From contig CAZTWC010000013.1 of the NCBI GenBank assembly GCA_964617105.1, positions 1 through 29,225 of the forward strand: DNA of 29,225 nucleotides, written 5' to 3'. Positions within the stretch are counted from its first letter, which is position 1. Each line of letters begins with the position of its first letter. Below, one piece after another: positions 1 to 29,225 of this stretch. The translations under genes and the position numbers were made by a program. The notes under the pieces were generated by a model. The model was not told where the DNA came from. It saw only the letters and a program-made list of their open reading frames with translations, and did no database searches. Source of the stretch: an uncultured Myxococcia bacterium. GTDB taxonomy: Bacteria; CAZTWC01.

Positions 1-293
1 TTTACATCTGGGTTCAACAGTAGTATTGCCTGGCCGGATGAAACAGAACAGGCAAAATTGGCTGCTCTGGCCAGTCCTATATTTTTTGAAAATAGTTGAA
101 GATTAATGGATGGTTTTTGGGCGCAGAATTTTTTCAGAAAATCGCGGCTGCCATCAGTGGAATTATTATCAACCACAATCAAATCACCCGTCACTTTTTG
201 CAGTTCCCGGATAACCAAGGGCAAGTTTTCTTTTAATAACTCCAGATCATTATAGTTAACTATTATCGCGGTAATTGTAGATATTTTGGCCAT
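1..293 (-). CDS. Glycosyltransferase family 2 protein, N-terminal portion; the gene continues beyond the window start
   Basis: Reverse-strand ATG is the complement of 291-293. The translation is MAKISTITAIIVNYNDLELLKENLPLVIRELQKVTGDLIVVDNNSTDGSRDFLKKF...NIGLARAAN.... This shows the GT-A/GT2 N-terminal motifs (hxxxNYN, VVDNxSxD, NxGFAxAxN). It is absent from the ORF track because it is truncated at the edge. Confidence 0.6.
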   Translation of the reverse strand, partial: MAKISTITAIIVNYNDLELLKENLPLVIRELQKVTGDLIVVDNNSTDGSRDFLKKFCAQKPSINLQLFSKNIGLARAANFACSVSSGQAILLLNPDV

Positions 294-382
294 AACCGGG
301 GTAAAAATTCAGAAACTTCTATTAAATACTGATTTTAGGTTATATAACACATCAACGAAAAATACTGAATTAATTTGTCACT

Positions 383-402
383 TTGACAAATTGTGTTATA
401 AT
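383..402 (+). promoter_or_regulatory. Candidate sigma70-type promoter with an extended -10 (TGnTATAAT) upstream of the sugar transferase gene
   Basis: TTGACA lies at 383-388 but only 8 nt from the -10, so it is probably not a functional -35. TGTTATAAT at 394-402 is a perfect extended -10. GGAG at 445-448 precedes GTG 455 / ATG 458. Confidence 0.3.
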
Positions 403-454
403 CGGCACCATCTTTACCAGGGTGAAATAGTAAAGTTTGAAAAATGGAGTTTAG

Positions 455-1918
455 GTGATGTTTCGTAAACGGGCAGCCAGGAAAATCCTGTTGATAGGCG
501 ACTTACTGCTGATCTTTTTGGCTTTCTTACTGGCCTATTACCTGAGAAAATATTCCTTTGACTTTAGTGACAAACCCTTTTTGTCGGTTTGGCGCTACTT
601 GTGGGCTTTTGGGGTTGCCCTGATAACCTGGCTGGGAGGTGCCTTTTTCCTGAGGCTCTATCTGCGCCATCCAGCCTACAATACACTCCCGCAACTGGTA
701 AAAATCATTTTTATAGCCTCAGGCACCGGGGTAATTATCACCTTTGTGGCCTTTTTCTTCCGAGAATTACATATGAGCAGGCTGTTCATCCTCTTTTTTG
801 CCTGCCATATCGCTATCTTCACTTGCATTTTCCACATGGCCTATTTTTTGTTGATAATCTACCACCGGTACAAAGGATACAACATCCGCTCCGTATTGAT
901 TGCCGGCCACGGACAGCAGGCGGTAAACATGGCAGACCACCTTACCGCCATAGATTATGGCATCAAGGTGGCGGGTATTATCTCTATGGTAAAAAAATCG
1001 GATAAAACTGCCATCGAAACAGACGAACTTCTTTCTGAAGACAAAATTTACCATGGTAAAGATGGCAACCAGTATCCCTTTCTAGGGCATATTTTCGACT
1101 TGGCCTCAATACTTGAAAACCATGTTATAGATGAAGTGATATTTATTGTAGATAGCCGTCAGATGAAAATAGTGGAGCAGGGTTTCAGTCTTTGCGAAGA
1201 ATTGGGCGTTAGCGCCCGGTTGATGCTTGACTTTTTCCCACGCCGTATTGCCAGAGCCGAAGTGGACAACCTGGAGGGAGTCCCCTTGCTCTCTTTTGTT
1301 ACCACCCCCACCAATCAGATGGCATTGGCGATAAAACGCTCCTTTGATGTGCTATTTTCCCTGGTAGTATTGATTTGTGGAGCACCTTTTTTCCTGCTCA
1401 TCGCTGCATTAATCAAAGCCACCTCTAACGGCCCAATATTTTATCGCCAGGTACGCTCCGGGCAGAATGGTCGCCAATTTATCCTATACAAGTTCAGAAC
1501 CATGGACCAGGATGCCGAGCAGCACCAGGATGAAGTGCGCTGTCTTAACCAGATGTCGGGCCCGGTTTTCAAGAGTGCTTCAGATCCCCGACTCACCAAG
1601 ATTGGACGTTTGCTGCGTAGTTTCAGTCTGGATGAGTTGCCCCAGTTTTATAATGTATTAGCGGGGGATATGAGCATTGTCGGCCCCAGGCCGCCTTTAC
1701 CTTCGGAAGTGCAGCTCTACAAACGGTGGCAAAGACGCCGTTTGAGTGTGCGCCCGGGCATCACCTGCATTTGGCAGGTTTCAGGTCGTAATCAGGTAGA
1801 TTTTAACCGGTGGATGGAGATGGACCTTTTTTATATCGACAACTGGTCCCTGTGGATGGATACCAAAATATTTTTGCGAACTATTCCGGCCGTGCTATCC
1901 CGCCGCGGCGCCTATTAG
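455..1918 (+). CDS. Polyprenyl-phosphate sugar phosphotransferase (bacterial sugar transferase family, WbaP/EpsB-like). It has N-terminal TM helices, a CoA-binding-like central region and a C-terminal catalytic domain.
   Basis: The C-terminal region SFDVLFSLVVLICGAPFFLLIAALIKATSNGPIFYRQVRSGQNGRQFILYKFRTM...LDELPQFYNVLAGDMSIVGPRP is the classic Bac_transf signature. Several hydrophobic helices lie in the first ~130 aa. The start is GTG 455 or ATG 458. Confidence 0.8.
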   Translation: MMFRKRAARKILLIGDLLLIFLAFLLAYYLRKYSFDFSDKPFLSVWRYLWAFGVALITWLGGAFFLRLYLRHPAYNTLPQLVKIIFIASGTGVIITFVAFFFRELHMSRLFILFFACHIAIFTCIFHMAYFLLIIYHRYKGYNIRSVLIAGHGQQAVNMADHLTAIDYGIKVAGIISMVKKSDKTAIETDELLSEDKIYHGKDGNQYPFLGHIFDLASILENHVIDEVIFIVDSRQMKIVEQGFSLCEELGVSARLMLDFFPRRIARAEVDNLEGVPLLSFVTTPTNQMALAIKRSFDVLFSLVVLICGAPFFLLIAALIKATSNGPIFYRQVRSGQNGRQFILYKFRTMDQDAEQHQDEVRCLNQMSGPVFKSASDPRLTKIGRLLRSFSLDELPQFYNVLAGDMSIVGPRPPLPSEVQLYKRWQRRRLSVRPGITCIWQVSGRNQVDFNRWMEMDLFYIDNWSLWMDTKIFLRTIPAVLSRRGAY

Positions 1919-1921
1919 TCA

Positions 1922-3727
1922 CTACCCACCCAACCTGAACACTCCGGTTTTAATTGTCGCCTCGATTTTTTCGCCTTTGGTGGTGGAGGCTTCGCCAAAA
2001 ACGATCTCTCCTAGCCCAAGATGACCTAAAAGTTGCGGAGTGCCGGGAGCCACCCATCCTAAAAAGAGAAACATCCCCTCTGCTTTTCCGGACATAAAGG
2101 GAACTTTATTCCCTTTTTTAACTAAATTTTTAGGCAGGGTAACTAAGATTAGAAAAATTTTGTAATTTTCACCAACTACGCCCGGCACAATAATAGTGGC
2201 CTTATCCTTATCATCTGGCGGCTCAGCCGGATGGGCGGAGGCACCCACCATAAATGCCTTATAATCCTTGTTAATGTAAGAAACGTTGAAAGTGCCCTGA
2301 CCTGACGTCATAGGATCTTTGGGTTGCTTATCGGCCCAGGTTGTCGAAAAAGTCACGCTGGCCTCACCGGCCATCCCTATACAGGGAATTTTTCTCAGGG
2401 GAAATTCCCACCTGGGCGGACTGTCGCCATCCATCTCTTTATGAATAACACTCTTGCGGCTGGTGATAAACTTGTTTACTTTTTTCAGGGACTCTTTAAA
2501 AATATTGGCCACCTTTGGAACCAGATGTGGCGTAAGGAGTTCTTCCATACGGGCACTCTCGGCTATAAGGGCTTTATCATCCCAAATTTCATCCACCAGC
2601 GACAGCAGTTGTTTTACATATTTTGAACGAGTTTCAGGCAGATTATAGAGCCGCCTGCTAAGTATACTGTGGGCTAAAACAGATTTAGGCGGCTTAGTTT
2701 CCATCAGCGGTTGCATAAATTGGATAAAATTATTCATGGTGCCATCTACGCCCCAGGGGATAAAGTAAAATTTGTTGGAAACCGGGTGGCGGTAAACATA
2801 AAAATTGTTGTTATTGCCGTTGTAGCTATCCCAATGGCCGGTAAGCACTTCCATGGCCCAGTATTTGATAAAAGCATCAATGTCCAAAATAGGCTCCAAC
2901 TTTTTGAGCAATTCCTCATCCGGAACCTGCAGCGCTTCCACCATTTTATCGATATCTTTCCAGTCATTTTCTTGTTCATTGGTCTTTTTCTCAAAATGGG
3001 CAATCCACTGAGGCCGGAAATCGGCAATTGTTCCTTCGTATAAGTTGCCTGAATCATTCTGATAATTCCGCTTTAAAAAGGGTTTTTTTATTGGTTCAAC
3101 ATTGGAATAAATACCCAAATCCTGGCCGTTTACATAAACATGAGCAAAATTGCAGCGGGAGGAGGGGAGGCCAGCTTCGGCAAATAATTGATAAGTAAAA
3201 CACTGCTTAATTAGACTGGGGTCCTGTTTGTTATTGTTCAGGGTAAGCCTTTTTGCTCCTTTGAACAACCGGGTTTGGTCATACTCCAGAAATTTGACTT
3301 TTATTGACGGTTTGCTGCTGCTTTGTGATCCCAGCAAACCTTTTTTACGCACTCCAACCCTGGTGAATTTTTCATTGTCAATGGTAATATCGGCAGGAAA
3401 ATAGGTGTACACCGATTTTTCCAAAGGTTTGGGGCAGCCTTCAGCAAATATTTTTTCGGTGTTTTGCCTCTGGACCCGCATTTGGTCCCAGTCCTCCGGC
3501 TTCATCTCTATGCGGATATCCAGAATGTGCTCTGGTTTGAATATGGCGTCAGTTGGATCCGGTTTTTTATTCTCGGTTGAATCGGAACTATTGCTCTCTA
3601 ATTGGTCAGAGTTTTTATGATCAGTAGGGCCGGATTTATCACCGCATGACAATGGTAATAATGATAGGACTAGAACCAGGGCAGTTACCAACCAATAGTT
3701 TAGAAAACTGATTTTTTTATACAACAT
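1922..3727 (-). CDS. Secreted CotH-family (atypical protein kinase) protein. It has an N-terminal signal or lipoprotein-like peptide, a low-complexity S/D/N/K linker and a C-terminal ~130-aa extension.
   Basis: The N-terminus MLYKKISFLNYWLVTALVLVLSLLPLSCGDKSG is signal-peptide-like. The core contains ...YWAMEVLTGHWDSYNGNNNNFYVYRHPVSNKFYFIPWGVDGTM..., matching my memory of the CotH Pfam block (hWDg...NNYYLY...gKf.FIPWDxD). The RBS is AGGA, 10 nt upstream. Confidence 0.6.
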   Translation of the reverse strand: MLYKKISFLNYWLVTALVLVLSLLPLSCGDKSGPTDHKNSDQLESNSSDSTENKKPDPTDAIFKPEHILDIRIEMKPEDWDQMRVQRQNTEKIFAEGCPKPLEKSVYTYFPADITIDNEKFTRVGVRKKGLLGSQSSSKPSIKVKFLEYDQTRLFKGAKRLTLNNNKQDPSLIKQCFTYQLFAEAGLPSSRCNFAHVYVNGQDLGIYSNVEPIKKPFLKRNYQNDSGNLYEGTIADFRPQWIAHFEKKTNEQENDWKDIDKMVEALQVPDEELLKKLEPILDIDAFIKYWAMEVLTGHWDSYNGNNNNFYVYRHPVSNKFYFIPWGVDGTMNNFIQFMQPLMETKPPKSVLAHSILSRRLYNLPETRSKYVKQLLSLVDEIWDDKALIAESARMEELLTPHLVPKVANIFKESLKKVNKFITSRKSVIHKEMDGDSPPRWEFPLRKIPCIGMAGEASVTFSTTWADKQPKDPMTSGQGTFNVSYINKDYKAFMVGASAHPAEPPDDKDKATIIVPGVVGENYKIFLILVTLPKNLVKKGNKVPFMSGKAEGMFLFLGWVAPGTPQLLGHLGLGEIVFGEASTTKGEKIEATIKTGVFRLGG

Positions 3728-3770
3728 ATTAACACGATCCTGTCTTAAAATTCATTTCGTAGTAGACCGA

Positions 3771-3845
3771 CTCCCCTTGGTACGGAGAGAAGTCCAGTTT
3801 GTCTGGACAGAGGAAGGGGAGAGGGGGTAAAGGGGTTGGGACGGA
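3771..3845. other. Compound stem-loop followed by a G-rich (plus strand) / C-rich (minus strand) tract. It lies between the spoVR stop and the cotH-like start.
   Basis: A perfect 6-bp hairpin gtccag-tttgt-ctggac sits at 3792-3808. It is nested in an outer 8-bp pairing ctcccctt (3771-3778) / aaggggag (3814-3821). It is followed by gaggaaggggagagggggtaaaggggttggg (to ~3845). On the minus-strand transcript this is a C-rich, G-poor tract. Confidence 0.3.
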
Positions 3846-3847
3846 CA

Positions 3848-5353
3848 CTAACTGACTTTGTTTTGTTTTACCTCTTTGCCGTCAAAAGTGATGATGCTCT
3901 TGTCGTCACCAAGTTGGGTGAGGATATTAACCGGTCTGGACCAAATCGTGTAAATGTTGCGCAAAGTGTCGCAGGCATAGTCTGTTTTCAGATCCACCCC
4001 TTCGTGCTGATGGACCAAGAGCAACTCTCCTCGATTTTCATAGTTGGCGTTTTCAACGTAGATAATGGGCTGACCAAAATTGGTCAAACTGTGGAGTAAC
4101 TTATTTTTGATTATTTGAAATTTTCTGCTCTCGATCACCCAGTTTTTGCTCTTTTCGTGGTATCCATAGGTAAAGAGTTTATATTCGCGGCAAAACTCTT
4201 CGGTTAAAAATTCATCTATGAAAGTAACATCGTTGTAATATTTACGTACTTCGAATATTTTTTCCCGTCCTTTGTTAAGGTGGGTATTCCAGTTGTTGCG
4301 CACCGCCATATTTTCGCATTCCCGGTATTCCTTACCAAAACGTCCCTTGTTCCAACGGTCTTCGATGTGGCGAAACAACTCTATCCCCAGTTTGTATGGG
4401 TTGATTCGACCCGGACTGGTGCCCAGGGTGCCAGAGTGGTGGTCGGCATAATCGATCACTTCCGAGTCGTCCAGCGCTTTGGTGGTCATTATCTTGGAGT
4501 GCCAAAAGGAAGCCCAGCCTTCGTTCATTATTTTGGTCTGCCCTTGAGGCGCAAAATAGTAACTCTCTTCCCGGATAATGGAGAGGATGTCGCTTTGCCA
4601 CTTTTTCATAGGAGCATTTTCCTGTAAAAAGAGAAGGACATCTTTTTCTGGTTCCTCAGGAAATTTGCGCACCATCTCCTTGCGTAGTTTTTCCTGTTTG
4701 AGCACCTCTTTTTGTTTATCCAAAAAATTTTTAGGATTAACGTAGTTGGACATATACTCCTTGTTCACCTTGAATTTTTTTACATCGATCTTTTCATCGT
4801 TATCATCTTCCTCAACTTCAGCCCGGTGACGTTTTATAAAAGGGGAATAGTAATCGATTAAATTTTCCAGGCTAAGGCAAGTATCGATAAAAGATTCAAC
4901 TTTTTCCACCCCGTATTTGTCCATGTATTTTCTTACCCGGGTGGCGTGGTTGGCCATTTCGTCCACCATTTTCCGATTGGTGTGTGCAAAAAAGTAATTG
5001 TTTTTAAAAAAATCGCAGTGACCGTAAACATGGGCGATGACTATTTTTTGGTCAACCAGAGCGTTACTTTGCAAGAGATAGGCATAACAGGGATCGTTAT
5101 TGATCACCATCTCGTAGATTTTGGATAACCCGTAAGTATAAGATTTGGAGAGTTGGTCATACTCCATGCCAAAACGCCAGTGCGGATAACGGGTGGGAAA
5201 TCCTCCATAGGCAGCCACCATATTGATCTCATCGTATTTACAGACCTCGAAAATGGTTTCAAAAAAATCGAGGCCGTAATCTTTGGCGTATCCTTTTATG
5301 TTTTCCTGGATATCTGCCAGTTTAGGAGGAAGATTGCGATTAAAAAATGTCAT
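3848..5353 (-). CDS. spoVR: SpoVR/YcgB family protein
   Basis: The 501-aa product has an N-terminus ...YGLDFFETIFEVCKYDEINMVAAYGGFPTRYPHWRFGMEYDQLSKSYTYGLSKIYEMVINNDPCYAYLL... characteristic of SpoVR. The RBS is AGGA, 8 nt upstream. It lies 37 bp downstream of the yeaH-like gene on the same strand. Confidence 0.8.
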   Translation of the reverse strand: MTFFNRNLPPKLADIQENIKGYAKDYGLDFFETIFEVCKYDEINMVAAYGGFPTRYPHWRFGMEYDQLSKSYTYGLSKIYEMVINNDPCYAYLLQSNALVDQKIVIAHVYGHCDFFKNNYFFAHTNRKMVDEMANHATRVRKYMDKYGVEKVESFIDTCLSLENLIDYYSPFIKRHRAEVEEDDNDEKIDVKKFKVNKEYMSNYVNPKNFLDKQKEVLKQEKLRKEMVRKFPEEPEKDVLLFLQENAPMKKWQSDILSIIREESYYFAPQGQTKIMNEGWASFWHSKIMTTKALDDSEVIDYADHHSGTLGTSPGRINPYKLGIELFRHIEDRWNKGRFGKEYRECENMAVRNNWNTHLNKGREKIFEVRKYYNDVTFIDEFLTEEFCREYKLFTYGYHEKSKNWVIESRKFQIIKNKLLHSLTNFGQPIIYVENANYENRGELLLVHQHEGVDLKTDYACDTLRNIYTIWSRPVNILTQLGDDKSIITFDGKEVKQNKVS

Positions 5354-5390
5354 ATCGTTTATCCTGCCTGATGTTCTACTGTACTGTGCA

Positions 5391-6500
5391 CTACTTACCT
5401 TTGCCCAAAAACTCTTTTATTGAATCGAATATCCCATCTTTACCTTTAATTTCCGAGGTGACAAGATTTTCATTGTCCGAAAGATGCTGACCCAACTCTT
5501 TGATAAACTGGCCACTGCCGTATTGGCTTTCCACCTGGCCATAACAGAACATGTTTACCTGAGCCAACATTTTTTCTTTGAGTAATTTGATACAAACACT
5601 GGAATCATCGGTTGACCAATTGTCGCCATCGGAAAAGTGAAAGGGGTAGATATTCCACTCAGAGGGATTGTAATCTTCGTCAATAATTTTATCACATAAT
5701 TTATAGGCACTGCTGATCATGGTTCCGCCGCTCTCCCGGGTGTGGAAAAAAGTTTCTCGATCCACCTCCCTGGCCACGGCGTCATGGATAATATAGCGGG
5801 ACTCGATCCCTTCGTAGTTGGCGGACAACCAGGTTTCTATCCAAAAAGATTCTATCCGCACAATTTCCTTTTGCTCTTCACCCATAGAGCCAGAAACATC
5901 CATCATATAAATAATAACCGCGCTGGAAGTGGGTATCCTGGTGATCCGGATTGCCCGGTAACGCTTGTCTTCCCGGTGAGGAATCACCATCGGCCGCTTG
6001 GGGTTATAGGTACCGCTGGCAATTTGGCGCTGCAAGGCTTGGCGGTAAGTTCGTTTGAAATGGCGCAGGGATTCGGGACCGGCTGTATATACACCGGTAT
6101 ATTTCAACTTTTCGGCGATGATATTCTTTTTCCCCTTGGGTTCGATGCGGGGCAGTTCCAACTCTTCACCCATAATTTCAGCCAACTCCTCCAGAGTGAC
6201 ATCCACTTCCAAAACATGTTCGCCCGGCTGATCGCCCGCCTCCTTACCATCGCCCGGTTGCACCTGTCCCGGCTGCAGGACCTGTCCCTCCTCACCGTCT
6301 CCCTGCCCGACTCCACCAGTATTTTTATGGCCAAAACGAAATTTGGGGATCTCAATCTGTGGCAGGGGAATACTGACTATATCTTTCCCCTTTTTGCCCA
6401 GCAGTTCCCCTTTGGTAATATACTTTTTAAGATTTTTTTTGATCCTGCCCTTAATGATTTCTTTGAAGCGGCTGTGATCTTGCTTAATTTTTTGTACCAT
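5391..6500 (-). CDS. YeaH/YhbH family protein (DUF444) with a C-terminal vWA-like domain
   Basis: The 369-aa product has ...[34 protein letters not shown]... and a MIDAS-like [15 protein letters not shown] typical of UPF0229/YeaH. It sits between prkA and spoVR, as in the conserved prkA-yhbH / yeaG-yeaH arrangement. Confidence 0.8.
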
Positions 6501-6510
6501 GGTTTTTTAT

Positions 6511-6656
6511 TGCATCCGCATTATTACCTATTAATTTAAGAATGTGGAGGCGCTCGGATAACTAGGCGCCGTTTCTAAAATCACAGCAGGCGTATGATAA
6601 TACGTCGAGGATAATTTTAGAAACGGCAACAACGTTAGCCGAGATGCATCCGCATT
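6511..6656. repeat. Structured intercistronic element between prkA and the yeaH-like gene. A 12-bp direct repeat TGCATCCGCATT (6511-6522 and 6645-6656) flanks a perfect 13-bp inverted repeat CCGTTTCTAAAAT / ATTTTAGAAACGG (6569-6581 / 6614-6626).
   Basis: All repeats were read directly from the sequence. One direct-repeat copy lies 4 nt after the prkA stop and the other 11 nt before the yeaH-like ATG. The inverted repeat would form a 13-bp stem with a 32-nt loop in the operon mRNA. No SD sequence precedes the yeaH-like start. Confidence 0.35.
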
Positions 6657-6659
6657 CTT

Positions 6660-8729
6660 CTACTTGTCTTCTTTTATGTCGCCTCGGGCAAATATACTCG
6701 CCACAAAATTCAGCACATCAGTAGCGCAAATTTCGCAATAGCCGTATCCATCGATCAACCGCTGTTTGACTACATCAATTTTCTCCTGGGTATCTTTGTC
6801 CACCACTGCACTCACCAAACTTTTCAACTTGATGGTGTCTTTCTGGTCTTCAAACAATTTCAACTCCAGCGCTTTTTGCAGCCTCTCGTTGGTGCGATAA
6901 TCAAATCCCTTACCATCCACAGCCAGGGCACCGATGTAGTTCATTATTTCGCGTCTGAAATCGTCTTTGCGTGATTCCGGAATCTCAATTTTTTCTTCAA
7001 TAGAACGCATCAGTCTCTCATCAGGCTCCTCGTATTGGCCGGTGTATTTGTTTTTAATCTTCTCTTTTTGAGTGTAGGCTTTTACATTGTCGATATAGTT
7101 GCTGCACAACTTGGTGATAGCGTTTTCATCGGCGGAAATTGCTTTTTGTACTTCATTTTTAATGATATCTTCATATTCCTGTTTCACCACATTTAGCAAA
7201 TCGCTATAATGCTTACGCATATCCTTGCTGGTGACCAAAGAGTGGTGTTTCATACCGGCTTCCAATTCATTTAAAACCAGGAAGGGGTTAATACAGCCTT
7301 CCGCTTTGTCGCTAACCAGGGAATTGGACATTTTATCCTGCACGTAACGAGGGCTTATCCCCTCCATTCCCTCGCGCTCCGTTTCTTTACGCAACTCTTT
7401 AATATTATCTTCTGTAAAGCCGCTTAAGGTTTTTCCATCGTAAAGTTTTAACTTCTGCAACAGGGTAAGGTTGTGTTTTTTGGGCTCTTCCAGCCTGGTG
7501 AGCACCGCCCACATGGCAGCCATCTCCACGGTATGGGGAGCAATGTGTTTTCCCTTGATTCTTTTGGTGTTAAAATCTCTGGAATAGATTTTGATCTCTT
7601 CTGAGAGTTTGGTGATATAGGGAATATCTACTTTGATGGTCCGATCACGTAAGGCTTCCATGAACTCATTGTTCTGAAGTTTTTTAAATTCCGGTTCATT
7701 GGTATGGCCGATGATCACTTCGTCAATATCGGTCTGAGCAAATTTTTTCGGTTTAATCTTATGCTCCTGGGTGGCCCCCAAAAGGTCGTATAGAAAAGCT
7801 ACATCCAATTTGAGGATTTCTATAAACTCAATAATACCCCGGTTGGCTATATTAAATTCACCATCGAAATTAAAGGCGCGGGGATCGGAGTCAGAACCAT
7901 ACTCGGCGATTTTGCGATAATTGATATCACCGGTCAATTCGGTGGAGTCCTGATTTTTCTCATCTTTAGGCTGAAAGGTGCCTATACCGCAGCGGTCTTT
8001 TTCGCTCAAGATCAACCGGCGCACGGTAATATGCTTGATCACTTTGCTCCAGTCGCCGTTGTACCGCTTGCTTAACTCGCTGAAAACATAGCGGCAGGCC
8101 GGGCACAACTCGCCGGTATTGGGAATAAGATACTCCTTGTTGCCCAATCCCAACTCGTTAAAAACCCTATCACGCCATTCCGCTGGAATCAGATGGATTG
8201 GGTCCTCGTGCATGGGGCAATTCATGATTTCTTCAACATCTTTACCATCCAAATTTTTACGCATAAATTTCCAGGTAAAAGTGTACATGGTCCCTTCCGG
8301 TATTTTACTGTAATCTTCCCGCCCTTTTTTCATCAATCTGGCGATAGTGCTCTTAGAACTTCCCACCGGGCCGTGGAGTAAAATTACCCTCTTTTCTGGT
8401 CCATATTGGTTGGCGGCTGATTTAAATACATTTACCAGTTTCATTAGAGAAATATCCAGGCCATAGATTGCATCGGCGCCACCAAATTTTTCATCTTTAA
8501 AAAAATTGTAACTAACAATCTTCTTTTTATTGTCCATATACTCGGTTTTACCATAGGAGGTGATCATATCGTATAGATGCTGAAATGCTGTCCTGGTAAC
8601 CCGGGGATTTTCTTTGACAATCTGCAGGTAATCCTCAAAATTTCCTACCCAGTTCAGCTCCTGGTACTGCCTGGTGTCCTGTAATTTGGCAATAACATCT
8701 AACATTGTTTTTTTTGCAGACCTAGCCAT
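6660..8729 (-). CDS. prkA: PrkA family serine protein kinase (AAA+ ATPase N-terminal domain plus C-terminal kinase domain)
   Basis: [56 protein letters not shown]... and the Walker [11 protein letters not shown] are typical of PrkA/YeaG. I moved the start from the track's 8807 to the ATG at 8729 (complement of 8727-8729). That ATG is preceded by AAAGGAGG 8 nt upstream. The longer ORF adds 26 non-conserved residues and has no RBS. Confidence 0.85.
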
Positions 8730-8823
8730 AAGTATTTTGCCTCCTTTAAATATAAAGATCTGGATATAATAATTTTCTTGACTTTTCCCGGAACACTCAC
8801 CCCACAAATAATTTCAAACTAAC

Positions 8824-9045
8824 TCACGTTACCGCTTCAACCCGCTCAACTTCCGGTATTTTCTCTTTTAGTCTTTGCTCTACTCCCATTTTCAGGGTCA
8901 TCGCAGCTCCCGGACAACCGGCACAGGCACCCTGAAGTTTTACAAAAACAACGTTATCCTTAACATCAACCAATTCGATATTTCCGCCATCAGCGATTAA
9001 AAAAGGTCTAATCTCGTCTAATACTTTTTCTACTTTTTCTTTCAT
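8824..9045 (-). CDS. NifU/Nfu-like Fe-S cluster assembly/carrier domain protein
   Basis: The 73-aa product has ...IRPFLIADGGNIELVDV...LQGACAGCPGAAMTLKMGVEQRLKEKIPEV..., the NifU C-terminal domain with a CxxC. The RBS is AGGAGG. Confidence 0.75.
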   Translation of the reverse strand: MKEKVEKVLDEIRPFLIADGGNIELVDVKDNVVFVKLQGACAGCPGAAMTLKMGVEQRLKEKIPEVERVEAVT

Positions 9046-9068
9046 AATAGAACCTCCTATATCTCAAG

Positions 9069-9097
9069 ATAATATACACGATTGAGCAATTTATCAA
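9069..9097 (-). promoter_or_regulatory. Candidate sigma70 promoter for the nifU-like gene: TTGATA-17-TATTAT on the minus strand
   Basis: On the minus strand, TTGATA (complement of 9092-9097), a 17-nt spacer and TATTAT (complement of 9069-9074). The predicted TSS is ~9062, leaving a short leader with AGGAGG before ATG 9045. Confidence 0.35.
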
Positions 9098-9104
9098 TTA
9101 TTTT

Positions 9105-9135
9105 TTTATATTCTTACTTTAAATAAGAATATAAA
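9105..9135. repeat. Perfect palindrome with 12-bp arms TTTATATTCTTA / TAAGAATATAAA around a 7-bp spacer (CTTTAAA). It sits in the divergent promoter region and may be an operator.
   Basis: Read directly: 9105-9116 is the reverse complement of 9124-9135. It lies 8 bp upstream of the nifU-like -35 and ~20 bp upstream of the PAS-gene -35. Confidence 0.6.
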
Positions 9136-9154
9136 TTTAAAGATCGAAGATAGA

Positions 9155-9184
9155 TTGACGAGCAGGATGCTTTTAATATATATT
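9155..9184 (+). promoter_or_regulatory. Candidate sigma70 promoter (TTGACG-18-TATATT) placing the TSS at or next to ATG 9192, which would make the transcript leaderless
   Basis: TTGACG is at 9155-9160 and TATATT at 9179-9184. No SD precedes ATG 9192 (the upstream sequence is ...tattattaccc). The distance from the -10 to the ATG is ~7 nt. Confidence 0.3.
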
Positions 9185-9191
9185 ATTACCC

Positions 9192-10280
9192 ATGAATAAA
9201 AACCATCTTCCATTGGAACAGTACGAACCATTTTTCACCTCTTTTCAATCTGGGGTACTGGTCTGCCAGTTTAACGGCAAAATAGTGTATTTAAACCCGG
9301 CCGGGGAAGAGATACTTGAATACTCCAAAACAGAACTCCAATCCAGGAACCTTAACGATATTCTCAGCCCAGAGGAAAAAAAGAGGGTGGCCCGGATTAT
9401 GTCCAGAATAATTAACCGGGAAAAACTGAACTCCTTTGAATCCCTGGTAGTCAGCAAATCTGGCTTGAAGATGAGATTGCATTTTTCTATCAATACCCTG
9501 TTTTTAAACCAGCAGCATATTATCCTCTTGTTTGACGATATCACTCAGGCCTGGGTGCTAAAAGTAGAACGGGAAAAGACTAAATATTTTTTGGAAAATT
9601 TAGTCAACTCCTCGGTGGATGCTATTATTTCCGCCGACATGAATGGCTACATCACCTTTTTTAATCGGAGTGCTACCCGAATATATGGTTTTGCTGCAGA
9701 AGAGGTGGTGGATAAAATGCATGTTGCCCAACTATACTTCCCAGGGGAGGCGAAAAAAGTGATGCAAATGCTGCGCAGCAAAGAATTCGGCGGCGTGGGC
9801 AAACTCAATTCCATAGAACAATATGCCTTAAGTCGGGCAGGGGAAAAAATTCCAATTAGAATGACGGCGGCGATTATTTATAATCAAGAGCAAGAGATAG
9901 GAACCGTGGGGATTTTCAGCGATATGCGGGAAAAACGGAAAATGGAGGAAAAACTACAAACTGCCCAAAATAAATTGCTCATTCATGAAAGGCAGATTGC
10001 CATGGCCGAACTGGCGGGCGCCACTGCCCATGAATTAAACCAGCCGCTCACCGTGTTATTGGGCTCCTTTGAACTTTTAGAAATGGACTTAGCCCAGGAT
10101 GACCCACTTAGAAAAGAGTTAAAAGTGATCGAGCAGGAGTTGGAACGGATATCCAATGTAGTAAAAAAAATCGGCCAATTAACCCACTATGAAACTAAAT
10201 CTTACGTTGGTCAGACCACTATTGTGGACCTGGAAAAGTCATCTACTTCGGAGGACCAAGATATTATCGATAATCCTTAA
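9192..10280 (+). CDS. PAS-PAS-HisKA protein: a sensor histidine-kinase fragment with an H-box but no HATPase_c catalytic domain
   Basis: Two PAS-like segments are present (…VYLNPAGEEILEYSKTEL… and …SVDAIISADMNGYITFFNRSATRIYGF…). A coiled-coil/HisKA region follows: ERQIAMAELAGATAHELNQPLTVLLGSFELLEM. The ORF ends ~90 aa later with no N/G1/G2 boxes. Aspartate kinase starts 25 bp downstream, so there is no room for a lost ATPase domain. Confidence 0.7.
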   Translation: MNKNHLPLEQYEPFFTSFQSGVLVCQFNGKIVYLNPAGEEILEYSKTELQSRNLNDILSPEEKKRVARIMSRIINREKLNSFESLVVSKSGLKMRLHFSINTLFLNQQHIILLFDDITQAWVLKVEREKTKYFLENLVNSSVDAIISADMNGYITFFNRSATRIYGFAAEEVVDKMHVAQLYFPGEAKKVMQMLRSKEFGGVGKLNSIEQYALSRAGEKIPIRMTAAIIYNQEQEIGTVGIFSDMREKRKMEEKLQTAQNKLLIHERQIAMAELAGATAHELNQPLTVLLGSFELLEMDLAQDDPLRKELKVIEQELERISNVVKKIGQLTHYETKSYVGQTTIVDLEKSSTSEDQDIIDNP

Positions 10281-10304
10281 ATTGATAGAAATGGTTGGAA
10301 TAAA

Positions 10305-11567
10305 ATGGCTCCTAACCCTCCGGTGGTTGTACAAAAGTATGGTGGCACCTCTCTAGCCTCATCGTCAAAAATAAAGGCGGTGGCTCGCCGAATCATCGAC
10401 ACTGCCAAAACCGGCAAAAGGATGGTAGTTGTGGTTTCCGCCATGGGAGACACTACCGACAATCTCTTCAATCTGGCCCGGGAGATCACTCCTGAACCTG
10501 GCCCGCGCGAACTGGACATGCTGCTTTCGGTGGGGGAGAGGATATCCATGACTCTTTTATCCATGGCCCTACAGGAATTATCATTTCAGGCCATCTCTTT
10601 TACCGGCTCACAGAGTGGAATTATTACCAGCGGCAGCCACTCGCGAGCAAAAATAATCGAAGTGCGGCCCGTGAGGGTTATCCAGGAATTGGCCAGGGGA
10701 AAAATTGTCATTATCGCCGGTTACCAGGGTGTGAGCAAAGATAAAGAGATCACCACCCTGGGAAGAGGCGGTTCCGATACTACGGCCATAGCCATGGCTG
10801 CCGCCTTGAAAGCAGAATATTGTGAAATTTGCTCTGATATTGATGGAGTTTACAGTGCTGATCCAATGGTGGTAGAAAATGCCAGTAAATTAGACAACAT
10901 TTCCTACCAGGAAATGCAGGAGTTGGCTGTATCAGGGGCTAAAATACTGTGCGATACCGCAGTTGAGTTTGCCAAAAGTCATCTGATAACCGTTTATTCC
11001 ACCGCTTCTACCAGCAGATGCCCATCTGAAGGGACAAAAATTTCGGAACATAAAAATGGCAACGGCCGGGTAACTGGAGTAACTTATGAGTATGACCTGG
11101 CCTATTTCGTTATGCATTGTCAGGATACACAAGGAACTTTTTCCCTTTTACTGGCCTTTCTGGACCAGGAGGGGGTGGAGGTTAAACAGATAAATTTTCA
11201 GCAAAACAGCAACTGTGGTTCCATTGTCATCCCTTTAAAAAATTTGCCGGAATTCAACTCCTTGGAAAAACGTTTGCAAAATGAATTTGGTCCAGGACTA
11301 AAAATAATCAAAGGATTAGGAGCAGTATCTCTGGTGGGAATCGGCATCAACAACACCAACCAAAACCTGTTGCAAGCCTTCAAACTGATAGAACAAGGCG
11401 GGGGAGAGATTGTCTCTATCTCAACCTCATCCTTTAGGATCTCTTTTTTATTGAAATATATGCCCTTAGAGCCCCTGGTCAATACTCTACACAAAACTTT
11501 CTGCAGGGTGGGATATTCCAAGCGGTGCATTTCCAATGTTGCTGATGGCTCTGTTTCTCAAAAATAG
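10305..11567 (+). CDS. lysC: Aspartate kinase (aspartokinase) with C-terminal ACT domains
   Basis: [52 protein letters not shown]... is the canonical aspartokinase N-terminus. The product is 420 aa. Confidence 0.85.
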
Positions 11568-12207
11568 CCAGGCCGCCAGTGGTTAATTTTATTTGGTTTT
11601 TTTGGGCAAAGGAGGCAAACTCACCGGTCAGGTGGGGGGAAAAACGGGCAATTCCATTACTGGTCACCAACAGAACGGTTTGACCTGGATATTCCATTTC
11701 CACCTTTTTGGCAAAACGGTGCCAATTATTAACAATATCAGCAGGATTTACTTTCCAGCCACCAGGGACCGTTGCCTTCCGGTTCCAGGCGTTAATAACT
11801 TCCCGGCCAATTGCCATAACCTGCTGATTGGATAGTTGCTCCAGATTCTGGCCCATCTCTACCGCTCTTAAACCACCAAGACGCTGTAACACCTGATCTT
11901 CGGTTTGGTTTTCGTCTGGACCATAGTCGATCTCCAAAAAACTCTCTTCTGGTTCAATGGAGAGGTGGGTTTGCATCTGGTTAACTGCCAGTCTGGCAGT
12001 GTTGGTTGTACGCTTAAGCGGAGCGGCGAAAACTTTAGCGGGTAATAGATTGTTTTCTATAAGATAGTGGCCAATAGCCCTACTCCGTTTTTCCTCCACC
12101 AAATCCAGATCGGTTCGACGGCCAATCCGGGTGGGAGTTTGGTCCCGGGTAAAAGTATTGCCGTGACGAGCAATAATCAGTCTGGTTAGTGGGTTGGTCA
12201 CAAACAT
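11479..12207 (-). CDS. Histidine phosphatase family protein (phosphoglycerate-mutase-like, RHG motif)
   Basis: [14 protein letters not shown]...GRRTDLDL... carries the catalytic RHG. It starts 12 bp downstream of the kdsB stop on the same strand and is preceded by a purine-rich AGAGAGAG. Its last ~29 codons overlap the 3' end of lysC convergently. Confidence 0.7.
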
Positions 12208-12219
12208 AAACTCTCTCTT

Positions 12220-13035
12220 TTAAAATTTACCATAATCACTAATCAACTTTTCGGCCCGTTGAACATCATCAGGAGAATCCACACCACTCATACCCGGCCA
12301 GTTTCCATAATCCACTTTAACCATTCGAATATCAATACCATTATCTATAAACCGCAATTGCTCCAAACCCTCCAGTTTTTCATAAAACCCCTGGGGAAGA
12401 TGGGCAATTTTGTCTAAAATGTCATAGCGATAACCGTAGAGTCCAATATGGCGATAAATCGGCGACAAACCGGTTTCTGAGTTCCTCTCCCGTATACTTT
12501 TCTCCTGGCGGATAGCGGGAATAATATTCTTAGAAAACCAGATGGCTTTATTTTCCTGGTTCACAATAACGGTGGTGCCGGAAAAGGGGGTGTGCTTTTT
12601 GAACTGCCGCAAAATATCCAACTCTTTCCAGGACAATTGGACACAGGGTGTGACTACCTCCAGCGAGTTATCTTGGAGATAACAATCAATGATCGTCTCC
12701 ACAAATCCGGGTGGACAAAGTGGGTTATCGCCCTGCAGATTCACCACAAAATCGGGCCTCTCCTGAATGGCCTGGGCAGCCTCGCGCACCCTTTCTGTGC
12801 CGGTGCGGCAATCGGTTGAGGTGATAAGCACCTCCATATTGTGCTGGCGACAAAATTGAGCGATCCGTTGATCATCGGTGGCCACCACCACCCTTACATT
12901 TTCAAACTTTTTGGCCGCTCTGATGGCAATGTCCCACACCAGTGCCACCATTTCGCGCCCAGCAATTTTTACCAAAGGCTTGCCGGGAAAACGGGTGGAG
13001 CCGTAACGGGCGGGAATAACAATAAGGGTTTTCAT
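12220..13035 (-). CDS. kdsB: 3-deoxy-manno-octulosonate cytidylyltransferase (CMP-KDO synthetase)
   Basis: MKTLIVIPARYGSTRFPGKPLVKIAGREMV... is the classic KdsB N-terminus. The product is 271 aa. Confidence 0.85.
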   Translation of the reverse strand: MKTLIVIPARYGSTRFPGKPLVKIAGREMVALVWDIAIRAAKKFENVRVVVATDDQRIAQFCRQHNMEVLITSTDCRTGTERVREAAQAIQERPDFVVNLQGDNPLCPPGFVETIIDCYLQDNSLEVVTPCVQLSWKELDILRQFKKHTPFSGTTVIVNQENKAIWFSKNIIPAIRQEKSIRERNSETGLSPIYRHIGLYGYRYDILDKIAHLPQGFYEKLEGLEQLRFIDNGIDIRMVKVDYGNWPGMSGVDSPDDVQRAEKLISDYGKF

Positions 13036-13196
13036 ATAATCTCCAGTCTAATGATAACAAAGGTTGGATAAATCAGCAATAATCTAATTTTATTGCGGGA
13101 CCCTGATTAAATAATGGGGTGGAGAGATGGGGATATAGAAGGTGACAAAAAAACGTCACTAACAAAAATCTGCCCGTAAACTTTAGTGATAAAATA

Positions 13197-13226
13197 TTGA
13201 CACCCATTCAACTTATAAGATATAGT
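13197..13226 (+). promoter_or_regulatory. Candidate sigma70 promoter TTGACA-18-TATAGT upstream of the NtrC-family regulator gene
   Basis: TTGACA is at 13197-13202 and TATAGT at 13221-13226. Confidence 0.3.
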
Positions 13227-13284
13227 AGTTCGGCATTCAAAATCTATATGGCCCGAATCTGGGAGTCCCTAAAGGGATGACCGT

Positions 13285-13299
13285 TGGCCTCGAAAATGC
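13285..13299 (+). promoter_or_regulatory. Weak candidate sigma54 (-24/-12) element TGGCCTCgaaaaTGCg
   Basis: The GG (13286-13287) and GC (13298-13299) dinucleotides are spaced exactly as in the TGGCACG-N4-TTGCW consensus. The -12 region is aTGC rather than TTGC. It lies ~60 bp upstream of ATG 13359. Confidence 0.2.
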
Positions 13300-13358
13300 G
13301 AAGTGCCCAGCGGGTATGAAGTTATTTTTGAGGGAGCCCTAAAATAGACGAGGTTAAC

Positions 13359-14759
13359 ATGGCTTTTCGAATCCTCATTGCTGATGATGAAGAAGATTCA
13401 AGGGAAACTTTTTCCCAGTTTTTTACCAAGAGTGGTTACGATGTAGAAACAGCGGACAACGGTTTTGATGTGATCTTGCGAGTGAAACAACAAGACTACC
13501 ACCTGCTGCTTCTGGATAATATTATGCCTGGCAGCAATGGGGTGGAGGTGTTAAAATATTGTCAAAAACACAAACCAGACTTGCCAATTGTTCTATACAG
13601 CGCCCATGCCAAAATGGAAGATGTGGTCTCCATAATGGAGAAGGGTGCCCAAAAATTTTTCCCTAAAGAAACGGCCCTGGCCACCATGGAAAAACATATT
13701 GCCGAAATATTGACCAATAAATACCAACAAATGAAACCGGAGTCGGAAAACGATTCCCAAACCCCTGCCACCGGCGACTGCCACTATCTTGATATGATTG
13801 GCGATGACCCCAAGATGAAAAAGATTTTCGGTATTATCGAACGAGTTGCCAAGACCGAAAGCACGATATTGGTTACCGGGGCAAGCGGTACCGGCAAAGA
13901 GTTGGTAGCCCGGGCAATTCATACCAGAAGCAAACGAGGTAAAGGACCCTTGGTACCGGTAAATTGCGCTGCCATCCCCGATACGCTTTTAGAAAGCGAA
14001 CTGTTCGGCTATGAAAAAGGGGCTTTTTCCGGTGCAGTAAAATCCAAACCTGGACGTTTTAAAATGGCGGACAAAGGTACCATCTTTCTGGACGAGATAG
14101 GAGATATGCCGCCTTACCTACAGGTAAAATTGCTGCGGGTGCTGCAGGACAAATCATATATTCCCCTGGGAGGCATCCAGGAGATGAGCGCCAACTTCAG
14201 AGTGGTTTCCGCCACCAATAAAGATTTGGAAAAGGAGATCGCCGAGGGAAACTTCAGGGAAGATCTATATTTCCGTCTCAACGTAATTCCAATTAGTATT
14301 CCACCTCTGCGGGAACGACGGGGAGACATCCCTTTGCTGATAAACAGTTTTTTAAACAAAATAAATAATAACGAAGACTTATCAGTGGAAGGGGTAGAAA
14401 AAGAGGTTATGGAGAAATTGTTCCGTTACGATTGGCCGGGCAATGTTAGAGAACTGGAAAACATGGTGGAAAGAATGATGATTTTTCGCGGGGAGGGAAA
14501 TATTCTCCTGGAGGATGTTCCGCAAAAGATCTTGGGCAACCAATCTGGCAAAGATGAGACCCCATCAATGGAAGTGGGTGAAGATGGCATAGATTTCAAC
14601 CAGGTAATAAGTGAGATGGAAAAAGACCTGATCTTACAGGCCTTGGAACAAACTGGATGGAATAAGAACAAAGCAGCCAGCCTGCTCAATTTGAATCGAA
14701 CGACTCTGGTGGAAAAAATAAAAAAGAAAAAATTAAAGCCCTCTTCTGAGGATAATTGA
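13359..14759 (+). CDS. Sigma54-dependent response regulator, NtrC family (REC + AAA+ sigma54-interaction domain + C-terminal Fis-type HTH)
   Basis: The REC domain has the acceptor Asp in HLLLLDNIMPG. Walker A is VTGASGTGKE. The GAFTGA-type loop reads GAFSGA. ...FRLNVIPISIPPLRERRGDIPLL... is typical of the family. The C-terminal HTH is KNKAASLLNLNRTTLVEKIKK. Confidence 0.85.
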   Translation: MAFRILIADDEEDSRETFSQFFTKSGYDVETADNGFDVILRVKQQDYHLLLLDNIMPGSNGVEVLKYCQKHKPDLPIVLYSAHAKMEDVVSIMEKGAQKFFPKETALATMEKHIAEILTNKYQQMKPESENDSQTPATGDCHYLDMIGDDPKMKKIFGIIERVAKTESTILVTGASGTGKELVARAIHTRSKRGKGPLVPVNCAAIPDTLLESELFGYEKGAFSGAVKSKPGRFKMADKGTIFLDEIGDMPPYLQVKLLRVLQDKSYIPLGGIQEMSANFRVVSATNKDLEKEIAEGNFREDLYFRLNVIPISIPPLRERRGDIPLLINSFLNKINNNEDLSVEGVEKEVMEKLFRYDWPGNVRELENMVERMMIFRGEGNILLEDVPQKILGNQSGKDETPSMEVGEDGIDFNQVISEMEKDLILQALEQTGWNKNKAASLLNLNRTTLVEKIKKKKLKPSSEDN

Positions 14760-14909
14760 GATCTCATTTAGAAATAGCTTGCCAAAGATCATAAATTAAT
14801 TTAAAAAATTAAATACCTAAAATCAGCAATTGACTCACGGATTGAGGTTGTTGTAAATTTTAGGTAATGTCTATTAAATTAAAAATTACTCATACATTTT
14901 GGAGGAGTT

Positions 14910-15200
14910 ATGGCTGATGCATTAGGTATGATTGAAACTAGAGGTTTTGTCGGTATGGTTGAGGCATCTGACGCAATGGTAAAAGCAGCTCGAGTGGAGT
15001 TGGTAGGCTATGAAAAAATTGGCGGCGGTTTTGTAACCGCATTGGTCAGAGGTGATGTAGCGGCGGTCAAAGCGGCCACCGAGGCTGGTTCCAGAGCGGC
15101 TGAACGAGTTGGTGAACTGGTTAGCGTCCACGTTATTCCTCGTCCCCATGCTAATATAGATCTCGTGTTACCCCTGGGCAGAAAAAACCAGGTATCTTAA
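14910..15200 (+). CDS. BMC-H shell protein (hexamer-forming, PduA/EutM-like, Pfam00936 domain)
   Basis: [60 protein letters not shown]... is a canonical BMC-domain sequence. The RBS is GGAGG. Confidence 0.9.
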
Positions 15201-15253
15201 TGATATCCTGAATTATTTCTGGCGCAAAGGGCAAGGGGAGGCAAAAGAGAAGG

Positions 15254-15559
15254 ATGTTAATCGGAAAAGTTATCGGTACTGTGGTGTCAACCCGCAAGGA
15301 AGAAACTTTGAAGGGGTTGAAGTTTTTGCTGCTTAGACCAACGGATGAAGCGGGAAAACTAAAAGCAAAAGATGATCCGGTGGTAGCCGCAGATGCAGTA
15401 GGCGCCGGAGTTGGAGAATTGGTGCTTTATGCCACTGGCAGTGCATCCAGGCAGACTCATCTCACCGATGAACGGCCGGTTGATGCAGTAATTATGGCCA
15501 TTGTAGATATGATTGATAAAGACGGCAACATTTCCTATAATAAGGCGGAGTCTGAGTAG
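15254..15559 (+). CDS. BMC-P vertex protein (pentamer, EutN/PduN/CcmL family)
   Basis: MLIGKVIGTVVSTRKEETLKGLKFLLLRP...VAADAVGAGVGELVLYATGSASRQ is typical of EutN/CcmL. The product is 101 aa. Confidence 0.85.
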   Translation: MLIGKVIGTVVSTRKEETLKGLKFLLLRPTDEAGKLKAKDDPVVAADAVGAGVGELVLYATGSASRQTHLTDERPVDAVIMAIVDMIDKDGNISYNKAESE

Positions 15560-15702
15560 TTTTAATTGTTTGTGGTTCTGCCTTAATTTTCCTTACCAAA
15601 CTTAGTCTTCTTCTCTATATTTCTGAAAATTCCCTTATTTTTTATCTGAAACTTTAACTTGTCTATTATATCTTTAACCAATTTATTACATGGAAACACA
15701 AA

Positions 15703-16005
15703 ATGGATGCAAAATTTTTTGAAGAGTTGAGCCTGGAACAGTGGAGCCAATGCCGCAATCAGTTGATTACCTTATCGCAGGACCAAAAAGCCCTGGCTGA
15801 TTTTATTGCCGAGATGAGCCAAAAAATCCCTTTGGCCGGTGAAATATGGAAAGCCATCCGGTTAAATACGGCTCAAAACCAAAAGCAGGAAGGCGAAGAG
15901 AAAGAAAATAATCCCAACCAGGACAAATTGATCGAAATGAGCGGAGATTTAAACTTTTTTTGTTTCCTTTACTCGCTGGGAAAACAGGCGAAAATTTGGG
16001 AATAA
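15703..16005 (+). CDS. Hypothetical 100-aa protein inside the BMC operon. It is predicted helical with an acidic/polar middle and a hydrophobic C-terminus, and shows no recognisable family.
   Basis: The ORF is in operon orientation. It follows a 143-bp CT-rich spacer and ends 20 bp before the aldehyde dehydrogenase ATG. Its RBS is weak (GGAAA). I could not match it to PduL, PduV, EutJ or any other known BMC accessory. Confidence 0.4.
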   Translation: MDAKFFEELSLEQWSQCRNQLITLSQDQKALADFIAEMSQKIPLAGEIWKAIRLNTAQNQKQEGEEKENNPNQDKLIEMSGDLNFFCFLYSLGKQAKIWE

Positions 16006-16025
16006 AATTATGGGAGTATAAAAAA

Positions 16026-17495
16026 ATGCACCTGGACGAAAAAAGGATAGACGCCATTGTGGAAAAAGTGGTGAGTAAATTGGCCGGTGAACAGATGGCT
16101 AAACCATTAGGGATGAAACCAGTTTCCAGCCATGCAAGCGCTAACGCCTCTCCGTCTCTAGTAACCGGAAAATATTTCTCCGGTCCTGGTCAGGTGGGGG
16201 TATTTCCCGATATGGATTCTGCCGGTGAAGCAGCCGGCAGAGCCCAGGAACAATTGGTAAAACTTCCTTTGCAGATGCGAATCAGAGTAATTGAGGCTAT
16301 GCGGGAGGTATCCAGGCAACACAACCGTGAACTAGCCGAGATGACGGTAAAAGAGACCGGGATAGGTAGAGTGGCGGACAAAATAAATAAAAATCTGCTG
16401 GCCATAAATAAAACTCCTGGGGTGGAAGACTTGAAACCCATCGCCTGGTCTGGTGATGACGGCTTGACCCTGGTGGAGCGGGCGCCTTACGGGGTGATTG
16501 GCTCTATAACTCCCTGCACCAATGCGACTGAAACTATTATATGCAATGCCATTGGCATGATAGCCGGTGGAAATGCTGTCATATTTAATGTTCACCCTGC
16601 AGCCAAGAATATTTCCAATTACTATATCTCTCTGTTAAACAAAGCCATTGTGGCGGTGGGCGGACCGCCAAACCTGCTATGCTGCATTAAAGAGCCCACT
16701 ATCCAAAGCGCCCAGGCCCTGATGAGCCATCCTGCCATCAGGTTATTGGTGGTCACCGGCGGTCCAGCAGTGGTAAAAGTGGCCATGCAATCAGAAAAAA
16801 AGGTGATCGCCGCCGGACCGGGTAATCCTCCAGCGGTAGTGGATGAAACTGCTCACATTGAAAGGGCGGCCCAAAATATTATCAAAGGCGCCTCCCTGGA
16901 TAACAATATTGTCTGCGTGGTAGAAAAAGAGTTCATTGCGGTCAGCGATATTGCCGATATGCTAAAACAGTATATGCTGCGGTACGGTGCATACGAAGTT
17001 ACCGGGCGACAACTGGCCCGACTGGAAAAAGTGGTGTTAAAAGGAGATGGGGTTAACAAAGATTGGGTTGGGAAAAATGCCAACCGGATTTTAGATCAAA
17101 TTGGGATATCTGCTTCCGATGACCTACGCTTGATATTCTGCGAAACCTCAGAAGACCATCCCTTTGTGCAGCACGAATTGCTGATGCCGGTGGTGCCTCT
17201 TATTCGAGTATCTCATGTGGACGAAGGGATTGCCATGGCCAAAAGGGTGGAGCACAATTTCAGGCATACCGCCTGTATCCACTCCACCAATATCGAAAAA
17301 CTACACAAAATGGCGGTGGTTATGGACACGTCTATTTTTGTTAAGAATGCACCCTCTTACGCCGGACTGGCTCTGGGCGGCGAGGGATACACCTCTTTTA
17401 CTATCGCCAGTCCCACCGGCGAAGGGCTTACCTCTGCCAAAGACTTTACCAGAGTGAGACGCTGCGTGTTAAAGGACTACTTCCGGATCGTTTAA
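16026..17495 (+). CDS. CoA-acylating aldehyde dehydrogenase (PduP/EutE-like) with an N-terminal BMC encapsulation peptide and linker
   Basis: The start was moved to ATG 16026, which has a GGGAG RBS ~10 nt upstream. The track ORF from 15960 adds 22 residues that overlap the upstream gene. The N-terminus MHLDEKRIDAIVEKVVSKLAGEQ is an amphipathic helix. It is followed by a ~45-aa G/S/P-rich linker. The core contains ITPCTNATETIICNAIGMIAGGNAVIFNVHP and the catalytic-Cys block LDNNIVCVVEKE, as in EutE/AdhE-type acylating ALDH. Confidence 0.85.
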   Translation: MHLDEKRIDAIVEKVVSKLAGEQMAKPLGMKPVSSHASANASPSLVTGKYFSGPGQVGVFPDMDSAGEAAGRAQEQLVKLPLQMRIRVIEAMREVSRQHNRELAEMTVKETGIGRVADKINKNLLAINKTPGVEDLKPIAWSGDDGLTLVERAPYGVIGSITPCTNATETIICNAIGMIAGGNAVIFNVHPAAKNISNYYISLLNKAIVAVGGPPNLLCCIKEPTIQSAQALMSHPAIRLLVVTGGPAVVKVAMQSEKKVIAAGPGNPPAVVDETAHIERAAQNIIKGASLDNNIVCVVEKEFIAVSDIADMLKQYMLRYGAYEVTGRQLARLEKVVLKGDGVNKDWVGKNANRILDQIGISASDDLRLIFCETSEDHPFVQHELLMPVVPLIRVSHVDEGIAMAKRVEHNFRHTACIHSTNIEKLHKMAVVMDTSIFVKNAPSYAGLALGGEGYTSFTIASPTGEGLTSAKDFTRVRRCVLKDYFRIV

Positions 17496-17500
17496 TTATC

Positions 17501-18838
17501 ATGCAAAAAAATCGCCTGATTAAGTTGGTTGAGGAGGCTGGCGTTGTTGGAGCCGGCGGGGCAGGTTTTCCCTCTCATCTAAAGATATCATCTAAAGTTG
17601 ATACGGTAATCGCTAATGGGGCCGAGTGTGAACCGCTCCTATATACTGACCAGACCGCCATGATTGAACAAACGCGCGAATTAGTGGCTGGATTGGAGAT
17701 GGTGGTTAATATCACTGGCGCCCAAAAAGGGATCATTGCGCTTAAAAGCGTCTATCAAGACTGCATCAAAAAATTAAAGGCCGCGATAAAGGGAAAAAAT
17801 GGGATTGAACTATTTTTGTTAGAAGATTTTTATCCTTGCGGAGATGAGCATGTTCTCACCTTTGAAGTTACCGGCAGGCTGGTTCCTCAGCGGGGAATCC
17901 CTCTGGAAACCGGGGTGCTGGTGCACAACGTCACTACCCTGATCAATATTTATCATGCCAGCCATGGTCAAAAGGTGGTGGATCGAGCCCTTACCGTTAC
18001 CGGAGAAGTAAAAAATCGCGGCGTGATTAAAGTGCCTGTAGGGACATCAATAAAAGAGGTGCTGGCTCAATGCGGCGGCCCTACAGTTCATCCCTTTAGA
18101 GTGATTTGCGGCGGACCGATGATGGGAAATGAGGAGGAAGATCTGCTTCAATCCGTAGATAAACTCACCGCCGGCCTGATAGTTCTGCCGGCTAACCATC
18201 TTTATTTTACGTTGAGAGGTGCGGAGAGTAAAAAGGCCCAGGGTTACCTTAGCCGGGCCACCGCCTGTATTCAGTGCAGCGACTGCACTTCTCTTTGCCC
18301 CCGTTATTTACTCGGGCATCAAATTCAACCTCATATCTTGATGCGCAATATCACCTTCTCTGGCCCAGATCCCCAAAAGGGCTCTCAGGCTTTGCTATGC
18401 TGCCAGTGTGGTCTTTGCTCTCTCTACGCCTGCTCCCAGGGCCATTCCCCCCGCACCCTGTGTATCCAACTAAAAGAGATGGGCGCCAGTCAAAATATCG
18501 AGCCGCCCGTAAAGATGGTGCCGCCCGCAGTGCGAGAGGGACGTAACTACAAAAAGGTCCCCAAACTAAACCTGGTCAGGGCTCTAAAATTAGAGAAATA
18601 TTACCATCCGTTAAAAACCATTATTCCCAATGAAAATTGGACCAGGGTTCGGATAAAAATGCTGCAGCATTTTGGCCAACCAGCCAAATCAATAGTAACT
18701 AAAGGAGAGATGGTAAAGAAAGGGCAAACCATTGCCCAAATGGCTTCAAAACAATTAGGTGCCAACATCCATGCCTCTATTTCCGGCCAGGTAGTAAAAG
18801 CGAACCGGAATGAAGTGGTGATAAAAAAGGTTAAATGA
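17501..18838 (+). CDS. PduS-like RnfC/NuoF-family Fe-S flavoprotein (BMC-associated oxidoreductase)
   Basis: The N-terminus ...VVGAGGAGFPSHLKI...VIANGAECEPLLYTDQ matches the RnfC/PduS nucleotide-binding region. There are two 4Fe-4S motifs: CIQCSDCTSLCP and CCQCGLCSLYAC. The start is 6 bp after the ALDH stop. Confidence 0.8.
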   Translation: MQKNRLIKLVEEAGVVGAGGAGFPSHLKISSKVDTVIANGAECEPLLYTDQTAMIEQTRELVAGLEMVVNITGAQKGIIALKSVYQDCIKKLKAAIKGKNGIELFLLEDFYPCGDEHVLTFEVTGRLVPQRGIPLETGVLVHNVTTLINIYHASHGQKVVDRALTVTGEVKNRGVIKVPVGTSIKEVLAQCGGPTVHPFRVICGGPMMGNEEEDLLQSVDKLTAGLIVLPANHLYFTLRGAESKKAQGYLSRATACIQCSDCTSLCPRYLLGHQIQPHILMRNITFSGPDPQKGSQALLCCQCGLCSLYACSQGHSPRTLCIQLKEMGASQNIEPPVKMVPPAVREGRNYKKVPKLNLVRALKLEKYYHPLKTIIPNENWTRVRIKMLQHFGQPAKSIVTKGEMVKKGQTIAQMASKQLGANIHASISGQVVKANRNEVVIKKVK

Positions 18839-18902
18839 CAGTGTTCACAGGAAAATTAACTGCCATATGAAATTTGGACAAGCAAAGAACTGAGGAAAAA
18901 AG

Positions 18903-19457
18903 ATGTCTTATAAAGATCCCGCCATCGGCATGATAGAAACTTTGAGTATAGCAAAAGGGATGGTGGCCTGTGACACTATGGCTAAAAAAGCCCCTGTCAG
19001 CGTACTCCAGGCCCACAGCATCTGCCCGGGAAAATTTTTAATTATCATCAATGGCGAAGTTTCTGAGGTAGAAGAGTCTATGATGGTGGGAGAAAATAGT
19101 GCGGACCACTACCTGGTAGACAAACTCTTTTTACCCCATGTCGACCCCCAGGTAGGGCCGGCTATTACCCGCACCAACCATATAGAAACTATAAAATCGG
19201 TAGGAATTATAGAAACCTTTACCGCTGCTTCAATAATTTATGCGGCTGATGCTGCCGCCAAGTGCACATCCATAAAACTGATAGATATCAGAATAGCCAA
19301 TGGACTGGGGGGGAAATCCTACCTGACCTTAACTGGTGAGTTGTATGAGGTTGAGGCCTCCATTAAGGCTGGAGTTGAAAAGATCGACACCGGACTTTTG
19401 GTGCAAACCGAGATTATTCCCGCACCCCACCCAGATTTTGTGGCACATCTGTTCTAG
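18903..19457 (+). CDS. BMC-T shell protein (tandem BMC domains, PduT-like) with the conserved pore cysteine
   Basis: The 184-aa product has two BMC domains: AIGMIETLSIAKGMVACDTMAKK...SICPGKFLIIINGE and VGIIETFTAASIIYAADAAAKCT.... It closely parallels Salmonella PduT, including the Cys in the sICPGKF loop that ligates a 4Fe-4S cluster at the trimer centre in PduT. The RBS is GAGGA. Confidence 0.85.
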   Translation: MSYKDPAIGMIETLSIAKGMVACDTMAKKAPVSVLQAHSICPGKFLIIINGEVSEVEESMMVGENSADHYLVDKLFLPHVDPQVGPAITRTNHIETIKSVGIIETFTAASIIYAADAAAKCTSIKLIDIRIANGLGGKSYLTLTGELYEVEASIKAGVEKIDTGLLVQTEIIPAPHPDFVAHLF

Positions 19458-19502
19458 TGTTCATACAGCATTAGTGGTTCGGAGAAATTGCCAGGGCTGT
19501 AG

Positions 19503-20180
19503 TTATCCCCGCAGAGGGGTGCGGCATTTCATACAGAAATTGCTCTTTTCGGTGAGCATCACCTTGTTTTGACAGGATGGACACTGGACGGTGAGTAATC
19601 CCTTCATGGTTTCAATCGCTTCCAAGGCAATCTGGCTGGCCGAAGGGTCTTGATCCACGTAGGCCATCAACTTTGTCAACCTCTCTAAGATCGGCACAAA
19701 TTTAAACTTGGTGCCAATCTCTAAATAGGCTCTCTCCTTGGCAGGCAAACTCTCAGCCTTGGCTGATTCGCCCTTACGGTCATGAATCAATTTTTTGATT
19801 TTGGATAGCAGGACATTGGGATTAAACTCATCGCTCTTAACAATATAATCGTCAGCACCCAAATTTTCGATTAAATAGACAATGTCGTTTTTGGAACGCA
19901 CTGCTGTGTACATAATAACCGGTAAATTTTTAAAAGTGGAATGAGGTCCCTTGAGTAATTTCAAAAGTCCTCTACCATCTATACTCCCGGGCATCTCTAC
20001 ATCCAGGATAAGACAATCGAATACAAACCCGCGCTTTTTGCCGTCTAAGAGTTTCATGTAGGCGCCGTGACCGTTCTCAGCCTCTTCTACCTTAAAATCC
20101 TCTTTTATCAGAAAAGTAGATAAAACTTTTCTAACCAGGGGCTCATCGTCCACTACCAGGATGCTATATTGGTGTACCAT
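19503..20180 (-). CDS. Response regulator receiver (REC) protein with a C-terminal double-CxxC zinc ribbon. It has no classical DNA-binding output domain.
   Basis: The REC domain has ILVVDDEPLVRK... and the acceptor Asp in CLILDVEMPG. The C-terminus reads ...TVQCPSCQNKVMLTEKSNFCMKCRTPLRG. The RBS is GAGGGAG. It is convergent with the BMC operon. Confidence 0.75.
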   Translation of the reverse strand: MVHQYSILVVDDEPLVRKVLSTFLIKEDFKVEEAENGHGAYMKLLDGKKRGFVFDCLILDVEMPGSIDGRGLLKLLKGPHSTFKNLPVIMYTAVRSKNDIVYLIENLGADDYIVKSDEFNPNVLLSKIKKLIHDRKGESAKAESLPAKERAYLEIGTKFKFVPILERLTKLMAYVDQDPSASQIALEAIETMKGLLTVQCPSCQNKVMLTEKSNFCMKCRTPLRG

Positions 20181-20319
20181 ATCTCCCTCACATTTTTTCT
20201 TTTACTAAATTCTTAAAGATTATTTCTCTGGGTTCATCTCTATCTTGACATTTTTTAATATTCCACAATTAAAATCAACTACTATCTTATTAACATAAAA
20301 CTTTTCTTTTTTAAAGAGC

Positions 20320-20380
20320 ATTTCTCGCGATCCGGAAGTAAATTGTTTCCGTTCGAGAAATCACTTGATTGCGAGAATTT
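20320..20380. promoter_or_regulatory. Cluster of three related half-sites in alternating orientation (TTTCTCGCGA core): aTTTCTCGCGAtc at 20320-20332, cgAGAAATc at 20355-20363 and gatTGCGAGAAttt at 20367-20380
   Basis: Read directly. The first and third copies form an 11/13 imperfect inverted repeat. The first and second form a perfect 8-bp inverted repeat (ATTTCTCG / CGAGAAAT). The cluster lies ~10-70 bp upstream of the candidate promoter at 20390. Confidence 0.3.
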
Positions 20381-20389
20381 ATAATAAAT

Positions 20390-20418
20390 TTGCATGTTCA
20401 GTTGCAGTGAGGTAATAT
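20390..20418 (+). promoter_or_regulatory. Candidate sigma70 promoter TTGCAT-17-TAATAT for the zinc-ribbon/TPR gene
   Basis: TTGCAT is at 20390-20395 and TAATAT at 20413-20418. The leader is ~120 nt, with a GAGGA RBS 8 nt before ATG 20545. Confidence 0.35.
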
Positions 20419-20544
20419 ATCTAAATGCATTTAATGGCAGCGATATAGGTACTTCAAAAAGTAGGTTGAACCGGGCCCGGCAACTTTTTAAGCGGGAGTG
20501 GAAAAAAAGAAGCCACTCAACCGGACAACCATGAGGAACACAAC

Positions 20545-21876
20545 ATGAGACAATGTCCATTATGTCAAGAAGAGTTGGAGACAGATGCTAATTTCTGTCC
20601 TGTTTGTGGGGTTGATTTTGAGCAACTGAAAGTTAAAAAGCGCTCCCTTAGTATTGAACCGCAACAGCTCTCCAACGATCTGGACGAGATGCTGGCTTTA
20701 CAGGAACAAGGTGTTTGCTCCAAGGAATTATATATAAAACTGGCAACTTTTTTTCTGAATCAAGAGCGCCTGAATGAGGCCAACGAACAGATAAGCGCTT
20801 TTTTACAAGAAAGTGGCAATGACGTGGAAGCGCTGATGTTAAAAGCGCGAATTATCAAGAAAACTGATGACAAAGAACAATTGAAAGAGGTCTATGCAAC
20901 TGTGGCAGAACAGGGCTATTTCGACCAGGAAGAAACCTTTATCGCCATCCGGGAATTAATAGATATTTATCAATCGGAAAATGATCTGGATAATCTAATT
21001 AAATACCTGGAACTTTTAATTTACACCGCTCTGCACGATGACCCCCTGGTCCGTAAAAAGGTGGGCACTGATTTTTCCTTTATTGACAAACATGAGCACC
21101 TATTACACGAGATGCCCGGGTATATGGAAAATTATTCCATCCTAAGAGGCCTTATCGGTTTGATTAACCAGGATCTGAATGAACTTTACCGGATGCTGGG
21201 CATGAGTTATTTTAAACAAGAAAAATTCTTTCAGGCGGCTAACGCTTTTTACGGTATTGCCGATATAGATCCTTCCCATGCCTACTTTGCCCTGACATTG
21301 ATAAAAATAAAAAAATATAGCAGGGCAGCTGAACTGTTTGATCAAATAGAACCAGATACAATAGCCTTCAATCAAGAGGAGGAGGCGATATTGCAGGAGG
21401 CATTTATAGCCTTTTTAAAACAAAAAAAAACTAGTTTTCAACGTCGTTGTGAAATTGCTCAAAAAGCCCTGGCAATTTTGCCGGAAAGAGAAGAAATCAA
21501 ACAGGCAATAAGTGCTCTCTACAAGCGTCAAGGGTTGAAGTTGCTCTCTAATCAGGAGGAAACCCGGGGGCTGGAAGCGCTGGAGGAGGCTAATAAATAT
21601 TTTCAAGACCAGCAAATTGAAGAAACCTTACAAAAAGTTTACTCCAACCGCAGTAGAAGGGAAAAGATTATTGCCATTAAACGCTATTCGCTAAGTATTC
21701 TTTCCATGCTATTTTTCTCCCTGGTGATGCTGGTTATATTTTTAGCAATTTTTGGCGATATTGGCCAAATCTGGCAAGAGGTCAATACCCTTTTGAAAGA
21801 AAGTTTCGCTGGAGGCAACAGTGCAGAAATCCGACATACACCTATAAACATACAATTCTGGCGAATGCCTGGCTAG
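20545..21876 (+). CDS. Membrane-anchored protein with an N-terminal double-CxxC zinc ribbon, a TPR-like alpha-helical repeat region and a C-terminal TM helix
   Basis: The N-terminus is MRQCPLCQEELETDANFCPVCG. The repeat region is helical and rich in L/A/E/K/Q, with ...AANAFYGIAD.., ...YFALTLIKIKKY.. pairs. The C-terminus LSILSMLFFSLVMLVIFLAIFG is a predicted TM segment. Confidence 0.6.
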   Translation: MRQCPLCQEELETDANFCPVCGVDFEQLKVKKRSLSIEPQQLSNDLDEMLALQEQGVCSKELYIKLATFFLNQERLNEANEQISAFLQESGNDVEALMLKARIIKKTDDKEQLKEVYATVAEQGYFDQEETFIAIRELIDIYQSENDLDNLIKYLELLIYTALHDDPLVRKKVGTDFSFIDKHEHLLHEMPGYMENYSILRGLIGLINQDLNELYRMLGMSYFKQEKFFQAANAFYGIADIDPSHAYFALTLIKIKKYSRAAELFDQIEPDTIAFNQEEEAILQEAFIAFLKQKKTSFQRRCEIAQKALAILPEREEIKQAISALYKRQGLKLLSNQEETRGLEALEEANKYFQDQQIEETLQKVYSNRSRREKIIAIKRYSLSILSMLFFSLVMLVIFLAIFGDIGQIWQEVNTLLKESFAGGNSAEIRHTPINIQFWRMPG

Positions 21877-21905
21877 CGCTCATATGTATTAGGAAAAATT
21901 CCTCT

Positions 21906-23447
21906 ATGGCCGCCCTTCAAAATTCTTTCCGCTATACCTTACTGCTACTCATAACCCTGACCATAATTCGGTTGGTGATTATAGGTCTAACCGGACCAGG
22001 AGATGCTGAAGCCTATTACTGGACCTGGTCGCAGCAATTGGACTGGAGTTACTACGATCACCCACCCATGTTGGCCTGGATTATTGCCGGTTTTACCTCC
22101 ATGGCCGGTGATAATGCCTTTGGCTTACGGTTGGCACCGGTTTTGATCTTTAATATCTCTGGTCTGCTTATGTATCGTCTGGCTGCTGACTCATTTTCAC
22201 CAAAAGCCGGCTTCTGGGCAGTAGCCTTGCTGGCAGTTACCCCTGCCTTTTTCTTAGGAGGGATTTCTGCCTCGCCGGATGTAGTGTTGGCCCCCTTTTG
22301 CCTGGCTTTTTTTATCCTTTTCCAACGTAGCCTGAACAAGATCTCTCCACTGAATATTATTCTCTGTGGACTGCTTTTAGGTCTGGGATTTTTGGCCAAG
22401 TACTTTATGCTGGTAATTATTCTTCCCACTTTAATCATTTTGCTGTTCAAACCCTACAGAATACATTGGCGCCAGCCCTGGTTCTATTTGTCTTCCCTGC
22501 TGGCCCTAATTCTTTCCCTGCCAGTGCTCTATTGGAACTGGATAAACCACTGGCCTTCTTTGAAATTTCACCTGGTCCAGAGGCATAATTGGGGAAGTAT
22601 GTCACTCAGCAACCTGGCCACTAACCTGGGCCAACTGGTGGGAGGTCAGATATTATATTTCAGTCCTTTTTTATTGGCTCTGATGGTTATCTGCCTGCTC
22701 AGACAACGAAAAAAGATCCAGTGTAAATGGCCAGAACTTCATCATCCAGTTTTGTTTCTCTCGGTAAATGGATTGGTTTTGCTGAGTTTCTTTTTTCTGG
22801 TTTGCCTGTTAACCAAAGAATCTGAACCCCACTGGCCAGCCATAGGCTATTTACCTCTTATTGCCTTGCTGGGCGGATATATTGCCAAAAACCTTGAAAA
22901 ACCCAGGCAAAAACGGGAACCCTGGTGTGGACGGTATTTATATTACCTGTTTATTTTTCCAATGGTTATCAACGGATTGCTCCTGGTTCATCTACTCACC
23001 CCTTTGGGTTTATATGTGCTAAAAAATTTTGAATACAATCCCCGCTTCGACCTGGCTAACGAGTTGATGGGATGGCCCCGGGTGGCGGCGCAGGTTGAAC
23101 AGATAATCGGCCCTCAGGAAGAGGTGCCCCTGGCCAGTTACCACTACACTATCTGCAGCCAACTCTGGTTTGCCTCAGCCAGGGGGCGGCCAGTTTACTG
23201 CCTCAACAACCGGCTGGATCAATTCGATTTTTTCTCCCTGGGCGATCTGCCAGCCCTAAAAAGAGATAAAATACTATTTATACATGATAACCGGTATAAT
23301 AAAAAGCCTCAGGAGATCTTTCGGGCGAAAAACATTCAGCATATCAAGGAGTTGACTATTGAACGAGTTGGAATAAAGGTGCGTCGATTCAATTTTTACT
23401 TTATCGAAGGATATAAAGGAATCCTGCCAGATATCGAGGGGTTGTAA
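21906..23447 (+). CDS. ArnT/PMT-like membrane glycosyltransferase (GT39/GT83-like, polyprenyl-phosphate-sugar dependent), with ~11 predicted TM segments
   Basis: The motif ...GDAEAYYWTWSQQLDWSYYDHPPMLAWIIA... matches the conserved ArnT/PMT_2 first periplasmic loop. There are many hydrophobic helices. It starts 30 bp after the previous gene. Confidence 0.75.
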   Translation: MAALQNSFRYTLLLLITLTIIRLVIIGLTGPGDAEAYYWTWSQQLDWSYYDHPPMLAWIIAGFTSMAGDNAFGLRLAPVLIFNISGLLMYRLAADSFSPKAGFWAVALLAVTPAFFLGGISASPDVVLAPFCLAFFILFQRSLNKISPLNIILCGLLLGLGFLAKYFMLVIILPTLIILLFKPYRIHWRQPWFYLSSLLALILSLPVLYWNWINHWPSLKFHLVQRHNWGSMSLSNLATNLGQLVGGQILYFSPFLLALMVICLLRQRKKIQCKWPELHHPVLFLSVNGLVLLSFFFLVCLLTKESEPHWPAIGYLPLIALLGGYIAKNLEKPRQKREPWCGRYLYYLFIFPMVINGLLLVHLLTPLGLYVLKNFEYNPRFDLANELMGWPRVAAQVEQIIGPQEEVPLASYHYTICSQLWFASARGRPVYCLNNRLDQFDFFSLGDLPALKRDKILFIHDNRYNKKPQEIFRAKNIQHIKELTIERVGIKVRRFNFYFIEGYKGILPDIEGL

Positions 23448-23553
23448 TATTTTGGTCACTAAATGCCAATCCCTATTCAGGGCTCGAAAAAAGTTACGCC
23501 TGGAGTTGGAAAAATGTGGATTTAAAACTATGAATGCAGATCTATAAAAAAAA

Positions 23554-23590
23554 CCCGGGGAACTTTCTATCGGTTCTCCGGGTTTTACAA
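23554..23590. terminator. Bidirectional rho-independent terminator between the ArnT-like gene (+) and the RRM gene (-)
   Basis: The stem is cccggggaac-(9 nt loop)-gttctccggg (23554-23582), with one mismatch. On the plus strand it is preceded by A8 (23546-23553) and followed by TTTT (23583-23586). On the minus strand the stem is followed by T8. Confidence 0.55.
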
Positions 23591-23600
23591 ATTCTTTTGC

Positions 23601-23626
23601 CAACCCGGCAATAAAATGCCGGGTTG
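23601..23626. terminator. Second perfect 10-bp hairpin caacccggca-ataaaa-tgccgggttg, immediately 3' of the RRM gene stop. It has no flanking U-tract.
   Basis: Read directly. It lies 18 nt from the RRM stop (23644). It could be an RNA-stability hairpin or part of a tandem terminator. Confidence 0.35.
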
Positions 23627-23643
23627 ACTTCAAATATTACAGT

Positions 23644-23907
23644 CTACCATCTGCGGGGTCTACTGTCTCTTTGTCTGGGGGGTCTGGCCTCATCTACGTT
23701 CATGGTGCGGCCCATCAACTCAGTACCGTTCAGTTCTGTTTTGGCAGTTTCTGCTTCGGACTGGCTGGACATCTCCACAAAGCCAAAACCTTTACCATCG
23801 ATAATTTTAACGTCCAACACTTCACCATGATTGGTAAACAGTTCAGTTAACTGTTCTCTAGTTACTGCATAATTTAAATTTCCAACAAACAATTTCCGTC
23901 CTTGCAT
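23644..23907 (-). CDS. RRM-domain RNA-binding protein (glycine-poor, with an Arg-rich tail)
   Basis: MQGRKLFVGNLNYAVTREQL...KGFGFVEMSS... carries RNP2 (LFVGNL) and RNP1 (KGFGFVEM). The start was moved to ATG 23907, which has a GGAGG 6 nt upstream. The track's longer ORF adds 24 residues without an RBS. Confidence 0.8.
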   Translation of the reverse strand: MQGRKLFVGNLNYAVTREQLTELFTNHGEVLDVKIIDGKGFGFVEMSSQSEAETAKTELNGTELMGRTMNVDEARPPRQRDSRPRRW

Positions 23908-24242
23908 CTTAACCTCCAAATGCTTCAAAAAAATAAAATCACCAAAGATGTTCTTAATCAGAGGTGATGATAGCAACAAAAGAGCAATACAAAGACCTCA
24001 AACTACAAACACTGGCGCAGAAAATGATAACGATACAGAGATCTTTATCATTTGTCAACAAAAAAATAACCGCGCGGCAATTTAACAATTTACATCAAAA
24101 AACCGCAACTACCTGAGTATGTAGCAGGGGGTATCTTCCTCCGTCCTCAAAGCAATTGCTGATTTTAGATGATATTTTTTAAAAGTTGAGATAGGATATC
24201 CTTATCTTTAAACTTGCAACAAAACTATGGAACTCTGTTATT

Positions 24243-24983
24243 ATGCCCAAAAGCCTTGTGTTCAAATTACTGCTGCCTGGCTTAATTTTTATCATAAATG
24301 TCATAAATCCCATGGCTCATGCTGACAGCCATTTGGGCAAAATGTCAACATCCAACCCCACTATTACCAAGGTTACTAAGGGAAATCGGACAGGCAAACT
24401 ACTCGAGAAATTGAAAAGCGAAATCATCTTTACCAGGGGTATGGTCAATGGAATTAGTACTAATTCAAAAATCAAGGCTAAACTTAATAAGCACCTAAAA
24501 AACAGTCTAAAACTAATCAAGGCCCTGGAAAAACATTACGCTTCAACCGTTGGCAATAATGATCCCTGCCAACCCACCCAGGGAGCCAAGATATTAGTTG
24601 TTGACAAAGAGAACTCCAAAACCGAAACCCTGGAGGTAAAATCGGCACAACCTGTTCCGGCTATATTGGCCCCAGCGCCAGTTCCTGCCGCTGAATTTAT
24701 TGATATTGTCGGCCGCTTGGATGAAACCAATTTTGCCGACCACCGGCTGCAATTACTGCAGTCACTATCGGATCAAAATTTCAGCGTGGTTCAATTGGTA
24801 AAAATATTAGACCGATTTCCCTTTGCTGATGATAGAATAAAAGCGGTGTTGATTATCTATCCCAGGTTGGTTGATAAGTCCAGATTGTACCAGGTTTACA
24901 GTACTTTTCCCTTTAGTACGGATCGGGAAAGATTAAAAAAAGAGATCAACCAATTACAAAAACCAACCAATTCAAAAAAATAA
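24243..24983 (+). CDS. Secreted protein with an N-terminal signal peptide and a C-terminal DUF4476-like domain
   Basis: MPKSLVFKLLLPGLIFIINVINPMAHA is a signal peptide. The C-terminus ...FADHRLQLLQSLSDQNFSVVQLVKILDRFPFADDRIKAVLIIYPRLVDKSRLYQVYSTFPFSTDRERL... resembles the DUF4476 repeat pattern (F..D.L....K.....F...Q...L...F.F...KL...). This match is from memory only. Confidence 0.45.
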   Translation: MPKSLVFKLLLPGLIFIINVINPMAHADSHLGKMSTSNPTITKVTKGNRTGKLLEKLKSEIIFTRGMVNGISTNSKIKAKLNKHLKNSLKLIKALEKHYASTVGNNDPCQPTQGAKILVVDKENSKTETLEVKSAQPVPAILAPAPVPAAEFIDIVGRLDETNFADHRLQLLQSLSDQNFSVVQLVKILDRFPFADDRIKAVLIIYPRLVDKSRLYQVYSTFPFSTDRERLKKEINQLQKPTNSKK

Positions 24984-25003
24984 CTCAATTCTCAGGTGCG
25001 CCT

Positions 25004-26254
25004 ATGTACACAGTAATGCTGGTGGATGACAACAAGATGTATCGGCAGGCTTTTACCCGCTTTTTAGAGATGAACAATTACCAGGTGGTAGAGGCTGAAA
25101 ATCGAGATGAAGCAATGACTAAAATCAGGGAACAGGTACCGGAAGTGGTTATTACCGACCTGGAGATGCGTTCCCGGGAAGAGGGCCTCCAACTGATCCG
25201 GGATATCCGCTCTTTAAAACCCTTTATCCCCATAATAATGATCAGCGCAGTGGGAACTTTTGAAGAGGGAGCCAAGGCCATAGAACTTGGAGCCAACCAG
25301 GTAATAAGCAAAAGCAGAATAGACCAGGAAATAGACTATCTCTATTCCACCATAGATAACGCCATGGCGGAGTATAAACGAAAAAAAAGCCTGCTGGCGT
25401 TGGTTAGGGATATGCGGGAGAGGCTTAACCGCGGCGAAACCAGGGAAGAAGACCGGGAGCAGTTGTCCAAAATTATCGATGATAAACAAATGGATGAATA
25501 TATCCGGACCGAAGCCTATGATGCACTACTCCAATTCAGGGACAGACAATTTCTGGATAAACCCCTTAAAACCGTTGATGGATGGGAAGAGATATCCAGA
25601 GAAATAGTCCAGGAAATTGGCAAAAAAATCCACAACTTTAGCCAGGCAGACCAGGAGACCAAACGAGTCTTTATCACGGCTGAGTATATGTTCAATCAGC
25701 AAGAACAAGAAAAAGGGATGGATATCGATTTTTCTCGCAACATTGCCTTTTCTTACGCCTTTGCCGTGGAAAATGAAGTTAAGTTAAAGATGAAAAGTCG
25801 CATGGTTTCCATGTTGAAAAACCGGGCATTCTTAAAAATGGTTAACCGGCTATACGATGAGAAATTAAAAAACGTAGATCTTTTCCTACACCAGTATCTG
25901 CTGCAATTGATGCGGGGAAAACATATCAATATCACGATAGATAATGTCAGGCATACCCTCCAATATATTTTGAAATTAGAGGGGAGGTACCGGCCCGATG
26001 GATTAAAAGCCGTGGGAACCTTATTGTTACTATTTGCTCGTAATTATGAGGTAATAACCAGAAAAGGAATAGTCAAAATTAAAAATCCAATGGGAATCCA
26101 CACCAACAGTGAAGAAGTCTTAGAACTTGCCAAAGATCTGATTAACCTACAGCATTTTCGCAATCCTTACATACATCCGGATGTGAGCGAAACCGAAAAA
26201 CTTGGGCAAATACGCACTATAGCAAAATCATGTTTACTAAAACTGCTTATATAA
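25004..26254 (+). CDS. Response regulator with an N-terminal REC domain and a ~290-aa uncharacterised all-alpha C-terminal domain that ends with a HEPN-like RNxxIH motif
   Basis: The REC domain has MLVDDNKMYRQ... and the acceptor Asp in VVITDLEM. The C-terminal part has no HTH, GGDEF, CheB or ANTAR features. RNPYIH lies ~26 aa from the C-terminus and is followed by a predicted helix. The RBS is AGGTG. Confidence 0.7.
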   Translation: MYTVMLVDDNKMYRQAFTRFLEMNNYQVVEAENRDEAMTKIREQVPEVVITDLEMRSREEGLQLIRDIRSLKPFIPIIMISAVGTFEEGAKAIELGANQVISKSRIDQEIDYLYSTIDNAMAEYKRKKSLLALVRDMRERLNRGETREEDREQLSKIIDDKQMDEYIRTEAYDALLQFRDRQFLDKPLKTVDGWEEISREIVQEIGKKIHNFSQADQETKRVFITAEYMFNQQEQEKGMDIDFSRNIAFSYAFAVENEVKLKMKSRMVSMLKNRAFLKMVNRLYDEKLKNVDLFLHQYLLQLMRGKHINITIDNVRHTLQYILKLEGRYRPDGLKAVGTLLLLFARNYEVITRKGIVKIKNPMGIHTNSEEVLELAKDLINLQHFRNPYIHPDVSETEKLGQIRTIAKSCLLKLLI

Positions 26255-26311
26255 TGAAGTAAGGATTAATTCCGGCAACATTTCACCTTTTTACATAGCC
26301 AGGACTCTGTT

Positions 26312-28276
26312 TTGCCTAAACTAGAAAGCCGTTTTTCCAGTAAGACCTCTAAGAAAGAGTTGCCTGCATCCTACGGGCGAGTTAGTTTTGTCAGGCGTAG
26401 TCTACCTGGTTTTCTGATCAATTCTTCCATGATTATCATTACCGCGCTGATGGTTATTATCTTCAACTATCAATTCTACCGGCCGGCCAAGGAAGTGATC
26501 ATTTCTGAAGTGGTTAATGAATTTATGGCGGAAACCCATTCCAAGAATCTGCCTTTCTGGATCAGGTTGGTTGATGACTATATTGTTATGCGCAAAAACC
26601 GGCATGATCACCCGTTGCTGATGAAAAAACTGGAAGAGATGGCCATAGAAATTCTATTTGATAAATCCCCCATATTTCGGCTTCAAATTGTAGATAACGG
26701 AGGTATGTTAATCTCGACTTATGATAATTATCTAAAATATGAAGAGAGCAACTCCTTGAAATATAATCTTCTATTTTCTTTTGAGAACAGTTTTATTGTT
26801 AAAAGTAACCTGGGGAAAATTGTTTTCTTTTATACCAATCCCGTTAACGAGAAAAAAATCATCTCCCTTACCACCAAGTGGCAATCGGTGATTCTGCCGA
26901 TGGTAGTAATAATCCTGGTGTTCCAGATTCTCTTTAATCTCCGGGTGGTCATCCCCCTTAAAAAGGTGGTGTCTTATTTGGAAAAGCCACGTTCTTCGGT
27001 CGATTCTCTCATTGACAATCCGGTCACTCTTCTGGAAAAACTGTATAACCGCAAGGCTCGGGATTCGATTTTATGGCGAATAGAATTATTGCTAGGCGAT
27101 TTTATCTCCAGCAATAAAGATCTCACGGTAGACAGTTTTTTCCATAAACTGCCCCGGCTGTTAAATGATATTTTTCCTGGTTTTATTTTTTCCTGTTACC
27201 GCAATTTCACCACTATTTTTGACAGCCAAACCAGAAACCAACTACAGGAGAATGGTAAGCCCCTACTCAAGGAGGAACTCTATCTGATCCACACCGATCT
27301 TTCCCGGCAAAATATCAAGTATGCCCTGCTTTTTCCTATCTTCTTTCAAGACAGAATTTACGGTTTTGGTCTGCTGGATATGAATAAAAATAACTACTAC
27401 CGTTTCCCCTTGCTGGTCATGGAGACCATAGGACTAATCGGTAACCAGATTGGTATCTCCTGCAATTACATTGATATCCAGCGTAAGTTGATAATGAAAG
27501 AGAAGAGCCTGGCCAATATCAATTTGGCCAAAAATCTAGGCCATGACCTGACCAATATTATAGCTTCGGGCAAACTGGAATTAATGGCAATAACTTCCTA
27601 CATGAAAAATATCGAGAAAAAAGAAACGGTTAACCGGCAAGATAGCCTCTTTATAAACGCCATCAATAACCTAAAAAATAACATTAAATTCCTCCAGGAA
27701 ATAGTTAACATCTATCGTTCCTATACCTATATTCATTCGCCAAAATTTGAATCGATAAATATCTTTCAAACCATTGAAGAGTTGCTTGAACTTTTCAGGC
27801 TCACCACATCAGGTGATATTAACTTCAACCTGGACAGTGGAGGAAAAAACATCATAGCCAAGGTAGAGCCCCGCTTGCTAAAATTGGCAATGTTTAATAT
27901 TATCACCAATGCTGTGGACTCAGTCAAAGCGCGGCAAATTAACGAGGTAACCCGAGGAGAGATCTATATTTCTATAAGTTCCTGTACCTCGGAAAAATGC
28001 TTTGAGATTAAAACCAGGGACAATGGTCAAGGCATTCTTGATAAAGAGGGGAATGAGTTGTCTCCAACTCAGATCAGTCGAATTTTTAATTTTGGCTATT
28101 CAACTAAAGATTCCTCTTTAAAGGGGGAAGGACTGGGATTAAGTTGGGTTTTGGCTATAGTGGATGAATTTCATTGTGGGCAAATAAATGCTGAAAATAA
28201 CCAGAATCTTGGCAGCACCTTTACTATAAAGTTGCCCATTAATCGTCTGCAAGAATGTTCTCACCTGGATTCCTGA
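26312..28276 (+). CDS. Sensor histidine kinase (membrane-anchored, with a large N-terminal sensor region, HisKA and HATPase_c)
   Basis: TM helices are IIITALMVIIFNYQ and VILPMVVIILVFQILF. The H-box is LAKNLGHDLTNII. The N-box is NIITNAVDSV. The G-boxes are DNGQGI...GLGLSWVLAIV...GSTFTIKLP. The start is TTG 26312 as given by the track; an alternative ATG lies at 26429. Confidence 0.8.
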   Translation: MPKLESRFSSKTSKKELPASYGRVSFVRRSLPGFLINSSMIIITALMVIIFNYQFYRPAKEVIISEVVNEFMAETHSKNLPFWIRLVDDYIVMRKNRHDHPLLMKKLEEMAIEILFDKSPIFRLQIVDNGGMLISTYDNYLKYEESNSLKYNLLFSFENSFIVKSNLGKIVFFYTNPVNEKKIISLTTKWQSVILPMVVIILVFQILFNLRVVIPLKKVVSYLEKPRSSVDSLIDNPVTLLEKLYNRKARDSILWRIELLLGDFISSNKDLTVDSFFHKLPRLLNDIFPGFIFSCYRNFTTIFDSQTRNQLQENGKPLLKEELYLIHTDLSRQNIKYALLFPIFFQDRIYGFGLLDMNKNNYYRFPLLVMETIGLIGNQIGISCNYIDIQRKLIMKEKSLANINLAKNLGHDLTNIIASGKLELMAITSYMKNIEKKETVNRQDSLFINAINNLKNNIKFLQEIVNIYRSYTYIHSPKFESINIFQTIEELLELFRLTTSGDINFNLDSGGKNIIAKVEPRLLKLAMFNIITNAVDSVKARQINEVTRGEIYISISSCTSEKCFEIKTRDNGQGILDKEGNELSPTQISRIFNFGYSTKDSSLKGEGLGLSWVLAIVDEFHCGQINAENNQNLGSTFTIKLPINRLQECSHLDS

Positions 28277-28352
28277 ACAATCTTATGATTTGACGTTTTG
28301 TTTTTCCTTGATTTCCCGGTAAAATAATGTTAATAACCATGGGACATAATAT

Positions 28353-28429
28353 GGTGGATGTAGCTCAGTTGGTAGAGCACCGGGTTGTGGCCCCGGTTGT
28401 CGTGGGTTCGAGCCCCATCATTCACCCCA
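28353..28429 (+). tRNA. tRNA-His (anticodon GTG) with a genomically encoded G-1 and 3' CCA
   Basis: The cloverleaf was folded by hand. The acceptor stem is GTGGATG/CATTCAC with a G4-U69 wobble. The D-arm is AGCTCAGTTGGTAGAGC. The anticodon stem-loop is CCGGG-TTGTGGC-CCCGG, with GTG at positions 34-36. The T-arm is GTGGG-TTCGAGC-CCCAT. The discriminator is C73, pairing with the extra 5' G at 28353. CCA is at 28427-28429. Confidence 0.85.
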
Positions 28430-28482
28430 AACTAGTACTTTGTACAACACTATCAGCCTTTTTTGCTCCGGCAATTAAGGCT

Positions 28483-29225
28483 GTGTTTATTTTTATCCTG
28501 TTAGTGTCCGTTCAAATGACACTAATATCAACCGCGGCCGCTAAACAACATCCATCAGATAATCTTTGGCAAACCCTTAAGGTGGGAATGGTTGAATTCC
28601 ATTTTCATTCTGAAGACCAAAAAGCGGTTACCTCTTTGCTGAACAATGCCGATCAATATATCCAAGTTATTTTATCCCACCTGGAACTGAATGCGCCTAA
28701 AGGTCAGGTCACCGTAAAAATAGCAACCAATATGGAGGAGTTTCTCAACCTGCAGCCCGGTCAATACCAGGCCCCTTTTTGGGCAGCGGGTATATCTTAT
28801 TCCCGTTTGAACCTGATAATCTTGCAGGTAAAAGGAGGGAAGGAAGACCGCGTTCGAGATATTGAAACTGTTTTTAGGCATGAATTCGCTCACCTGGCCC
28901 TATTTTGGGCAGCCGGGGAAAAAATAACTATTCCCCTCTGGTTCAATGAAGGTTACGCCATGTTTGAAGCCGATGAATGGGGCTTCGGTTGCATCTCTAC
29001 CTTGATGAAGGCTTCTGTGGCAGATCGGCTTTATACCTTGGCTGATCTGACCAACAATTTTCCTCGCGATACCAGGGAGGTTAATGTTGCCTATTGCCAA
29101 AGTATAGATTTTTTTAGTTATTTTATGCAAGAATACCAGTTGGCCGGTTTCAGAAAATTAATGGGATTTATCCTGCAAGGAATAAGTATTGAAGATGCTA
29201 TTTACCGCTCCACCGGTATCTCTCT
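28483..29225 (+). CDS. Secreted peptidase-MA-like (Peptidase_MA_2 type) zinc metalloprotease; the 3' end runs off the window
   Basis: The translation has a hydrophobic N-terminus (VFIFILLVSVQMTLISTAAA|KQ). It then reads ...FRHEFAHLALFWAAGEKITIPLWFNEGYAMFEAD..., an HExxH motif plus a downstream NEGxA glutamate-zincin-like motif. The reading frame is open back through the tRNA, so the true start (GTG 28483 or ATG 28516) is uncertain. Confidence 0.55.
   Translation, partial: MFIFILLVSVQMTLISTAAAKQHPSDNLWQTLKVGMVEFHFHSEDQKAVTSLLNNADQYIQVILSHLELNAPKGQVTVKIATNMEEFLNLQPGQYQAPFWAAGISYSRLNLIILQVKGGKEDRVRDIETVFRHEFAHLALFWAAGEKITIPLWFNEGYAMFEADEWGFGCISTLMKASVADRLYTLADLTNNFPRDTREVNVAYCQSIDFFSYFMQEYQLAGFRKLMGFILQGISIEDAIYRSTGIS

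Follow-up and report, generated by a model that had tools for sequence, protein, structure and literature searches.

A CotH-fold lipoprotein gene beside a conserved prkA-yeaH-spoVR module, probably through an accident of gene order

Introduction

PrkA, YeaH and SpoVR are three conserved proteins that work together in most bacteria. PrkA is an AAA+ ATPase for which two activities have been put forward, Ser kinase and Lon-like protease, and YeaH and SpoVR are its partners. Most Gram-negative bacteria carry the three genes as a single operon, and in non-sporulating bacteria the trio is cofit for nutritional phenotypes (Price et al., bioRxiv 10.1101/072470). CotH of Bacillus is a spore-coat kinase (structures 5jd9 and 5jda), and the B. 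subtilis D228Q variant is inactive according to PMC7821199, which cites Nguyen et al. 2016. A non-spore setting has also been described, in which an accessory cluster of cotH, a gene for a VTC-type polyphosphate polymerase and DUF4956, with or without DUF4832, lies beside Pel loci in Streptococci, Clostridia and Bifidobacteria (10.1101/768473).

Here, we compare these systems with a locus in which a cotH-like gene follows prkA, yeaH and spoVR on the same strand (Table 1; the window is the whole stretch of DNA analysed, 29,225 nucleotides). An initial annotation had read the arrangement as a trio extended by CotH. The locus is probably two separate things side by side, namely the known trio module and an unrelated CotH lipoprotein, brought next to each other by a lineage-specific accident of gene order.

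Table 1. Features of the locus, numbered from the first letter of the window
Feature	Position	Strand	Evidence and remarks
Polyprenyl glycosylphosphotransferase, primes exopolysaccharide synthesis	455-1918	+	PF02397; TIGR03025 395 bits, cutoff 296
cotH-like gene, predicted 601-aa lipoprotein	1922-3727	-	PF08757, predicted model, lipobox
All-beta C-terminal domain of the CotH-like protein (predicted)	1925-2395, residues about 445-601	-	strands at residues 450-599, high pLDDT
C-rich, G-poor tract	3805-3844	-	24 C + 2 G in 40 nt of mRNA strand; starts 4 nt after spoVR stop
spoVR/ycgB-family gene, 501 aa	3848-5353	-	PF04293 8e-144, 479.7 bits (cutoff 27)
yeaH-type DUF444 protein gene, 369 aa	5391-6500	-	PF04285 1.3e-88, 298 bits
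prkA/yeaG, AAA+ PrkA-family, 689 aa	6660-8729	-	ATG at 8729 behind AGGAGG
nfu, NifU-like Fe-S scaffold domain, 73 aa	8824-9045	-	PF01106, 1e-30; 94 bp upstream of prkA
Sigma-70-like promoter match TTGATA-17-TATTAT, 10/12	9069-9097	-	upstream of nfu; consensus match only
kdsB, CMP-Kdo synthetase	12220-13035	-	NF003952 258.8 bits, cutoff 193; NF003950 239.2, cutoff 234

Results and discussion

The trio is a non-sporulation copy of a widespread operon

All four genes lie on the minus strand, with gaps of 159 bp between prkA and yeaH, 37 bp between yeaH and spoVR and 120 bp between spoVR and cotH, and the trio proved to be contiguous with the reading frames, families and gaps that had been described for it. 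The PrkA translation contains a readable Walker A motif (GPVGSSKST), matches AAA_PrkA (PF08298, 1e-90, 304.8 bits) and PrkA_C (PF06798, 3.5e-88, 296 bits; cutoffs 25), and is 64-85% identical to the PrkA proteins of 80 related loci. It falls below the E. coli YeaG equivalog NF011999 (231.5 against a cutoff of 576). SpoVR likewise falls below the YcgB equivalog NF008737 (212 against 679), and its SpoVR_C domain is marginal (27.4 against 27.6). Judged by these profile scores, PrkA and SpoVR are family members and not YeaG/YcgB equivalogs. With the non-spore equivalog NF003711 the DUF444 protein scores 629.8 bits, well above the cutoff of 388, and it stays below the spore_yhbH cutoff of TIGR02877 (298 against 468), bearing out the earlier view that this is the non-sporulation version of the module. 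Among 5.8 billion proteins searched, the closest SpoVR homologues are only 66% identical. One match that ranked top for SpoVR by bit score (P0130) was set aside as a probable assembly artefact; it is a 725-aa protein with an internal duplication and 54% identity, encoded on a 3-kb contig.

PrkA, YeaH and SpoVR occur in the same order on one strand in about 60 of the 80 loci, which come from Myxococcota, Planctomycetota, Bdellovibrionota and others, and the trio is an already known, widespread conserved operon. As compared to E. coli yeaG-yeaH/ycgB and the single-operon Gram-negative module, the window agrees in the three Pfam families, their order and their common strand, with a DUF444 protein of the non-spore equivalog and a host that is likewise diderm and carries kdsB. 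It differs in that the trio is preceded by the small nfu gene and followed by cotH, neither of which is found in the 80 related loci. Because nfu is missing from all 80, it too is a lineage-specific neighbour. The promoter match upstream of nfu may mark the start of an nfu-prkA-yeaH-spoVR transcript, in a region where 16 sigma-70-like matches were observed and 13.7 are expected by chance. Together, nfu-prkA-yeaH-spoVR constitute the organism's copy of the PrkA(YeaG)/YeaH/YcgB(SpoVR) starvation and stress module, whose products would be cytoplasmic.

The cotH-like gene encodes a predicted lipoprotein of a large subfamily

The CotH-like protein matches PF08757 at 8e-47 (160.7 bits, cutoff 23.8) over residues 127-403 (nt 2519-3349), covering profile positions 2-289 of 322, so that the family assignment, for which this very profile search had been proposed as a check, holds. 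The protein also matched B. cereus CotH (5jd9, E 4e-17). Its AF2 model (pLDDT 88.9, pTM 0.84) was matched by Foldseek to the same structure (E 5e-21, target TM 0.79), followed by the kinases CtkA, HipA and PI3K, and on the basis of this model the protein has the atypical protein-kinase-like fold seen in the B. cereus CotH structure.

The protein begins with MLYKK-ISFLNYWLVTALVLVLSLLPL-S-C28 (nt 3644-3727), in which KK forms the n-region and is followed by a hydrophobic stretch of 21 residues and by Cys28. The lipobox has a Pro at -3, which is off the PROSITE rule. Cys28 is aligned in 38/40 orthologues, mostly after A, G or S, and this conservation makes the protein a lipoprotein, sharpening the signal peptide of the initial annotation beyond mere secretion. 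The predicted linker (residues 29-60) was modelled as disordered, with residues 25-50 lacking structure in the model, and the extra C-terminal domain, also anticipated, was modelled confidently as all-beta (residues 450-600). This domain is kept across the subfamily, whose members cover 89-98% of the query and have an invariant C449; it has no Pfam match, and its PDB fold matches in Foldseek (Ail, VioE, avidin, LolA-like) are weak and non-significant. Cys98, Cys192 and Cys449 are invariant among the orthologues and may form disulfides. Signal peptidase II would cleave the protein at Cys28, and a disordered tether of ∼30 residues would hold the CotH domain and the C-terminal beta domain outside the cytoplasm, where the lipoprotein presumably phosphorylates a substrate in the envelope or on the surface.

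The prospective catalytic residues were compared with those of Bacillus. D300 and N308, both invariant in 40/40 sequences, line up with FDGFVHN in B. cereus CotH, at chain positions D224/N229, the equivalents of B. subtilis D228. In contrast, six Firmicute CotH sequences have PWD(Y/F/Q)(D/N) at a position where all 40 members of this subfamily, the window protein and 39 orthologues, have PWGxD, that is PWG with an invariant Asp (D328) two residues later. The Asp that the PWGxD subfamily lacks is the putative equivalent of B. subtilis D251, the metal-binding 'DFG-like' Asp, as judged by its 23-residue spacing and not by residue-level structural superposition. With PWGxD in place of the Firmicute PWDxD/N, kinase activity of the CotH-like protein is only putative. 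In the earlier picture of a cytoplasmic AAA+ Ser kinase paired with an exported CotH kinase, the export signal was confirmed. The Ser kinase label is contested, because B. subtilis PrkA was shown to act as a Lon-like protease that depends on ATP, and kinase activity was not detectable (PMC9512850).

Overall, the window protein shares PF08757, the fold and the catalytic-loop Asp and Asn with the Bacillus spore-coat kinase, and differs from it in several respects: it is exported as a lipoprotein, has a tether, four conserved cysteines and an additional beta domain of ∼155 residues at the C-terminus, and its catalytic loop is longer by a 3-residue insertion. Near the window cotH there are no substrate genes of the cotG or cotB-like kind. 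The gene is a member of a large and uncharacterised subfamily of lipoproteins, most of them from Myxococcota and 'Deltaproteobacteria', and the closest relatives of both the trio and the CotH-like genes are in Myxococcota. Its composition is native (GC 0.435; codon usage cosine 0.965 as compared to the rest of the window), which rules out a recent horizontal insertion of cotH.

The trio and cotH are not paired in related loci

Synteny was compared in both directions. On the trio side, 80 genome loci and the 3 closest metagenomic contexts gave 83 loci (1.14 Mb), with at least 2 kb downstream of spoVR available in 68 of the 80; on the CotH side, there were 86 orthologue loci (765 kb), 50 of them with at least 1.6 kb upstream. 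CotH was found in 0/80 genome loci by tblastn and in 0/83 loci by a profile HMM search over the 1.14 Mb, for which a positive control returned 91 matches. Conversely, PrkA, YeaH, SpoVR or Nfu were present in 0/86 CotH-orthologue loci. A first metagenome scan with the CotH protein had no matches, and the prkA-yeaH-spoVR-cotH layout was repeated only in same-species contigs from several samples. No genome in the collections searched is closer than 66% SpoVR identity, and the comparison accordingly spans loci from outside the family or order of this organism. What follows spoVR differs between loci: 18 have a Pfam-less ORF of ∼170 aa at this place, 10 have a response regulator, and the Myxococcota-like loci have Peptidase_M23.

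The claim that the cluster is extended by CotH therefore failed on the very result, a lack of synteny, that had been named beforehand as refuting it. Since none of the 169 related loci has the pairing, a local accident of gene order is its most likely origin. The trio is textbook-conserved and its adjacency to cotH is unconserved; as it stands, the finding matters little, and the adjacency should not be taken as evidence for CotH kinases in the PrkA pathway.

A C-rich tract separates spoVR from cotH

A structure had been noted at 3771-3845, after which cotH might have its own promoter. The spoVR-cotH spacer folds at -26.6 kcal/mol as compared to -26.0 +/- 3.2 for shuffled sequences (z = -0.19), that is, no better than chance; the scan found no terminator-like or promoter-like site in its 120 bp, the spacer has no Rfam match, and no sigma-54 GG-N10-GC element was read by eye. 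The z-score, the terminator scan and the Rfam search together rule out an RNA structure or terminator at 3771-3845. What had been taken for a structure is the tract at 3805-3844, which exceeds all other 40-nt windows of the 29 kb, both strands counted, in C-minus-G content. It could be a Rho-utilisation (loading) site. Tracts after spoVR in relatives have a median percentile of 0.93, a value that is inflated by taking the maximum over overlapping windows and supports no claim. With no intrinsic terminator or promoter recognisable in the spacer, some read-through from spoVR into cotH is possible; base composition as extreme as that of the tract would be more consistent with Rho-dependent termination after spoVR than with read-through.

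These observations bear on whether cotH is instead a true, lineage-specific extension, recruited as a fourth co-transcribed member of the prkA operon with a CotH output on the cell surface, which we regard as improbable. The four genes share a strand, the 120-bp gap lacks an intrinsic terminator or sigma-70-like promoter and is narrower than the one of 159 bp between prkA and yeaH, within the accepted operon, the codon usage of cotH is native, and the arrangement is identical in contigs from several samples. However, those contigs are of the same species and hence not independent, both directions of the synteny comparison came up empty (0/83 and 0/86), and it is exactly between spoVR and cotH that the window has its strongest C-rich, G-poor tract, rut-like in character. 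The products would also work in different compartments, cytoplasm and envelope, with no known mechanism linking them, and no paper in the literature searched names PrkA, SpoVR and CotH together. Very little credence can be given to the most ambitious form of this idea, in which the PrkA/YeaH/SpoVR module of a Myxococcota-like lineage captured an exported CotH-fold lipoprotein as its co-transcribed output, coupling starvation sensing to envelope or surface phosphorylation or to polyphosphate-linked modification by an enzyme with a re-positioned metal-binding Asp (PWGxD).

An outer membrane is supported and a spore programme is not

The presence of kdsB supports a diderm host with an LPS-bearing outer membrane; the gene had been pointed out for this reason, and its product passes the cutoffs of two NCBIfam KdsB subfamilies. 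The enzyme listed as ArnT-like is instead a PMT_2 GT-C glycosyltransferase, scoring 26 against an ArnT equivalog cutoff of 567. The earlier argument against endospores accordingly stands as regards the diderm envelope, but having an outer membrane is compatible with some kinds of spore.

In Bacillus all four families go by 'sporulation' names, a possible hint of a common theme. A programme for resting cells or spores in which PrkA, YhbH, SpoVR and CotH build a myxospore-like or cyst coat in a diderm is nevertheless extremely unlikely. It would fit the sporulation roles of the four families in Bacillus (PMC7821199; PMC9512850) and the best matches of the trio and CotH in Myxococcota, some of which sporulate. 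Yet bacteria that do not sporulate have the trio ubiquitously, the DUF444 protein scores below the spore_yhbH equivalog cutoff, CotH of Bacillus is cytoplasmic (mother cell) whereas the protein here is an exported lipoprotein, and no Myxococcota locus examined shows the pairing.

Surface-polysaccharide genes on the other side of cotH

The priming transferase gene downstream of cotH is convergent with it, and because the two stop codons are only 3 bp apart, the co-directional gene string is closed at this point. Beyond the transferase lies a divergent GT2 glycosyltransferase gene. A functional tie between cotH and these surface-polysaccharide genes, paralleling the Pel-locus cotH of Gram-positives, is a very improbable explanation. 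The tail-to-tail neighbour does prime EPS synthesis and is followed by the GT2 gene, and cotH with a polyphosphate polymerase gene and DUF4956 is contiguous with pel operons elsewhere (Whitfield et al., 10.1101/768473). As in that accessory cluster, the window CotH occurs in a non-endospore former next to polysaccharide genes, and VTC (6/86 loci) and DUF4956 (4/86 loci), the sole recurrent neighbours of its orthologues, match the accessory set. Unlike in that cluster, no VTC, DUF4956 or pel gene was found among the scanned window ORFs, and the convergent orientation of the polysaccharide neighbour rules out a shared transcript. There is also no recurrent Bac_transf or GT2 cluster near the orthologues in the 86 loci. 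A chance juxtaposition of the trio with an unrelated CotH lipoprotein gene is thus still the reading that we prefer.

Neither the PWGxD subfamily nor the VTC/DUF4956 pairing is specific to this window. An invariant PWGxD and a conserved beta domain in a very large family of Myxococcota-type CotH lipoproteins make one ask what purpose an ATP-dependent kinase fold serves outside the cytoplasm, and the recurrent pairing of CotH with VTC and DUF4956 genes hints at polyphosphate.

A non-sporulation prkA-yeaH-spoVR operon with cotH downstream

The minus strand carries five co-directional genes, in the order nfu, prkA, yeaH, spoVR and cotH, separated by gaps of 94, 159, 37 and 120 bp, and the string is closed by a priming glycosylphosphotransferase gene, with 3 bp between its stop codon and that of cotH (see table). 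The identities and positions that the initial annotation gave to the four genes from prkA to cotH were confirmed by open reading frames and by Pfam matches far over threshold for all four families; CotH matched PF08757 with 160.7 bits (cutoff 23.8). The ATG preceded by AGGAGG was taken as the true start of prkA, and the TTG at 8807 offered by the ORF listing was rejected. The stand-alone nfu gene sits behind the best promoter-like match of the region, and nfu was next to prkA in none of 80 related trio loci. Divergent from nfu-prkA is a PAS-PAS-HisKA gene without HATPase_c, and a comparable PAS/HisKA gene (380 aa) occurs ∼2.4 kb upstream of prkA in trio locus L178; the resemblance may be fortuitous, or such a sensor may be a recurrent partner.

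For comparison, 80 trio loci were fetched with a SpoVR probe (57–65% identity) from one-genome-per-species contigs of Myxococcota, Planctomycetota, Bdellovibrionota, Acidobacteriota, Nitrospinota and others, and most keep the order and strand of PrkA, YeaH and SpoVR. The view that this is the non-sporulation version of the module in a diderm is right, because the DUF444 protein exceeds the non-spore equivalog cutoff (NF003711, 629.8 versus 388) and falls below that of spore_yhbH (298 versus 468), and because kdsB is present, with two KdsB subfamily cutoffs passed. Such a trio is already well known, and the operon is an ordinary, well-documented one. The description of PrkA as a Ser kinase needs care: B. 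subtilis PrkA was found to lack kinase activity and to be an ATP-dependent Lon-like protease (PMC9512850).

Features of the window and of fetched comparison loci (L numbers; trio or CotH-orthologue loci)
Feature	Position	Strand	Remarks
Exopolysaccharide priming glycosylphosphotransferase	455-1918		convergent to cotH
CotH-family gene	1922-3727	-	601 aa; PF08757 (Pfam)
CotH active-site signature	2741-2833	-	residues 299-329
C-rich stretch	3805-3844	-	candidate Rho-utilisation site
spoVR	3848-5353	-	SpoVR (Pfam)
DUF444 yeaH-type gene	5391-6500	-	DUF444 (Pfam)
prkA	6660-8729	-	AAA_PrkA + PrkA_C (Pfam)
NifU-domain (Nfu-like) gene	8824-9045	-	73 aa; 94 bp upstream of prkA
Promoter-like match	9069-9097		
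PAS-PAS-HisKA gene	9192-10280	+	362 aa
kdsB	12220-13035		
Sigma-54 response regulator	13359-14759	+	
BMC-domain shell gene	14910-15200	+	
Acylating aldehyde dehydrogenase	15960-17495	+	NF011927, 673.7 bits
RnfC/Nuo51-like Fe-S flavoprotein	17501-18838	+	
Tandem-BMC shell protein	18903-19457	+	
tRNA gene	28354-28426	+	sole Rfam match in window
∼170-aa ORF after spoVR	e.g. L067:9472-9978		L020, L023, L028, L029, L036, L039, L043, L047, L048, L052, L057, L060, L062, L064, L067, L070-L072
Peptidase_M23 after spoVR	L178:7581-8861; L179:7969-9123		also L001, L017, L051, L068
VTC / DUF4956 genes beside CotH orthologues	∼5700-6690 / 1910-2593		L087, L088, L091; further L165:2779-3510
P0130, SpoVR homologue	L176:305-2482		725 aa; 3.1-kb metagenome contig

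No co-occurrence of CotH and the trio in the related loci searched

The initial annotation proposed that the trio is extended by a secreted CotH-like kinase. A tblastn search with the window CotH gave no match in the 80 trio loci, and when the three closest metagenomic contexts were added (83 loci, 1.14 Mb), neither a CotH-subfamily profile HMM nor a second CotH profile that includes Firmicute CotH found any. The subfamily profile returned 91 matches in the positive-control set, and 68 of the 80 loci reach at least 2 kb past spoVR. Conversely, neither tblastn nor phmmer detected PrkA, YeaH, SpoVR or Nfu in 86 CotH-orthologue loci (765 kb). Of these, six stem from four genomic contexts around the closest orthologues and 80 from metagenomes (34–46% identity); in 50 of the 86, the sequence ahead of cotH is 1.6 kb or longer. 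With CotH in 0/83 trio loci and a trio gene in 0/86 CotH loci, synteny is not conserved, the very outcome that the initial annotation had named as refuting the proposed extension. The arrangement of the window recurs only in same-species contigs from several samples with identical proteins. The closest SpoVR relative in the collections searched has 66% identity, so the synteny result spans relatives at that distance or more. No paper in the literature searched mentions PrkA and SpoVR together with CotH.

A structure had also been suggested at 3771-3845, between spoVR and cotH. This was unsupported: the folding energy of the 123-nt spacer is -26.6 kcal/mol as compared to -26.0 ± 3.2 for shuffled sequences (z = -0.19), it has no Rfam match, and a scan revealed neither a hairpin-plus-T-run terminator nor a sigma-70-like promoter. 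Directly after the spoVR stop, a 40-nt stretch of the mRNA strand has 24 C and 2 G, and no other 40-nt stretch on either strand of the whole window is as extreme in C over G. Rho loading sites are typically unstructured RNA, rich in C and poor in G, and it is reasonable to hypothesise from this composition that Rho-dependent termination would occur here after spoVR. Co-transcription of spoVR and cotH through read-through is possible. The GC content and codon usage of cotH are native, and a recent insertion was therefore rejected. That cotH was truly recruited into the trio operon in this lineage is improbable; the position of cotH is probably a lineage-specific juxtaposition of the trio with an envelope lipoprotein of a large uncharacterised CotH subfamily.

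The slot downstream of spoVR varies among lineages. In 18 of the 80 loci, from Planctomycetota, Nitrospinae, Calditrichia, KSB1 and Spirochaetia, spoVR is directly followed by a co-directional, conserved ORF of ∼170 aa without a Pfam match, which is a better candidate than cotH for a genuine fourth member of the module. Response regulators follow spoVR in 10 loci, and several Myxococcota-like loci, the closest to the window, carry a Peptidase_M23 (Csd3-like) gene there. The SpoVR homologue P0130, from a metagenome contig, has an internal duplication of ∼220 residues that is probably an assembly artefact.

The CotH-like protein is a predicted lipoprotein with a variant motif in its putative active site

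By sequence, the window CotH matches B. cereus CotH (5jd9, E = 4e-17). With 40 orthologues as input, AlphaFold2 gave a model (pLDDT 88.9, pTM 0.84) whose top PDB folds are 5jd9 and 5jda (E = 5e-21, TM 0.79 on target); other atypical kinases rank next. The search for homologues yielded about 2,000, the best with ∼40% identity over 89–98% of the length and, where named, from Sorangium and “Deltaproteobacteria” MAGs; the protein belongs to a large subfamily that is uncharacterised. The predicted signal peptide was borne out and is of lipoprotein type, with a KK n-region, a 21-residue hydrophobic core and then Cys28; this Cys aligns in 38/40 orthologues, mostly with A, G or S before it. What had been described as a low-complexity linker corresponds to residues 25-50, disordered in the model, and the extra C-terminal domain is indeed present as a confident all-beta domain (residues 450-600) that is conserved across the family and has neither a Pfam match nor a significant PDB match. 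Three cysteines (Cys98, Cys192 and Cys449) do not vary and a fourth, Cys176, is almost invariant, which would fit disulfides in an exported protein.

D300 and N308, in the catalytic loop, are invariant residues that line up with the Bacillus CotH motif FDGFVHN. In B. subtilis CotH, D228Q is catalytically dead (PMC7821199). The second essential Asp, D251, was placed at the PWD motif by its 23-residue spacing. While all six Firmicute CotH sequences carry PWD(Y/F/Q)(D/N), the window CotH and its 39 orthologues have Gly in place of this Asp and an invariant Asp two residues on (G326, D328), and their catalytic loop is longer by an insertion of 3 residues, giving the signature HWD...NN...PWGxD in 40/40 sequences. 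Judged from the alignment, either the metal-binding Asp may have moved or the chemistry may differ; that the protein acts as a kinase would be plausible.

Some CotH orthologues neighbour VTC and DUF4956 genes

The sole recurring neighbours of CotH orthologues in the 86 loci were VTC-domain genes of the polyphosphate polymerase type (6/86) and DUF4956 genes (4/86). This matches the accessory set that, with cotH, is reported to adjoin Pel polysaccharide operons in non-sporulating Gram-positives (10.1101/768473), and CotH is more likely tied to such neighbours than to the trio. On its other side in the window, cotH is flanked by convergent polysaccharide genes, first that of the priming transferase and, beyond it, a GT2 gene; a polysaccharide neighbourhood was not conserved among the 86 loci. 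The most useful observations to emerge are that the active site has a PWGxD variant and that exported CotH lipoproteins are associated with VTC and DUF4956 genes; neither is specific to the window locus. Elsewhere in the window, a bacterial microcompartment locus lies behind a sigma-54 response regulator (13359-19457, plus strand).

Follow-up and report, generated by a model that had tools for sequence, protein, structure and literature searches.

A compact microcompartment operon from an uncultured Myxococcia bacterium as the probable main locus of an HO-like metabolosome with MNdh/BMC-T^SE cofactor recycling

The stretch of DNA analysed here (the window) was a whole contig of 29 kb (29,225 nucleotides; GCA_964617105.1 CAZTWC010000013.1:1-29225) from an uncultured Myxococcia bacterium, with a GC content of ~43%. 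Six ORFs, all in one direction (+), occupied positions 14910-19457 in the order BMC-H, BMC-P, ORF3, aldehyde dehydrogenase (AldDh), PduS-like MNdh and PduT-like BMC-T, separated by intergenic gaps of 53, 143, 20, 5 and 64 nt. An earlier note on this DNA had described six co-directional, tightly spaced genes; all were present at the coordinates it gave, with gaps of 5-143 nt, and its gene identities agreed with the Pfam and NCBIfam assignments. The features were as follows.

13359..14759, +: NtrC-family response regulator (REC, sigma-54 AAA+ and HTH_8 domains)
14830..14859, +: candidate sigma-70-like promoter (TTGACT-18-TAAATT, 9/12 consensus)
14910..15200, +: BMC-H, HO-like hexamer shell protein (PF00936, E 1.8e-30)
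15254..15559, +: BMC-P, pentamer vertex protein (PF03319, E 6.2e-29)
15513..15541, +: candidate internal sigma-70-like promoter (TTGATA-17-TATAAT, 11/12 consensus)
15703..16005, +: ORF3, 100-aa orphan (no family matches)
16026..17495, +: CoA-acylating AldDh, PduP/EutE class (PF00171; NCBIfam PRK15398, 673.7 bits)
16026..16196, +: predicted encapsulation peptide and linker of AldDh (N-terminal register with homologues)
17501..18838, +: MNdh, PduS-like (PF01512, PF10531, PF13534 and PF13375)
18903..19457, +: BMC-T^SE, PduT-like tandem-domain trimer (two BMC domains, E 1.2e-40)

BMC-H was 84% identical over 92 aa to HO-5815 of Haliangium ochraceum (HO; PDB 5DJB/5V74), its best natural PDB match, and contained the standard KAA and PRPH motifs, whilst the best PDB match of BMC-P was the H. 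ochraceum BMC-P of 5V74 (~55% identity). The BMC-P at 15254..15559 was the sole one on the contig, and a scan of all ORFs revealed no third BMC-domain gene, such as a BMC-Tdp, on the contig. In comparison with an 82%-identical sister contig (L093), BMC-H had 33 synonymous and 4 non-synonymous changes and BMC-P had 40 and 10, respectively. This synonymous excess indicates that BMC-H and BMC-P are under purifying selection, and it excludes the pseudogenized shell genes that the earlier note had allowed for. All five recognizable enzyme and shell proteins aligned over their full length and retained their catalytic and cofactor residues; these alignments, together with the purifying selection on BMC-H and BMC-P, indicate that the genes of the operon are functional.

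The most likely start of AldDh was the ATG at 16026, which is preceded by a GGGAG Shine-Dalgarno sequence and brings the N-terminus into register with ~45 homologues; a TTG start at 15960, which overlaps ORF3, was rejected as an artefact of the ORF caller. The protein scored far above the NCBIfam PRK15398 cut-off of 403 bits, and its best PDB matches were the microcompartment dehydrogenases Rhodopseudomonas palustris PduP (5JFL, 475 bits) and 4C3S from Clostridium phytofermentans. Cys297, within NNIVCVVEKE, aligned to the catalytic Cys of PduP and, judged by these matches, AldDh is an intact CoA-acylating aldehyde dehydrogenase. Residues 1-19 (MHLDEKRIDAIVEKVVSKL) form a predicted encapsulation peptide, followed by a low-complexity linker (residues ~20-57). 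The amphipathic helix at the N-terminus was in register with the motif M-x-L-D-E-x-[KR]-I-x-x-I-V-E-[KR]-V, conserved in the ~45 homologues, in which a variable Pro/Ala/Ser/Gly linker and then a GVFxD core follow. The earlier note had reported an N-terminal encapsulation peptide, and the conservation of predicted helix and linker bears this out once the start is corrected to 16026. In the 2021 catalogue, the AldDh of the HO type always carries an N-terminal encapsulation peptide (Sutter 2021).

MNdh contained, in order, PF01512 (residues 10-152), PF10531 (165-209), PF13534 (255-314) and PF13375 (377-438), corresponding to an FMN/NADH domain, an SLBB domain, a region with two [4Fe-4S] motifs and a C-terminal RnfC_N domain. 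Residues 4-315 aligned to RnfC 121-419 and residues 383-432 to RnfC 33-81 (PDB 7ZC6_C), an alignment that shows directly that MNdh is circularly permuted relative to RnfC. The two 4Fe-4S motifs, C256-x2-C-x2-C-x3-C266 (C256/259/262/266) and C300-x2-C-x2-C-x4-C311 (C300/303/306/311), were both complete and aligned to the cluster motifs of RnfC. Identity to the PduS proteins of related loci was only ~40%. In the adjoining BMC-T, 64 nt away, C41 lies within ICPGKF, which corresponds to the CP(G/S)K pore motif, and is a predicted [4Fe-4S] ligand. The best PDB matches of this protein were the PduT-type structures 3NWG, 3PAC and 3N79 (156-126 bits), with H. ochraceum T1 (5DII/5DIH) below them at 100 bits. 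Amongst the relatives, the pore Cys was present in 13 of the 14 T proteins encoded beside PduS, but in only one of the 49 T proteins from loci that lacked PduS.

The pair MNdh/BMC-T^SE (formerly PduS/PduT) was found together, and with no alcohol dehydrogenase, in 361 loci (Sutter 2024, PNAS). NADH-driven electron transfer was supported by biochemistry, EPR and voltammetry, and MNdh activity was demonstrated for the GRM1 homologue from Clostridium botulinum in this single study (Sutter 2024). The pair in the window had the same four domains, permuted RnfC_N and two 4Fe-4S motifs, the same adjacent CP(G/S)K BMC-T, the same co-occurrence with AldDh and, likewise, no alcohol dehydrogenase. No sequence feature differed, the activity being known from the C. 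botulinum homologue and the window providing the genes alone. With every sequence hallmark in place, the PduS/PduT pair is an MNdh/BMC-T^SE pair and a predicted recycler of NAD+. The earlier note had regarded an alcohol dehydrogenase as required and missing; this premise was not supported, since the pair is a published alternative means of recycling NAD+.

PduL/Pta, alcohol dehydrogenase and aldehyde-forming enzymes were all absent from the 29-kb contig when every ORF, including the two partial ones at its ends, was scanned against Pfam, which extends to the whole contig an absence that had been noted for the neighbourhood of the operon. There was also no aldolase and no second or third BMC-P on the contig, and no acetate kinase in the window. 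The PduCDE, PduL and PduQ families were not found on the contig, and the locus does not belong with the PDU metabolosomes. PF00936 and PF03319 were clustered with PF00171, with no core AlcDh or PTAC, which corresponds to the metabolosomes with incomplete core (MIC) of Axen 2014. The same label had been chosen in the earlier note and is apt, as the H. ochraceum locus was filed under exactly this name (Axen 2014). The implied novelty and the analogy with Atribacterota were not supported. Loci with AldDh and no signature enzyme (ACI, FRAG, HO, MIC2-7 and MUF2-3) are already included in the 2021 catalogue (Sutter 2021), H-P-AldDh-(PduS)-T was a conserved module among the 80 genome loci compared, and the closest relatives were HO-type loci from Myxococcota. 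The order H-P-AldDh-T recurred in 60+ related loci, with MNdh and ORF3 as additions here.

The likeness to the HO type extends from this gene order to the content of the main locus, which comprises shell proteins and an AldDh bearing an encapsulation peptide and likewise lacks PTAC, AlcDh and a signature enzyme; it also includes the 84% identity of BMC-H to HO-5815 and the HO pentamer as best solved match of BMC-P. AldDh formed a sister group with those of eight H-P-AldDh-T loci labelled Myxococcales (97 of 100 bootstraps), in trees (AldDh and BMC-T) that included no catalogue-labelled HO dehydrogenase. The T protein, in contrast, grouped with PduS-linked T proteins and not with those of the AldDh sisters (100/100 bootstraps), and the locus is therefore a mosaic and not a textbook HO locus. 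Whereas the BMC-T of the window is a Cys-bearing PduT-type protein that follows MNdh, that of HO is the structural T1 with a Ser pore. HO has two BMC-Tdp, one in the main locus and one in the satellite, and a BMC-P triplet, whereas the contig has no Tdp and one BMC-P. Other differences were the orphan ORF between BMC-P and AldDh and the GC content, which was ~43% in the window compared with 57-75% in the Myxococcales-labelled loci. MIC7 (Latescibacteria/Eisenbacteria) is similar in having AldDh with an N-terminal encapsulation peptide as its only non-shell enzyme and, in some members, a PduS homologue beside Cys-pore BMC-Ts (Sutter 2021). MIC7 loci, however, encode two BMC-H and three BMC-P proteins, and their AldDh is nearest to that of SPU3; membership was rejected on the basis of the single BMC-H and single BMC-P of the window and the position of its AldDh in the tree, apart from those of L077 and L082 (HHPASTPP), which are Eisenbacteria-type loci. 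The aldolase metabolosomes (PVM, MUF2/3, MIC4 and fuller loci of the order H-P-AldDh-MNdh-T-aldolase, such as L016 of an Auribacterota MAG) share their core module and NAD+ recycling pair with the window, and by analogy suggest a plausible shared chemistry in which a sugar-phosphate aldolase would yield an aldehyde that is converted to acyl-CoA. The window differs from them in lacking aldolase, PTAC and acetate kinase, and this chemistry would be that of its relatives' neighbouring genes.

The operon is probably the main locus of an HO-like metabolosome, in which cofactor is recycled by MNdh/BMC-T^SE and the aldehyde-forming enzyme is encoded elsewhere. The encapsulation peptide would carry AldDh into the lumen of the shell, where the enzyme would convert an aldehyde to acyl-CoA with reduction of NAD+ to NADH. 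MNdh, docked onto BMC-T^SE from the lumenal side, would reoxidize the NADH at its FMN, and the pair would take the place that an alcohol dehydrogenase has in the classical scheme. The source of the aldehyde may most likely be a microcompartment-associated class II aldolase (PF00596), probably encoded beside two further BMC-P genes as in the satellites of HO type I; such an enzyme would split a sugar phosphate or deoxysugar phosphate into DHAP and an aldehyde such as lactaldehyde. PF00596 was the commonest neighbour family in the PduS-bearing genome loci and directly follows the module in eight of these 16 relatives, so that the best guess at the signature enzyme is an aldolase encoded in a satellite. 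Several metagenome contigs had the order H-P-AldDh-PduS-PduT-(P-P)-aldolase. Two BMC-P and a class II aldolase are located in the satellite locus of HO type I (Sutter 2021), and the earlier proposal that the partner enzymes may be encoded in a satellite fits this description. No aldolase locus from samples carrying the window organism was found among the 80 metagenome loci listed, and no aldolase was present in the flanks of some relatives with the same H-P-AldDh-PduS-T layout, among them L064 and L065. The eight Myxococcales-labelled sister loci and their metagenomic kin had no aldolase, PTAC or alcohol dehydrogenase within ~4.5-10 kb, in agreement with the description of HO type I.

A satellite signature enzyme of another kind, either DeoC/RpiB as in SPU-like loci or an EutBC and EutL ethanolamine module, can be entertained only tentatively. 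DeoC was encoded in four and RpiB in two of the 16 PduS-bearing relatives, an Aldolase_II-DeoC fusion was found in two loci, and the catalogue lists four HO loci with EutBC/EutL modules and places the HO AldDh closest to SPU5/SPU7 (Sutter 2021). Class II aldolase was, however, twice as frequent as DeoC beside the module and is the usual satellite enzyme of HO, occurring in 24 of the 30 loci of type I (Sutter 2021), and there was no sign of ethanolamine or deoxyribose metabolism on the contig. It is unlikely that the operon is self-sufficient, encoding a two-enzyme organelle that turns free cytosolic or environmental aldehyde into acyl-CoA and exports the electrons, an idea also raised for MIC and MUF loci (Axen 2014). 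The lack of an aldehyde-forming enzyme on the contig and beside the 13 closest relatives would be consistent with it, as would the same layout without an aldolase in L064 and L065, as would the six of 30 HO type I genomes that have no satellite aldolase (Sutter 2021). On the other hand, absence from one contig says little about a genome, most related loci with more genes carry an adjacent aldolase, and encapsulation is usually explained by the confinement of an aldehyde made inside the shell. Decidedly improbable is a complete minimal organelle whose shell holds only AldDh and the NADH dehydrogenase, perhaps with ORF3 as a lineage-specific scaffold or cargo, which would scavenge free aldehyde and pass electrons across the shell to an acceptor in the cytoplasm or in respiration, with no encapsulated aldehyde-generating enzyme anywhere in the genome.

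The PduS-like protein could also be a cobalamin reductase serving a B12-dependent PDU- or EUT-like enzyme encoded elsewhere, and not a recycler of NAD+. This was the original biochemical assignment of PduS from Salmonella and Citrobacter, and EutBC modules are known from a few genomes of the HO type (Sutter 2021), but such a role is very improbable here: PduCDE, EutBC, adenosyltransferase and reactivase genes were absent from the contig, MNdh has been argued to be widespread in microcompartment types independent of B12 and to have a fold that could hardly accommodate cobalamin (Sutter 2024), and the strict association of PduS with the pore Cys fits electron export. The chance that the operon is a decaying remnant that has lost Tdp, the extra BMC-P genes and aldolase, and no longer forms a working organelle, is extremely small. 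Fuller relatives have the order Tdp-H-P-AldDh-MNdh-T-P-P-aldolase, and in 12 of the 16 related loci with PduS a Tdp-like gene precedes BMC-H; neither end of this module is present in the window, and ORF3 lies in an unusually long spacer between BMC-P and AldDh. Against decay stand the integrity of the five recognizable genes, the strong purifying selection on the shell genes relative to the sister species, the near invariance of the locus across at least 10 assemblies and the fact that the short form is common to the 13 closest relatives.

ORF3 had no Pfam or NCBIfam family, and no homologues were found outside its own species either by word-indexed search (5.8 billion proteins) or by full phmmer (1.84 billion representatives), in agreement with the earlier description of a 100-aa protein with no recognizable family. 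Its codon-usage score of 0.242 was gene-like (real-gene mean 0.188, decoy maximum 0.165), and the identical protein was called on 12 contigs from several assemblies. The single-sequence AF2 model was all-alpha (pLDDT 71) with no fold match, and there was no clear Shine-Dalgarno sequence ahead of the ORF. ORF3 is probably a real lineage-specific gene.

The consensus scan placed a weak candidate for a sigma-70-like promoter, TTGACT-18-TAAATT, ~50 nt 5' of BMC-H. A strong sigma-70-like candidate sits within the 3' end of BMC-P, followed by the 143-nt spacer (26% GC), and is a possible internal promoter for ORF3, AldDh, MNdh and BMC-T. The NtrC-family gene adjoined BMC-H also in the sister contig, and the response regulator is a possible, unproven regulator of the operon; this link is unsupported, since no sigma-54 -24/-12 element was found upstream of BMC-H, either here or in the relatives.

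To our knowledge, no native substrate has yet been assigned to HO-type microcompartments, and the locus does not reveal one. Loci of this type entered the catalogue in 2021 and an explanation followed in 2024, so that the locus is ordinary apart from its substrate and host, and the picture of how such organelles work is unchanged. The host is a deep-branching lineage that could not be placed in Myxococcota, and because none of 5.8 billion proteins exceeded 53% identity to its aspartokinase, the host range of the module is extended. The HO shell is in wide use as a model for shell engineering, and the locus represents a compact example of an HO-like H/P/AldDh core combined with an MNdh/BMC-T^SE electron-export module in one operon. 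The pore Ser of the structural T protein is here naturally swapped for a cluster-binding Cys, the same change that has been reported as an engineered variant of H. ochraceum T1 binding a 4Fe-4S cluster.

The six co-directional bacterial microcompartment (BMC) genes described in the earlier note were borne out by Pfam and NCBIfam matches at the same positions, except that the start of the CoA-acylating aldehyde dehydrogenase (AldDh) was corrected from 15960 to 16026. The ORFs (14910-19457, forward strand) are separated by gaps of 53, 143, 20, 5 and 64 nt and are as follows.

14910-15200, +, BMC-H shell protein (PF00936, E 1.8e-30)
15254-15559, +, BMC-P shell protein (PF03319, E 6.2e-29)
15703-16005, +, ORF3 (no Pfam or NCBIfam family)
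16026 (most likely ATG start), +, AldDh (PF00171; PRK15398, 673.7 bits against a cut-off of 403)
17501-18838, +, PduS-like protein (PF01512, PF10531, PF13534 and PF13375)
18903-19457, +, tandem-BMC-domain protein (E 1.2e-40)

ATG 16026 is the most likely start of AldDh; it is preceded by GGGAG and places the N-terminus in register with approximately 45 homologues in the alignment. The alternative TTG at 15960, which overlaps ORF3, was rejected as an ORF-caller artefact. AldDh could be aligned end to end with the microcompartment PduP of R. palustris (5JFL, 475 bits), with conservation of the catalytic cysteine (Cys297 in NNIVCVVEKE) and of an N-terminal helix and linker. A hydrophobic-moment screen, with a threshold that proved too strict, returned no helices resembling an encapsulation peptide (EP). 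The shell genes showed no sign of being pseudogenised: comparison with the 82 % identical sister contig (L093), which retains the NtrC-H-P synteny, gave 33 synonymous and four non-synonymous changes in BMC-H, and 40 and 10, respectively, in BMC-P. The locus was nearly invariant across at least 10 assemblies, and its genes appear to be live. The window spans its contig completely, and the contig could not be extended: other assemblies of the same organism were shorter than the window or ended at the same place.

All ORFs of at least 70 aa on the 29,225-nt contig, together with the two partial ORFs at its ends, were scanned for the missing partner enzymes. No PduL, Pta, Fe-ADH, glycyl-radical enzyme, aldolase, EutBC or PduCDE was found among them, so that the claimed absence of a signature enzyme, phosphotransacylase (PTAC) and alcohol dehydrogenase (ADH) held across the whole contig, partial end ORFs included. 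PTAC was lacking on the contig and also in most of the relatives. The label 'metabolosome with an incomplete core' was likewise apt, being that under which the Haliangium ochraceum (HO) locus was filed (Axen, 2014).

The earlier note had counted an ADH among the missing requirements, overlooking the PduS/PduT pair within the operon as an NAD+ recycler. PduS homologues across more than 7,000 BMC loci have been re-examined and renamed metabolosome NADH dehydrogenase (MNdh); they almost always adjoin a PduT-type shell protein with a CP(G/S)K motif, named BMC-T^SE, and in 361 loci the pair occurs without any alcohol dehydrogenase (Sutter et al., 2024; PMC11626177). In the same work, activity assays, EPR and voltammetry supported a path by which electrons from NADH pass FMN and then three 4Fe-4S clusters to reach the shell exterior, with NAD+ regenerated inside. 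The PduS-like protein of the window has the same four domains as MNdh, arranged in the same order, is circularly permuted relative to RnfC (residues 4-315 corresponding to RnfC 121-419, and residues 383-432 to RnfC 33-81; 7ZC6_C) and has both cluster motifs complete (C256/259/262/266 and C300/303/306/311). The tandem shell protein carries C41 in ICPGKF, and its best solved matches were the PduT-type structures 3NWG, 3PAC and 3N79, not H. ochraceum T1. The coupling of pore cysteine to PduS was examined in 63 related loci: the cysteine was present in 13 of the 14 T proteins that follow PduS, the 14th having it one residue earlier, and in only one of the 49 T proteins without PduS, where Ser, Asp or Ala mostly took its place. 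The exception (L056:9359-9877) is a BMC-T with ICPGKY and no PduS within the fetched locus. On these sequence features the pair is identified as an MNdh/BMC-T^SE NAD+ recycler, and the 'missing' ADH is no puzzle because its replacement is encoded in the operon.

The earlier note also missed that this class of locus is already catalogued. The 2021 catalogue (Sutter et al., 2021) includes many AldDh loci without an obvious signature enzyme (ACI, FRAG1-7, HO, MIC2-7 and MUF2-3). HO type I is described there as having a main locus of shell proteins and an AldDh with an N-terminal EP; in 24 of 30 genomes a satellite holds another two BMC-P together with a PF00596 aldolase, and a few genomes also contain PduS/T. 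The BMC-H of the window shared 84 % identity with HO-5815 of H. ochraceum, and BMC-P was closest, among solved structures, to the HO pentamer (~55 %). The closest AldDh sequences (57-65 % identity) came from metagenomes and from MAGs labelled Myxococcales, Myxococcota and Deltaproteobacteria. Among the 80 genome loci fetched with AldDh, the gene order H-P-AldDh-(PduS)-T-(P-P) recurred in Myxococcota, Chloroflexota, Eisenbacteria, Auribacterota, candidate division B38 and others. A neighbour-joining tree gave the window AldDh, as its sister group, those of eight H-P-AldDh-T loci labelled Myxococcales, with support from 97 of 100 bootstraps; PduS was absent from all eight loci. These loci and their metagenomic kin share a conserved, enzyme-poor context (FtsY, DUF4332, unknown proteins, a signal peptidase, LysM, TatA and a sigma-54 activator), with no aldolase, PTAC or ADH in the fetched flanks, and they appear to match HO type I of the catalogue.

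In the closest H-P-AldDh-T loci, an unknown conserved protein of ~445-461 aa lies upstream of BMC-H and a second, of ~275-279 aa, follows BMC-T (L001:7791-9176 and 12027-12866; L175:2706-4043; L176:6265-7644 and 10667-11494). These bracketing proteins could be unrecognized cargo; no homologue of either was found in the window.

The T protein did not share the affinity of AldDh. The window T and the PduS-linked T proteins were split from those of the AldDh sisters with 100 of 100 bootstraps, and the nearest leaf to the window T was a PduS-linked T (91 of 100), suggesting that the locus is a mosaic. It is possible that the MNdh/BMC-T^SE pair was swapped in for a structural T. It is also possible that the pair is ancestral, the sister clade having lost PduS before its pore cysteine changed to serine. 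The 2024 study also found that the MNdh phylogeny agrees little with BMC type, and module transfer was suggested there (PMC11626177). The locus is read as an HO-like core that carries the MNdh/BMC-T^SE module, a class already known.

For 16 PduS-bearing genome loci, a census by Pfam family was taken of 103 flanking ORFs. The commonest flanking family was the class II aldolase PF00596, found in eight of the 16 loci, followed by extra BMC-domain proteins (seven by Pfam); DeoC was present in four loci, SIS/RpiR regulators in three and RpiB in two. A gene resembling BMC-Tdp (~205 aa) lay just upstream of BMC-H in 12 of the 16, and neither PTAC nor Fe-ADH was among the recurrent flanking families. 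The aldolase directly follows the module, as in the Auribacterota MAG locus L016 (Tdp-H-P-AldDh-MNdh-T^SE-aldolase). A metagenome scan seeded with three BMC-linked aldolases recovered at least 80 loci, including several contigs with the order H-P-AldDh-PduS-PduT-(P-P)-aldolase. Of this fuller module the window lacks both ends, Tdp at one and P-P-aldolase at the other. From the census and the aldolase-seeded contigs, the window therefore resembles the middle of a longer conserved module, and our best guess is that Tdp, P-P and the aldolase are encoded at other genomic sites, following the HO type I pattern. No satellite aldolase locus from samples carrying the window organism was found among the aldolase-scan matches listed, and the set of GTDB representative genomes searched with AldDh did not include the organism. 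One contig from an unrelated sample (L153, GC 0.44, with three BMC-P and an aldolase) was rejected as the satellite and left unassigned to the window organism because it has its own P1-like gene.

Two MAG loci of 33-34 % GC (L024:13933-15216 and L039:13942-15222) encode, directly after the BMC module, a 427-aa fusion of class II aldolase and DeoC-family domains, which may be a fused double signature enzyme. The BMC-linked class II aldolases (L016:14230-15003, L015:10539-11306, L067:7384-8157, L077 and L082) have in common an extended C-terminus bearing a conserved C-x2-C-G-x-C motif, followed by a variable linker and a short helix resembling an encapsulation peptide.

By sequence, the operon encodes a shell gene set (H, P and T), an intact acylating AldDh and a complete MNdh/BMC-T^SE pair. 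From published work on homologues, AldDh would be encapsulated via its EP, NADH would be oxidized by MNdh and electrons would leave the shell by way of a [4Fe-4S] cluster that three Cys41 residues hold in place; from the neighbours of the relatives, the aldehyde would be made from a sugar phosphate by a class II aldolase. That the operon is by itself a complete two-enzyme organelle seems improbable; this possibility, the host and the orphan ORF3 are where the residual novelty lies.

When ORF3 was searched against 5.8 billion proteins by word index and against 1.84 billion representatives by exhaustive phmmer, the sole match was a conspecific copy with 99 % identity. The codon-usage score of ORF3 (0.242) was within the range of real genes on the contig (mean 0.188, SD 0.047) and above all out-of-frame decoys (maximum 0.165); no clear ribosome-binding site was seen upstream. 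An AF2 model was all-helical (pLDDT 71). Membership of a known family was rejected, as there was no Pfam or NCBIfam family, no sequence homologue beyond its own species and no fold match for the pLDDT-71 model. ORF3 is probably a real, lineage-specific protein, predicted to be all-helical.

An NtrC-family sigma-54 activator (13359-14759, +) abuts BMC-H in the window and in L093. Sigma-54 control by this regulator was considered and rejected, no supporting promoter having been found: no -24/-12 element scored better than background in the 300 nt preceding BMC-H, either in the window or in its relatives, and a window-wide scan gave 28 matches against 35.6 expected. In the closest H-P-AldDh-T loci (L001, L175 and L176), unrelated sigma-54 activators recur at a distance of 3-4 kb on the downstream side. 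Two sigma-70-like promoter candidates were identified.

14830-14859, candidate with 9/12 consensus matches
15513-15541, candidate inside the 3' end of BMC-P (TTGATA-17-TATAAT, 11/12 matches)

The 143-nt spacer before ORF3 (26 % GC) lies downstream of the second candidate, which may drive transcription of the enzyme genes independently of H and P. A riboswitch or other known RNA in the long P-AldDh spacer was discounted, a contig-wide Rfam search at the gathering threshold returning only tRNA-His.

Upstream of the operon were genes for the NtrC-type regulator, kdsB, a histidine phosphatase, an aspartokinase, a PAS/HisKA protein, NifU and PrkA-DUF444-SpoVR; downstream were REC/zinc-ribbon, zinc-ribbon/TPR, PMT_2 glycosyltransferase, RRM, DUF4476, REC and histidine kinase genes. 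Those located individually were as follows.

Contig 5' end, partial family 2 glycosyltransferase
455-1918, bacterial sugar transferase, adjoining the CotH-kinase-family gene
1922-3727, -, CotH-kinase-family protein (601 aa)
3848-8807, -, three-gene operon of PrkA, DUF444 (YeaH-like) and SpoVR-like proteins
8824-9045, small NifU-domain gene after the PrkA/DUF444/SpoVR operon
9192-10280, +, 362-aa protein with two PAS domains and HisKA; HATPase_c not detected
10305-11567, +, aspartokinase
11479-12207, -, histidine phosphatase, convergent with aspartokinase (3' overlap of 89 nt)
19503-20180, -, REC-domain protein with a C-terminal CxxC...CxxC zinc ribbon
20545-21876, +, TPR-like protein with an N-terminal zinc ribbon and a C-terminal membrane segment
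28354-28429, tRNA-His (GTG)
After tRNA-His, within 28354-29223, +, open frame with a Peptidase_MA_2 domain, running off the contig end

The genes at 19503-20180 and 20545-21876 are divergently transcribed, and neither was conserved beside the related BMC loci. One public gene call (L094) begins the Peptidase_MA_2 ORF inside tRNA-His. The C-terminal tail of the aspartokinase may be lineage-specific or over-called, since homologues span only ~94 % of its length. Its best non-self match was 53 % identical, with matches from mixed phyla, and the GC content of the window was ~43 %, compared with 57-75 % in the Myxococcales-labelled loci; these features suggest that the host belongs to a poorly sampled, deep-branching lineage.

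Follow-up and report, generated by a model that had tools for sequence, protein, structure and literature searches.

How a microcompartment that oxidises aldehydes would regenerate NAD+ when no alcohol dehydrogenase accompanies its aldehyde dehydrogenase is the question raised by the locus described here, which lies in a window of 29,225 nucleotides (the whole stretch of DNA analysed). The answer that we favour is that this minimal aldehyde-oxidising microcompartment locus probably carries an MNdh/BMC-T^SE module, that is, a PduS-type metabolosome NADH dehydrogenase (MNdh) next to a PduT-type tandem-BMC trimer shell protein (BMC-T^SE), and exports electrons from NADH via the shell pore. The MNdh/BMC-T^SE module was characterised from a Clostridium botulinum GRM1 locus and is backed by in vitro NADH oxidation, EPR and voltammetry (Sutter et al., PNAS 2024, PMC11626177). 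A preliminary description of the present DNA had proposed that a PduS-like protein re-oxidises the NADH and that the electrons exit via the BMC-T pore, in place of an alcohol dehydrogenase; this is the model tested in vitro in that study, and by analogy with it the proposal is supported for the pair found here. The idea of electron export is sound, but it was already published in 2024 (PMC11626177) and is not new.

The core gene order in the window is BMC-H, BMC-P, AldDh, MNdh, BMC-T, comprising three shell genes and two enzymes, and all features reported here lie on the plus strand. The BMC-H hexamer shell protein (14910-15200, 96 aa; Pfam BMC, 1.8e-30) is 88-89% identical to the BMC-H of two Nitrospinota loci, L025 and L032, and is followed by the BMC-P pentamer vertex protein (15254-15559, 101 aa; Pfam EutN_CcmL, 6e-29); no further BMC-P or BMC-H was detected in the window by tblastn, leaving one BMC-P only. 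A sigma-54-dependent response-regulator activator with Response_reg, Sigma54_activat and HTH_8 domains in Pfam (13359-14759) is encoded upstream of the shell genes and, judging from its position only, may regulate the locus. A scan for -24/-12 promoters (TGGCAC-N5-TTGCW, at most 2 mismatches) yielded 17 matches vs 14.5 expected, none of them in the leader between the activator and BMC-H (14760-14909). The window has a GC content of ~43%, and the PrkA that it encodes is 75-79% identical to Myxococcota proteins.

Neither an alcohol dehydrogenase nor a phosphotransacylase (PTAC) or an aldolase was found by Pfam and tblastn searches, which covered the 29-kb window and not the genome beyond it; likewise, PTAC, class II aldolase, acetate kinase and EutQ had no tblastn match in the window. 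The earlier statement that the alcohol dehydrogenase is missing thus holds for these 29 kb but does not extend to the genome as a whole. An aldehyde-producing (signature) enzyme is also absent from the 29-kb window, with satellite loci elsewhere as a possible location, and the recycling of CoA is left without explanation because the locus has no PTAC. The pair had further been described as the only accessory proteins besides the aldehyde dehydrogenase; MNdh and BMC-T are indeed present, but an orphan ORF of 100 aa without annotation (15703-16005) belongs to the locus as well.

The CoA-acylating aldehyde dehydrogenase (AldDh; 16026-17495, 489 aa) scores 674 bits with NCBIfam PRK15398, for which the cutoff is 403, and is 57-65% identical to AldDh of Myxococcota/Deltaproteobacteria. 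The catalytic Cys297 is invariant among its homologues, and AldDh is the predicted NADH producer of the locus. The gene begins at the same ATG as the database protein P0121. Its residues 1-21 (nt 16026-16088) form an encapsulation-peptide-like N-terminal helix that leads into a variable linker, and across 19 AldDh homologues the N-terminus MxLDExxIxxIVEKVV is conserved and followed by a hypervariable Pro/Ala/Ser linker. We call this segment an encapsulation peptide because of its conservation pattern and position, not because of its hydrophobic moment, which is unremarkable (0.37 vs a background of 0.28 +/- 0.13).

The MNdh gene (17501-18838, 445 aa) starts 5 nt past the AldDh stop and is followed after 64 nt by the BMC-T gene. 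Its product has four domains in Pfam, in the order PF01512 (aa 10-152), PF10531 (aa 165-209), Fer4 (aa 255-314) and PF13375 (aa 377-438), with matches to Complex1_51K (3e-44), SLBB (4e-11), Fer4_17 (4e-12) and RnfC_N (about 4e-14). The gene adjoins a BMC-T^S gene, and the same BMC locus includes a pfam00171 AldDh; this is the context by which an MNdh is recognised. The glycine-rich FMN-binding loop GVVGAGGAGFPSHLK (aa 14-28, nt 17540-17584) aligns to GIVGMGGATFPTHVK of RnfC (7zc6_C), and none of the 121 homologues departs from it at G14, G17, G19, G20, G22, F23, P24 or K28. The FMN/NADH motifs as a whole, namely GxxGxGGxGFPxxxK (aa 14-28), NGAECEP (aa 39-45) and PxGDE (aa 112-116), occur in all 121 homologues and align with the same motifs of RnfC, for which structures have been solved, so that the cofactor-binding residues on which the preliminary reading depended are kept. 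Two substitutions are rare: Cys113 replaces an Ala present in 106/121 homologues (YPAGDE), and Ser312 stands where most homologues have Pro.

Both [4Fe-4S] motifs reported in the preliminary description were located in the ORF to which they had been assigned, with their ligands aligned to RnfC. The first, CIQCSDCTSLCP (aa 256-267, nt 18266-18301), has the form C256-x2-C259-x2-C262-x3-C266-P and aligns to CINCGKCVQVCP of RnfC, all four cysteines being invariant among the 121 homologues. The second, CCQCGLCSLYAC (aa 300-311, nt 18398-18433), reads C300-x2-C303-x2-C306-x4-C311 and contains five cysteines, of which C301 is variable and the other four are invariant (121/121); C300, C303, C306 and C311 are thus the likely ligands of the second cluster. 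The x4 spacing is shared by 107/121 homologues, and RnfC 7zc6_C is one residue shorter at this point.

The fold of MNdh is RnfC-like with one rearrangement. Its AlphaFold2 model (pLDDT 93.7, pTM 0.93) retrieved the RnfC chains 9eri_C, 8rbm_C and 7zc6_C as best folds in Foldseek (E 2e-25 to 6e-22; rmsd 2.5-3.7 A over ~337 columns), and the best sequence match was also RnfC (4.7e-51), the nearest MNdh homologues found being 41-47% identical. The RnfC barrel-sandwich domain (aa 377-438, nt 18629-18814; Pfam RnfC_N, 3.7e-14), aligned to residues 33-81 of RnfC 7zc6_C, is C-terminal in MNdh and N-terminal in RnfC, a circular permutation relative to RnfC/NuoF that has been described as a hallmark of MNdh (PMC11626177). 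The NCBIfam rnfC subfamily model scored 250.8, barely above its cutoff of 245.95, and did so in two separate stretches. An assignment to the RnfC of a membrane Rnf complex was rejected, given the C-terminal barrel and the absence of rnfA/B/D/E/G genes from the window. With RnfC (7zc6, 9eri, 8ahx) MNdh thus shares an FMN/NADH site and two [4Fe-4S] clusters, but it differs in the place of the barrel, in the x4 rather than x3 spacing of the second motif, and in having a shell protein rather than a membrane complex as its partner.

That partner, BMC-T (18903-19457, 184 aa), is preceded by a GAGGA ribosome-binding site and consists of two PF00936 (BMC) domains (1e-40) of the single-layer tandem type; no other BMC-T is encoded in the window. 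Among crystal structures it matches the PduT-type proteins 3nwg (1e-44), 3pac (7.5e-39) and 3n79 (1.1e-35). Matches of this strength show that both ORFs of the pair are genuine genes. Against the NCBIfam eut_PduT equivalog TIGR02526 it scores 118.5 bits, below the cutoff of 250.3, so it is a PduT-type protein and not an ortholog from a PduT/EutT locus. The motif SICPGKF (aa 39-45, nt 19017-19037) contains Cys41 (codon 19023-19025) within C-P-G-K, and in a gap-free alignment this cysteine pairs with residue 38 of Salmonella PduT (3n79; 4nwn), Cys38 being the pore ligand of PduT; the 4nwn chain itself has Ser at this position (ISPGKF), and 3pac reads ICPGKF. The preliminary description had staked its reading on this alignment, and the cysteine does fall at the PduT pore position. 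With one copy per subunit and three per trimer, Cys41 is the predicted [4Fe-4S] ligand of the pore. The CP(G/S)K motif is reported to be universal in BMC-T next to MNdh (PMC11626177), and a neighbour-joining tree, built without support values, places the BMC-T of the window in a group with all MNdh-linked, Cys-bearing BMC-T.

The relationship between the two proteins is also visible across 84 related loci. A pore Cys is present in BMC-T of 16/18 loci with an adjacent MNdh gene and of 2/48 loci without one (Fisher p = 2.5e-11, for loci that are not phylogenetically independent). The two MNdh-adjacent exceptions, L050 and L057, encode MNdh-like proteins that lack the FMN loop, and that of L050 has also lost part of the first Fe-S motif; the pore Cys therefore tracks intact MNdh. 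This set independently reproduces the published rule that the pore Cys accompanies an intact MNdh, and L050 and L057 add two cases in which MNdh and the pore Cys have decayed together. In the loci of the closest AldDh relatives (63-65% identity), the gene order is the same but MNdh is missing, BMC-T directly follows AldDh, and Ser, Ala or Thr occupies the pore position. Because these closest relatives share the gene order yet lack MNdh and the pore Cys, the comparison of sequences points to exchange of the MNdh/BMC-T module between microcompartment types, of which the locus would be an example and which the neighbour-joining tree suggests as well. The flanks of the window and of the closest AldDh locus, L004, have a 28% match between sigma-54 activators as their sole similarity. 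A more specific scenario, which we regard as doubtful, is that a Myxococcota-type minimal locus (BMC-H, BMC-P, AldDh, BMC-T) took in an MNdh/BMC-T^SE cassette from elsewhere in exchange for its structural BMC-T without Cys, leaving the electron conduit as its only trimer tile and AldDh and MNdh as its only lumenal enzymes. If that were true, the locus would encode nature's simplest organelle that takes in aldehyde and gives out acyl-CoA and electrons, and it would offer a compact engineering chassis.

The gene order, the domains, the cofactor-ligand motifs, the RnfC-like fold, the pore Cys and its coupling to MNdh are direct results of the analysis, and for cluster occupancy, MNdh-BMC-T binding, the direction of electron flow and the kind of acceptor we follow the published model (PMC11626177) by analogy. 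According to this model, the encapsulated AldDh would convert NAD+ to NADH in the lumen, and MNdh, seemingly without a targeting peptide of its own, would dock on the side of the BMC-T trimer that faces the lumen; AlphaFold docking alone did not decide between lumenal and cytosolic binding of MNdh in the published work (PMC11626177). NADH would be oxidised at the FMN of MNdh, and the electrons would pass singly through its two [4Fe-4S] clusters to a further [4Fe-4S] at the trimer pore, held by three copies of Cys41. A cytosolic acceptor, with ferredoxin, flavodoxin or O2 as candidates, would then remove the electrons, and NAD+ would be regenerated without turning half of the aldehyde into alcohol. 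No external electron acceptor is identifiable among the genes of the window.

The module resembles the published MNdh/BMC-T^SE pairs in its four domains, permuted C-terminal barrel and two 4-Cys motifs, as well as in the adjacent BMC-T^S with its C-P-G-K pore, the co-occurring AldDh and the lack of an alcohol dehydrogenase in the locus, a combination reported for 361 AldDh loci in which the pair occurs but no AlcDh (PMC11626177). Unlike the C. botulinum GRM1 case, the window contains an HO/MIC7-like minimal locus from a low-GC, Myxococcota-related MAG, and within the window BMC-T^SE is the sole BMC-T and MNdh the sole enzyme besides AldDh. HO- and MIC7-type loci (Sutter et al. 2021, PMC8217296, Supplementary Data 2) likewise have an AldDh with an N-terminal encapsulation peptide in a Myxococcota clade; their main locus contains little beyond shell proteins and AldDh, and PduS/T pairs are occasional (PMC8217296). 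The HO type combines a triplet of BMC-P with two BMC-T^dp and a BMC-T^S that lacks the Cys. In the window, by contrast, BMC-P is single, BMC-T^dp is absent and BMC-T carries the Cys, and the rest may lie outside these 29 kb. PduS and PduT of 1,2-propanediol utilisation in Salmonella and Citrobacter are of the same two protein families, with the pore Cys at PduT Cys38, and a 2010 paper (PMC2982820) already proposes that PduS and PduT interact and that electrons are transferred across the shell; unlike the Pdu microcompartment, the window has no B12-dependent diol dehydratase, PduQ or PduL.

An alternative that we consider unlikely is that MNdh supplements a conventional alcohol-dehydrogenase route, with satellite loci supplying an encapsulated AlcDh, a PTAC and a signature enzyme, and that the minimal locus is an artefact of the 29-kb span. 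Loci with both systems number 1,725, against the 361 with MNdh only (Sutter et al., PMC11626177), and genes of the HO and FRAG types are commonly split over several (satellite) loci (PMC8217296); an alcohol dehydrogenase, a PTAC, a signature enzyme and more shell genes could in the present case lie in satellite loci outside the 29 kb. A PTAC is encoded upstream of the same core in seven related loci (L031, L038, L040, L042, L056, L060 and L071), and in L032 the core is followed downstream by a class II aldolase and two additional BMC-P, but the window itself is devoid of ADH, PTAC and aldolase, and no alcohol dehydrogenase was found beside the core in the related loci inspected (Pfam having been applied to L032 only). 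Within Rnf complexes, modules of the RnfC type can run in either direction, and electrons might instead flow inward, from a cytosolic reductant to the BMC-T cluster and on to an MNdh that makes NADH inside, for example if AldDh worked reductively from acyl-CoA to aldehyde; a window without an aldehyde-producing signature enzyme would suit this direction. It is nevertheless very unlikely, as the AldDh clade is that of catabolic metabolosomes, aldolase signature enzymes occur in sister loci, and EPR and voltammetry support transfer from NADH to FMN, Fe-S and BMC-T (PMC11626177).

Loss of function, with BMC-T as a mere shell tile and MNdh inactive, so that the pair would be vestigial or structural, is decay of the kind seen in L050 and L057, with MNdh-like proteins that lack the FMN loop and BMC-T that lack the Cys; since all ligand and cofactor motifs are intact in the window, unlike in those loci, and the AlphaFold2 model of MNdh has high confidence across all of its cofactor domains, we hold this to be highly improbable. 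A further reading is cobalamin reduction in the service of a B12-dependent enzyme, the classical function of PduS and its original assignment in Salmonella and Citrobacter (PMC2982820). Against it, genes for a diol dehydratase, an ethanolamine ammonia-lyase, an adenosyltransferase or any other B12-linked function are absent from the window, and MNdh is widespread in B12-independent loci and has an RnfC-like fold with little room for a corrin (PMC11626177). Given the lack of any B12 context in the window, the cobalamin reductase reading was rejected, its probability being next to nil.

With export of electrons through the BMC-T pore as the preferred reading, the locus would be a natural case, compact in its gene content, of NAD+ being recycled electrochemically across a protein shell. 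It confirms rather than extends what the field knows, and its practical value would be that of a minimal gene set for reconstitution.

The orphan ORF sits in the 466-bp gap between BMC-P and AldDh. It has no Pfam or NCBIfam match and, in a full HMMER search against 1.84 billion representative proteins, matched nothing except itself; the related loci have neither a gene of this type nor an equivalent gap. The exact sequence is present on 5 contigs, and this lineage-specific, putatively coding ORF might conceivably encode a new adaptor or cargo.

The segment 17501-19457 was anticipated in the preliminary description to encode a PduS-like flavoprotein beside a PduT-like BMC-T, and it indeed holds two co-oriented genes with the Pfam domains and quoted peptides present: a 445-aa flavoprotein (17501-18838, +), here termed MNdh (PduS-type metabolosome NADH dehydrogenase), and a 184-aa BMC-T (18903-19457, +). 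Preceding them on the + strand are a sigma-54 response-regulator activator (13359-14759, Pfam), BMC-H (14910-15200, Pfam), BMC-P (15254-15559, Pfam), an orphan 100-aa ORF (15703-16005), and a CoA-acylating aldehyde dehydrogenase (AldDh; 16026-17495; NCBIfam PRK15398, 674 bits), the stop of which lies 5 nt from the flavoprotein start. A GAGGA ribosome-binding site precedes BMC-T, and upstream of BMC-H no sigma-54 promoter could be detected. The next gene after BMC-T is a convergent response regulator (19503-20180, -), which lies 46 bp away from the stop of BMC-T and encodes a receiver protein whose C-terminal tail (CxxC...CxxC) resembles a zinc ribbon; the gene beyond it (20545-21876) encodes a zinc ribbon at the start, followed by TPR repeats.

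The two Fe-S peptides reported for the flavoprotein were located at aa 256-267 (CIQCSDCTSLCP; nt 18266-18301) and aa 300-311 (CCQCGLCSLYAC; nt 18398-18433), within a domain array of Complex1_51K (aa 10-152, 3e-44), SLBB (165-209), Fer4_17 (255-314), and RnfC_N (377-438). Among proteins of solved structure, RnfC subunits are the closest in sequence (7zc6_C, 4.7e-51; 9eri_C, 2.1e-45; 8ahx_C, 1.2e-33), with the match split into two parts, as the barrel is N-terminal in RnfC but C-terminal in the flavoprotein; circular permutation of the barrel to the C-terminus has been described for MNdh (PMC11626177). In a MAFFT alignment of the window protein with its best 120 database homologues (41-47% identity; n = 121), the FMN loop (G14, G17, G19, G20, G22, F23, P24, K28), N39, E42, C43, E44, P45, P112, G114, D115, E116, and cysteines 256, 259, 262, 266, 300, 303, 306, and 311 are all invariant (121/121). 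The spacing of the second cluster, C-x2-C-x2-C-x4-C, is the norm (107/121), whereas the corresponding motif of RnfC 7zc6_C is one residue shorter; C301, the fifth quoted Cys, is variable (Cys 60, Ser 51). The AlphaFold2 model built from this alignment (mean pLDDT 93.7, pTM 0.93, with only the loop around 245-247 poor) has the five RnfC entries as its top PDB folds (E 2e-25 to 6e-22, rmsd 2.5-3.7 A, ~337 columns), and NuoF-type subunits rank next. The window protein has two rare substitutions: Cys113 (17837-17839) in the Y-P-A-G-D-E motif, where 106/121 sequences have Ala and Cys occurs here alone, and Ser312 (18434-18436), which follows the final cluster Cys at a position occupied by Pro in most homologues. 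Among the best homologues (~43% identity), P0025, P0027, and P0040 belong, by annotation, to Candidatus Hodarchaeales (Asgard archaea), in agreement with a 2025 preprint on archaeal microcompartments with MNdh (10.1101/2025.11.08.687404).

The BMC-T comprises two BMC domains (Pfam, 1e-40), and the motif SICPGKF noted previously lies at aa 39-45 (nt 19017-19037). Phmmer comparison with PDB sequences yielded 3nwg (1e-44), Citrobacter PduT 3pac (7.5e-39), and Salmonella PduT 3n79 (1.1e-35), with ICPGKF at the pore-motif position of 3pac and ISPGKF in 4nwn. Because the alignments are gap-free up to the motif and pair query residue 6 with chain residue 3, Cys41 corresponds to PduT residue 38, the known [4Fe-4S] pore ligand; the proposed placement of the pore Cys at the PduT position is thus upheld. 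The score against the NCBIfam eut_PduT equivalog (118.5 bits) falls below the cutoff of 250.3, and the window BMC-T is a PduT-type protein rather than a PduT ortholog.

The AldDh N-terminus, MHLDEKRIDAIVEKVVSKLAG, is kept across 19 homologues as MxLDExxIxxIVEKVVxxL and is separated from the catalytic domain by a hypervariable Pro/Ala/Ser-rich linker, a putative encapsulation peptide in the usual N-terminal layout that agrees with the description of HO-type loci. Neither end of the flavoprotein is extended relative to its homologues, and therefore it carries no encapsulation peptide of its own; recruitment of MNdh through the BMC-T is the published model (PMC11626177).

Transfer of electrons across the shell by PduS and a Cys-bearing PduT homologue, as well as substitution of a missing alcohol dehydrogenase by PduS, were raised as possibilities by Axen et al. 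2014 (PMC4207490). The pair, named MNdh and BMC-T^SE by Sutter et al. 2024 (PNAS, PMC11626177), was reported in 2,172 of ~7,000 loci, with the two genes adjacent in 97% of pair-bearing loci, a universal CP(G/S)K motif next to MNdh, and AldDh always co-occurring with MNdh; alcohol dehydrogenase is absent from 361 loci (PMC11626177). The window pair displays all the sequence-level features of this family. The locus is a fairly divergent example of a known module, the interpretation of which is already published.

The window AldDh (P0121) shares 57-65% identity with homologues from Myxococcota and other 'Deltaproteobacteria'. The loci of its closest relatives (L001-L005, 63-65%) and of many Myxococcota MAGs (L007-L024) encode BMC-H, BMC-P, AldDh, and BMC-T without the flavoprotein, and their pore residue is Ser, Ala, or Thr (ISPGK/R versus ICPGK in the window). 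A search of a single genome for each GTDB species with an AldDh profile added 80 further loci (top match, 62%); the window's own genome is absent from these representatives. The block of BMC-H, BMC-P, AldDh, MNdh, and BMC-T(Cys) recurs in Nitrospinota (L025, L032), Deltaproteobacteria (L029), Chloroflexota (L035), Planctomycetota (L080), Riflebacteria (L038, L056), and others, frequently with two extra BMC-P downstream or a phosphotransacylase (PTAC) upstream; L032 additionally encodes an RpiR regulator and a class II aldolase. Across 84 loci, counting each BMC-T with sufficient upstream sequence and leaving out two near-duplicates, an adjacent MNdh gene was accompanied by a pore Cys in 16 cases and by another residue in 2, compared with 2 and 46, respectively, where no MNdh gene was adjacent (Fisher p = 2.5e-11, for loci that are not phylogenetically independent). 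In the exceptions L050 (5049-6964; Asn) and L057 (9414-11336; Ser), the MNdh-like protein next to the Cys-less BMC-T no longer has the GAGGAGFP FMN loop, and in L050 the first Fe-S motif has been partly lost as well. In these exceptions to the CP(G/S)K rule that was reported as universal, both partners have degenerated, and the joint loss of the pore Cys and the cofactor sites speaks for a functional coupling of the two. The loci with a pore Cys and no MNdh, L077 and L078, come from Bacteroidales and Spirochaetales, consistent with the Cys retention reported for SPU2 loci. Two MNdh-adjacent BMC-T, L029:10843-11382 (PICAGKY) and L071:10756-11289 (PVCAGKY), have C-A-G-K rather than the published C-P-(G/S)-K.

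The suggestion that NADH is re-oxidised and its electrons exported through the pore is supported, and coincides with the published model, in which NAD+ regeneration and outward electron transfer are backed by activity assays, EPR, voltammetry, and X-ray footprinting (PMC11626177). The route from AldDh-derived NADH through MNdh and the BMC-T pore cluster to the cytosol is the best-supported mechanism and probably the correct one. NADH would be produced in the lumen by AldDh; MNdh, on the lumenal face of BMC-T^SE, would oxidise it through FMN and two [4Fe-4S] clusters; and the pore cluster, with three Cys41 residues as ligands, would pass the electrons to a cytosolic acceptor. The present analysis establishes the sequence-level features; from PMC11626177, we infer cluster occupancy, binding, flow direction, and acceptor.

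A Pfam scan of all the window's large ORFs detected no alcohol dehydrogenase, phosphotransacylase, aldolase, B12 enzyme, or Rnf subunit, and tblastn for PTAC, class II aldolase, acetate kinase, EutQ, and further shell proteins found nothing more in the window. This gene content would also fit an alcohol dehydrogenase, PTAC, and signature enzyme encoded elsewhere in the genome, with MNdh complementary to them and not a replacement, an account that we consider possible but rather unlikely. Inward electron flow, which runs against the published direction, is improbable. Still more doubtful, given the intact cofactor motifs, is a vestigial or structural pair, and a cobalamin reductase, the classical function of PduS, is the least credible in a window with no detected B12 enzyme.

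Neighbour-joining (no support values) places the window BMC-T beside the Nitrospinota pair, in a group with all MNdh-linked Cys-bearing BMC-T and apart from the Ser/Ala/Thr BMC-T of the closest-AldDh loci. The nearest MNdh homologues, P0020 (46-47%; PTAC/acetate-kinase locus L031) and then P0001 (45%; SPU-like locus), belong to still other locus types. Such a mosaic is consistent with MNdh/BMC-T^SE being a mobile housekeeping module, as has been published, and suggests that here the module took the place of the structural BMC-T in an HO/MIC7-like core. The only mildly new elements are the module swap that an HO-like minimal core has apparently undergone, the co-degeneration in L050 and L057, and the orphan ORF. 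The latter sits in a 466-bp gap between BMC-P and AldDh (15560-16025), a spacing of only about 10-40 bp in related loci; it has no Pfam or NCBIfam match and no homologue but itself among 1.84 billion representative proteins, and its exact sequence is present on 5 contigs.

The flanks of the window are not syntenic with those of the nearest AldDh loci. L001, L002, and L004 share, ~3.5 kb upstream of BMC-H, an SRP54/FlhF-like GTPase, two uncharacterised genes, DUF4332, and a 460-aa HEAT-like protein, and, downstream, a 275-aa uncharacterised gene, a signal peptidase, a LysM protein, TatA, and a sigma-54 activator; except for a distant sigma-54 activator, these conserved genes are absent from the window. 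The window has a GC content of about 43% and encodes a trio of PrkA serine kinase, DUF444 (YeaH-like), and SpoVR (3848-8807, -), and the 75-79% identity of this PrkA to Myxococcota PrkA despite the GC content points to a Myxococcota-related lineage of low GC. At 8824-9045 (-), ~6 kb upstream of the BMC locus, lies a gene for a 73-aa protein with a NifU-like Fe-S assembly domain. The 362-aa double-PAS and HisKA protein at 9192-10280 (+) has no detectable HATPase_c domain and is directly followed by an aspartokinase-like gene, and could therefore represent a sensor kinase that is truncated or split.
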